Shown: one piece after another, positions 1 to 64,000 of the stretch | Numbering within the stretch: position 1 is the first letter of the stretch | Layout of the letters: each line of letters opens with the position of its first letter | Source: Alphaproteobacteria bacterium | GTDB taxonomy: Bacteria; Pseudomonadota; Alphaproteobacteria; UBA828 | Reading direction: 5' to 3' | Assembly: GCA_965221125.1 (NCBI GenBank) | Contig: CBDCRW010000006.1 | Location: 640,001-704,000, forward strand | DNA length: 64,000 bases | Notes under the pieces: model-generated | The model's input: only the letters and a program-made list of their open reading frames with translations | Told to the model about the DNA's origin: nothing | The model's database searches: none | Translations under genes and position numbers: made by a program

Positions 1-5602
<5,602 letters not shown>

Positions 5603-5801
5603 GGTACCCCTCGGACTCTCGGCCCTGGCCGCGGCGTCAAGCGCCGCGGCAGGCCGTGGGTTAGTCTTTACGTGCGGTGCGGCGAGGCACGCCGCGCGAC
5701 CAAAGCCGCGCGTGCCCGTGCCCGCCCGCGCCGCAGCGCGACGGCGGGGCCGGTGCTACCCGGCACGTGACCGGGCGTGCGCCGGCGATAGCCAATCGTC
5801 G

Positions 5802-6179
5802 CTACTTGACCTCGACGGTCGCGCCGGCAGCTTCCAGCTGCTCCTTGATCTTGGCCGCGTCGTCCTTGGACACGTCTTCCTTCACGGCGTTCGGCACGCC
5901 CTCGACCAGCGCCTTGGCCTCCTTGAGGCCAAGGCCGGTGAGCGCGCGGACTTCCTTGATCACGTTGATCTTCTTCTCGCCGAAAGAGGTAAGGACCACG
6001 GTGAACTCGGTCTGCTCCTCGGCCTCCTCGGCCGCAGGCGCTGCGCCGGGCGCAGCGGCGACGGCGACGGGGGCGGCCGCTGAGACCCCCCACTTCTCTT
6101 CGAGCATCTTGCTGAGCTCGGAGGCCTCGATCACCGTCAGGGTCGAAAGCTCGTCTGCAATTTTGGCCAGATCAGCCAT
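5802..6179 (-). CDS. rplL: 50S ribosomal protein L7/L12
   Basis: [10 protein letters not shown]...[25 protein letters not shown]; operon position. Confidence 0.98.
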
Positions 6180-6226
6180 GTCGTCGGTCTCCTGGGGCTG
6201 GACAGTTATCGGTGTGCGTTGGCGAT

Positions 6227-6769
6227 TCAGTCGCCGGTCGGTGCGCTCTCGCCGGCAGTGTCTCCTTGTTCCGAGTAGGCGTTGAGGACGCGCGCGAGCT
6301 GGCCGCCGGGTGCGCTCAGAACGGCGGCGATCTTGGTCGCCGGCGCGTTCAGCACGCCGATCAGCCGGGCGCGCAGCGTATCGAGCGAGGGCAGCTCGGC
6401 CAGCGAGCGGACGTCGCGCTGATCCAGCGCGGCGCCGCCGAGGGCGCCACCCACGATGACGAGCTTCTCGTTCCCCTTGGCGTAGGCCACCGCGACCTTC
6501 GCGGCCGCCACGGGATCGTCCGAATAGGCGATCGCGCTGGAGCCCGAGAAGAGGTCGCCGAGCGGGGCGAAGGACGTGCCCTCCACCGCGCGCTTCGCCA
6601 GCCGGTTCTTCGTGACCCGGAAGGTCGCGCCGGCGGCACGCATCTGGCGCCGGAGATCCGAGGCCTCCGCCACCGAGAGGCCCTTGAACTGCGTCACGAC
6701 GACGAGATTGGTGCTCTCGAAGATGCCGCGCAGGGCTTCGACGATCTCTTCCTTCTTAAGCCGTTCCAC
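6227..6769 (-). CDS. rplJ: 50S ribosomal protein L10
   Basis: [15 protein letters not shown]...[12 protein letters not shown]...[16 protein letters not shown]. Confidence 0.97.
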
Positions 6770-6838
6770 GGCGTCCTCCGGCTTCTCCTGCGGCCATGAG
6801 GCACGCGCAAGCGCCGCTCTCGCTGCTCACCCTGCGCC

Positions 6839-7549
6839 TCACGATGCCGCCGTCTCCGCCTGCAGGGCGGCGACGTCGAGCTTCACGCCCGGCCCCTGGG
6901 AGGAGCTGAGCGCGGCCCGCTTCATGTAGGTTCCCTTGGCGCCGCTCGGCTTCGCGCGGTTGAGCGCGTCCACCAGCGCGCGTGCGTTCGCGGCCAGCGC
7001 CTGCTCGTCGAAGCTCGCCTTGCCGATGCCGGCGTGCACGATGCCGGCCTTCTCGACCCGGAACTCGACCTGACCGCCCTTGGCCGCCTGCACGGCCTCG
7101 GTCACGTCAGGCGTCACGGTGCCGAGCTTCGGGTTGGGCATGAGCCCGCGCGGGCCCAGGATGCGGCCGAGCTTGCCGACCACCGGCATCATGTCGGGCG
7201 TCGCGATGCAGCGGTCGAACTCGATCTTGCCGGCCTGAACGTCGGCCGCGAGGTCATCGTCGCCGACCACGTCGGCGCCCGCCTCGCGCGCCGCGTCCGC
7301 CTTGTCGCCCTTGGCGAAGACCGCGACGCGCACGCTCTTGCCGGTGCCGTGCGGCAGCGCCACGACACCGCGCACCATCTGGTCCGCGTGGCGCGGGTCG
7401 ACGCCGAGGCCGACGCTCATCTCGACGGTCTCGTCGAACTTCGCCTTGGCCCCCTGCTTCACCAGCGCGATCGCCTCGCCGAGAGCGTAGGTCCTCTCGC
7501 GGTCGACCAGATCCTTGGCCTGCCGCATCCTCTTTCCGATCTTCGCCAT
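6839..7549 (-). CDS. rplA: 50S ribosomal protein L1
   Basis: AKFDETVE...[13 protein letters not shown]...[16 protein letters not shown]. Confidence 0.98.
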
Positions 7550-7554
7550 CGCCG

Positions 7555-7986
7555 CTAACCCACCACCTGAATGCCGATGGACCGCGCCGAGCCCTCGATG
7601 ATGCGGCAGGCCGCATCCATGTCGTCGGCGTTGAGGTCCACCATCTTCTTCTCCGCGATCTCGCGAACCTGCGCCCGCGTCACCTGGCCCACCGGGTCGA
7701 TCCGCCCAACCGTCTCCGACCCCTTGTCGATGCCGGCCGCCTTCTTGAGGAAGAAGCTGGCCGGCGGGCTCTTGGTCACGAACGAGAAGGTCCGGTCGTG
7801 GTAGACCGAGATCACCGTCGGGATCGGCATGCCCTGCTCGAGGTTCTGGGTCTGGGCGTTGAAGGTCTTGCAGAACTCCATGATGTTGAGCCCTGCCTGA
7901 CCCAGCGCAGGCCCGATCGGCGGCGACGGATTGGCCTGCCCCGCCGGCACCTGCAGCTTGATCGTTCCCGTCACTCTCTTAGCCAT
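7555..7986 (-). CDS. rplK: 50S ribosomal protein L11
   Basis: [31 protein letters not shown]. Confidence 0.98.
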
Positions 7987-8004
7987 GCCGCTCCCGCCCC
8001 GCCG

Positions 8005-8583
8005 TCAGGCCTTCTCGACCTGGGCGTATTCCAGCTCGACCGGCGTCGCCCGGCCGAATATCGATACCGCGACCTTGAGGCGCGCGCGCTCCTCGTCGAT
8101 CTCCTCCACTAGTCCGCTGAAGGAGGTGAAGGGGCCGTCGCAGACCCGCACCGTCTCGCCGATCTCGAAGATGACCGAGGGCTTGGGCCGCTCGACGCCT
8201 TCCTTGACCTGCTTGAGCACGCGATCCGCCTCGTCGTCGCTGATCGGCACCGGCTTGCCGCCGCTGCCGAGGAATCCGGTCACCTTCGGCGTGTTGTTGA
8301 TCAGGTGCCAGGTCTCGTCGGTCATGCTCAGGTGCGCGAGCACGTAACCGGGGAAGAATTTGCGCTCGGACTTGACCTTGGCGCCGCGGCGCATCTCCAC
8401 GACCTCTTCCGACGGCACCATGACGTCCGCGATCAGGTCGTCGAGGCCTTGCTGCCTGGCCTGCTCGCGGATCGACTGCGCGACCTTCTTCTCGAAGCCC
8501 GAGTAGACGTGGACGATGTACCACCGCCGCGCCGGCCCGTGAGCCTCGGCCACCTGCGTATCCGCCGCCGAGATGTCCGTCAT
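8005..8583 (-). CDS. nusG: Transcription termination/antitermination factor NusG
   Basis: [23 protein letters not shown] motif [25 protein letters not shown]. Start placed at the ATG overlapping the secE stop. Confidence 0.97.
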
Positions 8584-8777
8584 CCGCCGATCCCCAGGAT
8601 CGCCCGCACCCCGATCGAGAGCACCTGGTCGACCAGGAAGAAGAAGACCGCCATGATGATCACCATGATCAGCACCATGATGGTGCTGATGGTCGTCTCC
8701 TTGCGCGTGGGCCACGTGACCTTGCTGATCTCCTGGCGTGCCTGACGCAAGAACTCGAGCGGGGGCGTGCGCGCCAT
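8580..8777 (-). CDS. secE: Preprotein translocase subunit SecE
   Basis: [20 protein letters not shown] followed by one TM helix; lies between tRNA-Trp and nusG. Confidence 0.95.
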
Positions 8778-8805
8778 GGTCAGCACGCGCCCCTGCCCGT
8801 GCGCA

Positions 8806-8881
8806 TGGCAGGAGTGGAGGGTCTCGAACCCCCAACCTCCGGTTTTGGAGACCGGCGCTCTACCAATTGAGCTACACTCCT
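8806..8881 (-). tRNA. tRNA-Trp (CCA)
   Basis: AGGAGTGTAGCTCAATTGGTAGAGC-GCCGGTCT-CCA-AAACCGG...GGTTCGAG...CCA; canonical tuf-trnW-secE position. Confidence 0.97.
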
Positions 8882-8915
8882 ATTCTGCTTGCGCGCCGCG
8901 ACCGCTCGCTGCGGT

Positions 8916-10106
<1,191 letters not shown>

Positions 10107-10196
10107 GAACCCTATTCCTCGACCGCCAGGCTCTCGCTGCGGTTAAACAAGACAACACAAGCCGCGCACCGCTGCTGCGGTGTCGGCCGTATACTC

Positions 10197-10270
10197 TGGA
10201 GCGGGTGATGGGAATCGAACCCACGTAACCAGCTTGGAAGGCTGGGGCTCTACCATTGAGCTACACCCGC
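10197..10270 (-). tRNA. tRNA-Gly (TCC)
   Basis: GCGGGTGTAGCTCAATGGTAGAGC-CCCAGCCT-TCC-AAGCTGG...GGTTCGATTCCC...CCA. Confidence 0.96.
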
Positions 10271-10322
10271 TCGACCTGAGTCCCCCGCGCCCATCGCCGC
10301 GCGCGCGTGCACCGCGCACGTG

Positions 10323-10408
10323 TGGTGGAGGGGGTAGGATTCGAACCTACGTAGACATACGTCGGCAGATTTACAGTCTGCTGCCTTTAACCACTCGGCC
10401 ACCCCTCC
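10323..10408 (-). tRNA. tRNA-Tyr (GTA)
   Basis: GGAGGGGTGGCCGAGTGGTTAAAGGC-AGCAGACT-GTA-AATCTGC, long variable arm, GGTTCGAATCC...CCA. Confidence 0.96.
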
Positions 10409-10605
10409 GCGCCGAGGTGGACGCACCCGGGACTCGGAAGGGCGCACTATGGACATCCGCGGTCGATTGTCAACGCCCAAAGGAGCTCTCCGTGACGGCC
10501 CACCGCACCGCCAAGCCACCGTCGCTGCGCCATCGGCGCGCGCCGGCCGGCCCGGATGCCGGGGCGTCTCGCAAAAGGGATGGAAGTCTTATAATAGGGT
10601 GCGTC

Positions 10606-11442
10606 ATGGCACGCAACACTTCTCGCCGCCCGCGCGAGCGAACGGCCGGGCGCCGGCGCACGCATCAGGAGCAGCGCAGCCAGGCCAGGCCCCGGCGCGA
10701 ACGGCTCTACGGCGCCCACGCGGTGGCCGCCGCGCTCGCCAACCCGAGCCGCCGCTGCCACCGGCTGATCGCGACGCAGGAGGGCGCCACGCTGCTGGCT
10801 GGGCGCATCGACGCCCGCGCGCTGCCGCTTGCCGCCCGCGGCCTGCTCGATGCGCCGCAGATCGCGTCCCGCCAGGATATCGCGGCGCTCTTGCCGGACG
10901 GCGCCGTGCATCAGGGCATCGTGCTGGAGACGGCGCCGCTGCCGGCGGTCGATCTCGCGTCCGCCTGCAGAAGCCTCGCGCAGCGGGAGGGCGCAGCACG
11001 GACCGTGGTCGTGCTCGACCAGGTGACGGACCCGCACAACGTCGGTGCGATCCTGCGCTCGGCGGCGGCCTTCGCGGTGGGCGCCGTCGTGGTCCAGGAC
11101 CGCCATTCGCCCCAGAGCGCCGGCGCGCTCGCCAAGGCCGCCTCCGGCGCGCTGGAAACGGTGCCGCTCGCCCGCGTCGTCAACATCGCGCGATCCCTTA
11201 TCGTCCTGAAGGAGCTGGGTTATTGGTGCCTCGGCCTGGATCAGGACGCCGCCGAGCCGATCGAGGCCGTCTCCGTGCGGGCGCCGCTCGCGCTGGTCCT
11301 CGGCGCCGAAGGCGAGGGCATGCGGCGGCTCACGCGCGAGCGCTGCGATCTCACCGCCCGAATCCCCATGCCGGGCGCGATGGCGAGCCTCAACGTCTCC
11401 AACGCGGCCGCCATCGCGCTCTACGAGGTCGCGCGGCGATGA
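10606..11442 (+). CDS. rlmB: TrmH/SpoU-family RNA methyltransferase (23S rRNA Gm2251 methyltransferase-like)
   Basis: HQGIVL, VVLDQVTDPHNVGAILRSA, LVLGAEGEGMR, SLNVSNAAAIALYE; conserved position divergent from tRNA-Tyr. Confidence 0.9.
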   Translation: MARNTSRRPRERTAGRRRTHQEQRSQARPRRERLYGAHAVAAALANPSRRCHRLIATQEGATLLAGRIDARALPLAARGLLDAPQIASRQDIAALLPDGAVHQGIVLETAPLPAVDLASACRSLAQREGAARTVVVLDQVTDPHNVGAILRSAAAFAVGAVVVQDRHSPQSAGALAKAASGALETVPLARVVNIARSLIVLKELGYWCLGLDQDAAEPIEAVSVRAPLALVLGAEGEGMRRLTRERCDLTARIPMPGAMASLNVSNAAAIALYEVARR

Positions 11443-11523
11443 GCGCTGCGTGCTTGACAGGGCCTGCGGGCCGCGCTTGAAAGCGGACCTTCCGTGATCG
11501 TGCGCACTTCGAGCGAACTTCCG

Positions 11524-11599
11524 GCCGGCGTAGCTCAACTGGTAGAGCACTTGATTTGTAATCAAGGGGTTGCGGGTTCGAGTCCTGCCGCCGGCACCA
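11524..11599 (+). tRNA. tRNA-Thr (TGT)
   Basis: GCCGGCGTAGCTCAACTGGTAGAGCA-CTTGATT-TGT-AATCAAG-GGGTTGCGGGTTCGAGTCCTGCCGCCGGCACCA. Confidence 0.97.
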
Positions 11600-11712
11600 A
11601 TAAAATCAAGAATCTATGAGAGTAGCGAGTAAGCACAAAACACAATAGCCACAATAGAGTCACCTCGGGGCACTACGAACCGAACCGCCGTGACCTGCAA
11701 CGGGAGAAGTCC

Positions 11713-12036
11713 ATGCCTGAAATGACACGTGGCCGAGTTGCGTTTCAGGAGTTGCAACGTGCCCATGAGAATGGAGAAATCCAAATCGGTGTGGATACTA
11801 CCAAGTACAAGCGCCGAAGTTCTCCGTTCCGAGGTCCGTGGGGATCGAACAGCAAGAATGCCATACGCGAGCGCGTAATTGACTTTGCCCTTAGCGATCT
11901 TGGGAGTTGGTGGATGCTTTGGAAAGAAGGAGGGTTGTCCCTGCGTCGCGGAGAACACTTCGTTCATTCGCCGGACGGCTACTGGATAGACTTCGTTCTC
12001 AAGTCGGGGAGCGCCGCCAATCAGGGGGCGCCGTAA
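11713..12036 (+). CDS. Hypothetical protein (islet cargo, 107 aa)
   Basis: GGGAGAAG RBS before the ATG; plausible globular Trp-rich sequence; atypical codon usage; no recognised family. Confidence 0.6.
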   Translation: MPEMTRGRVAFQELQRAHENGEIQIGVDTTKYKRRSSPFRGPWGSNSKNAIRERVIDFALSDLGSWWMLWKEGGLSLRRGEHFVHSPDGYWIDFVLKSGSAANQGAP

Positions 12037-12089
12037 GTGGTTCGAGACGGTGCGTTGAGGCCGTGCACAGAGCAATCCGTGAAGCACCG

Positions 12090-12141
12090 GCACTTAATTG
12101 GTAATCGAGGGGTTGCGGGTTCGAGTCCTGCCGCCGGCACC
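12090..12141 (+). repeat. attR-like duplication of the tRNA-Thr 3' portion
   Basis: GCACTTAATTGGTAATCGAGGGGTTGCGGGTTCGAGTCCTGCCGCCGGCACC matches 11547-11598 with 3 mismatches, all in the anticodon arm. Confidence 0.92.
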
Positions 12142-12167
12142 GCTCGATCGGGGAGACAGGGGGCACC

Positions 12168-13391
12168 ATGGCCACCACCGCCGCCCTGATCGTCGCCGCC
12201 GGGCGCGGCCACCGGGTCGGCGGGCCGCTGCCCAAGCAGTACCGCCAGCTCGCGGGGCGCACGGTGCTGGGCCACAGCGTGCGGCGCCTCACGGCGCATC
12301 CCCGCATCGACCGGGTGCGCGTGGTGATCAACCCCGCGGACCGCGCGCTTTACGACGACGCGGTGCAGGGGAGCGAAGGCGCCGAGGCCGGCACGCTGCT
12401 GGAGCCGGTCGCAGGCGGCGCGACGCGGCAGGAATCGGTGCGGAACGGGCTCGAGAGCCTTGCGGAGGCCCCGCCCGCGCTGGTGCTGATCCACGACGGC
12501 GCCCGCCCGCTGGTGACGGACACGGTGATCGACGGCGCCCTCGACGCCTTGGCCGGCCACGACGGCGCGCTGCCGGCGCTCGCGGTGAGCGACAGCCTCA
12601 AGCGGGCGGCGCCGGGCAGCGTCCTGGTCGCGGGCGCGGTGGCGCGCGAGGGGCTCTGGCGGGCGCAGACCCCGCAGGGTTTTCGTTATCCAGAAATTCT
12701 CGACGCCCACCGGGCTGCGGCCGGCGCGGCGCTCACCGACGATGCCGCCGTGGCGGAGCAGGCGGGGCTTTCCGTCGCGCTCACGGCCGGCGACGAGGAC
12801 AACCTCAAGATCACCACCGAGCAGGATTTTTCGCGCGCCGAGCGCATCATGGCGGCGCATGGCGCGCGCGACGCCGACGTTGCGGCTGCGCTCGAGACCC
12901 GCGTCGGCATGGGCTTCGATGTCCATCGCTTCGGCCCCGGCGATCACCTCATGCTGGGCGGCGTCGCGGTGCCGCACGAGCTTGGCGTGGTCAGCCATTC
13001 CGACGGCGACGTGGTGCTGCACGCCATCGTGGACGCGGTGCTGGGCGCGCTGGCGGCGGGCGATATCGGCACCCACTTCCCGCCCTCGGACGAGACCTGG
13101 CGGGACGCGGATTCCGCGCACTTCGTGGCGCACACGCTGGAATTGCTGAGGGAGCGGGGCGGGCAGCTCGACCACGTGGATGTCACGCTGATCTGCCAGC
13201 GGCCCCGGATCGGCCCGCACCGGGCCGCCATGCTGGCGCGGCTCGCCGCGCTTCTGGGCTTATCCCCTGCACGCATCAGCCTGAAGGCGACGACGACGGA
13301 GCGCCTCGGCTTCACTGGGCGGGGCGAAGGCATCGCCGCGCAGGCGGTGGCCACGGTGCGCCTGCCCGCCGGGGGCGGCGATGACGGCTGA
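12168..13391 (+). CDS. ispDF: Bifunctional IspD/IspF (MEP pathway)
   Basis: [10 protein letters not shown]...[24 protein letters not shown], then [37 protein letters not shown]. Confidence 0.96.
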
Positions 13392-13866
13392 GGCGGGCGC
13401 GGCGCGGCTCGACCTGCGCGATCCCGCGACCCTGGTCGCGACCTGGTTCGGCACCGGGCTCACACGCTGGGCGCCGGGCACGGCGGCGTCTGCGCTGGCG
13501 CTGCCGGCCGCGTGGCTGCTCAGGAGCTACACCGGCGAGCTTGGCCTCGCCATCGCGGCGCTGGTCCTCTTCGCGATCGGCGTCTGGGCGGCGGCGGCGT
13601 GCGAGCGGCGCACCGGGGTGCGCGATTCGCCCGCCATCGTGGTCGACGAGGTGGCCGGGCAGTGGATCGCCCTCCTGCTGGTGCCGGCAGACCCGGCCGC
13701 CTACGGCATCGGCTTCGTGCTGTTCCGTCTGTTCGACGTGGTAAAGCCCTGGCCGATCGGCCTGATCGACCGGCACGTGAAGGGCGGCGTCGGCGTCATG
13801 CTGGATGACGTGGTCGCCGGCGTGTTCGCGGCGGTGGTGCTGTGGACCGTATGGGTGTGGCTGTGA
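13381..13866 (+). CDS. pgpA: Phosphatidylglycerophosphatase A
   Basis: WFGTG...[36 protein letters not shown]. Confidence 0.93.
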
Positions 13867-14363
13867 CCTTTCCCGGCAACGTGAGCAACAAGGCGGAGCG
13901 CCTGCTCGCGCTCTGCCGGGCGCGGGGCTTGCGCGTCGCCACGGCGGAATCCTGCACCGGCGGGCTGATCGCCGCCTGCCTGACCGAGATCGCAGGCTCC
14001 TCGGATGTCGTGGACCGGGGCTTCGTGACCTATTCCAACGAGGCCAAGCACGACCTGCTGGGCGTGCCCGAGGCGCTGCTGGCGAGCGTGGGCGCGGTCA
14101 GCGAGGAGGTGGCGCGGGCGATGGCGGAAGGCGCGCTCGAACGCTCCGACGCCGATCTCGCGGTGGCGGTGACCGGCATCGCAGGCCCCGGCGGTGCGAC
14201 GGAGAGCAAGCCCGTGGGCCTGGTGCACCACGCCTGCGCGGGGCCGGGCGGCGCGGTCCTCCACCGGCGCGTGGTCTATCTGGGCGATCGCGGCGGGGTG
14301 CGGCTTGCGACCGTGGAGACCGCGCTCGACATGCTGATCGACGGTGCCGAGCGGAGGAGCTAA
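13863..14363 (+). CDS. cinA: CinA C-terminal family protein (NMN deamidase PncC-like)
   Basis: [45 protein letters not shown]. Start codon uncertain. Confidence 0.9.
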
Positions 14364-15522
14364 CGCCCTGGCGGCGAGCGCGACGACCGAGCCAGTACAG
14401 GCGCGGGACGCGATCCTCGCCCACGCCAGGGCGCTCGGCTTCCAGGCCGTAGGGGTGGCGAGCGCGGACGGCGCGCCAGAGGATGCGGAAGCGCTCCGGG
14501 AGTTCCTGCGCCTCGGCTACGCCGGCGACATGGCGTGGCTGCCGCGCACGGCGGAGAGGCGGGCGGCCCCCCGTGCGCTCTGGCCGGAAGCCCGCAGTGT
14601 CGTCGTGGTGGGGCTCAACTACGGCCCGGCGCACGATCCGCTCCGCCTGCTGGAGGCGCCGGCGCGGGGGATCGTCTCGGCCTACGCGCAGGGCCGGGAC
14701 TACCACGACGTGATGAAGGGAAGGCTGCGGCGCCTCGCCCGCTTCGTCGTGGAGACCTTCGGGGCGGAGGTGAAGCTCTTCGTGGACACGGCGCCGGTGA
14801 TGGAGAAGCCGCTGGCGGCGCGCGCCGGCATCGGCTGGCAGGGCAAGCACACGAACCTGGTCTCCCGCGAGCACGGCTCCTGGCTCTTTCTCGGCGAGCT
14901 GTTCACGACCCTCGATATCGCGCCCGACAAGGGCGAGGCGGACCACTGCGGCTCCTGCCGCCAATGCCTCGACGTGTGTCCGACCGATGCCTTCCCCGCG
15001 CCCTACCGGCTCGACGCCCGGCGCTGCATCTCGTACCTCACCATCGAGCACAAGGGCCACATCGCGCCCGAATACCGCGCGGCGATGGGCAACAGGATCT
15101 ATGGCTGCGACGACTGCCTCGCAGTCTGCCCCTGGAACAAGTTCGCAAGCCGGACGACGGACTACGCCTTCCTGCCGCGCGCGGAGCTGACGGCGCCCCG
15201 GCTCGCCGACCTCGCAGAACTGGACGACGCGACGTTCAGGACGGTCTTCTCCGGCAGCCCGATCAAGCGGCTCGGGCGGGACCGCTTCGTGCGCAACGTG
15301 CTGATCGCCATCGGCAACTGCGGGGACGCGGGGGTCTGGCCGGCAGCGCAGCGGCTGCTGGGCGACGGCTCCCCGCTGGTGCGCGCGATGGCGGTCTGGG
15401 CGTCGCGGCGGCTCCTGGCCCCGGCCGGGTTCGCCGCGCTCCGCGCGCGCCACGAGCCTGCCGAGCGCGACCCTGCGGTGCTGGCGGAGTGGCAGGGTCA
15501 CGCCGGGGCCGGCGGCGCCTGA
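14344..15522 (+). CDS. queG: Epoxyqueuosine reductase
   Basis: [57 protein letters not shown]. Start codon uncertain. Confidence 0.95.
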
Positions 15523-15524
15523 CC

Positions 15525-16418
15525 ATGGCGGGGAAAGCGGGCAAGCGGCTCTTCTGCTTCGGCTACGGGTTCAGCGCCTCTGCCTTGGGCGCGCTGCTGA
15601 GCCCCGCCGGCTGGTCGCTCGCCGGCACGTGCCGGACTTGGGAAGGATGCGCGGCGCTGGCGGAGGCTGGCGTCGAGGCCGTCCCGTTTTCGCGCGAGGC
15701 GCCGCTGGCGGACCCGGCGGGGTGCCTGGCAGGCGCGACCCACATCCTGCTTTCCATCCCGCCCGATGACGTGGGTGATGCGGCGCTCGACCGCCACGGC
15801 GCCGATATCGCCGCGCTCTCGGGCGTGGAATGGATCGGCTATCTGTCCACTACCGGGGTCTACGGCGATACCGGCGGCGCCTGGATGGACGAGACCGCGG
15901 CACCGGCGCCCACCGGGGCGCGCGGCCGGCGCAGGCTCGCGGCGGAGAACGCCTGGCTTGCCTTCGGCGCGCGCCACGGCCTCGCCACCCAGGTCTTCCG
16001 CCTGGCGGGGATCTACGGGCCGGGGCGGAACGCGCTGGTTGCCGTGCGGCGCGGCGCGGCCAGGCGGATCGCGAAGCCGGGCCACGTGTTCTCGCGCATC
16101 CACGTGGCCGATATCGCGCGGGTGCTGGCCGCCTCCATCGCGCGGCCGCGGCCCGGCGCCATCTATAACGTCTGCGACGACGAGCCGGCGGCGGGAGCGG
16201 ATGTCGTGGCCCACGCCTGCGCCCTGCTGGGTGTCGCGCCGCCGCCGCTCGTGCCGTTGGCGGACGCCGACCTCACCCCGATGGCGCGAAGCTTTTATGC
16301 CGACAACCGGCGGGTCTCCAACGCCCGCATCAAGGAGGAGCTTGGCGTCGCGCTGAAATTTCCCGATTACCGGGCCGGCCTCGCCAGCCTGCTCGCGGAC
16401 GAAGCCGGCGCGGATTAG
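15525..16418 (+). CDS. Atypical SDR / NAD-dependent epimerase family protein
   Basis: LFCFGYGFSA Rossmann start, YLSTTGVYGD, FRLAGIYGPGR, FSRIHVADIA; commonly found next to queG. Confidence 0.88.
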   Translation: MAGKAGKRLFCFGYGFSASALGALLSPAGWSLAGTCRTWEGCAALAEAGVEAVPFSREAPLADPAGCLAGATHILLSIPPDDVGDAALDRHGADIAALSGVEWIGYLSTTGVYGDTGGAWMDETAAPAPTGARGRRRLAAENAWLAFGARHGLATQVFRLAGIYGPGRNALVAVRRGAARRIAKPGHVFSRIHVADIARVLAASIARPRPGAIYNVCDDEPAAGADVVAHACALLGVAPPPLVPLADADLTPMARSFYADNRRVSNARIKEELGVALKFPDYRAGLASLLADEAGAD

Positions 16419-17155
16419 CCGACGGCGGCGAGGCCGGGGAAGGCCTCGAGCAGCCAGAAGGCGACGGAACTGAGATAGCCGGTAATCAGCGCGGCTCCCA
16501 TGGCGATGAGGATGACGCCCGCGCCGACCTGGAGCGGCTTGCTGATCCTGCGGATGCGCCGCATGTGGCGCAGGAAGGCGCCGGTGAACGCGGCCGCGAT
16601 CAGGAAGGGGACGCCGAGGCCGAGCGAGTAGACCGCGAGCAGCGCGACGCCGCGGCCGACATCGGCGGAGGTCGCGGTGAGCGTGAGGATGCCGCCGAGG
16701 ACGGGCCCGATGCAGGGGGTCCAGCCGAAGGCGAAGGCCGCGCCCAGCAGGTACGCGCTCGCGGGCCGCCCGCCGGCGATGCGGCCGGCGAAGCGCATCT
16801 CGCGCTCGAAGAAGGGGATGCGGATCAGACCGGTGAGGTAGATGCCGAAGACGATGATCACGCCGCCCGCGACGTGCTCGAAGATCGTCTTGTGCTGCAG
16901 CAGGAAGCCGCCCACGGCGCTCGCGCTCGCGCCGAGTGCGACGAAGACCGTCGTGAAGCCGAGGACGAAGAAGGCGCTCAGCATCATCGCCGCGAGGCGG
17001 CGGCGAGAGATGCCCTGGTCGTCCCGCAGCTCCTCCAGGGAGCCGCCGGCGACGTAGGAGACGTAGCCCGGCACCAGCGGCAGAACGCAGGGGGAGAGGA
17101 AGGAGATCAGCCCGGCGGCGAAGACCGAGGCGATGCTGACGGCGGAGATGTCCAT
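16415..17155 (-). CDS. ccdA: Cytochrome c biogenesis protein CcdA
   Basis: AGLISFLSPCVLPLVPGY and FAFGWTPCIGPVLG; multiple TM helices. Confidence 0.93.
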   Translation of the reverse strand: MDISAVSIASVFAAGLISFLSPCVLPLVPGYVSYVAGGSLEELRDDQGISRRRLAAMMLSAFFVLGFTTVFVALGASASAVGGFLLQHKTIFEHVAGGVIIVFGIYLTGLIRIPFFEREMRFAGRIAGGRPASAYLLGAAFAFGWTPCIGPVLGGILTLTATSADVGRGVALLAVYSLGLGVPFLIAAAFTGAFLRHMRRIRRISKPLQVGAGVILIAMGAALITGYLSSVAFWLLEAFPGLAAVG

Positions 17156-17191
17156 GGCTGGTCGGCCGGCGGCCTGTGCGTCTCCGGTCCC

Positions 17192-17773
17192 CTACTCGAT
17201 GATGTGGCGCACCAGCGCGATCACGTCGGGATCGGACCAGTCGCGATCGCCCAGCACGCGGGCGACCTCCGCGCCCTCGGCATTGATGAAGACCGTGGCG
17301 GGGATGCCGTGCACCCGGAGCGCGCGGCCGGCCGCCATCTTCTCGTCGATCATGACCGGCAGCGTGACGAGGTCGTGGTCGTTGTAGTAGTTGCGGACGA
17401 GCGGGGCGCCGTCGCGGTCGAGCGAGAGCGGCAGGATGACCAGGTCGTCGCCAAATTCCCGCTGCAGCGCGTCCATGGTCGGCATCTCGGCCCGGCAGGG
17501 GAAGCACCAGGTCGCCCAGAAGTGCACGGCGACGGGCGTGCCCCTGTAGTCCGCGAGGGTCAGCTCCTCGCCGGCCTCGTCGGTGAACGCGATGGGCGGC
17601 GGCTCGATCGGCCCGTCGCTCACGACCAGGTTGAGGATCGCGCTGCCGTCGATGCGCTTGTCGAGCGCGCGCAACTCATCGCCTTCGGCGGCGAGCAGGG
17701 AGCCTGCGTAGAGTGCGGCGCCGATCACGGCGACGGCGGCGGCGAAGCGCCCGAGGGTTCGGAGTGAGGTCAT
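17192..17773 (-). CDS. TlpA-family thiol:disulfide oxidoreductase
   Basis: Signal/TM segment, then HFWATWCFPCRAEMP and GIPATVFI. Confidence 0.9.
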   Translation of the reverse strand: MTSLRTLGRFAAAVAVIGAALYAGSLLAAEGDELRALDKRIDGSAILNLVVSDGPIEPPPIAFTDEAGEELTLADYRGTPVAVHFWATWCFPCRAEMPTMDALQREFGDDLVILPLSLDRDGAPLVRNYYNDHDLVTLPVMIDEKMAAGRALRVHGIPATVFINAEGAEVARVLGDRDWSDPDVIALVRHIIE

Positions 17774-17838
17774 GGCCGTGGTTCCCGTGTCTGCCAACCG
17801 CTCATGCGGGCATAGATAGTAAGCCCGATGCCTGCTGC

Positions 17839-18657
17839 CTAGCGCCCCGCGGCGCGCTCACCATGATTTGAAGGCGGCTGAGCCTCGCTGGCTCCGGCAA
17901 TCGCATCGACGGCCGCGCAGAGGCGGGCGAGGTCCTCGTCGCGCGAGAGGCGGTGGTCGCCGTCCTTCACCAGCTCGACCGCGACGCGCTCGCTCGTGAC
18001 CCGCTCGGCGATCCGCAGAGCGGTGCGCCAGGGCACGTCGTCATCGCGCATGCCCTGCAGCAGGTGGATCGGGCAATCGAGCGCGATGGGTGCGCGCAGC
18101 AGGAGGTGATCGCGCCCCTCCTCGATCAGGCCCATGGTGATGGGATAGGGGTCCTCGCCGTAGTCGCAGGGCATGACGATTTCGCCGGCCTCGGCGAGGC
18201 CCTGCCGCGCCGCGTCGTCGAGGGTGGACCAGATGAGGTCCTCCGTGAAATCCGGCGCCGCCGCGACGCCGACGATGCCCGCCACGCGCTCGGGCCGCGC
18301 CAGGGCCACCAGCAGCATGATCCAGCCGCCCATGCTGGAGCCTACCAGGATCTGCGGGCCGCTCGCGACCTCGTCGAGCACGGCGAGGGCATCGTCCCGC
18401 CACGCGCCGATGGTGCCGTCCCGGAACGCGCCGCCGGACTCGCCGTGGCCGGAATAGTCGAAGCGCACGAAGGCGCGGCCGGCGCGGCGGCAGTGGGCGT
18501 CGAGCGCCGTGGCCTTGGTGCCTGTCATGTCCGACATGAAGCCGCCGAGGAACATCACGCCCGGCCCCGCGCCCTCCCGCACGCGGTAGGCGATGGCCTC
18601 GCCGCCGGGGCGATGCATCAGCGATGGCGGCGGAAGGTTCTGCATGGGCTCGCTCAT
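17839..18657 (-). CDS. Alpha/beta hydrolase (ABHD10-like)
   Basis: FLGGFMSDMTGTKA, RFDYSGHGES, GSSMGG nucleophile elbow, DGDHRLSR. Confidence 0.9.
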   Translation of the reverse strand: MSEPMQNLPPPSLMHRPGGEAIAYRVREGAGPGVMFLGGFMSDMTGTKATALDAHCRRAGRAFVRFDYSGHGESGGAFRDGTIGAWRDDALAVLDEVASGPQILVGSSMGGWIMLLVALARPERVAGIVGVAAAPDFTEDLIWSTLDDAARQGLAEAGEIVMPCDYGEDPYPITMGLIEEGRDHLLLRAPIALDCPIHLLQGMRDDDVPWRTALRIAERVTSERVAVELVKDGDHRLSRDEDLARLCAAVDAIAGASEAQPPSNHGERAAGR

Positions 18658-18679
18658 TCGATCCGGATGGCGGCCTGTC

Positions 18680-20095
18680 CTAATGAAACTCGACGTAGCG
18701 GTAGTCGAGGGGCTGGCCGTGGATGCCGCGCTTCGGCGGGGCGATCCAGCCGGCGACCCCGCCTGGCTCGGTCACCGGGTGCATCAGGGACTCGACGAAC
18801 GCGCGGTCCTCCGCGCTCGGCAGCCAGTCGTCGCGCTTTGCCGCCCAGGTCGCGTCGTCCACCAGCGTGCCGTCAGGCGCCGCACGGATGCCGGCGAAGG
18901 CGCCGATGTTGCGGTTGAAGACGCGGTGCGGCAGGCGCAGCTCGCAGTCGATGTCGAACGAGCGGGTCACCTTGTTGAAGCGGTTGAGGCCGCGCTGGCT
19001 GTCGTCCACGTAGGAATCGCGCAGCGTCTCGTTCATCGCCTTCAGCGCCGTCACCTCCCTGGCCGAGACCTTGCCGCCGTCCATGGCGGGCACCTTGACC
19101 ATGCGGTCCGTGAGCACGTGGTCGTCGTCGATCTTCGTCTCCTGGTAGCGGCCCTTCAGCCCCATGGCGTAGTAGTTGGCGGCGTTGGTCGATTCCTCGG
19201 AGCCGAAGAGGTCGAGGCAGATCGAGTAGTGGAGGTTGATCCACTTCTGCAGCAGCGCGAGCGGGATGGCGCCGAAGGGGGCGACGTCGTCGGTATCGTG
19301 CGCGCGCATCGTCTCGCAGGTCCGCTGCACGATGCGCATGACGCCGGATTCGCCCACGAACATGTGGTGGGCCTCCTCGGTCAGCATGAAGCGGCAGGTG
19401 CGCGACAACGGATCGAAACCGGACTCCGCGAGCGCGCAGAGCTGGAACTTGCCGTCACGGTCCTGGAAGAAGGTGTACATGAAGAAGGAGAGCCAGTCGT
19501 CGGTGGGCTCGTTGAAGGCCTCCAGCGTGCGGGGCTTGTCGGCGTCGCCTGCGTGGCGGGCCAGCAGCTCCTCCGCCTCCTCGCGCCCGTCGCGGCCGAA
19601 GAAGGCGTGCAGCAGGTAGACCATCGCCCAGAGGTGGCGGCCCTCCTCGACGTTGACCTGGTAGAGGTTGCGGAGGTCGTAGAGCGAGGGCGCGGTGAGC
19701 CCGAGCCGGCGCTGCTGCTCCACCGACGCGGGCTCGGTGTCGCCCTGGATGACGATGAGGCGCCGCAGCTCCGCGCGGTATTCGCCTGGCAGCTCCTGCC
19801 ACGCGGGCTCGCCCTTGTGGATGCCGAAGTTGATGCGCCGGTCGGCCTCGGGCTCGGCCAGGAAGATGCCCCAGCGGTAGTCGGGCATCCTGACGTGGTC
19901 GAAGTGCGCCCAGCCGTCGGAATCGACGCCGATGGCGGTGCGCAGGTAGACGTCGTGCTGCAATGCGCCGACGGGGCCGAGGTGGCGCCACCAGTCGAGG
20001 AAGGCCGGCTGCCAGCGCTCGAGCGCGCGCAGCAGGCGGCGGTCGTCGGCGAGGCCCACGTTGTTGGGGATGCGTTCGTTCAGGTCGACCCGCAT
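18680..20095 (-). CDS. boxB: Benzoyl-CoA 2,3-epoxidase subunit BoxB
   Basis: ERIPNNV, LIVIQGDTEPASVEQQ, di-iron ligands QVNVEEGRHLWAM and FMLTEEAHHMFVG. Confidence 0.94.
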   Translation of the reverse strand: MRVDLNERIPNNVGLADDRRLLRALERWQPAFLDWWRHLGPVGALQHDVYLRTAIGVDSDGWAHFDHVRMPDYRWGIFLAEPEADRRINFGIHKGEPAWQELPGEYRAELRRLIVIQGDTEPASVEQQRRLGLTAPSLYDLRNLYQVNVEEGRHLWAMVYLLHAFFGRDGREEAEELLARHAGDADKPRTLEAFNEPTDDWLSFFMYTFFQDRDGKFQLCALAESGFDPLSRTCRFMLTEEAHHMFVGESGVMRIVQRTCETMRAHDTDDVAPFGAIPLALLQKWINLHYSICLDLFGSEESTNAANYYAMGLKGRYQETKIDDDHVLTDRMVKVPAMDGGKVSAREVTALKAMNETLRDSYVDDSQRGLNRFNKVTRSFDIDCELRLPHRVFNRNIGAFAGIRAAPDGTLVDDATWAAKRDDWLPSAEDRAFVESLMHPVTEPGGVAGWIAPPKRGIHGQPLDYRYVEFH

Positions 20096-20110
20096 CGGCT
20101 TCTCCCGGTG

Positions 20111-21760
20111 CTAGACACGGTTGCGGTCGAAGGTGGGCTGCACGCCCGACCCGTAGAGCTTGAGCGCGCCGTCGGGGCCGACGGTGTTGGGGCGCTGAAA
20201 GATCCAGTTCTGCCAGGCGGAGAGGCGGCCGAAGATCTTGGTCTCGAGCGTCTCCGGCCCGGCGAAGCGGAGAGAGGCCTCCATGCCGGAGAGCGCGTCG
20301 GGCGAGAAGGCCGCGCGCGCCTCGATGGCGACGCGGACCTCGTCCTCCCAGTCGATATCGTCGGGCGCGAAGGTGACGAGGCCGAGCGCGTCCGCCGCCT
20401 CGGCGTCGAGGTTGTCGCCCACGGCATCGAGCGCCGCGGCGAGCGCCGCGTCGTCGCCGAAGAAGCGGCTCGCGAGCCGCGACAGCCCGTTCGCCATCGG
20501 CAGCGGGCCGGTGTTCATCGCCGTGAGCCGCACCGTCGCCGGCGCGAGGTTCGACTCCTCGAAGGTGCCGTCCAGCATGAAGCTGCGATCGGCGGCAAGC
20601 GCCAGCTCCAGCAGCGTGCCGGTGAAGCAGGAGCCCGGCTCGATCAGCGCGACGAGGCTGCGCGCGCTCACGTCGAGGCGCTTGAGCGTGCGCTTGAGGT
20701 AGAGGGTGATCTCGCGCACCAGCCAGTCGCCGGCGTGATCGGCGAGCGCGGCATCGGCCGCGGCGACATGGTCGGCCGCGCCCGCCGTCCTGAGGATCCA
20801 GGTGCCGAGCGTTGGCTCGTTGAAGCGGAGATGCAGGATCGCGTCGTCGAGCTCGCGCGCGAGCGCCAGCGGCCAGAAGTCGGGGCCGGCGGCGTGGATC
20901 GCGGCGGGCTCGGCAGGCGGCGGCGCGTCGGGCGCGGAGACCGTGAGCGTCGCCGTGCCCTGCGCCCGGTCGAGCGCGACGTGGACGTGGGCGTAGGCGA
21001 TGGCGTCGTCACTCACGCTGCGGGCAAGCGGGGTGAGCGCGATTCCCTGCGTATCGGCCGGCCGGTCCGAGCCCTCGGCAAGCGCAGTAGCGCGGGCGGC
21101 CACGGCGTCGCCCAGGCGGGAGCGCGGCACCAGCTCGTCGACCAGGTTCCACTCCAGCGCGCGGCGCCCGCGCACGCCTTCGCCGGTGGTGCAGAAGAAG
21201 TCGGCACGGTCTCGGCGCACACAGCGCTTGTCGACGACGCGCGTGAGCCCGCCGGTGCCCGGCAGGACCGCGAGCAGCGGCACCTCGGGCAGCGACACGG
21301 CGGTCGAGCCGTCATCCACCAGGAGGATGTGGTCGGTGGCGAGCGCCAGCTCGTAGCCGCCGCCCGCGGCGGTGCCGGCGACCACGGTCATCCAGCGCTG
21401 GCCGGAGTTGGCGGACGCGTCCTCGATGGCGTTGCGGGTCTCGTTGGTGAACTTGCAGAAGTTGACCTTGTCGATGTGGGACGAGCGGGAGAGCATCGCG
21501 ATGTTGGCGCCGGCGCAGAACACGCGGTCCTTCGCGGACGTGAGCACCACGGCGCGCACCTGCGGGTGCTCGAAGCGGAGCCGCTGGACGGCGTCGTGGA
21601 GCTCGATATCGACGCCGAGGTCGTAGGAGTTGAGCTTGAGCGTGTAGTCGCCGGCGATGGCACCGTTCTCGTCCACGTCGAGCGCGAGCGTGGCGATGGC
21701 GCCGTCCACGGAGAGCCGCCAGTGGCGGTAGTCGTCCGGCCGGGTGCGGAAGTCGATCAT
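20111..21760 (-). CDS. boxC: 2,3-epoxybenzoyl-CoA dihydrolase BoxC
   Basis: IDFRTRPDDYRHWRL, LKLNSYDLGVDIELHDAVQRLRFEHP, KVNFCKFTNETRN, LSAWQNWIFQRPN. Start at ATG 21760 after GGAG. Confidence 0.94.
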   Translation of the reverse strand: MIDFRTRPDDYRHWRLSVDGAIATLALDVDENGAIAGDYTLKLNSYDLGVDIELHDAVQRLRFEHPQVRAVVLTSAKDRVFCAGANIAMLSRSSHIDKVNFCKFTNETRNAIEDASANSGQRWMTVVAGTAAGGGYELALATDHILLVDDGSTAVSLPEVPLLAVLPGTGGLTRVVDKRCVRRDRADFFCTTGEGVRGRRALEWNLVDELVPRSRLGDAVAARATALAEGSDRPADTQGIALTPLARSVSDDAIAYAHVHVALDRAQGTATLTVSAPDAPPPAEPAAIHAAGPDFWPLALARELDDAILHLRFNEPTLGTWILRTAGAADHVAAADAALADHAGDWLVREITLYLKRTLKRLDVSARSLVALIEPGSCFTGTLLELALAADRSFMLDGTFEESNLAPATVRLTAMNTGPLPMANGLSRLASRFFGDDAALAAALDAVGDNLDAEAADALGLVTFAPDDIDWEDEVRVAIEARAAFSPDALSGMEASLRFAGPETLETKIFGRLSAWQNWIFQRPNTVGPDGALKLYGSGVQPTFDRNRV

Positions 21761-21879
21761 CGTCTCCGTCGTCCGTCGGGAAGCCGGGCCGCTCCCCGAT
21801 TGAGACCGCGTTGCGCAGACTATATGGCGTCTCCCGGCCCGCCATCCACGGAAATCGGGGCGCGGCACGCCGAGCGGGG

Positions 21880-23196
21880 CTACTCCTTGGGGCGCAGGTC
21901 GAAGACCCGCCTGGCCTTGCCGCCGGAGCGCTCGATCGAGCCGGGCTCGCCGACCCTGACCGTGCTGCCGATGCCGACGAGCGCCCTGATGCGCCCCGCG
22001 AGGTCGCGCGCTGCCGCCTTCCGGCTCTCGCTGCCGGCGGCGTCGGGCTTGGCCTCGACCACGACCGTCAGCTCGTCGAGACGGCCGGGCCGCGAGACCT
22101 CGAGGTAGTAGTGCGGCGAGAGGCGCGAGTCCTCCAGCACGATCTCCTCGATGAACGACGGGAAAAGGTTGACGCCGCGGATGATCAGCATGTCGTCGTT
22201 GCGCCCCGTGACGCGGCGCATCCGCCGCATGGTGCGCGCGGTGCCGGGCAGCAGCCGGGTAAGGTCGCGGGTGCGGTAGCGCACGATGGGGCAGGCCTCC
22301 TTGGTCAGCGAGGTGATGACCAGCTCGCCCGCCCCGCCGTCGGGCAGGACGGCGCCGGTCTCGGGATCGACGACCTCGGGGTAGAAGTGGTCCTCCCAGA
22401 TGTGGAGGCCGTCCTTGTCCTCTATGCATTCGACCGAGACGCCGGGGCCGATGGCCTCGGAGCAGCCGTAGATGTCGATCGCCTGCATGGTGAAGCGGGC
22501 CTCGATCTCGGCGCGCATCGCCTCGGTCCAGGGTTCCGCGCCGTGCACGCCGATCTGCAGCGAGGAGCGCCGCGGGTCCACGCCCAGACGCTCGAACTCG
22601 TCGGCGATGGCCAGCATGTAGGAGGGCGTGGCGGCGATGACCCGGGGCTCGAAGTCGCAGATCATGCCGACCTGACGCTCGGTGAAGCCGCCGGAGGCCG
22701 GGACCACGGTGCAGCCCAGCTTCTCGGCGCCCGCGTGCAAGCCGAGGCCGCCGGTGAAGAGCCCGTAGCCGTAGGCGATGTGCACCATGTCGCCGGCGCG
22801 CGTGCCGGCGGCGCGCAGGCAGCGGGCGACGAGGGACGCCCACGTCTCCAGGTCGGCCCTGGTGTAGCCGACGACCGTGGGGATTCCGGTGGTGCCGCTC
22901 GACGCGTGGACGCGCATGATCTGCTCGATGGGCACCGCGAACATGTCGAAGGGGTAGCCCAGGCGGAGGTCGTCCTTGACCGTGAAGGGGAAGCTGGCGA
23001 GATCGTCGAGGGAGGCGAGGTCGGCCGGGCTCACGCCGGCCTCGTCGAAGCTCCTCCTGTAGTGGCCGATATTGTCGTAGGCGCGCGCGAGGGTTGCGCG
23101 GAGCCGGGTAAGCTGCAGCGCGGCGATTTCGTCGCGGCTCGCGGTCTCGATCGGGTCGAGCTCGTCCGGGCGCGGGGGGCGAGCGGGCTCGGTCAT
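21880..23196 (-). CDS. paaK: Phenylacetate-CoA ligase family protein
   Basis: LDPIETASRDEI, RVHASSGTTG.PTVVGYT, AYGYGLFTGGLG.H.GAE, RYRTRDLT, GRNDDMLIIRGVN. Confidence 0.92.
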   Translation of the reverse strand: MTEPARPPRPDELDPIETASRDEIAALQLTRLRATLARAYDNIGHYRRSFDEAGVSPADLASLDDLASFPFTVKDDLRLGYPFDMFAVPIEQIMRVHASSGTTGIPTVVGYTRADLETWASLVARCLRAAGTRAGDMVHIAYGYGLFTGGLGLHAGAEKLGCTVVPASGGFTERQVGMICDFEPRVIAATPSYMLAIADEFERLGVDPRRSSLQIGVHGAEPWTEAMRAEIEARFTMQAIDIYGCSEAIGPGVSVECIEDKDGLHIWEDHFYPEVVDPETGAVLPDGGAGELVITSLTKEACPIVRYRTRDLTRLLPGTARTMRRMRRVTGRNDDMLIIRGVNLFPSFIEEIVLEDSRLSPHYYLEVSRPGRLDELTVVVEAKPDAAGSESRKAAARDLAGRIRALVGIGSTVRVGEPGSIERSGGKARRVFDLRPKE

Positions 23197-23252
23197 GGCA
23201 TCCCTCCAGCAGTGGGGCACCATAACCCATCGCGCGCCGGGCGGCCGTCCGT

Positions 23253-23410
23253 TGATTCCGCGCGCCTCTCGGCTGTCCCTTGACTCCGCGCGCCTCTCGG
23301 CGCGACTGATTCCGCGCGCCTCTCGGCGCGACTGATTCCGCGCGCCTCTCGGCGCGACTGATTCCGCGCGCCTCTCGGCGCGACTGATTCCGCGCGCCTC
23401 TCGGCGCGAC
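23253..23410. repeat. Tandem array of a 26-bp hairpin-forming unit, 6 copies
   Basis: Unit TGATTCCGCGCGCCTCTCGGCGCGAC: four perfect copies at 23307, 23333, 23359 and 23385, variants at 23253 and 23281. Each intact unit holds a CGCGCC-TCTC-GGCGCG inverted repeat. Confidence 0.95.
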
Positions 23411-23415
23411 CCGCG

Positions 23416-23444
23416 TTGACAGGCTCGCGCCGGGCGCGGATAGT
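23416..23444 (+). promoter_or_regulatory. Putative sigma70 promoter of pheA
   Basis: TTGACA-N17-GATAGT, about 55 nt upstream of the pheA ATG. Confidence 0.6.
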
Positions 23445-23498
23445 CCGGCGCCTGTTCCGGTGACGGCCGTTGCGGCAGCCCACACAGGCTTGCGTCCC

Positions 23499-24401
23499 AT
23501 GTCCTCATCAACGAACTCGACCGACAGCAGCACCGGCGCGGACGATCCGGCCACGGTGATCGCGTTCCAGGGCGCGCCCGGCGCCTATTCCGAGGCCGCC
23601 TGCGTGGCCCGCTACCCGGCGATGACCACGCTCCCCTGCAGGACCTTCGTGGACACCTTCGCCGCGGTCTCGGACGGTCGCGCGGGGCTCGCGATGATCC
23701 CCATCGAGAACTCGGCGGCGGGCCGCGTGGCCGACATCCACGAGCTGCTGCCCAAGTCCGACCTCCACATCATCGCCGAGCACTTCGAGCGCGTCCGCCA
23801 CAACCTCCTCGCCTGCCGGGGCGCCGATCCGTCGGGGCTCGAGACCGTGCGCTCGCACGTCCATGCGCTCTCCCAGTGCCGCAAGCTTATCGCCCGGCGG
23901 AAGCTGCTGCCGGTGGTGCACGCGGACACCGCAGGCGCCGCCGCCGAGGTGGCTGCGGCGGGCGATCCCACCCGTGCCGCGATCGCCTCCCTGCTCGCGG
24001 CGGAAACGTATGGGCTCGAGATCGTCGAGGCGAACGTCGAGGACGAGGCCCACAACACCACGCGCTTCGTGGTGCTCTCGCGCGAGCCGCTCGACCCCGA
24101 CCCCGACGCAGGGCCGGTAATCACCTCCTTCATGTTCGAGTGCCGCAACGTGCCGGCGGCGCTCTACAAGTGCCTCGGCGGCTTCGCCACCAACGGCGTC
24201 AACATGACCAAGCTGGAGAGCTACATGGTGGGCGGCACCTTCTCGGCCACGGTCTTCTTCTCCGAGGTCGAGGGGCATCCGTCGGATATGGGGCTCGGAC
24301 GTGCTCTGGCCGAGCTCGACTACTTCTCGCGGGAAGTGCGGATCATGGGCGTCTATCCGGCCCACTCGTTTCGACGCGAAGAGGCCGCCAACCGACGCTG
24401 A
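23499..24401 (+). CDS. pheA: Prephenate dehydratase
   Basis: IAFQGAPGAYS, IPIENSAAGRV, SHVHALSQC, NTTRF, ACT domain RNVPAALYKCLGGFATNGVNMTKLES. Confidence 0.95.
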   Translation: MSSSTNSTDSSTGADDPATVIAFQGAPGAYSEAACVARYPAMTTLPCRTFVDTFAAVSDGRAGLAMIPIENSAAGRVADIHELLPKSDLHIIAEHFERVRHNLLACRGADPSGLETVRSHVHALSQCRKLIARRKLLPVVHADTAGAAAEVAAAGDPTRAAIASLLAAETYGLEIVEANVEDEAHNTTRFVVLSREPLDPDPDAGPVITSFMFECRNVPAALYKCLGGFATNGVNMTKLESYMVGGTFSATVFFSEVEGHPSDMGLGRALAELDYFSREVRIMGVYPAHSFRREEAANRR

Positions 24402-24446
24402 CCGATGCGCGCCGCGGGCGCAGCCGAATTCCGGGGCCGAGCCGAC

Positions 24447-24719
24447 ATGCACGATCCTGCACTCACGCCGCTGCGCTGGACCTTCAGCTGGCCCGTGATC
24501 CGCAACTCGCTGATGGTCGGCGCGGTGGTCGGCACCATCCTCAACATGATCAACCAGGGCGATCACCTGGCCGGCGACGGCACGGTCAACTGGTTCAAGT
24601 TCGGGCTGACCTACTGCGTGCCGTTCTGCGTCGCCACCTTCGGCGCCTTCGCCGCCGCGCGGATCTTCGCGAGGCAGATGCGCGAGCAGAGGGAGGGCGG
24701 CGGCCGGCGCACCCTCTGA
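24447..24719 (+). CDS. nrtS: NrtS-family small membrane protein (nitrate/nitrite transporter-like)
   Basis: VVGTILNMINQGD...WFKFGLTYCVPFCVATFG signature. Start may be 24405. Confidence 0.75.
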   Translation: MHDPALTPLRWTFSWPVIRNSLMVGAVVGTILNMINQGDHLAGDGTVNWFKFGLTYCVPFCVATFGAFAAARIFARQMREQREGGGRRTL

Positions 24720-24867
24720 CCGCGGAGGCGGCCAAGGCGTTTCCGCGCCGGCGCTTCGAGAGGCCGGTGGAGAGCCACGGGACGGACTACAGGGTCCGGC
24801 GCGTTGTCGCCCGGCGCGCCGGCTGATAGCGTGAGCTGCGCGCTGACATGGTGCTGGGAATAGGCCG

Positions 24868-26586
24868 ATGACATTCGATCTTCTGATCCGCAACGGAACC
24901 CTGGTGGACGGCTCGGGCATGCCCCGCTACCGGGCGGACGTCGGCATCAGCCAGGGCCGCATCGCGGAAATCGGCCGGATTTCCAGCCCCGCCGCCGAGA
25001 CGATCGACGCCGAGGGCATGATCGTCGCACCCGGCTTCATCGACGGCCACACCCACATGGACGCGCAGGTGGCGTGGGACCCGGCGGGCACGTGCTCCTG
25101 CTGGCACGGCGTGACCAGCGTGGTGATGGGCAACTGCGGCTTCGCGCTGGCGCCGTGCAAGCCGGAGGCGAGAGAGTGGTTTGCCGAATGCCTGGAGGCG
25201 GTCGAGGACATCCCCAAGGACGCCATGGTGGCCGGGATCGACTGGCGCTGGGAGACCTTCCCCGAGTATCTCGCGGCCGTCGAATCGTTCCCGAAGGCCA
25301 TCAACTACGCCGCCTACATCGGCCACTCGGCGCTCAGGATGTACGCGATGGGCGATCGCGCCCTGGACGAGGAGGCGGGTGAGGACGACCTCAGGCTCAT
25401 GGCGGACCTGGTGCAGGAGGCGCTCCGCGCCGGCGCAGTGGGGTTCTCCTCGTCCCGGTCCAACACCCATATCCGCCCGGACGGCGGCCCGGTGGCGAGC
25501 CGCATCGCCAGCTGGTCGGAGATCGCGCACCTGGTGGACGCGATGGCCGAGCTCAACGCCGGCATCTTCCAGATCGGCCCCGACGTCTCCGGCGGCGAGG
25601 CGCAGCGCGCCTGCCTGGACGAGCTGACCAGGATCGCGGTCTCGAGCCGGCGCCCGCTGATGCTGGGAGTCTTCGCCTCGCGCCAGGGCGACCGGCCCAA
25701 TCCCCTGGAATACCAGTTCGAGTGGATGGACCGGGTCGCGGCCGAAGGCGGGCGGGTGCTGGGGCAGGCCACCACGCGCTCGATCAACGCGATCTTCTCG
25801 CTCAAATCCTACCTGCCGTTCGACGGGCTGCCGGCCTGGGCCGCCATCCGCGGCCTGCCCGTCGCGGAGCAGAAGGCCCGCTTCCGCGATGCGGACATCC
25901 GCGCCGGCCTCGTCGCGGCGGAAGCGGGGATGCAGCCGCGGGGCACCGAGTTCCAGGGCGGCGGCGCGGCCACCACGAACCCGATGAAGCCCGACTACGC
26001 CAACCTCTTCCCGATGTTCGACGTGAACTGGGACGAGCCCAGCATCGAGGACCTCGCGCAGTCCTCCGGGCGGCACCCCGTCGAGGTCATGCTCGACCTG
26101 ATGGTGGAGAACGAGGACCTGCTCTTCGTCCAGCCGCTAGTGAACGAGACGCCGGACGAGGTTCGCCGGATGCTGGGGAACCCCCGCTCGCTCGCCACCT
26201 TCTCCGATTCCGGCGCGCACGTGTGCCAGGAGATGGGCTCGTCGCTGCAGACCCACCTGCTGAGCTACTGGGTGCGCGCCAAGCAGGCGTTCACCCTGGA
26301 GGAAGCGGTGCGGATGCTGACCTTCCAGAACGCGTCCGCCTGGGGCATGCACGACCGGGGCCTGCTGCGCCCCGGCTTCGCCGCGGACATCGTGGTCTTC
26401 GACGAGACGACGGTGCGCCCGCGGCTGCCCACGGTTCAGCACGACCTGCCCGGCGGCGCGCGGCGGCTGGTACAGAAGGCCGACGGCTTCGCCGCCACGG
26501 TGGTGGGCGGCGCCGTCACGCTCAAGCACGGCGAGCCGACCGGCGCGCATCCCGGCCAGCTCATCCGCGGGGGCGCAGCCCGATAG
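24868..26586 (+). CDS. N-acyl-D-amino-acid deacylase family amidohydrolase
   Basis: FDLLIRNGTLVDGSG, APGFIDGHTHMDAQ, HGVTSVVMGNCG, SDSGAHV, DRGLLRPGFAADIVVFD. Confidence 0.9.
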   Translation: MTFDLLIRNGTLVDGSGMPRYRADVGISQGRIAEIGRISSPAAETIDAEGMIVAPGFIDGHTHMDAQVAWDPAGTCSCWHGVTSVVMGNCGFALAPCKPEAREWFAECLEAVEDIPKDAMVAGIDWRWETFPEYLAAVESFPKAINYAAYIGHSALRMYAMGDRALDEEAGEDDLRLMADLVQEALRAGAVGFSSSRSNTHIRPDGGPVASRIASWSEIAHLVDAMAELNAGIFQIGPDVSGGEAQRACLDELTRIAVSSRRPLMLGVFASRQGDRPNPLEYQFEWMDRVAAEGGRVLGQATTRSINAIFSLKSYLPFDGLPAWAAIRGLPVAEQKARFRDADIRAGLVAAEAGMQPRGTEFQGGGAATTNPMKPDYANLFPMFDVNWDEPSIEDLAQSSGRHPVEVMLDLMVENEDLLFVQPLVNETPDEVRRMLGNPRSLATFSDSGAHVCQEMGSSLQTHLLSYWVRAKQAFTLEEAVRMLTFQNASAWGMHDRGLLRPGFAADIVVFDETTVRPRLPTVQHDLPGGARRLVQKADGFAATVVGGAVTLKHGEPTGAHPGQLIRGGAAR

Positions 26587-26659
26587 AGTGCTCTCCGACC
26601 GGATGGAAGCGTTCGCGGTTGCCGCAGGATCACGTCATGCGGAGCCTGGGCGAGCCTGC

Positions 26660-27094
26660 TTACGCCGCAGCCGCCTTCAGTGCGGTGCGGGCGAGGGTGT
26701 CGGCGCGCTCGTTCTCGGCGTTGCCGGCGTGCGCCTTGACCCAGTGCCAGCTCACGTCGTGCCGGCCTGCGAGGGCGTCCAGCGCCTCCCACAGGTCGCG
26801 GTTCTTGACCGGGGACTTGGAAGCGGTGCGCCAGCCCCGCGCCTTCCAGTTGGGGAGCCAGCGGGTGATGCCGTCCCTCAGGTACGTGCTGTCGGTGTAG
26901 AGAGCGACCTGCGACGGGCGGGTGAGCGCCTCCAGCGCCCGGATCGCGGCGGTGAGCTCCATGCGGTTGTTGGTCGTCTGGGGCGCCGCGCCGCTCAACT
27001 CGCGGCGGTGGCCGCCATAGAGCAGCACCGCGCCCCAGCCGCCCGGCCCCGGATTGCCGCTGCACGCGCCGTCGGTATAGATCGCGACGCTCAC
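26660..27094 (-). CDS. rnhA: Ribonuclease HI
   Basis: [38 protein letters not shown]; GTG start overlaps the thrB stop. Confidence 0.96.
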
Positions 27095-28056
27095 GCCTCG
27101 ATCCCGTAGGCGCCGGGGTCCGCGACGCCGTGGTGAAAGCGGAGCTTGTGCAGGTACTCGCGCGGGTCCTTGGGGCTGACGAGGGCGCCGTCCACCTGGT
27201 TGATCCAGTCGTAGAGGCGGGTGAGCAGGAAGCGGAGCGCGGCGCCCTCCGCCAGCCGGGGCAGCGCCGCGATCTCGGCCGCCGAGCAGCGGCGCACCGC
27301 GCGGTAGCGGGCGATCAGGTAGCGCGCCTTGGTGACGTTGAAGCTCAGGTCGGGCTCGAAGCACCAGGCGTTGAGGCAGACGGCGAGGTCGTAGACCAGC
27401 GCGTCGTTGCAGGCGAAGTAGAAGTCGATCAGCCCGCTGAGCTTGTCGCGCTCGAAGAAGACGTTGTCGGGGAAGAGGTCGGCGTGGACGACGCCGCGCG
27501 GCAGGTCGCGGGGCCATTCCGCCTCGATGCGGTCGAGCGCGCGGGCGATCTCGTCCGCGAGGCCTGGCACCACGCCGTCGGCGCCGGCGCGGCAGCGCTC
27601 GAAGAGCGGGCGCCAGCTACCCAGCGAGAGGGCGTTGGCGCGCTGGGGCGCGTAGTCGAGGCCGGCGAGGTGCATCCGCGCCAGCGCCTCGCCGAGCTTC
27701 GCGCAGTGGTCGGGGCGGGGGCGGCGCGGCCAGACGCCCGCGAGGAAGCTCGTGATCGCCGCCGGCCGGTTGCAGAGCTGGCGCAGCACGGCGCCGTCGC
27801 GGCCGTGGACCGGCAGCGGGCAGGGCACGCCCCGCCCGGCCAGATGCTCGATCAGGCCGAGGAAGAAGGGGAGGTCCTTCGCGTCCACCCGCTTCTCGTA
27901 GAGCGTGAGGATGTAGGGGCCGCGCTCGGTCAGCAGCAGGTAGTTGGAGTTCTCGACGCCCTCGGCGATGCCTTTGCAGGAGACGGCCGTGCCGATGTCG
28001 TACTCGGCGAGGAAGGCGGCAAGCTCGTCGTCGGAGACTTCGGTGTAGACGGCCAT
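27091..28056 (-). CDS. thrB: Homoserine kinase (type II, APH-like)
   Basis: [50 protein letters not shown]. Confidence 0.95.
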
Positions 28057-28098
28057 CGGGCGCCCGCGCGGCGGGGAAGGGAATCGGGGCGCATCCTA

Positions 28099-28240
28099 GG
28101 GCGTTTCCGTTTTGCACGGAAACGCCCCGAGTCTTTATCGCTCACGGCAGCCGGTCTTCGACCGGCGCCTCCGCGGGGGCGCCGCATTCGCGGCGGGCCG
28201 CTGTCGCGGCCTGTCGCGCGTCCGCACAAGACGGACGCGC
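28099..28240. repeat. Multi-hairpin dispersed element, copy 1
   Basis: Homologous to 42151-42300; six consecutive inverted repeats. Confidence 0.85.
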
Positions 28241-28271
28241 TCCAGCGAAGCACGTCGCTGGAGGGGAGCCG

Positions 28272-29264
28272 CTATGCGGGCTCGGCCGCCGCGTCGGTGA
28301 GCACGGTGATCCCGGGGAAGCGGGCGGCGAGCGGGGCCACGCGGGCAGGCGGGCAGACGGCGAGCGCCGTGGAGAGCGCATCGGCCGCGGTGGCGCGGGA
28401 CGCGATGACCGAGACCTGCCCGGTGCCGGGCGCGGGCCGGCCGGTCGCGGGATCGAACAGGTGGTGGTGGCGGCCGCTCGGCTCGAACGGGCTCGCGATG
28501 CCGGCCGAGGTAGCCATCGCGCGGTCGGCGAGGGTGACGGTGCGGGCGACCGTCTCCGGCGCGGCGGCGCGGCGGAGGCCGACGCGCCAGGGGCGGCCTG
28601 CGGGATGACGGCCGAGCGCGCGGACCTCGCCGATGTCGAGCAGGACGTCGACCATGCCGGCGTCCTGCAGCAGCGCCGCCACGCGGTCGGTGATGTGGCC
28701 CTGCGCGATGCCGTTGAGCGTGACCGCCATGCCGGGCCGCGCGAAGCGGATTTCGCCGGGCCGGATGTCCACGGCGCGGTAGTCCACCAGCGCCCGCGCC
28801 CGCGCGATCTCCGCCTCGGCCGGCCCGCGCGCATCGGCGCCCGGCCGCGCGAAGTGCGCGGCATGGAGGCGCCAGAGCGGCTGCACGGTGGCGTCGAAGG
28901 CGCCTTCGGTTCGTTCCGAGTAGACGCGGGCCTCCGCCAGCAACGCGACGAGCTCCAGAGGGGGCGCCGGGATGCGGCCGTCGCGGTTGAGGCGGGAGAG
29001 CGCGCTCAACGGCCGGTAGAGGCTGAAAACGTCCTCGAGCCGCTCGATCTCGGAGACGCAGCGGGCGATGAGGCGGCGTGCGTGGGTTGCGTCCGGGTCG
29101 TGCAGGACGATCTCGGCGGCGGCCCCGAGGGCGATACCGGACCAGCGGTGCAGGTGCGCCGCCTCCGCGCGGGCGCCGGACGCCACAAGCGGGAAGCCGG
29201 CCGCGGCTGCGGCGACGGCGAGGAAGCGCCGCCGCGTCGGCGCAGCGCCCGGCCACCGGGTCAC
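28272..29264 (-). CDS. nosX: FAD:protein FMN transferase NosX (ApbE family)
   Basis: Tat signal TRRRFLAVA, FSLYRPLSALSRLN, GAFDATVQPLW, TLNGIAQG, HHLFDPATG; last gene of the nos operon. Confidence 0.92.
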   Translation of the reverse strand: MTRWPGAAPTRRRFLAVAAAAAGFPLVASGARAEAAHLHRWSGIALGAAAEIVLHDPDATHARRLIARCVSEIERLEDVFSLYRPLSALSRLNRDGRIPAPPLELVALLAEARVYSERTEGAFDATVQPLWRLHAAHFARPGADARGPAEAEIARARALVDYRAVDIRPGEIRFARPGMAVTLNGIAQGHITDRVAALLQDAGMVDVLLDIGEVRALGRHPAGRPWRVGLRRAAAPETVARTVTLADRAMATSAGIASPFEPSGRHHHLFDPATGRPAPGTGQVSVIASRATAADALSTALAVCPPARVAPLAARFPGITVLTDAAAEPA

Positions 29265-29809
29265 TGATGGTCTCCGTGCCGGGGCGCCGCCGCGTCGTCT
29301 TCCTCGGCGTAGGCGAAGATATAGCTTTCCGGCACCTCGTTGAGCGCGACGATGCGCCCGCCGTGGGCCGCCACGAAGCGCTCGGCGGCGTCGCGGGCGG
29401 CGAACGGCACCGCTTCGGGCACGCCCATGCCGCCCATGCGCGCGCTGCCGATCACGTAGTGGGCGCCATTGGCGTCGATCCAGGTGCCGGGCTCCGGCGC
29501 GTCCCATTGGGCCGTGCCCATGTCGTTCACGTAGATGGCGGTGTAGTTCCTGGGCTCCTCCGGCAGCATGGTGAAGGCGATGGCATCGCGCACCGAGGAG
29601 AACCACACCGGCTCCTCCTCGTCCGGCAGATGCACCTGCGCCTTGGGTCCCGCGTGGTCGAGCAGGATCATGCCGCAGTAGTGGCCGAAGGCGTCGCGGC
29701 TGGGCTCCACGGCTGCGGGCTTGGCCACGACCTCGTCGTCGTCGCCGCAGCCAGCAAGCCCGGAGAGCGCGAGCATGGCGACGGCCAGCAGGACAGCTAA
29801 GCGCCTCAC
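29261..29809 (-). CDS. nosL: Copper chaperone lipoprotein NosL
   Basis: Lipobox LAGC, HYCGMIL.DHAGPKAQ, WFSSVRDA, GGMGVPEAVPF. Confidence 0.93.
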   Translation of the reverse strand: MRRLAVLLAVAMLALSGLAGCGDDDEVVAKPAAVEPSRDAFGHYCGMILLDHAGPKAQVHLPDEEEPVWFSSVRDAIAFTMLPEEPRNYTAIYVNDMGTAQWDAPEPGTWIDANGAHYVIGSARMGGMGVPEAVPFAARDAAERFVAAHGGRIVALNEVPESYIFAYAEEDDAAAPRHGDHQ

Positions 29810-30633
29810 AGCTCCTTCCTCCCGAAGAGCAGGCCCGCGAGGCCGAGGGGCACCGCGATCCAGAGCGCCATGACCGGCAGCAGGATTGCGTGGCCGAACG
29901 CGGCCTCCGCGCTCACGCCCGCCATGCCGGAGAGCGCGCCCACGGTCTCGGAGCCGGAGAGGGTGAGCATGCGGTACACGTCGGTCGGATTGAGCAGCAG
30001 GAGCACGCGGAAGAGCTCGCCGGAGACGACCTGCCCTTCGTCGGCGACCAGGATGGCGAGCAGCGCCATGTCGAAGAGCACGACGAAGACCAGCCACGCC
30101 GCCGCCGAGACGCCGGCCGCCGTGCCGCGCTCGGCGACCACGGCGCTGAAGAGCGTGCCGAGGGCGACGAAGGCCGCGCCCAGCAGGATCGAGGCGCCGA
30201 CCATAACGCCGAAGGCGCCCCACGCCTCCCCATCGCCGCCGTCGCCGAGGCCGGTGACCAGCGCGGCCACGCCGAAGCCCGTGACGGTGGCCACCGCGAG
30301 GATCGTCACCTGGCCCGCGAACTTGCCGAGCACGATGCGCCAGCGCGTGACCGGGTGGGTCATGAGCAGCGGCATGGTGCCGCGCTCGATCTCGCCCACC
30401 AGCGTGTCGTAGCTGACCAGGAGGCCGATGAGCGGCACCAGGAAGACCGAGAGGCTGGAGAGGCTGACCACGGTGATCGCGAGCGGCGACGCCGCGACCG
30501 CGCCGCCCGGCGCGCTGCCGACGAAGGCCAGCGTCAACGCGAGGACGCCGAGCAGCAGCGAGGCGGCGAGCATCCAGCGGTTGCGGATGCCGGCGAGGAC
30601 CTCGTGCCCGGCGATGGCGGTGACCGCGGTCAC
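29806..30633 (-). CDS. nosY: ABC transporter permease NosY
   Basis: IRNRW, SLSSLSVFLVPLIGLL, GEIERGTMPLLMTHPV, LLNPTDVYR. Confidence 0.92.
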   Translation of the reverse strand: MTAVTAIAGHEVLAGIRNRWMLAASLLLGVLALTLAFVGSAPGGAVAASPLAITVVSLSSLSVFLVPLIGLLVSYDTLVGEIERGTMPLLMTHPVTRWRIVLGKFAGQVTILAVATVTGFGVAALVTGLGDGGDGEAWGAFGVMVGASILLGAAFVALGTLFSAVVAERGTAAGVSAAAWLVFVVLFDMALLAILVADEGQVVSGELFRVLLLLNPTDVYRMLTLSGSETVGALSGMAGVSAEAAFGHAILLPVMALWIAVPLGLAGLLFGRKEL

Positions 30634-31556
30634 GGCGCGCGCTCCCGCTCCGCCCCGCCGAAGCGCGCGTAGACGGCATCGAGGCCGGGGGGGACGATCT
30701 CGATATCCTGCACTTCGTCGCCGGCGCTCATGATGCGCCGGATCAGGGCGGGTTTTTGGCCGGCGGAGCAGCGGAGCTCGACGGCGTGGTCGTTGATCCG
30801 CGTCGCCACATCGCTTCCGAGGGCGTCCGCGAGGCGCGCGCCGCCGCCGGGGCGGACGGCCACGCGGATGGTGATGCCGAGCCCGGCTTCGCGCTTGAGC
30901 TCGTCCGCCGTGCCCAGGGCCGCGAGCGAGCCTGCGCGCATGATGGCGACGCGGTCGGTCCCGGCCTCGACCTCGGTGAGCACGTGGGAGGAGAGGACGA
31001 TGGCGGTGCCCCCGGCGGCGAGCGCGCTGAGCGTCGCGTGAAAGTCGCGGCGCGAGTCCGGGTCGAGCCCGCCGGTGGGCTCGTCCAGGACGAGCAGCCG
31101 GGGCGCGCCCAGGATCGCCTGCGCGAAGCCCAGGCGCTGGCGCATGCCCTTGGAGTAGGTCTTGACCCGCTTGCCGGCGGCGTGCGCGAGGCCCACGTGC
31201 GCGAGCGCCTCCTCGCAGGCGGATTTGCGCGCCCCCTTGAGGCGGCCGTAGAAGCGGATCGTCTCGCGCCCGGTCATGGAGCCGTGGAAGGCCGCGCTCT
31301 CGGGCAGGAAGCCGATTGCCCGCTTCGCTTCCGTCCAACCCCGGCTTCCGGGCGCGCAGCCGAGCGTCGTCACGCGGCCGCCGTCGGCCCGCGTGAGGCC
31401 CAGTGCGAGCTTGAGCAGCGTCGTCTTGCCCGCGCCGTTGTGGCCGAGGAGGGCGAGGCGCTCGCCGGGCGCGAGGTCGAGGGTCACGCCGCCCACCGCC
31501 GTCTCCCGGCCATAGGTCTTGACGACCGCCTCCAGCGCGAGCGCGGGCGCCGCCAT
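30630..31556 (-). CDS. nosF: ABC transporter ATPase NosF
   Basis: GHNGAGKTT, TYSKGMRQRLG, LDEPTGGLDP. Confidence 0.93.
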   Translation of the reverse strand: MAAPALALEAVVKTYGRETAVGGVTLDLAPGERLALLGHNGAGKTTLLKLALGLTRADGGRVTTLGCAPGSRGWTEAKRAIGFLPESAAFHGSMTGRETIRFYGRLKGARKSACEEALAHVGLAHAAGKRVKTYSKGMRQRLGFAQAILGAPRLLVLDEPTGGLDPDSRRDFHATLSALAAGGTAIVLSSHVLTEVEAGTDRVAIMRAGSLAALGTADELKREAGLGITIRVAVRPGGGARLADALGSDVATRINDHAVELRCSAGQKPALIRRIMSAGDEVQDIEIVPPGLDAVYARFGGAERERAP

Positions 31557-32827
31557 CAGCCCTCTCCGAGCGCGGGCGGGCGCATGAGCGGGGCGGAATC
31601 GGTCACGCCGCCCGGATAGATCGAGGGGAAGCGGTCATGCGCCCAGCGCAGGATGCGCACGGACGGGCTGGTGAGCAGCAGCTTCGCCAGCGGATGGCGC
31701 CAGACCACCTGGTCGACCAGGTCGTTGGGGCGGTAGGGCGCGTCGGCGATGCCGTCGCCGTCGAGGTCGAAGGCGGGGTTGTCGCTCCAGTAGTTGCCGA
31801 CGCCGTCGGCGGACCACTCGACGTGGCGGGTGCCGACGTACTTCACCTGCGTCTGGTTGGCGACGAAGCCGTTGCCCGCGATGCGGTTGCCCTCGGAGCC
31901 GGCGGTGAAGTGGATGCCGATGGCGCAGCCTTCGAAGAGATTGCCGCTGAGCACGTTGCGGTTGGCATTGTAGAGGAAGACGCACTTGTCGCGGCCGGCG
32001 CGCACGCGGTTGCCCTCGATCCGCGACTTGTTGGTGAAGTTGAAGAGGAAGCCGTGGTCGCGGTCGCCGGCGGAGCGGTTGTCGAACACGCGGAGGCGGT
32101 CCGAGTACATCAGCGCGTAGCCCACGTGGTTGCCGCGGGAGACGTTGCCGCTCACCTCGCTGTCGTGGGTGTACATGTAGTGGATGGCGAAGCGGAGGTC
32201 GCTGAAGCTGTTGCCCCGGAACGCGTTCTTGCGGCTGGTGGTGACGAAGATGCCGTCGCGGCCGTAGCGCACGGTGTTGCCTTCCACCACCGAGCCCCTG
32301 GCCGCCCAGAGGTGGATGCCGTTGCCGCGCTCGCTCATGCGCAAGTCGCGGTTGCCGATGACCTCGTTGCCGCGCACCAGCGCGTCGCGCGCGCCGTGGA
32401 GGTAGATGCCGAAGAGGTTGTTTTCCAGCCGGTTGCCCTCGATGAGCGCGCCGCTCGCCGGCTTGTCGAGGAAGATGCCGGCGTCGGTCTCGGCGAGGCT
32501 CGTGCCGGAGTTGCGGACGGTGAGGCCGCGCACGGTGACGTCCGGCGCGGCGACGCTCAAGACCCGGCCCGCGCCGCCGCCGTCGAGGATGGCGCCGGGC
32601 GCGCCCTCCAGGGTGAGCGTGCGTTCGATGGCGACGGGCCCTGGATAGACGCCAGGCGCCAGCCTCACCACCGCGTCGGCAGGCGCGGCATCCAGCGCCG
32701 CCTGCAGCGTGCCTTCCCCCGGAGAAACCTCGATGACCGCGGCAGACGCGGCGCGCACCCCCGGAGCCGCGGCGGCGAGGATCGCCACCGCCGCGCCGAG
32801 GGCGAGCGCCGCGCGCCGCAGGCGCAT
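31556..32827 (-). CDS. nosD: Nitrous oxide reductase maturation protein NosD
   Basis: Beta-helix repeats, ERGNGIHLW, GRDGIF, LRFAIHYMY, GNYWSD, DLDGDGIADAPYRPN. Confidence 0.94.
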   Translation of the reverse strand: MRLRRAALALGAAVAILAAAAPGVRAASAAVIEVSPGEGTLQAALDAAPADAVVRLAPGVYPGPVAIERTLTLEGAPGAILDGGGAGRVLSVAAPDVTVRGLTVRNSGTSLAETDAGIFLDKPASGALIEGNRLENNLFGIYLHGARDALVRGNEVIGNRDLRMSERGNGIHLWAARGSVVEGNTVRYGRDGIFVTTSRKNAFRGNSFSDLRFAIHYMYTHDSEVSGNVSRGNHVGYALMYSDRLRVFDNRSAGDRDHGFLFNFTNKSRIEGNRVRAGRDKCVFLYNANRNVLSGNLFEGCAIGIHFTAGSEGNRIAGNGFVANQTQVKYVGTRHVEWSADGVGNYWSDNPAFDLDGDGIADAPYRPNDLVDQVVWRHPLAKLLLTSPSVRILRWAHDRFPSIYPGGVTDSAPLMRPPALGEG

Positions 32828-34758
32828 CAGGCGGACTTCGGCTTCACGAACATACGCCCGCGCATCTCCATGTGCAGCGCATGACAGAACCACTGGCAGT
32901 AGAACCAGTGGACGCCCGGCCGGTCCGCGGTGAAGGTCACGGACGCGGTCGCCTGCGGCGCCACCTCCATGGCCACGCCGTAGTTGGACAGGGTCCAGCC
33001 GTGGCTGAGGTCGTCCACGTCGTCCTGGTTGGTGATGTAGACGGTGACCTCGTCGCCCTCGTTCACCTCGAAGGTCTCGAGGCTGAAGGCCGGCGCGATC
33101 GAGTACATGTAGACCCGCACCTTGTTGCCGTCGCGGATGACATCCTCGCCCCAGTCGAGATCGACGCCATCCTTCGCCGCCTGCTGGCGCGCCTCCTCCC
33201 AGGTCGGGTCCTCGCGGTCCCAGATCTGGTTCGGGTTCACCTTGGAGCGGTGGACGATGATGCAGTCGTGGGGCTCGGAGAAGGTCGGGCCGTCATGCAC
33301 CAGCTCCATGCTGTCGCCGGAGATGTCGATGAGCTGCTCGCATTCGGGCTTGAGCGGGCCCACGTTGATGAAGCGGTCCTTCGAGAACTTGTTCAGCGAG
33401 ACGAGCCACTTGCCGTCCGCCTCCTTGGTCTCGCCCATCGACGTGTGGTTGTGGCCGGGCTGGTAGTGCACGTCGATCTTCTCGACGATCGGGTCCACAT
33501 CCTCGCCGTTGTACTGGCGGATGGCGGCGTCCATGTTCCACTTGCAGACCTGGCTGTCGAGGAAGATCGTGGTGAAGCAGTTGCCCTTGCCGTCGTAGGC
33601 GGTGTGCAGCGGCCCGAGGCCCAGCTCCGGCTCGGCCACGATCACGTCGCGCGGCGCGATCTTGTCCTCGAACAGGTCGTCGAGGCGGCGCACGTCGATG
33701 ACCGAGACGGTGGGGGACAGCTTGCCGTTGATGACGATGTGGTGGCCGTCGGGCGCGGTGTTGACGCCGTGCGGGCTGGTGGAGATCGGGATGTAGCGCG
33801 TGTACGGCGAGCCCTTGCGGCCGTCGAGCACCTTGACGCCCTGGTGCATGGTGTAGTCGCCGTCCTTCACCCCCTGCTCGATGCGGGCGATGTTGAAGAC
33901 GACGGCCCAGTCCTGCTCGGCGGCGGTCATCTCTTCGAGGTTCATGCCCATCTCGGAGTTGTAGCAGGTCGAGACCGCGTACTTGCCCTGGTAGTCGGCA
34001 TCGACGTTGTCGAGGTTGCCGTCGACGATCACCTGCCAGGCGACCTCCATGCTGTCGCCGTCGAGCGCCGTGAAGATGGCGATGTACTGAGACGGGTCGT
34101 TGAGCACGGAGCCGTCGTTGGGCAGCGGGATCTCGTGCTCGCCGTTGCAGAACACGTAGCCGGTGCGCGGGTATTTTTGGGGGCGCAGGCCGTGGATGTC
34201 GTTGGCGTTCGGGATCTCCACGATCTTGTCGACCTTCATCACGTCGCAGCGGATGCGGGCGACGCGCGTGTTCGCCTTGTCGTTGATCCAGACGTAGCGC
34301 CCGTCGTAGGTGCCGTCGGTGAACGACATGTGCGGGTGGTGCGCATCGCCGTTGGTGTAGATGCCGCCGCGGGATTCGAGGAACTTCCGGGTCTCGGGCG
34401 TGAGCCCTTCCGTCATGATCCTGCGGCTCTCGTTGGTGACGCCCCAGCCGGTGGCGCTGCAGCGGTTGAACACCGGGATGCGGAGAAGCTCGCGCATGGA
34501 GGGCACGCCGAAGACGCGCACCTCGCCGGCCTGGCCGGACGACCAGAAGCCGTAGTACTCGTCGAGCTGACCCGGCCCCACGAAGGCCGAGCCCGCCTCG
34601 GTGGCGGCCTTTGCCTTGCGCGGCGGGTCTGCCGGCGTGACCCCGGCCACGCCGGCCGCGACCACGCCGCCGACGGTGGCGATCTTGGCCGTGCTGCCGA
34701 TCAGATCGCGTCGTGTGACGCCGGTCTTCTCCGGCGCATCGTGTTTCTTCTTCGACAT
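32827..34758 (-). CDS. nosZ: Nitrous-oxide reductase, clade I (Tat-exported)
   Basis: Tat motif [34 protein letters not shown], CuA motif [14 protein letters not shown]. Confidence 0.98.
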
Positions 34759-34781
34759 GGTTCTCTCCTCTTTGCTTGGCA

Positions 34782-37043
34782 TCAGGGACTCGTCGTGGTG
34801 CCGGTTGGGCCCGCCGGTGCTGCAGGCGGAACGGTGATGTTCGCGGACGCCCGCGCGCGCCGGCGCTCGCGCCGCAGGCGGCGCTGGATCATGGGCGGGC
34901 AGCGGTGCTCGTCGTGGTAGAGCTGCTGGCAGTGCAGGCAGTAGAGGCACTCGTTCTGGTTGATGTGCCCGTCGGGGTGGATCGCCTGCACCATGCATTC
35001 CTGGGCGCAGCGGTGGCAGGGCGCGCCGCACTCCTTGTGGCGGCGCAGCCACTCCATGATCCTGATCTTGCCGGGGATCGCGAGCGCAGCGCCCAGCGGG
35101 CAGAGGTAGCGGCAGAAGAAGCGCTCGATGAAGAGCCCGGTGGCGAGCAGCACGCCGGCCCAGGCCACGAACGGCCAGTCGTGGGCGAAGCGCAGGATCA
35201 CCGTGGTCTTGAAGGGCTCGACCTCCGCCAGGCGCTCGGCGAAGGCGAGGTCGTGCAGGGAGATGCCGAAGATGCCGATGAAGATCACGTACTTCACCGG
35301 CCAGAGCCGCTCGTGCAGGCCCCAGGGGAGCGTCACCTGCGGCACGCGCGCGAGCCGCGCCGCCTTGTTGAGCAGCTCCTGCAGCGCGCCGAAGGGGCAG
35401 AGCCAGCCGCAGAACACGCCCCGGCCCCAGAAGATCAGCGCCATCGCCGTGCCGCACCAGAGCAGGAAGATCAGCGGGTCCATCAGGAAGTAGGACCAGC
35501 GGAACTCGGTGATGAGCGCGTTGCCGAAGGTGAGCACGTTCACCACCGAGAGCTGGGCCTGGGCGAAGCCGCCGAGCCAGGCGACGATGAAGAGGAGGAA
35601 GCCGACGCGCACGGCGGTCGCCAGCTTCGGCCGGCGCGCGAACCAGTCCTGGAAGAAGAAGATGAGCGTGAGCGCGATGAGGGCGGCGGCCAGCACCGCC
35701 ACGTCGACGAGCCGGTCCTCCCAGATGCGCCGCCAGAGCTCGGGCGCGGCCTCCGGCTCGGCGAAGGCGTCGGCGGCTGCGGTCTCCGCCACCTGCGGCG
35801 GCGCGGGCAGCGGCTTCAGGTAGCGCGCGGGCAGGGTGTAGGAGAGCTCGTAGAGCAGGAAATCCTTGTCGAGCGCGCCGATCGCGCGCTGCACCAGGAG
35901 CTGGAGCGTCCACGGTGCTGCGGGGTCGAACGCGGCGTCGGCCGGCACGACGAAGAGGGCGACCTCGGCGAAGGGCTGCGCGAGGTCCGCCGCCACCTCG
36001 CCGAGCAGCTTGTAGTTGCGGTCGCGGAAGCGGACGCTGCCGTCACCCTGGGCGAGCTGGATACGGTCGAAGATGCCGCCCCGCACGAAGCCCGAGCCGC
36101 GGAAGGAGTAGAGGCCGTTGGCGGCGATCAGCAGTGCGTGCTGGCCGGGCTCCAGGCGGGCGAGGAGGTTCCCGTACTCGGCATCGCCCAGCAGGCTGCG
36201 GCCGATGACGGGCGCGCTCACCAGCGCCGCGTAGAGGTCGATGAAGCGCTCCTCCGGGTCCTCGCTCTCGGGCCGGGCGGCGGCCTTCTCCTTGCCTGCA
36301 GCGGCGAAGCCGGTGGTGACGTCGCCCACGCTGAGGCTGAGCCGGCGCACGGAGCCGTCGCCGATCAGCGTCATCCAGTCGTCCACGCCCTCCTGCGCGG
36401 TGTCGATCTCGCCCCGGCGCGGCGCCTCCAGCGCGTGGCCCGCACCGAGACCGGCGAGGCCGAGCGCGCGCGCCATCTTCACCGTGGCGTGGCGGATCGC
36501 GTCGTCGATGACCAGGATCGTGACCGTGGCGCCCGCGATGATGTCGAGCGAGCGGTCGCCGGAATCGCGCTCCTCAAGAAACTCGGCCACGTTGCGCCCG
36601 ACATAGCCGGCGATGAAGCTCTTCACCTTCCGCTCGGGGATGCCGATGAGCACGATGGGCTCGTGGTGCTCGTGCAGATGGGCGCCGGTGATCGTGCCCT
36701 CGGTATCGAGCCCGATGAGGAGGTGGATGGGCTTGCCCGAATAGCCCACCGCGCCCACGACATCGGTGTTGAGAAAGACGTGGCCCACAGGCGTGGAGCC
36801 TTCGAGCGCCTGCGCCCTGGGCGGCGTGCCCTCGACCGGGCCGAAGCGGTCGGCGCCCGGCACCAGGTCGCCGGGGTCGACCGTGGCGAGCGCGCTGCCG
36901 AGTTCGACGGCGGCGCGGGCGGTGTGCCCGGCGCCCGCGAGGAGCAGCGCGAGCAGCAGCAGACACGCGCCGGCGATGCCGATGCGGATGGCACGCGCCG
37001 ACGCGCTGCGCTGAGCAGCGCCTGGTACGGAAACCGCTGTCAT
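34782..37043 (-). CDS. nosR: NosR membrane FMN/Fe-S protein
   Basis: GYSGKPI, DIIAGAT FMN site, [47 protein letters not shown]. Confidence 0.95.
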
Positions 37044-37134
37044 GGCTGATGCGTCAAGACGGGCGCGCGCCGCCTCCTCGAATACGCCGACGGACTCGAG
37101 CATCGACAGTCTGAAGCGCGCATGCGCCAACGCC

Positions 37135-37148
37135 TTGATCTACGTCAA
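37135..37148. promoter_or_regulatory. FNR/NnrR/DNR-type binding box upstream of nosR
   Basis: TTGAT-CTAC-GTCAA against consensus TTGAT-N4-ATCAA, about 90 nt upstream of the nosR ATG. Confidence 0.8.
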
Positions 37149-37240
37149 TTGGGGGACTTGACCGGGTTCGTTGCCCGCCTCCGGTGCCACAGCTAGGATG
37201 CCGCGCTTTGGCTCAGGAAGCCGGCGGGGAGGGCACGAAC

Positions 37241-38122
37241 ATGGCTAACGGCGGCACCAGGGTGGCGTTTCTCGGGCTCGGCGTCATGGGGTTCCCCATG
37301 GCGGGGCATCTCGCGAAGGCGGGGCACGAGGTCACCGTCTACAACAGGACCGGGGCCAGGACCGCGCAGTGGACCGAGGCCAACGAGGGCCGCGCCGCGC
37401 CCACGCCTGCCGCCGCCGCCCGGGGCGCGGAGATGGTCTTTGCCTGCGTCGGCGCCGACGACGATCTGCGCGAAGTCGTCTACGGCGACGACGGCGCGCT
37501 CGCCGGCATGGCGGAAGGGGCCATCTTCATCGACAACACGACCGATTCCGCCGTGGTCGCCCGCGAGGTCCATGCCGCCGCCAGGGAGCGTGGCGTGGGC
37601 TTCCTCGATGCGCCGGTCTCGGGCGGGCAGGCCGGGGCCGAGAACGGCGTGCTGACCGTGATGGTGGGCGGCGACGACGCCGACTTCGCCCGCGCCCGGC
37701 CGGTGATCGACGCGTATGCGCGCAACGTCACCCACATGGGGCCGGCGGGGAACGGGCAGCTCACCAAGATGGTGAACCAGATCTGCATCGCCGGCGTCGT
37801 TCAGGGGCTCGCGGAGGCGCTCAACTTCGCCCAGCGCGCGGGGCTGGACGGAGAGACGGTGCTCGACGTCATCTCCAAGGGCGCGGCGCAGTCCTGGCAG
37901 ATGGAGAACCGGGGGTCGACCATGCTGCGGGGCGAGTTCGAGTTCGGCTTCGCCGTCGACTGGATGCGCAAGGATCTGAGCCTCTGCTTCGAGGAGGGCA
38001 AGAAGAACGGCGCGCTGCTGCCGATGTCGATGCTGGTGGACCAGTTCTACGCGCACGTGCAACAGCGCGGCGGCAACCGCTGGGACACCTCCAGCCTGAT
38101 CCAGCTGCTGCAGAAGATGTAG
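37241..38122 (+). CDS. Beta-hydroxyacid dehydrogenase (3-hydroxyisobutyrate dehydrogenase family)
   Basis: FLGLGVMGFPMAGHL, FLDAPVSGGQAGA, GQLTKMVNQ, GFAVDWMRKDL. Confidence 0.92.
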   Translation: MANGGTRVAFLGLGVMGFPMAGHLAKAGHEVTVYNRTGARTAQWTEANEGRAAPTPAAAARGAEMVFACVGADDDLREVVYGDDGALAGMAEGAIFIDNTTDSAVVAREVHAAARERGVGFLDAPVSGGQAGAENGVLTVMVGGDDADFARARPVIDAYARNVTHMGPAGNGQLTKMVNQICIAGVVQGLAEALNFAQRAGLDGETVLDVISKGAAQSWQMENRGSTMLRGEFEFGFAVDWMRKDLSLCFEEGKKNGALLPMSMLVDQFYAHVQQRGGNRWDTSSLIQLLQKM

Positions 38123-38179
38123 GCCGCGCCCGCTGGCGCTCGATTGAAGAGTGGCCTGCGATAACGGGCGGTCGCCGGC

Positions 38180-41965
<3,786 letters not shown>

Positions 41966-41990
41966 GCCCTGCCCCGGTGGCCCGCCTCAC

Positions 41991-42021
41991 AAAAACACCC
42001 GCCGCGGCTTTGCCGGGCGGG
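41991..42021 (-). terminator. Intrinsic terminator in the metH leader
   Basis: Minus strand CCCGCC-CGGC-AAA-GCCG-C-GGCGGG followed by TGTTTTT; lies between the riboswitch and the metH start. Confidence 0.7.
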
Positions 42022-42027
42022 CCCCAA

Positions 42028-42080
42028 CGCTTTAGCCGCATTTGTAAAGCGCCCGCAAGCTGTCGCTCAAATCGGCGCTG
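42028..42080 (-). ncRNA. SAM-II (SAM-alpha) riboswitch
   Basis: Minus strand AGCGCC-GATTTGA-GCGACAGC-TTGC-GGGCGCT-TTACAAAT-GCGGCTAAA-GCG matches the SAM-II pseudoknot consensus. It is upstream of metH, with a TTGACA at 42110-42115 further upstream. Confidence 0.88.
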
Positions 42081-42150
42081 TGGAGCTTTATCTAGAAGTC
42101 GCGTGATTCTGTCAAGAGAATGAAGGTATCGGGCCGATGCGCCCCTGACG

Positions 42151-42300
42151 CTTGGACCGTTCCCGTTTTACACGGAAACGGTCCAAGAATCTTTCGCTCA
42201 CGGCGGCCGGCCTTTAGCCGGCGCCTCCGCGAGGGCGCCGCATTCGCGGCGGGCCGCTGTCGCGGCCTAGCGCGCGTCCGTCGAAGTCGGACGCGCGCTA
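42151..42300. repeat. Multi-hairpin dispersed element, copy 2
   Basis: Homologous to 28099-28240 with stem-preserving substitutions; the last stem overlaps the ABC ATPase stop codon. Confidence 0.85.
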
Positions 42301-43371
42301 ACGGGCCGAGCGGATGAGCGCGCCGGTCTCGCCGTGGAAGAGGTGGCAGCGGTCGGGATCGAGCGCGAGCCGCACCGGCTCGCCAAGGTTGAACTGGGGC
42401 TGGCCCGGCGCCTGCACCTTGAGAATGCGCTCGCCCGCGCTGACATCGACGATGGTGAAGGCGCCGAGCGGCTCGACCTCGTAGATGCTTGCTTCGACCC
42501 CGCCGTTGGCGCCGGCAGAGCCGATGCCGATGTCCTCGGGCCGCACCGCAAGCGCCGCGGGACCCGCCCCGTCGGCGCCGTCCAGCGACACCGCGAGCGG
42601 CACGTCGCTCCCCTCGAAGCGGCCGCCCTGCGCGAGCGTGCCGTCGATGAAGTTCATCGGCGGGGAGCCGATCAGCTCGGCGACGTAGCGGCTGTTGGGC
42701 AGGTTGTAGATCTCGGCCGGCGTGCCGATCTGGCGGATTTCGCCGGCCTCCATCACGGCGATGCGATCGGCGATCGACATCGCCTCTTCCTGGTCGTGGG
42801 TGACGTAGACGATGGTGTGGTGCAATTCGCGCTGCAGGCGCTTCAGCTCGACGCGCATCTCCTCGCGCAGGCGCGCATCGAGGGCTGCGATCGGCTCGTC
42901 CATGAGGAAGGCCGCCGGGTCCCGCACCAGGGCGCGGCCGATGGCGACGCGCTGGCGCTCGCCGCCGCTCAGGTGCGCCGGCAGCTTGTCGAGCAGCGGC
43001 GTGATGTGGAGCGTCTCCGCTACCTGGCCCACGCGTTCCATGACCGCGGCCTTCTCCAGCTTCCGCTCCACCAGCGGGAAGGCGAGGTTCTGGCCGGCGG
43101 TCATGTGCGGGAAGAGCGCCAGATTCTGGAACACCATGGCGAGGTTGCGCTCCTTCGGCCCCTGATCGCTGACCGCCGCGCCGCCGATGGTGATCTCGCC
43201 CTCGTCGGGCGCCACCAGCCCGAGCAGCAGGCGGAGGATCGTGGTCTTGCCCGAGCTCGGCGGGCCGAAGATGCAGAAGAACTCGTTGTCGTCCACGACG
43301 AGGTCGATGTCCTTCACGGCGACGGTCTTGCCGTAGAACTTGCTCGCGTTGCTCAGTTCGAGCCGTGCCAT
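42298..43371 (-). CDS. ABC transporter ATP-binding protein (MalK/CUT1 type)
   Basis: GPPSSGKTT, LSGGERQRVAIG, MDEPIAALD, YVTHDQEEAM, C-terminal TOBE domain. Confidence 0.92.
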   Translation of the reverse strand: MARLELSNASKFYGKTVAVKDIDLVVDDNEFFCIFGPPSSGKTTILRLLLGLVAPDEGEITIGGAAVSDQGPKERNLAMVFQNLALFPHMTAGQNLAFPLVERKLEKAAVMERVGQVAETLHITPLLDKLPAHLSGGERQRVAIGRALVRDPAAFLMDEPIAALDARLREEMRVELKRLQRELHHTIVYVTHDQEEAMSIADRIAVMEAGEIRQIGTPAEIYNLPNSRYVAELIGSPPMNFIDGTLAQGGRFEGSDVPLAVSLDGADGAGPAALAVRPEDIGIGSAGANGGVEASIYEVEPLGAFTIVDVSAGERILKVQAPGQPQFNLGEPVRLALDPDRCHLFHGETGALIRSAR

Positions 43372-43387
43372 TGGTGCGGGGTCCGGG

Positions 43388-44491
43388 TCAGGCGAGGCCG
43401 AGGGCCACGCCGGTCTCCGCGTCGAACAGGTGGCACTTGCCGGGCGGCAGCACCGCCTTGACCGGGGCGCCCAGCTCGATCCCGTAGTGCTTGCCCTTGG
43501 CGATCTTCATCCGGCGCTCGCCGGCGGCGAGGTGGACGATGGTGCGCGGGCCGATGGGCTCGACGAAGGTGACGGTCGCCTCGATGCCGGGGCCGGTGTG
43601 GCCCGACGGCTCGATGTCGAGGTCCTCCGGCCGGGCGCCGAAGATCAGCGCCGCATCGCGCGCCGCCCCGCAGCGCCGCTTGAGCTCGCCGTCTTCCACC
43701 GCCGCCGTGCCGCCTTCGCCGAAATCAAGCGCGTAACTTCCGTCCCCGCCGGCGAGCGTGCACGGCACCAGGTTCATGCTGGGGCTGCCCATGAAGTTGG
43801 CGACGAAGACGTTGCGCGGCTCGTTGTAGACCTCGATGGGCGAGCCGTACTGCTGCAACACGCCGAGGTCCATCACGGCGATCCTGTCCGCGAGGCTCAT
43901 CGCCTCGATCTGGTCGTGGGTGACATAGACCATGGTCTGCTGGAACTGGTGCTGCAGGTGCTTGAGCTCGGTCCGCATGAAGGCGCGGAAGGCGGCGTCG
44001 AGATTGCTCAGCGGCTCGTCCAGGAGGAAAATCTCCGGCTCGGTGATGGCCGAGCGGCCGATGGCGACCTTCTGCAGCTCGTTGACGCTGAGCTTCGCGG
44101 TGGGCCAGTCGAGCCGATCTTCGAGGCGCATGAGCTGGGCCATGGCGGCGACGCGGCGCTCGACGTCCTCCTTGGGCAGGCCGCGCACCTGCAGGCCGAA
44201 CGCCAGGTTCTTGCGCACCGTGAGGTGGGTGAAGATGGCGTAGTTCTGGAACACGAAGCCCACCTTGCGCCGGTTGGGCGGCACCTGCTGCATGTCGCGG
44301 CCATCGAACAGGATCTGCCCCTCCGACGGCGTCTCGATGCCGGCGATCATGTTCATCGTCGTGGTCTTGCCGCAGCCCGACGGGCCCAGCAGGGCCACGA
44401 ACTCCTTGTCCCTGATCTCGAGATCGAGGGAGGCGACGGCGGTGAGGTCGCCGAAGCGCTTGGTCAGGCCCGCGAGGGTGATAGACGCCAT
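43388..44491 (-). CDS. ABC transporter ATP-binding protein (MalK type, degenerate signature)
   Basis: GPSGCGKTT, signature LSVNELQKVAIG, LDEPLSNLD, YVTHDQIEAM. Confidence 0.92.
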   Translation of the reverse strand: MASITLAGLTKRFGDLTAVASLDLEIRDKEFVALLGPSGCGKTTTMNMIAGIETPSEGQILFDGRDMQQVPPNRRKVGFVFQNYAIFTHLTVRKNLAFGLQVRGLPKEDVERRVAAMAQLMRLEDRLDWPTAKLSVNELQKVAIGRSAITEPEIFLLDEPLSNLDAAFRAFMRTELKHLQHQFQQTMVYVTHDQIEAMSLADRIAVMDLGVLQQYGSPIEVYNEPRNVFVANFMGSPSMNLVPCTLAGGDGSYALDFGEGGTAAVEDGELKRRCGAARDAALIFGARPEDLDIEPSGHTGPGIEATVTFVEPIGPRTIVHLAAGERRMKIAKGKHYGIELGAPVKAVLPPGKCHLFDAETGVALGLA

Positions 44492-44500
44492 GGTTCGCGC

Positions 44501-45649
44501 CTAGTGGCGGCCCCGCGCCTCGATGGTCCAGATATCGACCAGGGTGTCGCCGCGCACGCAGTGGTAGTGGTCGTAGAGGTTCACGGTGGGGTCGCAGTGC
44601 GGCACGATGCATTCGAGGGCCGCGCCGATGGCGAGGCGTTCGTTGGCGCTGGCGAAGACGATGCGCCCGTGCTCGTCGCCGAAGAACTTGTAGTGGGCGC
44701 CGATGGGCACGCCGGTGTGGAAGCGCGGCAGCGGCCCGTCGGTGGCGAAGCACTTGAGGCCGGCATCCATGGTGGCGCTTCCGTCATGGCTCGCCGAGAC
44801 CACCGTGGCGCGGACGAAGAGCGCCGGCTCGAAGCGCCAGTCGCCGCCGCCGCGCGCTTGGACGTCGAGGTACTCGACGTCCATGACCGCGTAGGAGCCG
44901 ACCTGGAGCTCGGTCATCAGCCCGATCTCCGGGTCGATGTCGTGGGTGCCGGTGCCGGCGCCGGTGACGATGGGCACCGCGATGCCCTTCTCGACGAGGC
45001 TGTCGCGGGCGTCCCGAAGCGGCGCGAGATTGTCGTGGGAGGAGGTGCGGCGGTCGCCGAAATCCTCGATGTGCTGGACGTGCCCGGCGTAGCCCTGAAT
45101 CCCGCAAAAGCGCAGGCTCGCGCTCGCGTCCGCCGCCTCCGCCATGGCCACCGCCGTCGCCGCGTCGCGGGTGCCGGTGCGGTGCAGGCCGACATCCACG
45201 TCGACCACCACGTCGAGCACGAAGCCGGACGCCGCAGCGGCGGCCTCGAGGGCGCGCAGGTTGTCCATGTCGTCCGCCGTCACCATGAGCGACTCGTTGG
45301 CCTGGCGGAGCGCCATGAGGCGGTCGATCTTGGCCGGCGCCACGACCGGCGAGGTGATGAGCAGCCCGTCGATCCCGCCCGCCGCCAGCGCCTCCGCCTC
45401 GCCGAGCGTGGCACAGCAGATGCCGAGCGCGCCGGCGTCGAGTTGGCGGCGCGCGATCTGCACGCTCTTGTGCGTCTTCGCGTGGGGGCGGATGGCGACG
45501 CCCTGCTCCGCCGCGTAGGCCGCCATGGCGGCGATGTTGCGCTCCATCGCGTCGAGATCGAGCACCAGGGCCGGCGTGATGAGCCGGGCCCGCGCATCGC
45601 GCTCGCCGATCAGAGATTGGTTCGGCCCAAGAGTCTCCGATGCCGTCAT
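44501..45649 (-). CDS. DSD1/D-threonine aldolase-family PLP enzyme
   Basis: TPALVLDLD..ERNI, RPHAKTHKS (PLP lysine), GAGTGT, ELQVGSYAVMD, DAGLK, DEHG, PHCDPTVNLYD. Confidence 0.9.
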   Translation of the reverse strand: MTASETLGPNQSLIGERDARARLITPALVLDLDAMERNIAAMAAYAAEQGVAIRPHAKTHKSVQIARRQLDAGALGICCATLGEAEALAAGGIDGLLITSPVVAPAKIDRLMALRQANESLMVTADDMDNLRALEAAAAASGFVLDVVVDVDVGLHRTGTRDAATAVAMAEAADASASLRFCGIQGYAGHVQHIEDFGDRRTSSHDNLAPLRDARDSLVEKGIAVPIVTGAGTGTHDIDPEIGLMTELQVGSYAVMDVEYLDVQARGGGDWRFEPALFVRATVVSASHDGSATMDAGLKCFATDGPLPRFHTGVPIGAHYKFFGDEHGRIVFASANERLAIGAALECIVPHCDPTVNLYDHYHCVRGDTLVDIWTIEARGRH

Positions 45650-45789
45650 CCTCGCCCCCGTCGCCACGTCCTGTTCCCGCCGCCCACGAGGAGCGGCGCG
45701 AAATCTGCGCGCGTATCATCCGCATACCGGCACGCCCTGCCAATAGGATATGTTGGGCATGAACGGGACCGAGCGGTGGGAGAGCACGC

Positions 45790-46779
45790 ATGAAGGTGGT
45801 GATTACGGGTGGGCTGGGCTTCCTCGGGCAGAGGCTCGCGCTGGCGCTGCTGGAGCGGGATACGCTGACCGGCGCATCCGGCGGGCAGGAGCGGATCGAC
45901 GAGCTGATCCTCTTCGACGCTGCCGTGCCCGACCGGCCGCCGCCGGGCCTGGATGACGCGCGGGTCTCCCTCGTCGCGGGCGATGTCTCCGATGGGGAGA
46001 CGGTGCGAGGGCTGATCGCGGGCGACTCGCTCTCGGTCTTCCACTTCGCCTCGGTGGTGAGCGCCGGCGCCGAGCAGGACTTCGACCTGGCGCTTAGCGT
46101 GAACCTCACCGGCGGGCTCAACGTGCTCGAAGCCTGCCGCGCGGCGCCGGGGCTGCCGCACCTCGTCTTCACCAGCAGCATCGCGGTCTACGGCGGCAGC
46201 GCGCTGCCGGGAACCATCTCGGACGAGACCAAGATCACGCCGCAGGGGACCTATGGCGTGACCAAGGTGATCAACGAGCACCTGGTGGCGGACTACACCC
46301 GCAAGGGCTGGCTGGACGGGCGCGGCGGCAGGCCGCCCACGGTGATCGTGCGGCCAGGCAAGCCCAACAAGGCGGCCTCCGGCTTCGCCAGCGGGCTCTT
46401 CCGCGAGCCGCTCGCCGGCGTGGACCACGAGCTTCCGGTGAGCCGGGAGACGCGCATCGTGCTCGGCGGCTACCGCACCATCGTGGACAGCCTGGTCGCG
46501 CTCCACGAGGTGCCGGGCGACGCCCTCGGCGACGACCGCACCATCAACCTGCCGTCGTTCTCGGCGACGGCGGGGGAGATGGTGGCGGCGCTGGAGCGCG
46601 TCGGCGCAGGACGCCAGCTCGGCGCCGTCATCGACGCGCCCGATGAGGCGGTGCAGCGGCTCGTGGGCTCCTGGCCGGGCTACGCCAAGGCCGAGCGCGC
46701 CGCGGCCCTCGACCTGCCCGTCAACCCGCCGCTCGACGAGGTGGTGCGCCAGTACATCGAGGACTACGTGGAGGGGTAG
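45790..46779 (+). CDS. NAD-dependent epimerase/dehydrogenase (D-erythronate dehydrogenase DenD-like)
   Basis: VITGGLGFLG, VFHFASVVSAGAEQDFDL, FTSSIAVYG, YGVTK, RPGKPNKAASGFASG.FREPL. Confidence 0.85.
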   Translation: MKVVITGGLGFLGQRLALALLERDTLTGASGGQERIDELILFDAAVPDRPPPGLDDARVSLVAGDVSDGETVRGLIAGDSLSVFHFASVVSAGAEQDFDLALSVNLTGGLNVLEACRAAPGLPHLVFTSSIAVYGGSALPGTISDETKITPQGTYGVTKVINEHLVADYTRKGWLDGRGGRPPTVIVRPGKPNKAASGFASGLFREPLAGVDHELPVSRETRIVLGGYRTIVDSLVALHEVPGDALGDDRTINLPSFSATAGEMVAALERVGAGRQLGAVIDAPDEAVQRLVGSWPGYAKAERAAALDLPVNPPLDEVVRQYIEDYVEG

Positions 46780-46820
46780 AGCGCCGCGCCTTGCTACGCC
46801 CCTCAAGCCCGATGGGTTCG

Positions 46821-46883
46821 CTAAGCGGCCGCAAGCAGGTCGTCCACCCGCGTGCCGTGCCAGCCTTCTTCGCGCTTGCTCCA
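46821..46883 (-). repeat. Displaced duplicate of the aminotransferase 3' end (att-like)
   Basis: Encodes WSKREEGWHGTRVDDLLAAA*, against WSKREEGWHGTRVGDLLQAA* at 48041-48103. Confidence 0.9.
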
Positions 46884-48040
46884 CTGGAACGGCTCAATGC
46901 CAGCCCAAGCGTCGCTCCAGATGCACTAATTTGATATGGAATCATATTCTGTCATACAAATACCATAAGCGGTAAGACCTGTAGAGCCGGGCCTCGTACT
47001 TGCACTTCGCTGAGGTCCAGTACAACGTTCTCTGTGCTTTGTAGGTTGTGGAATAGGTCTTGTAGCTTTTCTGGCTCCATTAGTGCAAAACCATAGTTTT
47101 CGAATGAGCTCATTCTCTCGCCTTGATCGATGACTCTTGTCACTTTCCGAGAATTCGAACGCTATTCTTGTGAAGCTCACTAAGAGTGAGATCTCGCAGA
47201 TTCTCCGTTCGAAGTGTCACGACCGCTGTAACATTGCTGGGTGCAGTGCAACGCAAAATTACGTTAGATATCGGCGTGCGCTTACGATCTCTGTCGAGCG
47301 CATTACGAATGTTTTCTAGCGGACCATCATTCTGACTCTTCCTCTTCGCGGCGGCTCCCTTATTGCGCGCTCCGCCAGTTGCCACTGGAGCCGCTGTATG
47401 TGAAACTGAGCGCATATTTCCCATAATATTCACTGCATCTATGTAATCGATCATCGAATCTATAGCATTTTTTCCAGAGTGCCAGCAATCTCGATCAGTG
47501 CCCCAGGTTCTACCTTCTTTGCATCTTCAAGATTTTCAATATCAACAATGTAGCCAGCGTCTTTTCGTAATCTATCATATAGCAGGATTGCAACCGATGC
47601 CTCCGTGTGAGATCGTGAGCTTCTCTCCACTGATCGTTCCGTACCTTCGCGAGTACCCTGAGCGTAAAGCTCACCAGACAAATCGAAGAATTGACTAAAC
47701 AAATGGCTGAAGCCAAATTTTATGCCTCCTTCTGCTTCCGCCGTCGTAGACTTGGATTCTTCACGTGTCACTTCGGTTCCGAATGACAGCCCTCCTTCAA
47801 TTGCTGCTGCAAACGACACCAGCATTGGTATATCAAGGTAAATGGGGTGTATCAGTCGCATTTGTACGGTCACTCCAATAGCCATAAATGGGTCCGCAAG
47901 CCATAACGCTGTAGACACGCGGGCGAAGCACCCTTGGCGCATTGTGCCAACTAAAATACCTATCTCAACGAAATTGTCGAGCTGAAGCTGCGCTTCAACT
48001 ACACTCCGAGCAACGGAATTCGCTTAGGCTTGATCGGTCG
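46884..48040. mobile_element. AT-richer islet integrated into the 3' end of the aminotransferase gene (no integrase)
   Basis: Abrupt drop in GC, bounded by 63-bp direct repeats at 46821-46883 and 48041-48103. Confidence 0.8.
46952..47861 (-). pseudogene. Frameshifted ~300-aa protein (resembles DUF6414-like island proteins)
   Basis: Three ORF pieces (47460-47861, 47140-47454, 46952-47143) join into one protein, MRLIHPIYLDIPMLVSFAAAIEGGL...TLEK/NAIDSMIDY...ILG/KVTRVI...LQVLPLMVFV*, if one base is restored in each of two A-runs. The family call is from memory only. Confidence 0.7.
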
Positions 48041-48940
48041 TTAGGCGGCTTGAAGAAGATCGCCCACCCGCGTGCCGTGCCAGCCCTCTTCGCGCTTGCT
48101 CCAGTAGCGGGACTGGACGCGGCTGGTGACGAGGCCGGCGTGGCCGTTGCCGATGGGCCTGTCGCCGAGGCGCACCACCGGCATGACGCCGCCGGCCGTC
48201 GTGCTGGCGAAGAGCTCGTCGGCCTCGCCCAGCTCCGCGGGCTCCACCCTGCGGTACGAGAAGGGGATGCCTTCCTCGTCGCAGAGCTCGGCCACGGCGC
48301 GGCGCGTGATCCCCTCCAGCACGTTGGTCTCGGGCGTCGCCACCGCGCCGTCGCGTACGACGAAGATGTTGTAGCCCGGCCCCTCGGTGAGCGAGCCGTC
48401 GGCGCCCACCAGGAGCGCATCGTCGCAGCCGTGGTCGTAGGCCTCGAAGCGGGCCTGCACGAAGTCCGCCCGGTTGTAGTTCTTGTAGCGGGCGTCGATG
48501 GCCTTCGACGAGACGCGCTCGACGCCGCTGAGGTAGAGCGCGGCGCCGTTGCGGCATTTCTCCTCGCCCCAGATCCAGGCGTAGGGCGTGGCGTAGGCCA
48601 CGAATTCGGGCGCGCCCAGGCGGGGGTCGCGGGTCTGGCTCTGGATCACGCCGCGGGTGAGCTGGATCTTCACGTAGCAGTCGTCCTGCCCCGTCCGCGC
48701 CACGCACTCGGCGAGGATGCGGCGCATCTCGTCGGCGCTGTAGGGGTTCTCCAGCCGGAAGCCTGCGCAGGAGCGCGCGAAGCGCTCGAGATGCTCGTCG
48801 AGCATGAAGAACCAGCCGGCCCAGGTCGAGGTCACGTCGTAGACCGTGTCGCCCCAGACGAAGCCGGCATCGAAGATCGACATCTTGGCGTCCTCGGGCG
48901 AGACGTACTCGCCGCCGATGAACACGCATCCTTCGCTCAT
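48041..48940 (-). CDS. Fold-type IV PLP aminotransferase (BCAT / (R)-amine transaminase-like)
   Basis: SIFDAGFVWGDTVYDV, LDEHLERF, KNYNRAD, TEGPGYNIF, VLEGITR, ADELFASTTAGG. Confidence 0.92.
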   Translation of the reverse strand: MSEGCVFIGGEYVSPEDAKMSIFDAGFVWGDTVYDVTSTWAGWFFMLDEHLERFARSCAGFRLENPYSADEMRRILAECVARTGQDDCYVKIQLTRGVIQSQTRDPRLGAPEFVAYATPYAWIWGEEKCRNGAALYLSGVERVSSKAIDARYKNYNRADFVQARFEAYDHGCDDALLVGADGSLTEGPGYNIFVVRDGAVATPETNVLEGITRRAVAELCDEEGIPFSYRRVEPAELGEADELFASTTAGGVMPVVRLGDRPIGNGHAGLVTSRVQSRYWSKREEGWHGTRVGDLLQAA

Positions 48941-48951
48941 CGTTCTCTCCC

Positions 48952-49791
48952 TCACGTTTTCTTGGCCAGCGCGTCGAAGGCCAGCAGGCGGTCGAGCAGC
49001 GCCGGCATCCGATCCAGCGGCACCATATTGGGGCCGTCCGACGGCGCCTCGTCCGGCGCCGGGTGTGTCTCCATGAAGACCGCGGCGACGCCCACCGCCA
49101 CCGCCGCCCGCGCGAGGACCGGCACGAACTCCCGCTGCCCGCCGCTCGACGCCCCGTGGCCGCCCGGCTGCTGCACCGAATGGGTCGCGTCGAACACCAC
49201 GGGGCAGCCGGTCTCCGCCAGCTGCGGCAGGCTCCGCATGTCGGAGACCAGCGTATTGTAGCCGAAGCTCGCGCCCCGCTCGCACACCAGCACCCGGCGG
49301 TTGCCGGCGTCCGTGATCTTCGCCACGACGTGGCGCATGTCCCAGGGTGCCAGGAACTGCCCCTTCTTCACGTTGATCGCCTTGCCGGTGGCCGCCGCCG
49401 CCAGCAGCAGGTCGGTCTGGCGGCAGAGGAAGGCCGGGATCTGCAGCACGTCCACCGCCTCCGCCACCGCCGCGCACTGCTCCGGCAGGTGCACGTCGGT
49501 CAGCACCGGGCAGCCGTGGGCCTCCCGCACCGCTTCAAGGATCGCAAGGCCCCCGTCCATGCCGATGCCGCGCGGGCTTGCGGCCGAGGTGCGGTTGGCC
49601 TTGTCGAAGGAGCTCTTGTAGACGAACGGCATGCCCCGCGCCGCGGTCATCGCAACGAGCGTCTCCGAGATCCTGAGCGCGTGGTCGCGCCCTTCGATCG
49701 CGCAGGGGCCGGCGATCAGCGCAAGCGGCAGCGCGTTGCCCACCTCGAAGGAGCCGATCGTCACCCGGCCTGAGGCGGGCGCCTCGCTCAC
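48952..49791 (-). CDS. kdsA: KDO 8-phosphate synthase
   Basis: [54 protein letters not shown]. Confidence 0.97.
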
Positions 49792-49809
49792 GTCGCCCTC
49801 ATTTCGCGC

Positions 49810-51444
<1,635 letters not shown>

Positions 51445-51566
51445 CTACCTTATCAAACGCGCCCGAGTCGCCACCACCCGTTCGCAGAAAATATGGGTGG
51501 CTCCTACGCGCCGTGTCACTCGCCGCGGCCTAGAGGCCCGGATCGCCGTTGGAAGGGCGCGCCGCG

Positions 51567-51941
51567 TCACTCCGCGCGGGGGGCGGTCGGGCCGTCGTCG
51601 CCGGGGAGTTCCAGCGGCTCGATATCGGTCGGCAGGTCGAGCTCGCCCGGCAGCACGAGGGGTTCGGCCTCAAGGGCCAGCGGGTCTTCCTCCACCGTAT
51701 CCAGCACCGACTCCCGGTCGGACCAGCTGCCGGAGAGGATGGCGAGCACCAGGCTCAGGATCATGAACGCCGCCGCCAGCCCCGCCGTCGCACGCGTCAG
51801 CAGGTTCGCCGTGCCGCGCGCCGAGAACATCGCGCCGGGACCGCCGATACCGAGCGCACCGCCCTCGCTGCGCTGGAGCAGCACGAGGCCGATCATCGCG
51901 ATTGCGATGATGATCAGGACCACGAGCAGGATCGTTTCCAC
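51567..51941 (-). CDS. secG: Preprotein translocase subunit SecG
   Basis: VLLQRSEGGALG...ARGTANLLTRAT; two TM helices; between tpiA and pyrG. Confidence 0.93.
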   Translation of the reverse strand: METILLVVLIIIAIAMIGLVLLQRSEGGALGIGGPGAMFSARGTANLLTRATAGLAAAFMILSLVLAILSGSWSDRESVLDTVEEDPLALEAEPLVLPGELDLPTDIEPLELPGDDGPTAPRAE

Positions 51942-51972
51942 CGCCGCTCCTTACCACTCTGTCCGGACGGGC

Positions 51973-52740
51973 TCAGCGGCACGCCCGGCAAATCTGCCAG
52001 AACGCGTCCGCAGAAAGGCTGGCTCCGCCGACCAGCACGCCTTCGACCCCCGGCGCGGCCAGGATGTCGCCTGCGTTCCGCGCCGTGACGGAGCCGCCAT
52101 ATAGCACGCGGAGCGCCGCTCCGCTCCCTGAAATTTGCCGCTCCCATGCGGCCCGCACTTGCCCGTGTGCCGCCCCGATATCGGCCGGGCCCGGCGTGCG
52201 GCCGCTGCCGATGGCCCAGACGGGCTCGTAGGCGATCGCGGTGTTCTCGGGCGTGGCGCCGGCGGGGAGCGATCCCTCGACCTGGCGGCCGATCACGGCG
52301 AGCGCGCGGCCCGCATCCCGGTCGGCCGCGCTCTCGCCCACGCAGACGATGGCGGTAAGTCCCGCCGCATGGGCCGCGGCGGCCTTGCCCGCGACCCATT
52401 CGTTGCTCTCGCCGTGGCTCGCGCGCCGCTCCGAATGGCCGACGATGACGTAGGCGCAGCCGGCGTCGGCGAGCATCGCAGCGCTCACGTCGCCGGTGTG
52501 GGCGCCCTCCGCCGAGACGTGGCAGTCCTGCCCGCCGAGCGCGATCCGCGTGCCCGCGAACACCGCCCGGAGCGCGAAGAGCAGCGTCGCCGGCGGGCAC
52601 ACGACGATATCGCCGCCGCAGTCGCCGGCAGTTGCGTGGGTTGCGAGCGCACCGGCGCGCGCGAGCCCATCGGCATGCAAGCCGTTCATCTTCCAGTTCG
52701 CGACGAGGAGCGGCCGGCGGGGCTGGGACTCGGGCGCCAT
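51973..52740 (-). CDS. tpiA: Triosephosphate isomerase
   Basis: ANWKMNG, GAHTGDVS, VGHSERR, AYEPVWAIG, LYGGSV, LVGGASL. Confidence 0.97.
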   Translation of the reverse strand: MAPESQPRRPLLVANWKMNGLHADGLARAGALATHATAGDCGGDIVVCPPATLLFALRAVFAGTRIALGGQDCHVSAEGAHTGDVSAAMLADAGCAYVIVGHSERRASHGESNEWVAGKAAAAHAAGLTAIVCVGESAADRDAGRALAVIGRQVEGSLPAGATPENTAIAYEPVWAIGSGRTPGPADIGAAHGQVRAAWERQISGSGAALRVLYGGSVTARNAGDILAAPGVEGVLVGGASLSADAFWQICRACR

Positions 52741-52998
52741 GGGAGCAATGTGGGTCGTGGATGGGCGTGTCTCGACGCGCGCGCGGGCATCCGCTGCGGA
52801 CGAGAGCCCAAGCTCTAGCACGGGCCGCGGCCCCGGACCAGAATTGTGGGGCCGGCAAGGGAACGGCGACGGGCCGCGGTCCCACTGCCCGGGCCGCAGG
52901 TTGCGTGTTGCCCGGTATGCACGGCCGCTCCTATTATCCGCCGCAACGCGCGCGCCGGAGCGGCGTGGGCGCGCCTCCACCACTGGGCAGGACCCGCG

Positions 52999-54903
52999 AT
53001 GCTGCAATCCATGCGCCAGGCCACCAAGTCATGGGCGGCCCGCGGCGTCATCATCATCCTGGCGCTGAGCTTCGGCGCCTTCGGCATCAACGACGTGTTC
53101 ACCGGCGGCAGCCGCTCCGCGGTGGCGACCGTGGGCGACGTCGACGTGCCGACGATCCTGTTCGACCGGCAGTTCCAGCGCGCCCTGCAGCGCGAGCGGG
53201 AGCGCTCCGGCCGCCCCGACCTGACCCGCGACGAGGCCCACCGTGCCGGCCTTACGGGGCAGGTGCTCAACCTGCTCGTGCGCGAGTACCTGCTGGACGC
53301 CGAGGCCAGCAGGCTCGGCCTGCGGGCGGCCGACGCGAGCGTGATGCAGGAGCTCGAGAGTTCGCCGGCCTTCAGCAACGAGCAGGGGCGGTTCGACCCC
53401 GAGCTCTACGATCTGGTGCTCGAGCGCAACAACATGACGCGGGCCGAGTACGAGGACCTGATCCGCGTCGACATCCTCCGCAGCCAGCTCCTGAACGCGG
53501 TCGGCGGCGAGCGCAACGTGCCGGAAGCGCTGATCGAGGCCGTCCACCGCTACCGCGCGGAGGAGCGCAGCGCGCGAGTCGCGCTGGTCTCCGCCCGCGG
53601 CATGACTGGTCTCACGGAGCCGGACGAGGCCGCGCTCAGCGAATACTACGAGGCGAACACGGCGTCCTTCATGGCGCCCGAGCGGCGCACCGCGGTGATC
53701 GTGCAGCTCACGCCGGAGGCCATGGTCTCGGAGATCGAGCTGAGCGACGAAGACGTCTACGCCGAGTACGAGGCACGGATCGACGAGTTCGACATGCCGG
53801 AGCAGCGCTCGGTGGTCCAGATCAACGCCCAGGACGAGGCGCTGATTCGGGAGGGCGCGCAGAGGCTGGCGGAGGGCGAGCTGTTCGACGTCGTGGCGGA
53901 CGACCTCAAGGGCCGCGGCGCGAGCGTGCTGCCGATCCCCGACTTCAGGGCCGACGGCCCGCTCAGGAGCGCGAGCGAGGCGGTGTTCGGCCTTGCCGAA
54001 GGCTCGGTCAGCGATCCGGTGCAGACCGCGTTCGGCTGGCATCTCTTCAAGGTCGACGACGTGAAGCCGGCGCGGCGCCTGAGCTTCGAGGAGGTGAAGC
54101 AGTCGCTGCACGACGAGATGGCGCTCGACCTGGCCGGCGCGGGCCTGTTCCGCCTCTCCACGGTGTTAGAAGACGAGCTCGGCGGCGGTGCCTCGCTGGA
54201 GCAGGGAGCCGCGGCGGTGGGCGTCGAGCCGATCGTTCTCAGCGGCGTCACCCGGAACGGGCTCGACCGGAGCGGGGCCCTGGCCCTCGGCGAGCTGAGC
54301 GAGCGGGACGACATCATCGCGCTCCTGTTCCAGACGGCGGAAGGCCGGGAATCGCACCTCACCGAGCTCAACGACGGGAGCTTCGTCATCCTGCGGGTGG
54401 ACGATGTGGCGGAGTCCGCGCCGCGGCCCCTGGAGGAGGTGCGGGGCGAGGTGCGGTCCGCGCTCATGCGCGAGGCGGAGAGGGAAGCGGCCGAGCGCGT
54501 GGCGAACGCGCTGGCCGACCGGGTGAGGGAAGGCGAAGACCTCGCCCGCGCGGCCCGCGATGCGGGCTTCGCCGTGACCACGCTCGACAACGTGCGGCGC
54601 GACGGGCAGGGCGCCGGGGCGGACGCATCCTTCGCGCTGATACGGGGGCTGTTCGAGGCGGACGAAGGCGAGCGCGAGCCCATCGTCGCGGCAACGGCGG
54701 GCGGATGGGGCGTCGCGGTGCTCACCGGGGTCAACGACGCCGGCCGGGGCGCGACGGGCGAGGAGCGCGACCGGCTGCGCGACCAGCTCACGCGCGCGTG
54801 GCGCGGCGACCTCACGGAAGCCTACCGCGCGGCGCTCTACGGCAGGCACGAAATCTCGGTGAACGAAGGCACGCTGTCCGCCCTGTTCAGCCAGCAGAAT
54901 TAG
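52999..54903 (+). CDS. ppiD: PpiD-like membrane-anchored chaperone (SurA N-terminal and parvulin domains)
   Basis: N-terminal TM LSFGAFGI, F.NEQGRFD, YRAEER, VSDPVQTAFGWHL; conserved position divergent from tpiA. Confidence 0.85.
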   Translation: MLQSMRQATKSWAARGVIIILALSFGAFGINDVFTGGSRSAVATVGDVDVPTILFDRQFQRALQRERERSGRPDLTRDEAHRAGLTGQVLNLLVREYLLDAEASRLGLRAADASVMQELESSPAFSNEQGRFDPELYDLVLERNNMTRAEYEDLIRVDILRSQLLNAVGGERNVPEALIEAVHRYRAEERSARVALVSARGMTGLTEPDEAALSEYYEANTASFMAPERRTAVIVQLTPEAMVSEIELSDEDVYAEYEARIDEFDMPEQRSVVQINAQDEALIREGAQRLAEGELFDVVADDLKGRGASVLPIPDFRADGPLRSASEAVFGLAEGSVSDPVQTAFGWHLFKVDDVKPARRLSFEEVKQSLHDEMALDLAGAGLFRLSTVLEDELGGGASLEQGAAAVGVEPIVLSGVTRNGLDRSGALALGELSERDDIIALLFQTAEGRESHLTELNDGSFVILRVDDVAESAPRPLEEVRGEVRSALMREAEREAAERVANALADRVREGEDLARAARDAGFAVTTLDNVRRDGQGAGADASFALIRGLFEADEGEREPIVAATAGGWGVAVLTGVNDAGRGATGEERDRLRDQLTRAWRGDLTEAYRAALYGRHEISVNEGTLSALFSQQN

Positions 54904-55525
54904 CGGGAGGCCGGCGCGCGATCACGAGCCGGACGACATCGTCGATCAGAAAGCGGTTCTCGACCAGCGTGAGGCCGGCAGGCTCGACGTGGCGATGCGG
55001 CTCGCGGTCGAAGCCCGCGCCGTAGGCCCAGCGCACCCAGGGCGCCCACAGACCCATGACCAGGCGCCGCACGGGCCGCCTGGACCACGTGTAGTCGAGC
55101 AGGCGGATCTCGCCGCCGGGCTTCAGGATGCGCCCGAGCTCGGCGAGCGCCGCCTGCTGCTGATCGGGCCCGAGGACGCAGAAGACGAAGCTCGCGACCA
55201 CGGCGTCGAAGCGCGAATCGGGGAAGGCGGTTTGCAGCACGTCCATCGCCGCGAGCGGGACGGTGCTGCCGAGCCCGTCGCGCCGAGCGCGCGCCTGCGC
55301 GAGCATCGCCTGCGAGAGATCGATGCCGACCACCTCCGCGCCGTCCGGGTAGTAGGGGATGTTGCGGCCGGTCCCGACGCCGGCATCCAGGATGCGCCCG
55401 CCCAGCCCAGCGAACAGCGTGCCCCGGATCGGTGCATAGCGCTTTCGCTCGAAGGAGCCGTCGAGCAGGTCGTACCAGGGCGCGATCCGCCGGTAGACCG
55501 CGCGCGCGTCGCCGCCGGCGCTCAT
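54887..55525 (-). CDS. Class I SAM-dependent methyltransferase (PmtA-like)
   Basis: YRRIAPWYD, ILDAGVGTG, GIDLSQAML, FVFCV, RILKPGG. Confidence 0.88.
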   Translation of the reverse strand: MSAGGDARAVYRRIAPWYDLLDGSFERKRYAPIRGTLFAGLGGRILDAGVGTGRNIPYYPDGAEVVGIDLSQAMLAQARARRDGLGSTVPLAAMDVLQTAFPDSRFDAVVASFVFCVLGPDQQQAALAELGRILKPGGEIRLLDYTWSRRPVRRLVMGLWAPWVRWAYGAGFDREPHRHVEPAGLTLVENRFLIDDVVRLVIARRPPANSAG

Positions 55526-55537
55526 GGCGAAAGAGTG

Positions 55538-55662
55538 TCCCCACCTCCCCTGTCCCCCGCCAAAGGGCGGAGGGGGAACGCAAGCCACGCCGGTCTTTTC
55601 TCCCTCTCCGCCCCTGAGGGATACCAAGAGGTCGGAGGAGAGGGTGGGGGAGAGGTGAGGGT
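55538..55662. repeat. Degenerate REP-like CCCTCTCC...GGAGAGGG palindromic element
   Basis: CCCCACCTCCCC...GGAGGGGG and CCCTCTCC...GGAGAGGG...GGGGGAGAGGTGAGGG arms, typical of alphaproteobacterial intergenic palindromes. Confidence 0.55.
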
Positions 55663-55936
55663 GTCTTTCATGGCATCAACCTGCACGCGCTACTGTTCAG
55701 CCGCGGGCGCGCAACTCTTGGTATTCGCGCGCAAGTATGCGCGACGTATTCGCGCGCAGGTGTGCGCGACCCGCACCATGGTGCGGTGCACGGGGCGGGC
55801 GGGTGGGGGCAGGCTCTGCGGATGCAGCGCGCAGACCATCGTCCTTCAGGGAACGCCGGGCCGGAGCGGCGCCGGGGAGCCGGCTCTTCGCCGGGCGCGC
55901 ATCCAGCGGGCTCCTGCAGCCGCCGGCACCGGCCGG

Positions 55937-56030
55937 CTTGTGCCACCTTGTGCCACCTTGTGCCACTTTGTGCCACTTTGTGCCGCCCGTTTCGTGCCAC
56001 CTTGTGCCACTTTGTGCCACCTTGTGCCGG
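55937..56030. repeat. 10-bp tandem array (C/T)TTGTGCCAC, about 9 units
   Basis: CTTGTGCCAC CTTGTGCCAC CTTGTGCCAC TTTGTGCCAC TTTGTGCC..., then a second run after a short interruption. Confidence 0.92.
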
Positions 56031-56083
56031 CGTATGCCGGAATATGCCGCTTTAAAGCCCTTTCCGTGAAAAACGGACGCGGG

Positions 56084-57208
56084 CTAGACCCGCAGGCCGG
56101 CCTGGCGCATCAGCGGCAGCACCTTCTCGCCGAAGTATTTCAGCTCCTCGTGGTAGTCGAGCCACGAGAGGATGAAGCCCTCGATGCCGATGTCGGCAAT
56201 GGCGAGCATCTTGTCGACCACCTGCTCCGGCGTGCCCACCAGCGGGTAGCCGCCCCAGCCGGCGATGAAGCGCTCGCCCATGGCGCGAAGCTCCTCCTTG
56301 TTCGCGCCGTACGAATAGTTCTCGCCCAGCATCAGCTCGATGATGGTGTTGGTGGCGCCCCAGTCGCCCTCGTCCACGATGCGGCGATAGAGCGCCTGCG
56401 CCTCCTCCTCGGTATCGCGGCAGCACACCAGGCCGTAGCTCATGACGCCGCAGCGGCGCCCGTGCGCCGCGGCCCGCGCGCGGATGTCCGTCACGATCTC
56501 TGCCGCGTTCTCCATCGTCGTGATGGAGAGGAAGTTGAAGTCGGCGAGCTTGGCGGAGAACTCGCGCCCGGCGGGGGACGAGCCCGCGTTGATGACGACC
56601 GGGTGCGGCTGCTGGAGCGGCTTCGGCGCCAGGAATCCCTGGTTGACCCTGTAGTACGCGCCCTCGTGGTCGAAGTCGTCCTCGGACCAGAGGCGCTTGA
56701 CGATGGAGAGCCATTCGTCCGCCATGACGTAGCGCTCGTCATGCGCGAGCTGCTCCATGCCGAACATCTCGATCTCCGGCTTGAACCAGCCGCAGACGAC
56801 GTTCAGCCCGAAGCGCCCGCTGGAGATGTTGTCGATGGTGGCCGCCTGCTTGGCGGCGAAGATGGGATGCACCGTCGGCACGTGGGAGGTGGCGAAGACC
56901 ATGATGTCCTGCGTGTGGCAGGCCATCGCGGCGGCCCAGGTGTAGACCTCCAGGTTGTTCCCGTTGAACTGGGTCGTACCGCCGAAGTGGCGCCAGCGGC
57001 CCACCGGCACCAGCAGCTCGAAGCCGAGCCTGTCCGCGAGCTGGCTGATCTTCACGCTGTGCTCGTAGGTGGGCTCGAACGTGGTCTCGGCGTGCGTGAT
57101 CGTGCAGCCGTTGGAGCAGTTCTGCCCGAACACGCCGAGCTTGAAGCGGTTCTCGTTGAAGACCGGCACGTTGCGTGCGCGCCAGTCGGCCGCGTCGTCA
57201 GGATGCAT
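56084..57208 (-). CDS. Luciferase-like (LLM) flavin-dependent monooxygenase
   Basis: FKLGVFG.NCSNG, ADRLGFELLVPVGRWR, HPIFAAKQAATID.ISSGRFGLNVVCGW, NAGSSPAGREF, LVGTPEQV. Confidence 0.92.
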   Translation of the reverse strand: MHPDDAADWRARNVPVFNENRFKLGVFGQNCSNGCTITHAETTFEPTYEHSVKISQLADRLGFELLVPVGRWRHFGGTTQFNGNNLEVYTWAAAMACHTQDIMVFATSHVPTVHPIFAAKQAATIDNISSGRFGLNVVCGWFKPEIEMFGMEQLAHDERYVMADEWLSIVKRLWSEDDFDHEGAYYRVNQGFLAPKPLQQPHPVVINAGSSPAGREFSAKLADFNFLSITTMENAAEIVTDIRARAAAHGRRCGVMSYGLVCCRDTEEEAQALYRRIVDEGDWGATNTIIELMLGENYSYGANKEELRAMGERFIAGWGGYPLVGTPEQVVDKMLAIADIGIEGFILSWLDYHEELKYFGEKVLPLMRQAGLRV

Positions 57209-57366
57209 GGTGGTCCCTCGGGTGAATTGCGCCGCGTACCTGTAGCCGGGCCGGAGGGTGTGTCAACGGCGCGCAACTGCGTGCGGCCGGAAAGGGCCGC
57301 GCAGACCATGACATCGGTGAGAATTCCAGGCTAGTCTCCGCGCCAACCAAGCCAGAGGAGGTCGCG

Positions 57367-58269
57367 ATGGCCAAGAAGGAAATCTTCGTCGGAATCGGCG
57401 TGGACGTCGATTCGGTGGCGGGGCAGATCGGCTCCTACGCCGGCGGCGATTCGCCGAGCGACATTTCGCGGGGCGTGTTCGCCTCCGAGGTCGGAACCCC
57501 TCGCATGCTCCAGCTCTTCGACCGGATGGGCATTCAGACCAGCTGGTTCATCCCCGGCCACTCGATCGAGACCTTCCCCAAGGAGATGAAGGCGGTCGCG
57601 GCGGCCGGGCACGAGATCGGAATGCACGGATACACGCACGAGAACCCGATCGCGATGACGCCCGAGCAGGAGGCGGACGTCCTCGACAAGAGCCTGGAGC
57701 TGGTGACCAAGCTCTACGGCAAGGCGCCCACGGGCTACGTGGCGCCCTGGTGGGAGATGAGCGCGTACACGCCGCACTTGCTGATGGAGCGCGGCATCAA
57801 GTACGACCACAGCCAGATGCACCACGACTTCGAGCCCTATTGGATGCGGATCAACGAGGAGTGGACGTTGATCGACTACTCCAAGCCGGCGAAGTCGTGG
57901 ATGAAGCCGATGAAGAAGGGCACCACCTTCCCCATCGTGCAGATTCCGGGCAGCTGGTACCTCGACGACCTGCCGCCGATGATGTTCATGAAGAAGGTGC
58001 CGAACTCCGGCGGCTGGACCAACCCGCGCGACATCGAGGACTGGTGGCGCGATCAGTTCGACTGGGTCTATCGCGAGATGGACTACGCGGTCTACACGCT
58101 CACCATCCACCCCGACATCTCGGGCCGGCCGCAGACGCTGCTGATGCTGGAGCGGATCATCGGCCACATCAGCGCCCACGAAGGGGTGATCTGGGCGACC
58201 TTCGACGAGATCGCCGACGACTTCATCAAGCGCCGGCCCTTCAAGGGCAAGCGGCAACGGAAGAGGTAA
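57367..58269 (+). CDS. Polysaccharide deacetylase (CE4; PgdA/HP0310- or PuuE-like cytoplasmic type)
   Basis: [57 protein letters not shown]; no signal peptide. Confidence 0.9.
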
Positions 58270-58284
58270 CGGCGCAGGCCTCCG

Positions 58285-58647
58285 ATGTGCGCGCTCTGCG
58301 GCGTGTTCACCGACGGCCCGCATTGGACCGAGGCAGGCACCGATGCGGGCCGGCGCGCGGCAGCGCCCACCGGCCGGGAACGCCAGCTGGACCGCACGCG
58401 CCGGCTCGCGCTGCTCAACCGCGTGCTCTCGGCCTACGGCTGCGCGGCGGACGACTGGGCGGGCGCGCACTACATGGTGCATCGGGCGAGCGGCGGCGCC
58501 ACCGAGATGGCGACCGACCTGCCGGGGCTCTGGCTCGCGGTCGAGGGGCTGACCGGCCGCGCGCCCGACCCTTTGGACCCCGCCCTGGTCGCGCAGCTTG
58601 AGGACGCGCCGCCCGGTGGGCCGAAGCGCCCCCGACAGCGGGCGTAA
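58285..58647 (+). CDS. Hypothetical protein with N-terminal MCxxCG motif
   Basis: MCALCGVF...HWT...RLALLNRVL..YG...DW.G...LW..VE.LTGR..DPLDP; tightly packed between the deacetylase and the COG0523 gene. Confidence 0.75.
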   Translation: MCALCGVFTDGPHWTEAGTDAGRRAAAPTGRERQLDRTRRLALLNRVLSAYGCAADDWAGAHYMVHRASGGATEMATDLPGLWLAVEGLTGRAPDPLDPALVAQLEDAPPGGPKRPRQRA

Positions 58648-58652
58648 GGCCG

Positions 58653-59708
58653 ATGGCGACCTACACGCGGCTCACGCCGGTCATCGTCGTCACCGGGTTC
58701 CTCGGCAGCGGCAAGACGACGCTGCTCAACCACATGCTGCGCCATTCCTCGCTTGCTGACGCCGCGGTGCTGGTCAACGAGTTCGGCGCCGTCGGCCTCG
58801 ACCACTTCCTGGTGGAGGCGATGGACGAGAACACGGTGCTGCTGGAGAGCGGCTGCCTCTGCTGCACCATCCGGGGCGATCTCAAGGACTCGATCCTGGC
58901 ACTCAACAGCCGGCGCGCGCGGGGCGAGATCCCGCCCTACCGCCGGCTGATCGTCGAGACCACGGGCCTCGCCGACCCCGCCCCGATCCTCTACACGCTG
59001 AGCGCTGATACGGTGCTGAAGCACCACTACCGCCTGGGCTCGGTGATCACGACGGTGGACGGCGTGAACGGGCTCAGGCAGCTCAAGCGGCATCCCGAAT
59101 CGGTCAAGCAGGCGACGGTCGCGGACCGGATCGTGCTGACCAAGCCCGATATCGCCGACGCCGACACCCTCGCCCGGCTTCGCGCCAAGCTGACCCGGCT
59201 CAACCGGACGGCCGAGCTGATCACCGCCGTGAACGGCGCGGTGGACGTGCCCCGCCTGCTCCGCGCCGACATCTACGACGTGCGCACCAAGGGCGCCGAG
59301 GTGCGCCGCTGGCTCGCGGCCGAGGCCGAGAAGGACGCGGCGGAGGATGGCGCTCACGCTCACGGGCACGACGTCTCCCGCCACGACGCGCATATCCACT
59401 CCTTCACGCTGAGCTTCGAGGGCGCGCTCGACTGGACCGCCTTCGGCATCTGGCTGACCATGCTGCTGCACACCCACGGCGAGAACGTGCTGCGGGTGAA
59501 GGGCATCCTCAACGTCGCCGGCGCGCCCGCCCCGGTGGTGGTCAACGGCGTGCAGCACGTGGTCCACCCGCCCATCCATCTCGCCGCCTGGCCGGGCGAG
59601 GACCGCCGCTCGCACATCGTCTTCATCGTCGACGGCCTCGCGCAGGCGGACATCGAGCGCTCGCTCGCCGCCTTCAACGGCATCGCGGCCCCGGCCCAGG
59701 CCGCCTGA
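58653..59708 (+). CDS. COG0523/CobW-family metallochaperone GTPase
   Basis: TGFLGSGKTT, VNEFG, GCLCC, ETTGLADP, His-rich HAHGHDVSRHDAHIH, LRVKG. Confidence 0.93.
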   Translation: MATYTRLTPVIVVTGFLGSGKTTLLNHMLRHSSLADAAVLVNEFGAVGLDHFLVEAMDENTVLLESGCLCCTIRGDLKDSILALNSRRARGEIPPYRRLIVETTGLADPAPILYTLSADTVLKHHYRLGSVITTVDGVNGLRQLKRHPESVKQATVADRIVLTKPDIADADTLARLRAKLTRLNRTAELITAVNGAVDVPRLLRADIYDVRTKGAEVRRWLAAEAEKDAAEDGAHAHGHDVSRHDAHIHSFTLSFEGALDWTAFGIWLTMLLHTHGENVLRVKGILNVAGAPAPVVVNGVQHVVHPPIHLAAWPGEDRRSHIVFIVDGLAQADIERSLAAFNGIAAPAQAA

Positions 59709-59718
59709 GGAGTTCAAC

Positions 59719-60663
59719 ATGACCGACAAGATTGCCATCGTCGGCACCGGCCTGGTCGGCAGCGCCTGGGCGATCGTCTTCGCCCGCGCGGGCCATCAAG
59801 TCGCGCTCTACGACGGGACGGAGGGCCAGTGCGAGGCCGCGCTCGCGCGCATCGAGACCAACCTCGAAGCGCTGGAGGGCCACGGGCTGATCGACGATCC
59901 CGCCGCGGCGCGGGCGCGCATCTCCATCGCCGCAGGCCTGGCGCACGCGCTGGACGGCGCGACCCACGCGCAGGAGAGCGTGTTCGAGCGCGCCGACGTG
60001 AAGCGCGCGGTCTACGAGCAGATCGACGGGATCGCCGGGCCGGAGCTGGTCGTGGCGTCGTCCTCCTCGGGCATTCCCGCCTCCACCTTCACGGAGGGCT
60101 TGGCCATCGGCCCGCGCTGCCTGATCGCCCATCCCATCAACCCGCCCTACGTGATCCCGCTGGTCGAGATCGTGCCCGCGCCCTGGACCGAGGAAGAGAC
60201 GGTGACGCGCTGCTGGGCGCTGATGGAGGCGGCGGGCATGGAGCCGGTGAGGCTCACGCGGGAGATCGACGGCTTCATCGCCAACCGGCTGCAGGCGGCG
60301 CTCTTATGGGAGGCCTTCCGTCTGCTGGAAGGCGGCTATGCCACGGCGAAGGACATCGACACGACGATCTCGGCGGGCCTCGGCCGGCGCTGGTCCTTCA
60401 TCGGCCCGTTCGAGACCATCGACCTGAATGCGCCGGGCGGCTTGGCCGACTTCTGCGCGCGCCTCGGCGACGGCTTCTACGAGTTCATCAAGCAGAGCGA
60501 GCCGGCGCAGCCCTGGTCGGACGAGGTGGTCGCCAAGGCCCACGAGGAGCAGCGCGGCCGCCTGCCCATGTCAGAGCACGGCGAACGACAGGCGTGGCGC
60601 GACCGGCGCCTCATGGGCCTCGCGGCGCACCTGCGGGACGCGGGGCGAGATATCGGGGATTGA
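59719..60663 (+). CDS. 3-hydroxyacyl-CoA dehydrogenase family (L-gulonate/carnitine 3-dehydrogenase-like)
   Basis: IVGTGLVGSAWA, QESVFE, ASSSSG, AHPINPPY, GFIANRLQ, GLGRRWSFIGPFE. Confidence 0.88.
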   Translation: MTDKIAIVGTGLVGSAWAIVFARAGHQVALYDGTEGQCEAALARIETNLEALEGHGLIDDPAAARARISIAAGLAHALDGATHAQESVFERADVKRAVYEQIDGIAGPELVVASSSSGIPASTFTEGLAIGPRCLIAHPINPPYVIPLVEIVPAPWTEEETVTRCWALMEAAGMEPVRLTREIDGFIANRLQAALLWEAFRLLEGGYATAKDIDTTISAGLGRRWSFIGPFETIDLNAPGGLADFCARLGDGFYEFIKQSEPAQPWSDEVVAKAHEEQRGRLPMSEHGERQAWRDRRLMGLAAHLRDAGRDIGD

Positions 60664-60687
60664 GCGGGTGGCTCCGCCCGCCGGCCC

Positions 60688-61533
60688 TCAGTAGCGATAC
60701 CCGGTCAGCGCCTCGCTCAACTCCCACAGGCGTCGCGCGGTCTCCTCGTCGCGCGAGACGAGCGAGCTGGTGGCCTCGCGGCTCTTGTCGAAGTAGCGGC
60801 CAGAGACGCCTTCGACATCGGCGCTGGTCGCGACGTGAACGCTGGTGCGCGCGCCGGCCTCCACGTCGATGGCGGAGAAGCGCATGATGGTCTTCAGTAT
60901 CGTCACGAATAGCCAGCCGTTGTTCTGCCCGAATTTGCTGGCAACGAAGCCGGGGTGCAGGCAATTGGCGGAGACCGGCGTCCCCTCAAGCAGCGCCGCG
61001 AGGCGATAGGTGAAGAGGACGTTGGCGAGCTTGCTCTGCGCGTAGGCCGTCCAGCCCCTATAGCGCCGCGTGCCCTGCGGGTCTTCGAGGTCCATCCGCC
61101 CGCTGCGGTGGGCCTCGGAGGCGACGTTGACGATGCGGCCCGCGGCGCTCGCCTTCAGGCTCTCCAGCAGGAGCCCCGTCAGCAGAAAGTAGCCGAGATG
61201 GTTGAGGGCGAAGGTCATCTCGATCCCGTCCGCGCTCTCGCGCCGGCCGGTGAACATGGCGCCGACGTTGTTGACCAGAACGTCGATCGCCGCGCGGCCG
61301 CCGGTGAGGCGCTCGGCCAGCGCCCTGATCTCGTCCTGGCTGGAGAGGTCCGCCTGCTCGAAGCGCACGCGGTCGTTGCGCGACGAGCGCTGGATCGCCT
61401 TGCAGACCTCCGCGCCCTTGGCCGCGTTGCGCCCGACGAGGACGACCTCGGCGCCCCGCTCGGCCAGCGCCCGCGCCGTGACGCGGCCGATGCCGTCCGT
61501 GGCGCCGGTGACGACACAGAGCTTGCCTTCCAT
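60688..61533 (-). CDS. Short-chain dehydrogenase (retinol dehydrogenase-like SDR)
   Basis: VVTGATDGIG, LVNNVG, NHLGYF, YAQSKLAN, LHPGFVAS. Confidence 0.92.
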   Translation of the reverse strand: MEGKLCVVTGATDGIGRVTARALAERGAEVVLVGRNAAKGAEVCKAIQRSSRNDRVRFEQADLSSQDEIRALAERLTGGRAAIDVLVNNVGAMFTGRRESADGIEMTFALNHLGYFLLTGLLLESLKASAAGRIVNVASEAHRSGRMDLEDPQGTRRYRGWTAYAQSKLANVLFTYRLAALLEGTPVSANCLHPGFVASKFGQNNGWLFVTILKTIMRFSAIDVEAGARTSVHVATSADVEGVSGRYFDKSREATSSLVSRDEETARRLWELSEALTGYRY

Positions 61534-61595
61534 GGCTCGCCTCCCCCTCCACCGTCCCTGCCGTTCTCTGCAGCTTGGCAGCCGGTGGCGGCGGG

Positions 61596-62333
61596 TCAAG
61601 CGTCCCGCGCAGCCGAGGCGTCCGGAGACGGCGACGGCACTCGATATGCGAGCGCGGCCGCGAACCGGGCTTCGCCCAGGTCCAGGAGCCGCCACTCGTC
61701 CGACGGCGCATGGGGGAAGCGGAACGAACCCGACCGCGCGCCTTCCAGCATCGACGGAGGAATCTCGAACCGGGACGGGTTCAGCGAGAAGCCGGCGCCG
61801 GTAGCCTTGATCAGCGCCTCCTTCATGCTCCAGAGCCGATAGAAGAGTTCGACCTTGTCGCAGCCCGCAGCGAGTGCCAGCGAGCGCCGTTCCGCAGGTC
61901 CATAGACCAGGCTGCCGATACCCTCGAGATCGCGCGTGGATTCGCGCTCCTCCACGTCGACGCCGAGCCGCTCGTCCGCCGCGAAGGCCATCAGGCCGTG
62001 CGTGCCGCTGTGGCTGACGTTGAAGCCGACGGCCGCGCGCTGCCCGTCCACCAAGGCGAAGGGCTTGCCGTGCTCCAGATAGCCGAAGGCGAGCCGGCGA
62101 TTGGCGCAGCCCAGCCGCTCCGAGAGTGTGACGCGTAGCGCGGCCCGGCAAAGCACGAACTGCCGCCGGGCTCGCACCGAGAGAAACCGGCCCGAGCGCG
62201 CTCGTTCCTCGCCGTCCAGTAGCAGGAACGCGCGCGCCTCGCGCTCCTCATCCGGCGCGAGGTCCACGTGGAGGATGCTGACGGCGTCGATTTGCCGCCA
62301 CGGCCGCCACCACCGAGCTCCTGTCATCGCCAT
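61596..62333 (-). CDS. Sfp-type 4'-phosphopantetheinyl transferase
   Basis: HGKP, FNVSHS, LGVDVE, FYRLWSMKEALIKATGAG. Confidence 0.92.
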   Translation of the reverse strand: MAMTGARWWRPWRQIDAVSILHVDLAPDEEREARAFLLLDGEERARSGRFLSVRARRQFVLCRAALRVTLSERLGCANRRLAFGYLEHGKPFALVDGQRAAVGFNVSHSGTHGLMAFAADERLGVDVEERESTRDLEGIGSLVYGPAERRSLALAAGCDKVELFYRLWSMKEALIKATGAGFSLNPSRFEIPPSMLEGARSGSFRFPHAPSDEWRLLDLGEARFAAALAYRVPSPSPDASAARDA

Positions 62334-62894
62334 TGCCCAGCACGCATTCCTCGCCGCGGTCGCCGCTGCGACCAGGGCCGGGCGCCCCGCATCGTTCGTA
62401 TGCTTTAATAGTTGTGTATCAACTTCGGTAAGAGTCGGGAACGCCCATAACGAACGCTGCGATCGGATCTTGTGGTGAGCTTGGATATCGAGCGGATCAC
62501 ATCGGCATGCGAAGTCATCGCGGAACAGCCCGTTGCCCGTAGTGCACGCGCGAACAAATTATTGCACCGCAACGATAGCCCTCGAGCTTGGTCCCGGCGC
62601 CGATTCGGCGAGATTTGACATGCGCTCCGAAACGCTCGCCGACAATGCCCTGGCGATCGAGCGATCGTGTTTTCCACAAACTGACGGACGAAATTGTGAA
62701 CACGTTGCCGAACGACGCTGCTCGATGGGCCGTGCTAACTGTCAGGAACTTCGATGCGGACACGAAATTCGAATAAAATCCTTCGATCTCATTACCGATA
62801 TTGCGCATGCATCAATTGATATGCCACAAAATCTGTCTCACCAGAGCCGTAAGGGAATATTTACAATTGGATCACAAAAGTATACCACACTGGC

Positions 62895-63815
62895 ATGAGC
62901 AACCGTGGGCCATATCGCATTCCGCCGACGAGCGTCCTGGTGGCCTTCGAGAGTGCCGCTCGACACGGCAACTTTTCGCGCGCCGCTCGTGAGCTGCGCA
63001 CGTCGCAATCCGCCATCAGCCGGCACATTGCCAGCCTGGAGCGGCAACTTTCGACTCGGCTGTTCGACCGGTCGCGGACCGGCGTGAGCCTGACCGATGC
63101 CGGGAATCGCTATCGCGATGCCGTCGCCATCGGTCTCGGCGCCATTCACGCCGGCGCTGCAGAGGTCGCGGAGTTATCGACCGACGAACGGGTCGAGCTG
63201 GTGATCGCGTGTTCCGACGAAGCCTCGCATCTCTTCCTGATGCCGCGTTACGGCGCGCTCCAAAAGGCGCTCGGGGAACGAGTCCATGTACGCGTGCTCA
63301 CATATCAGCACGATATACAGTACTTGCCGCCGGTTCCGCGTGCCGATGTCATCCTCAGCTGGGACTCGATGGATGCTGCCGTCGGCGACCGCGTGGCTGT
63401 CATCGACGAAGAGGTGAGGCCCCTTTGCTCTCCAGGCTACGCCGCCTTGCATGCCAATGCGTTGAACGGGCCTTCGACGGGCTGGGGCGGGCTCACGTTT
63501 CTCCGTGTTTCGCGTCCCGACGAGGGCTGGGCGTCGTGGGAGGATTGGTTCGATGTCTTTGGACACCCGGACACTCCCCCCAGATATCTCGGGTACGACA
63601 ACTACACATACTCGCTGGAGGCTGCGGCTGCCGGGCACGGGATTACGATCGGCTGGCGATACTTCATAGAACGCTATCTTGAGTCCGGAGCGTTGGTCGC
63701 GCTCACCGACGGATTTCTGAAGACGGAGAATTGTTTGTACGCCGTGGTTACCGAAAAAGGAAGGCAACGAAACATCGCACGCAAGTGTCTCACCTTTTTC
63801 GAACAGTGCGCGTAA
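62895..63815 (+). CDS. LysR-family transcriptional regulator (GcvA-like)
   Basis: LVAFESAARHGNFSRAARELRTSQSAISRHIASLE...LF.R...LTDAG; substrate domain W.DWF, AAAAGHGI; codon usage less GC-biased than flanking genes. Confidence 0.92.
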   Translation: MSNRGPYRIPPTSVLVAFESAARHGNFSRAARELRTSQSAISRHIASLERQLSTRLFDRSRTGVSLTDAGNRYRDAVAIGLGAIHAGAAEVAELSTDERVELVIACSDEASHLFLMPRYGALQKALGERVHVRVLTYQHDIQYLPPVPRADVILSWDSMDAAVGDRVAVIDEEVRPLCSPGYAALHANALNGPSTGWGGLTFLRVSRPDEGWASWEDWFDVFGHPDTPPRYLGYDNYTYSLEAAAAGHGITIGWRYFIERYLESGALVALTDGFLKTENCLYAVVTEKGRQRNIARKCLTFFEQCA

Positions 63816-64000
63816 CGACGCGATGACGATCATTTCGAGGTGGTTGAGATAACCAAATTTTGAATTTGTTTGAGATACTTTTGAACATGCCATTGAGGTT
63901 TTGAATCCTAAAGGTGCGGCACTGGGCCATTTCCAATTCCCAAAAGTGAAGATATCCAAGCCAAAATTACCGGGGCCAACATTTGGCTCATATCGGTATA

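Follow-up and report, generated by a model that had tools for sequence, protein, structure and literature searches.

A dispersed family of ordered multi-hairpin repeats at gene 3' ends in Alphaproteobacteria

Two stretches of the 64-kb window (the whole stretch of DNA that was analysed), 28096-28245 (copy 1) and 42151-42300 (copy 2), carry the same element of about 150 nt, a series of ordered GC-rich hairpins. Copies of this element lie at gene 3' ends, mainly between convergent genes, and the TAG of a terminal (C)TAG is often the stop codon of the neighbouring gene. The pairing of hairpins H1, H2, H3, and H6 is maintained by selection or by another pairing-preserving process. In kind, the family is akin to REP/BIME elements, to the rhizobial and bradyrhizobial REP mosaics, and to small MITEs, and it is not catalogued in its present form. 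The reading we favour, and hold to be rather likely, is that both stretches belong to an old alphaproteobacterial family of non-autonomous, mosaic, multi-hairpin repeats of REP/BIME- or MITE-like type with a stabilizing or attenuating role at 3' ends. The predicted role of the element transcript is probably that of a 3'-end stabilizer or attenuator, and it may be an RNase substrate.

Two copies of the element in the window

By convention, the element is read from H1 to H6 on the + strand of the window, and the coordinates of its parts are given on that strand. The sequence-only reading of this DNA had located two hairpin-rich copies, and both are present, 84-85% identical: ungapped alignment gave 84% identity over 146 nt (28102-28247 against 42158-42303), and the padded stretches had a mean column identity of 85%. 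The predicted fold of copy 1 reaches -115 kcal/mol (+ strand) and -114 kcal/mol (- strand), compared with about -85 kcal/mol for shuffles (z = -6.1 and -6.7, respectively), and none of 200 shuffles folded equally well. For copy 2, z was -9.1 on the - strand. R1, a covariance model of the family core, assigned 124.5 bits to the core of copy 1 (28131-28249) and 118 bits to that of copy 2 (42187-42305). The runner-up on the + strand of the 64 kb, 20408-20517, obtained 14.3 bits and was discarded as a chance match because it sits inside coding sequence. R1 separates true copies (more than 100 bits) from background (less than 15 bits in the window), which makes it a usable model. Repeat search and R1 agree on exactly two copies in the window, and R1 run with its filters off found no third. 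Linker-only sites with one mismatch were not in excess in the window (8 against 5.9 expected from shuffles), and no solo H1 or H6 hairpins were detected elsewhere in the window or across about 140 kb of flanking sequence. The whole window, scanned against Rfam at gathering thresholds, matched only four tRNAs and SAM_alpha, leaving the element unmatched. A permissive Rfam scan of both copies (E up to 10) returned chance matches only, the best at 21.2 bits against a threshold of 52. By blastn, copy 1 had no match among plasmids and copy 2 none among phages.

Copy 1 (28096..28245), delimited by the alignment and by R1, lies between two genes on the - strand. It opens with CTAG (28096-28099), followed by H1 (28099..28127), a perfect 12-bp hairpin, a T-rich spacer, and the conserved, unpaired linker TCGCTCACGGC (28138..28148). 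H2 (GCCGGT/ACCGGC, 28150..28166), supported by sequence and by covariation in the family, precedes H3 (28170..28179), a 3-bp mini-stem with a GCGG loop and the covarying pair 41-48. H4 (28180..28195) and H5 (28196..28211) are adjacent 6-bp hairpins with tetraloops; this core served as the search anchor. After H6 (28216..28240) comes CTCCAG, a degenerate version of the terminal CTCTAG of the family. An extra, seventh hairpin (CTCCAGCG/CGCTGGAG, 28240..28263) separates the element from the stop codon of the ApbE/NosX-like gene (28272-28274); this hairpin is private to copy 1, as neither copy 2 nor the family alignment has it. In copy 2 (42151..42300), likewise delimited by alignment and R1, H1 (42151..42187) forms a 16-bp stem, with compensated changes relative to copy 1 in its outer part. 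The same linker lies at 42194..42204, and H2 (42206..42222), the H3 mini-stem (42226..42235), H4 (42236..42251), H5 (42252..42267), and H6 (42268..42300), whose stem is lengthened to 13 bp, follow. The terminal CTA of copy 2 (42298-42300) is the TAG stop codon of a UgpC-like ABC ATPase gene (42298-43371, - strand).

Most of these parts had been described correctly from the letters alone, including H1, H2 with its T-A to C-G swap, H4, H5, H6, and the linker. H3 is the exception. It had been drawn as a 9/7 stem, but its sole covarying pair fits a mini-stem of 3 bp closed around a GCGR loop, and the adjacent GGC/GCC extend H2. RNAalifold also proposed pairing between TCGC of the linker and GCGA of H3, possibly a pseudoknot with the H3 loop, which was left out of the model; those columns are invariant, so this pairing is neither backed nor refuted.

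Copy 1 is located between the nos cluster and thrB, and copy 2 between an ABC-transporter operon and a metH gene controlled by a SAM riboswitch. The ApbE-family (ApbE/NosX-like) gene (28272..29606, - strand), the last of the nos-type cluster, points its 3' end toward copy 1, and the start codon of the homoserine kinase gene thrB (27091..28056, - strand) is 42 nt past H1. A SAM-alpha riboswitch (42012..42088, - strand), identified by its Rfam match, lies 62 nt past H1 of copy 2 and forms the leader of metH (38180..41965, - strand). No canonical intrinsic terminator, a GC-rich hairpin with a T run directly behind it, was called at either copy, and no promoter was detected. Given the latter and the 42-nt distance, either read-through into thrB is substantial or a promoter lies within copy 1, which speaks against a strong stop.

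Spread and mosaic architecture of the family

A scan for the H4-H5 core located at least 59 loci in at least 20 assemblies, with at least nine in one chromosome (OY763937.1), which bears out the earlier suggestion of a dispersed repeat family. The scan required an exact match to the H4-H5 anchor, so the sample is biased toward copies having that core, and H4 and H5 are invariant in the anchored set because both served as the anchor. Among the matches listed, every source is alphaproteobacterial except one small contig, and the linker is present in 54 of the 62 anchored copies. Its columns are invariant or nearly so in 32 core copies. Copies without the anchor are detected by R1 as well (L010, 64.3 bits; L014, 52.7 bits). 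In Niveispirillum, R1 matched at 35.3 bits, and blastn found six places in the same record. Complete carrier chromosomes include OY763937.1, OZ253557.1, and OZ243972.1, and Niveispirillum is represented by NZ_CP025613.1. Cultured carriers include Yunchengibacter salinarum and Niveispirillum cyanobacteriorum, with a variant form in Roseomonas/Falsiroseomonas, which puts termination, the stability of mRNA, and cleavage by RNase III within reach of ordinary experiments.

A full copy consists, in order, of (C)TAG, H1, a T-rich spacer, the unpaired linker, H2 to H6, and CTCTA(G). H1 is optional, being present in 32 of 54 copies and missing from about 20. Across the family, a run of only 3-5 T appears 3-6 nt past H1. 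Some copies carry additional hairpin modules nested in the loops of H2 and H3, which lengthen the distance from linker to anchor from 40 nt to 66-96 nt. As in REP/BIME elements, these are short GC-rich extragenic palindromes with many copies per genome, assembled as mosaics of palindromic units together with other conserved motifs.

Maintenance of pairing

Covariation was counted in 32-51 copies and in orthologous pairs. The sequence-only reading had proposed that selection acts on secondary structure and had called for a covariance model and an Rfam search. The family alignments showed double changes, the search yielded no Rfam family, and pairing is kept both in the 32-51 copies and between orthologues, by selection or another process with the same outcome. 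In H1, 89% of cells are paired, with double changes in 11 of 16 pairs (52 cells); none of 500 shuffles was as good, and slid controls were 24-45% paired. Double changes were found in 6 of the 11 pairs of H6 and in 7 of the 36 pairs of the core (32 core copies), where pair 41-48 of H3 is C-G in 23 copies and G-C in 9. H5 showed compensated changes in copies not drawn by the anchor. Three orthologous pairs from different species carry compensated changes in H1, H2, H3, and H6. The orthologous elements are 80-90% identical, whereas the neighbouring non-element spacer is 64% identical or unalignable.

Identity of core copies averages 86.0% between genomes and 87.6% within genomes, and copies do not cluster by genome. 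The sole near-identical pair (L017/L025, 99%) comes from the same genome. Exchange between copies by gene conversion could give the same appearance of conservation at a site. Among mismatched cells, A-C/C-A outnumber G-T/T-G by 25 to 5 in H6 and by 25 to 16 in H1, an asymmetry of modest size that mutation bias could explain and to which the copies do not contribute independently.

Across orders, the unpaired linker and the H3-H4 core retain their sequence, whereas H2 and H6 keep only their pairing. This pattern would suit a DNA-level site, in which the linker and the H3-H5 core are the binding site of a nucleoid, gyrase, or IHF-type protein and the element works as a supercoiling organizer between convergent units rather than as RNA. 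BIMEs of E. coli have been proposed as binding sites for proteins of these types, positive supercoils accumulate between convergent genes, and convergent pairs are the preferred location of the family. However, the compensatory changes and the modules nested in loops suggest a folded single strand instead of duplex recognition, and a relative of the element is tolerated within an rRNA transcript. We regard a DNA-level site as very unlikely.

Position of the copies at gene ends

The position just past a stop codon, noticed earlier for the two window copies, is general across the family. Neighbouring genes were called with a GC3 heuristic rather than taken from annotation, and the position counts rest on those calls. 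Of 52 copies, 44 have a right neighbour encoded on the - strand. Among the 46 copies flanked by called genes on both sides, 30 lie between convergent genes, 12 between tandem genes, and 4 between divergent genes. Apart from stop-codon overlap, all examined copies are outside called ORFs. Among right neighbours, 19 of 44 genes have a stop codon that coincides with the element end, and among left neighbours the figure is 19 of 33. Copies often occupy the entire gap separating two stop codons. By these heuristic calls, the family shares with REP/BIME elements a location at 3' ends, between convergent genes or within operons, with depletion between divergent genes. For annotation, the family is a marker of gene and operon ends and accounts for hairpin-rich "intergenic" stretches and for some TAG stop codons. 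Integron attC sites, a riboswitch, and a CRISPR array were dropped as identities of the element because the copies are single and not arrayed, lie among housekeeping genes, and are found downstream rather than upstream.

Three readings had been offered from the letters. A 3'-UTR stability element and a repeat or MITE both stand and are compatible with each other, but a free-standing ncRNA gene is unlikely because copies lie between stop codons, often without spacer. A dedicated family of trans-acting small RNA genes is in our view barely credible. Its strong fold and conserved structure would be in keeping with such a role, and trans action of REP-containing sRNAs is a speculation of the authors in the section compared of the Bradyrhizobium study (PMC5082802). 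Against it, no promoter-like or terminator-like signals were called, many copies occur per genome, the gap between two stop codons is often spanned in full, and a long unpaired seed region that varies from copy to copy is missing.

Under the favoured reading, as repeats acting at 3' ends, transcripts of the flanking gene or genes would carry a settled element in their 3' UTR. Its stack of stable hairpins could then block 3' exonucleases and, being leaky, halt read-through in part, the element RNA may serve as an RNase III substrate, and the module would insulate neighbouring transcription units.

Junction sequences and mobility

Because hairpins H1 and H6 are related to each other, the ends of the element form an imperfect inverted repeat. 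When the right 15 nt are reverse-complemented, the left 15 nt agree with them at a mean of 10.0 of 15 positions (range 3-13, 32 H1-bearing copies), compared with 3.9 of 15 for random 15-mers; the copies without H1 (about 20) consequently have no left inverted repeat. Most copies have TA within (C)TAG at both junctions, a repeat that is inseparable from a true target duplication because it belongs to a conserved palindrome. CTAG is depleted about five-fold in the window (17 observed against 83 expected). TA or (C)TAG sites, which are rare in such GC-rich genomes, may have been the targets of the transposition or recombination that dispersed the family.

No transposase, including RAYT, IS200-type, and Y1/HUH enzymes, was found among the 41 ORFs of the window and 80 ORFs flanking other copies. 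The 80 flanking ORFs are unrelated housekeeping genes, and we know of no cognate transposase for the family. The homology between L006 and L051 stops at the right end of the element. Every site is filled in the three orthologous pairs, with no empty site or recent burst seen; the near-identical pair L017/L025 is the one exception to the latter. Comparison of the window flanks with the fetched loci by tblastx left no orthologous flank at a filter of 90 bits; the first matches were noise from GC-rich sequence.

Many of these features would be expected of a purely selfish MITE, moved by a DDE transposase acting in trans and duplicating TA in (C)TAG, as do transposases of the IS630 and IS5 families. 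Such a MITE would have no host function, and its location at gene ends would reflect the rarity of TA/CTAG sites together with tolerance of insertion. The selfish reading draws support from the inverted-repeat-like ends (10.0 of 15), the (C)TAG or TA at both junctions in most copies, the five-fold depletion of CTAG in the window, the scatter of copies among unrelated genes, the one near-identical pair inside a genome, and the long terminal stem of the rRNA insert described below, with CTAG in both arms. However, orthologous copies have kept more identity than the adjacent spacer and change by compensated pairs, which is unexpected for an immobile selfish copy. Copies do not cluster by genome, the left repeat is missing in about 20 of them, no transposase occurs among the 121 ORFs examined, and the internal hairpins and linker are kept across orders, more than the ends alone would need. 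We judge a purely selfish MITE to be unlikely.

Mobilization as single-stranded DNA had been put forward as well. The element would then be REPIN-like and moved by RAYT, or a palindrome-associated derivative of IS200/IS605, with H1 and H6 as the subterminal hairpins recognized by an HUH enzyme and (C)TAG as the cleavage or target tetranucleotide. In its favour, the two ends carry related hairpins with an identical tetranucleotide on the outer side, loops vary while hairpin pairing is kept, and the strand asymmetry of mismatches would fit a single-stranded form. No RAYT, IS200, or other Y1/HUH gene occurs in the 41 window ORFs or the 80 flanking ORFs. Moreover, the element has six different ordered hairpins rather than a simple inverted REP doublet, the orientation of copies follows the neighbouring genes, and no IS605-type or other RNA family of Rfam was matched. 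Such mobilization appears quite improbable.

A relative of the core inside 23S rRNA

R1 scored 50.6 and 34.7 bits in an insert in the 23S rRNA of Rhizobium sp. Q54 and Rhizobium sp. SSA_523. The insert is 245 nt long and lies in a 5' hairpin of 23S rRNA, which we read as helix 9 from its position (model positions about 135-143). The part that matches comprises the linker, H2-like, H3, and H4 segments. Like the family, the insert is built of palindromes, and both arms of its terminal stem contain CTAG; unlike the family, it has a terminal stem as long as about 30 bp and is without H5, H1, and H6. Only the relatives L061, L062, and L063 sit in 23S rRNA. The kinship covers only part of the 245 nt, and the window copies follow protein-coding genes and lie between them, so the window elements are related to part of an intervening sequence (IVS) but are not IVSs. 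The description of the element as unrecognised holds for Rfam, where no family matches it, and needs amending for its core, which has a relative within the known helix-9 IVS class of 23S rRNA.

According to the portions of the literature compared, helix-9 IVSs of alphaproteobacterial 23S rRNA are excised with RNase III (PMC6121014, PMC2743711, PMC6191907), and the ends of the Brucella IVS are inverted repeats typical of mobile elements (PMC2743711). A relative of the core may have landed in, or given rise to, the helix-9 IVS, and if this link holds, the origin of rRNA intervening sequences becomes testable. It is conceivable, though we think it doubtful, that the family is a class-wide "stop-codon cassette", mobile and conserved in structure, which inserts at the TA of (C)TAG, rebuilds TAG stops on both strands at its two ends, supplies an RNase-processable 3' module for convergent genes, and has been recruited as the helix-9 IVS. 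If true, it would link extragenic repeats and rRNA fragmentation, which have so far been treated apart.

Comparison with known repeats

Small MITEs with a TA target (Correia, ERIC-type) have inverted-repeat ends and TA junctions, measure 100-150 bp, and are transcribed into neighbouring mRNAs; the folded RNA of Correia elements is cleaved by RNase III. Unlike the present family, they belong to other bacterial groups, are unrelated in sequence, and form one long foldback instead of a series of hairpins. The Rhizobium-specific intergenic mosaic elements (RIME), which contain large palindromes, resemble the family as alphaproteobacterial palindromic mosaics located between genes, a likeness of description and not of compared sequence.

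In the sections of the sources compared, REP/BIME elements of E. coli share with the family extragenic GC-rich palindromes, mosaics, and a location at 3' ends and between convergent genes. These sections present them as proposed partial terminators and mRNA stabilizers, with REPs near stop codons being common (bioRxiv 10.64898/2026.03.23.713779, PMC12306157, PMC5082802), and report that REP325 works as a terminator plus stabilizer (bioRxiv 10.64898/2026.03.23.713779). Compared by description in these sections, E. coli REPs are single units of about 35 nt in alternating orientation, whereas the family has six different hairpins in a fixed order. Br-REP1 and Br-REP2 of Bradyrhizobium/Rhodopseudomonas are described, in the section compared, in overlapping 3' UTRs of convergent genes and are used singly or with flanking palindromes as mosaics, in tens to hundreds of copies (PMC5082802). 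They are like the family in being alphaproteobacterial, in having several palindromes, in their mosaic structure, and in their place at convergent 3' ends, but their printed consensus is unrelated and has three stem-loops rather than five or six (PMC5082802). Stop-codon overlap, loop-nested modules, and an rRNA relative are not reported for Br-REP1 and Br-REP2 in that section (PMC5082802).

None of the publications found describes the family. It would add a well-defined, structure-supported entry to the poorly catalogued repeats of Alphaproteobacteria. Searched by blastn, 72,556 plasmid records, rhizobial megaplasmids included, gave partial matches only; one solo H1-like hairpin, followed by TTTTT, occurs on Agrobacterium vitis plasmids.

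Two copies of a six-hairpin element in the window

A hairpin-rich element occurring twice in the window had been proposed by a sequence-only reading, and reading both sites bore this out. The two copies are 84% identical over an ungapped 146 nt (85% in a padded alignment). Repeat finding, blastn against relatives, and a covariance model run with filters off all gave exactly two copies. The + orientation was defined as hairpin H1 first and H6 last, which is the + strand within the window. In copy 1, a CTAG (28096-28099) leads into H1 (28099-28127), followed by the linker TCGCTCACGGC (28138-28148), H2 (28150-28166), the small H3 (28170-28179), H4 (28180-28195), H5 (28196-28211), H6 (28216-28240), and an extra hairpin private to this copy (28240-28263), all on the + strand. 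Copy 2, likewise on the + strand, comprises H1 (42151-42187), the linker (42194-42204), H2 to H5 (42206-42267), and H6 (42268-42300). On both strands, the folding energy lies well beyond that of shuffled sequences (z -6.1 to -9.1).

The genes around both copies are all on the minus strand, and each copy lies just past a minus-strand stop codon, as had been stated. Copy 1 comes after the stop codon (28272-28274, minus strand) of an ApbE-family gene, the last of a cluster that also contains NosD-, ABC ATPase- and NosR-like genes. Downstream is thrB (homoserine kinase), whose ATG at 28056 lies 42 nt past H1. A UgpC-like ABC ATPase gene takes its stop codon from the last CTA of copy 2 (42298-42300), and a SAM-alpha riboswitch and then metH follow downstream. 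Simple scans detected no promoter-like or terminator-like sites at either copy region, and no transposase was present among the 41 GC3-supported window ORFs examined. The window has a G+C content of 69%, and CTAG is five-fold depleted in it (17 found, 83 expected).

The cluster that copy 1 borders at the 3' end is of nitrous-oxide-reductase type (28272-37130), with genes for NosR-like (34782-37130), NosD (31556-32893), ABC ATPase (30630-31556), and ApbE/NosX-like (28272-29606) proteins. The SAM-alpha riboswitch (42012-42088, minus strand; 37.2 bits, threshold 36), directly downstream of copy 2 and upstream of the methionine synthase gene metH (38180-41965), is ordinary for alphaproteobacteria. 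Four tRNA genes (8809-11596) beside tuf and the ribosomal-protein/rpoB region place the window in the core chromosome.

The copies belong to a widespread family with a mosaic architecture

Neither copy matched an Rfam family, which agrees with the earlier reading, in which it was not recognised as a known family. Scanning genomes for the H4-H5 core, with loops left free, identified at least 59 loci from at least 20 assemblies; the family sample consists of copies bearing this anchor and is hence biased toward that core. Among the 20 assemblies listed, 13 are alphaproteobacterial or 'Rhodospirillales' MAGs by record title, bar one Chloroflexota-binned contig, 6 are Roseomonas, Falsiroseomonas or Roseicella (Acetobacterales), and 1 is Yunchengibacter salinarum (Kordiimonadales). 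The Chloroflexota-binned contig (L021, 1.9 kb) carries a full family copy; every other carrier is alphaproteobacterial, and mis-binning is the likeliest explanation of its label. Single chromosomes hold several loci (at least 9 in OY763937.1 and at least 6 in OZ253557.1). By a covariance model of the family core, the family, or its core, has members in four or more orders: the 'Rhodospirillales' assemblies together with Azospirillaceae, Kordiimonadales, Acetobacterales, and Hyphomicrobiales. In Sphingomonadales, a weak relation to the variant form was found by blastn only.

A full copy opens with (C)TAG and H1 (consensus arms AGAGCGTTTCCG / CGGAAACGCTCT), continues with (C)TAG, a T-rich spacer, and the linker, and then runs through H2, the H3 mini-stem with its GCGR loop, H4, H5, TGTC, and H6 to a terminal CTCTA(G). 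The linker is present in 54 of 62 anchored copies (2 in the window and 60 in loci, among the matches listed); the other 8 are 7 Acetobacterales copies of the variant form and 1 truncated by a contig end. H1 is present in 32 of the 54 linker-bearing copies. From linker to anchor, 34 copies measure 40 nt, and copies with extra hairpin modules nested in the H2 and/or H3 loop measure 66-96 nt; these modules leave the remaining fold undisturbed. The kinship of H1 and H6 gives the element imperfect inverted-repeat termini, with a mean of 10.0 of 15 positions matching in the 32 H1 copies versus 3.9 for random 15-mers. No solo H1 or H6 hairpin was found in the rest of the window or in ~140 kb of flanks. 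In one locus (L036), both terminal repeats carry the same G-to-A variant (GAGCAT), which may be chance or a hint of co-evolving ends.

Window positions 23255-23436 hold about six 26-nt units in tandem (TGATTCCGCGCGCCTCTCGGCGCGAC), each a small hairpin, flanked by the genes for an AMP-binding enzyme (minus strand) and prephenate dehydratase (plus strand). Their hairpin motif (CGCGCGCCT-NNN-GGCGCG) is an optional H2-loop module in 6 family copies of other genomes (L007, L016, L026, L030, L037, and L059), which makes a module of this mosaic family the probable source of the array.

Pairing is kept across the family

The structure-preserving changes first noticed between the two window copies extend to further copies, and pairing is kept wherever it can be tested (H1, H6, the core, and H5 in copies found by the model only). 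In H1 (32 copies), 89% of cells are paired and double-sided changes occur in 11 of 16 pairs (52 cells); none of 500 shuffles was as good, and slid controls were 24-45% paired. Double changes also affect 6 of 11 pairs in H6 (51 copies) and 7 of 36 core pairs in the 32 gapless copies, including two H2 pairs and one H3 pair (C-G in 23 copies, G-C in 9). H4 and H5 are invariant within the anchored sample because they served as the search anchor, and H5 is compensated in model-only copies from Yunchengibacter (GGCCAC/GTGGCC) and Niveispirillum (GGCGGC/GCCGCC).

Since the shuffle control ignores relatedness, the comparison of orthologues weighs more. At three interspecies orthologous locus pairs (L006/L051, L009/L046, and L020/L023), the elements show compensated differences in H1, H2 (C-G to T-A), H3, and H6. 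They are 80-90% identical, similar to flanking coding sequence, versus 64% identity or no alignment for the non-element spacer beside them. Core copies from different genomes (86.0%, 463 pairs) resemble each other as much as those from one genome do (87.6%, 33 pairs), and the only recent-looking pair is L017/L025 (99%). Together, the compensated changes, the spacer contrast, and the between- and within-genome likeness point to purifying constraint on each copy in place. Gene conversion among copies is a possible alternative source of such apparent conservation.

Element termini often coincide with stop codons

Neighbouring genes were called heuristically, independently of annotation, as stop-to-stop ORFs with high third-position G+C. 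Minus-strand genes stand to the right of 44 of 52 copies and plus-strand genes to the left of 33 of 47; the right-hand gene is the more constant neighbour. With both neighbours called (46 copies), 30 arrangements are convergent, 12 tandem (9 of them sharing the window's own arrangement), and 4 divergent. Among the 44 minus-strand right genes, 19 end on the element itself, with the CTA of its final CTCTA(G) as stop codon. Likewise, 19 of the 33 plus-strand left genes stop at the element's left-side TAG, either that immediately preceding the spacer (11 copies lacking H1) or that of the H1-opening CTAG (8 copies). At several loci, both genes end exactly at the element termini and the element is the entire intergenic region.

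None of the 80 flanking ORFs scanned encodes a transposase; they are housekeeping and metabolic genes unrelated to one another. A tRNA-Leu gene precedes two orthologous copies. The homology between L006 and L051 ends at the element's right end, which would fit a rearrangement or insertion boundary.

Among non-Watson-Crick cells, A-C/C-A is commoner than G-T/T-G (25 versus 5 in H6, 25 versus 16 in H1). An A-C cell on the + strand corresponds to a G-U wobble on the minus strand. The asymmetry, counted over non-independent cells, is weak evidence that the strand read from the right-hand gene is the one that folds, or the one on which transcription-linked mutation acts.

Part of the family lies within 23S rRNA genes

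A blastn search of plasmid and chromid records with a consensus-like copy returned three kinds of partial match. In Agrobacterium vitis replicons, a solo H1-like hairpin between convergent CDSs precedes TTTTT and a remnant of the linker, and resembles a terminator there. Segments with the linker, an H2-like hairpin, H3, and H4 occur in Rhizobium sp. Q54 and Rhizobium sp. SSA_523 (50.6 and 34.7 bits by the family model), and in a third record, that of Nitratireductor thuwali, the score reaches no more than 14.8 bits. All three segments are inside a 23S rRNA gene. In Q54, a 245-nt insert containing the segment takes the place of an 8-nt loop in one hairpin of the Rfam LSU model (positions ~135-143) and folds with a ~30-bp terminal stem bearing CTAG in both arms. 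Judged from its position, this site is the helix-9 intervening sequence position of alphaproteobacterial 23S rRNA. Helix-9 inserts, according to published descriptions (PMC6121014, PMC2743711, PMC6191907), are excised by RNase III, built of palindromes, and bounded by inverted repeats typical of mobile elements. The 23S rRNA genes of these three (L061, 482-727; L062; L063) are on plasmid-labelled records and have a large insert in the 5' hairpin.

The Roseomonas-type variant has blastn relatives at 6 places in one Niveispirillum cyanobacteriorum record, one of which scores 35.3 bits with the full architecture and CTAG at both ends of H1. A weaker relative of this variant in the 16S-23S spacer of Sphingobium chromids (L065, 800-870; blastn, 80% identity over 66 nt) is antisense to the rRNA operon and gave no match by the family model.

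Proposed role at gene 3' ends

What the comparisons show is a mosaic repeat, dispersed and conserved in structure, that occupies gene 3' ends, has termini coinciding with stop codons, and in part also lies within an rRNA insert. The element is most likely non-autonomous, was probably dispersed into TA/(C)TAG sites, and, once there, would form the end of transcripts from the gene or genes beside it. Such a stack of stable hairpins would block 3' exonucleases and damp read-through, and RNase III may process it, as it does the rRNA inserts. Experimentally studied parallels to such a role are E. coli REP325, described as a partly Rho-dependent terminator plus stabiliser (bioRxiv 10.64898/2026.03.23.713779), and Bradyrhizobium REP mosaics in overlapping 3' UTRs of convergent genes (PMC5082802). 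Both window copies occupy exactly the kind of junction that would profit from insulation: copy 1 separates thrB from the nos cluster, and copy 2 separates riboswitch-controlled metH from a transporter operon. A strong terminator role is disfavoured, because no T-run terminator was called and thrB follows copy 1 by only 42 nt with no promoter detected.

No description of the family was found in the literature searched. Its kind is already known from extragenic palindromic mosaics, MITEs, and rRNA intervening sequences. New, as far as that literature shows, are the fixed order of six hairpins with loop-nested modules, the cross-order conservation of the linker-H3-H4 core, the systematic sharing of stop codons at both termini, and the connection of an extragenic repeat to an rRNA insert in helix 9.

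Other repeats in the window

Two blocks of 10-nt direct repeats (TTGTGCCACC with variants), together at least 8 copies in register, occupy an intergenic stretch at 55909-56056, upstream of a luciferase-like monooxygenase gene (56084-57208, minus strand), and could be a set of iterated protein-binding sites. A further direct repeat consists of two 66-nt units (46818-46883 and 48038-48103), 86% identical and 1220 nt apart.
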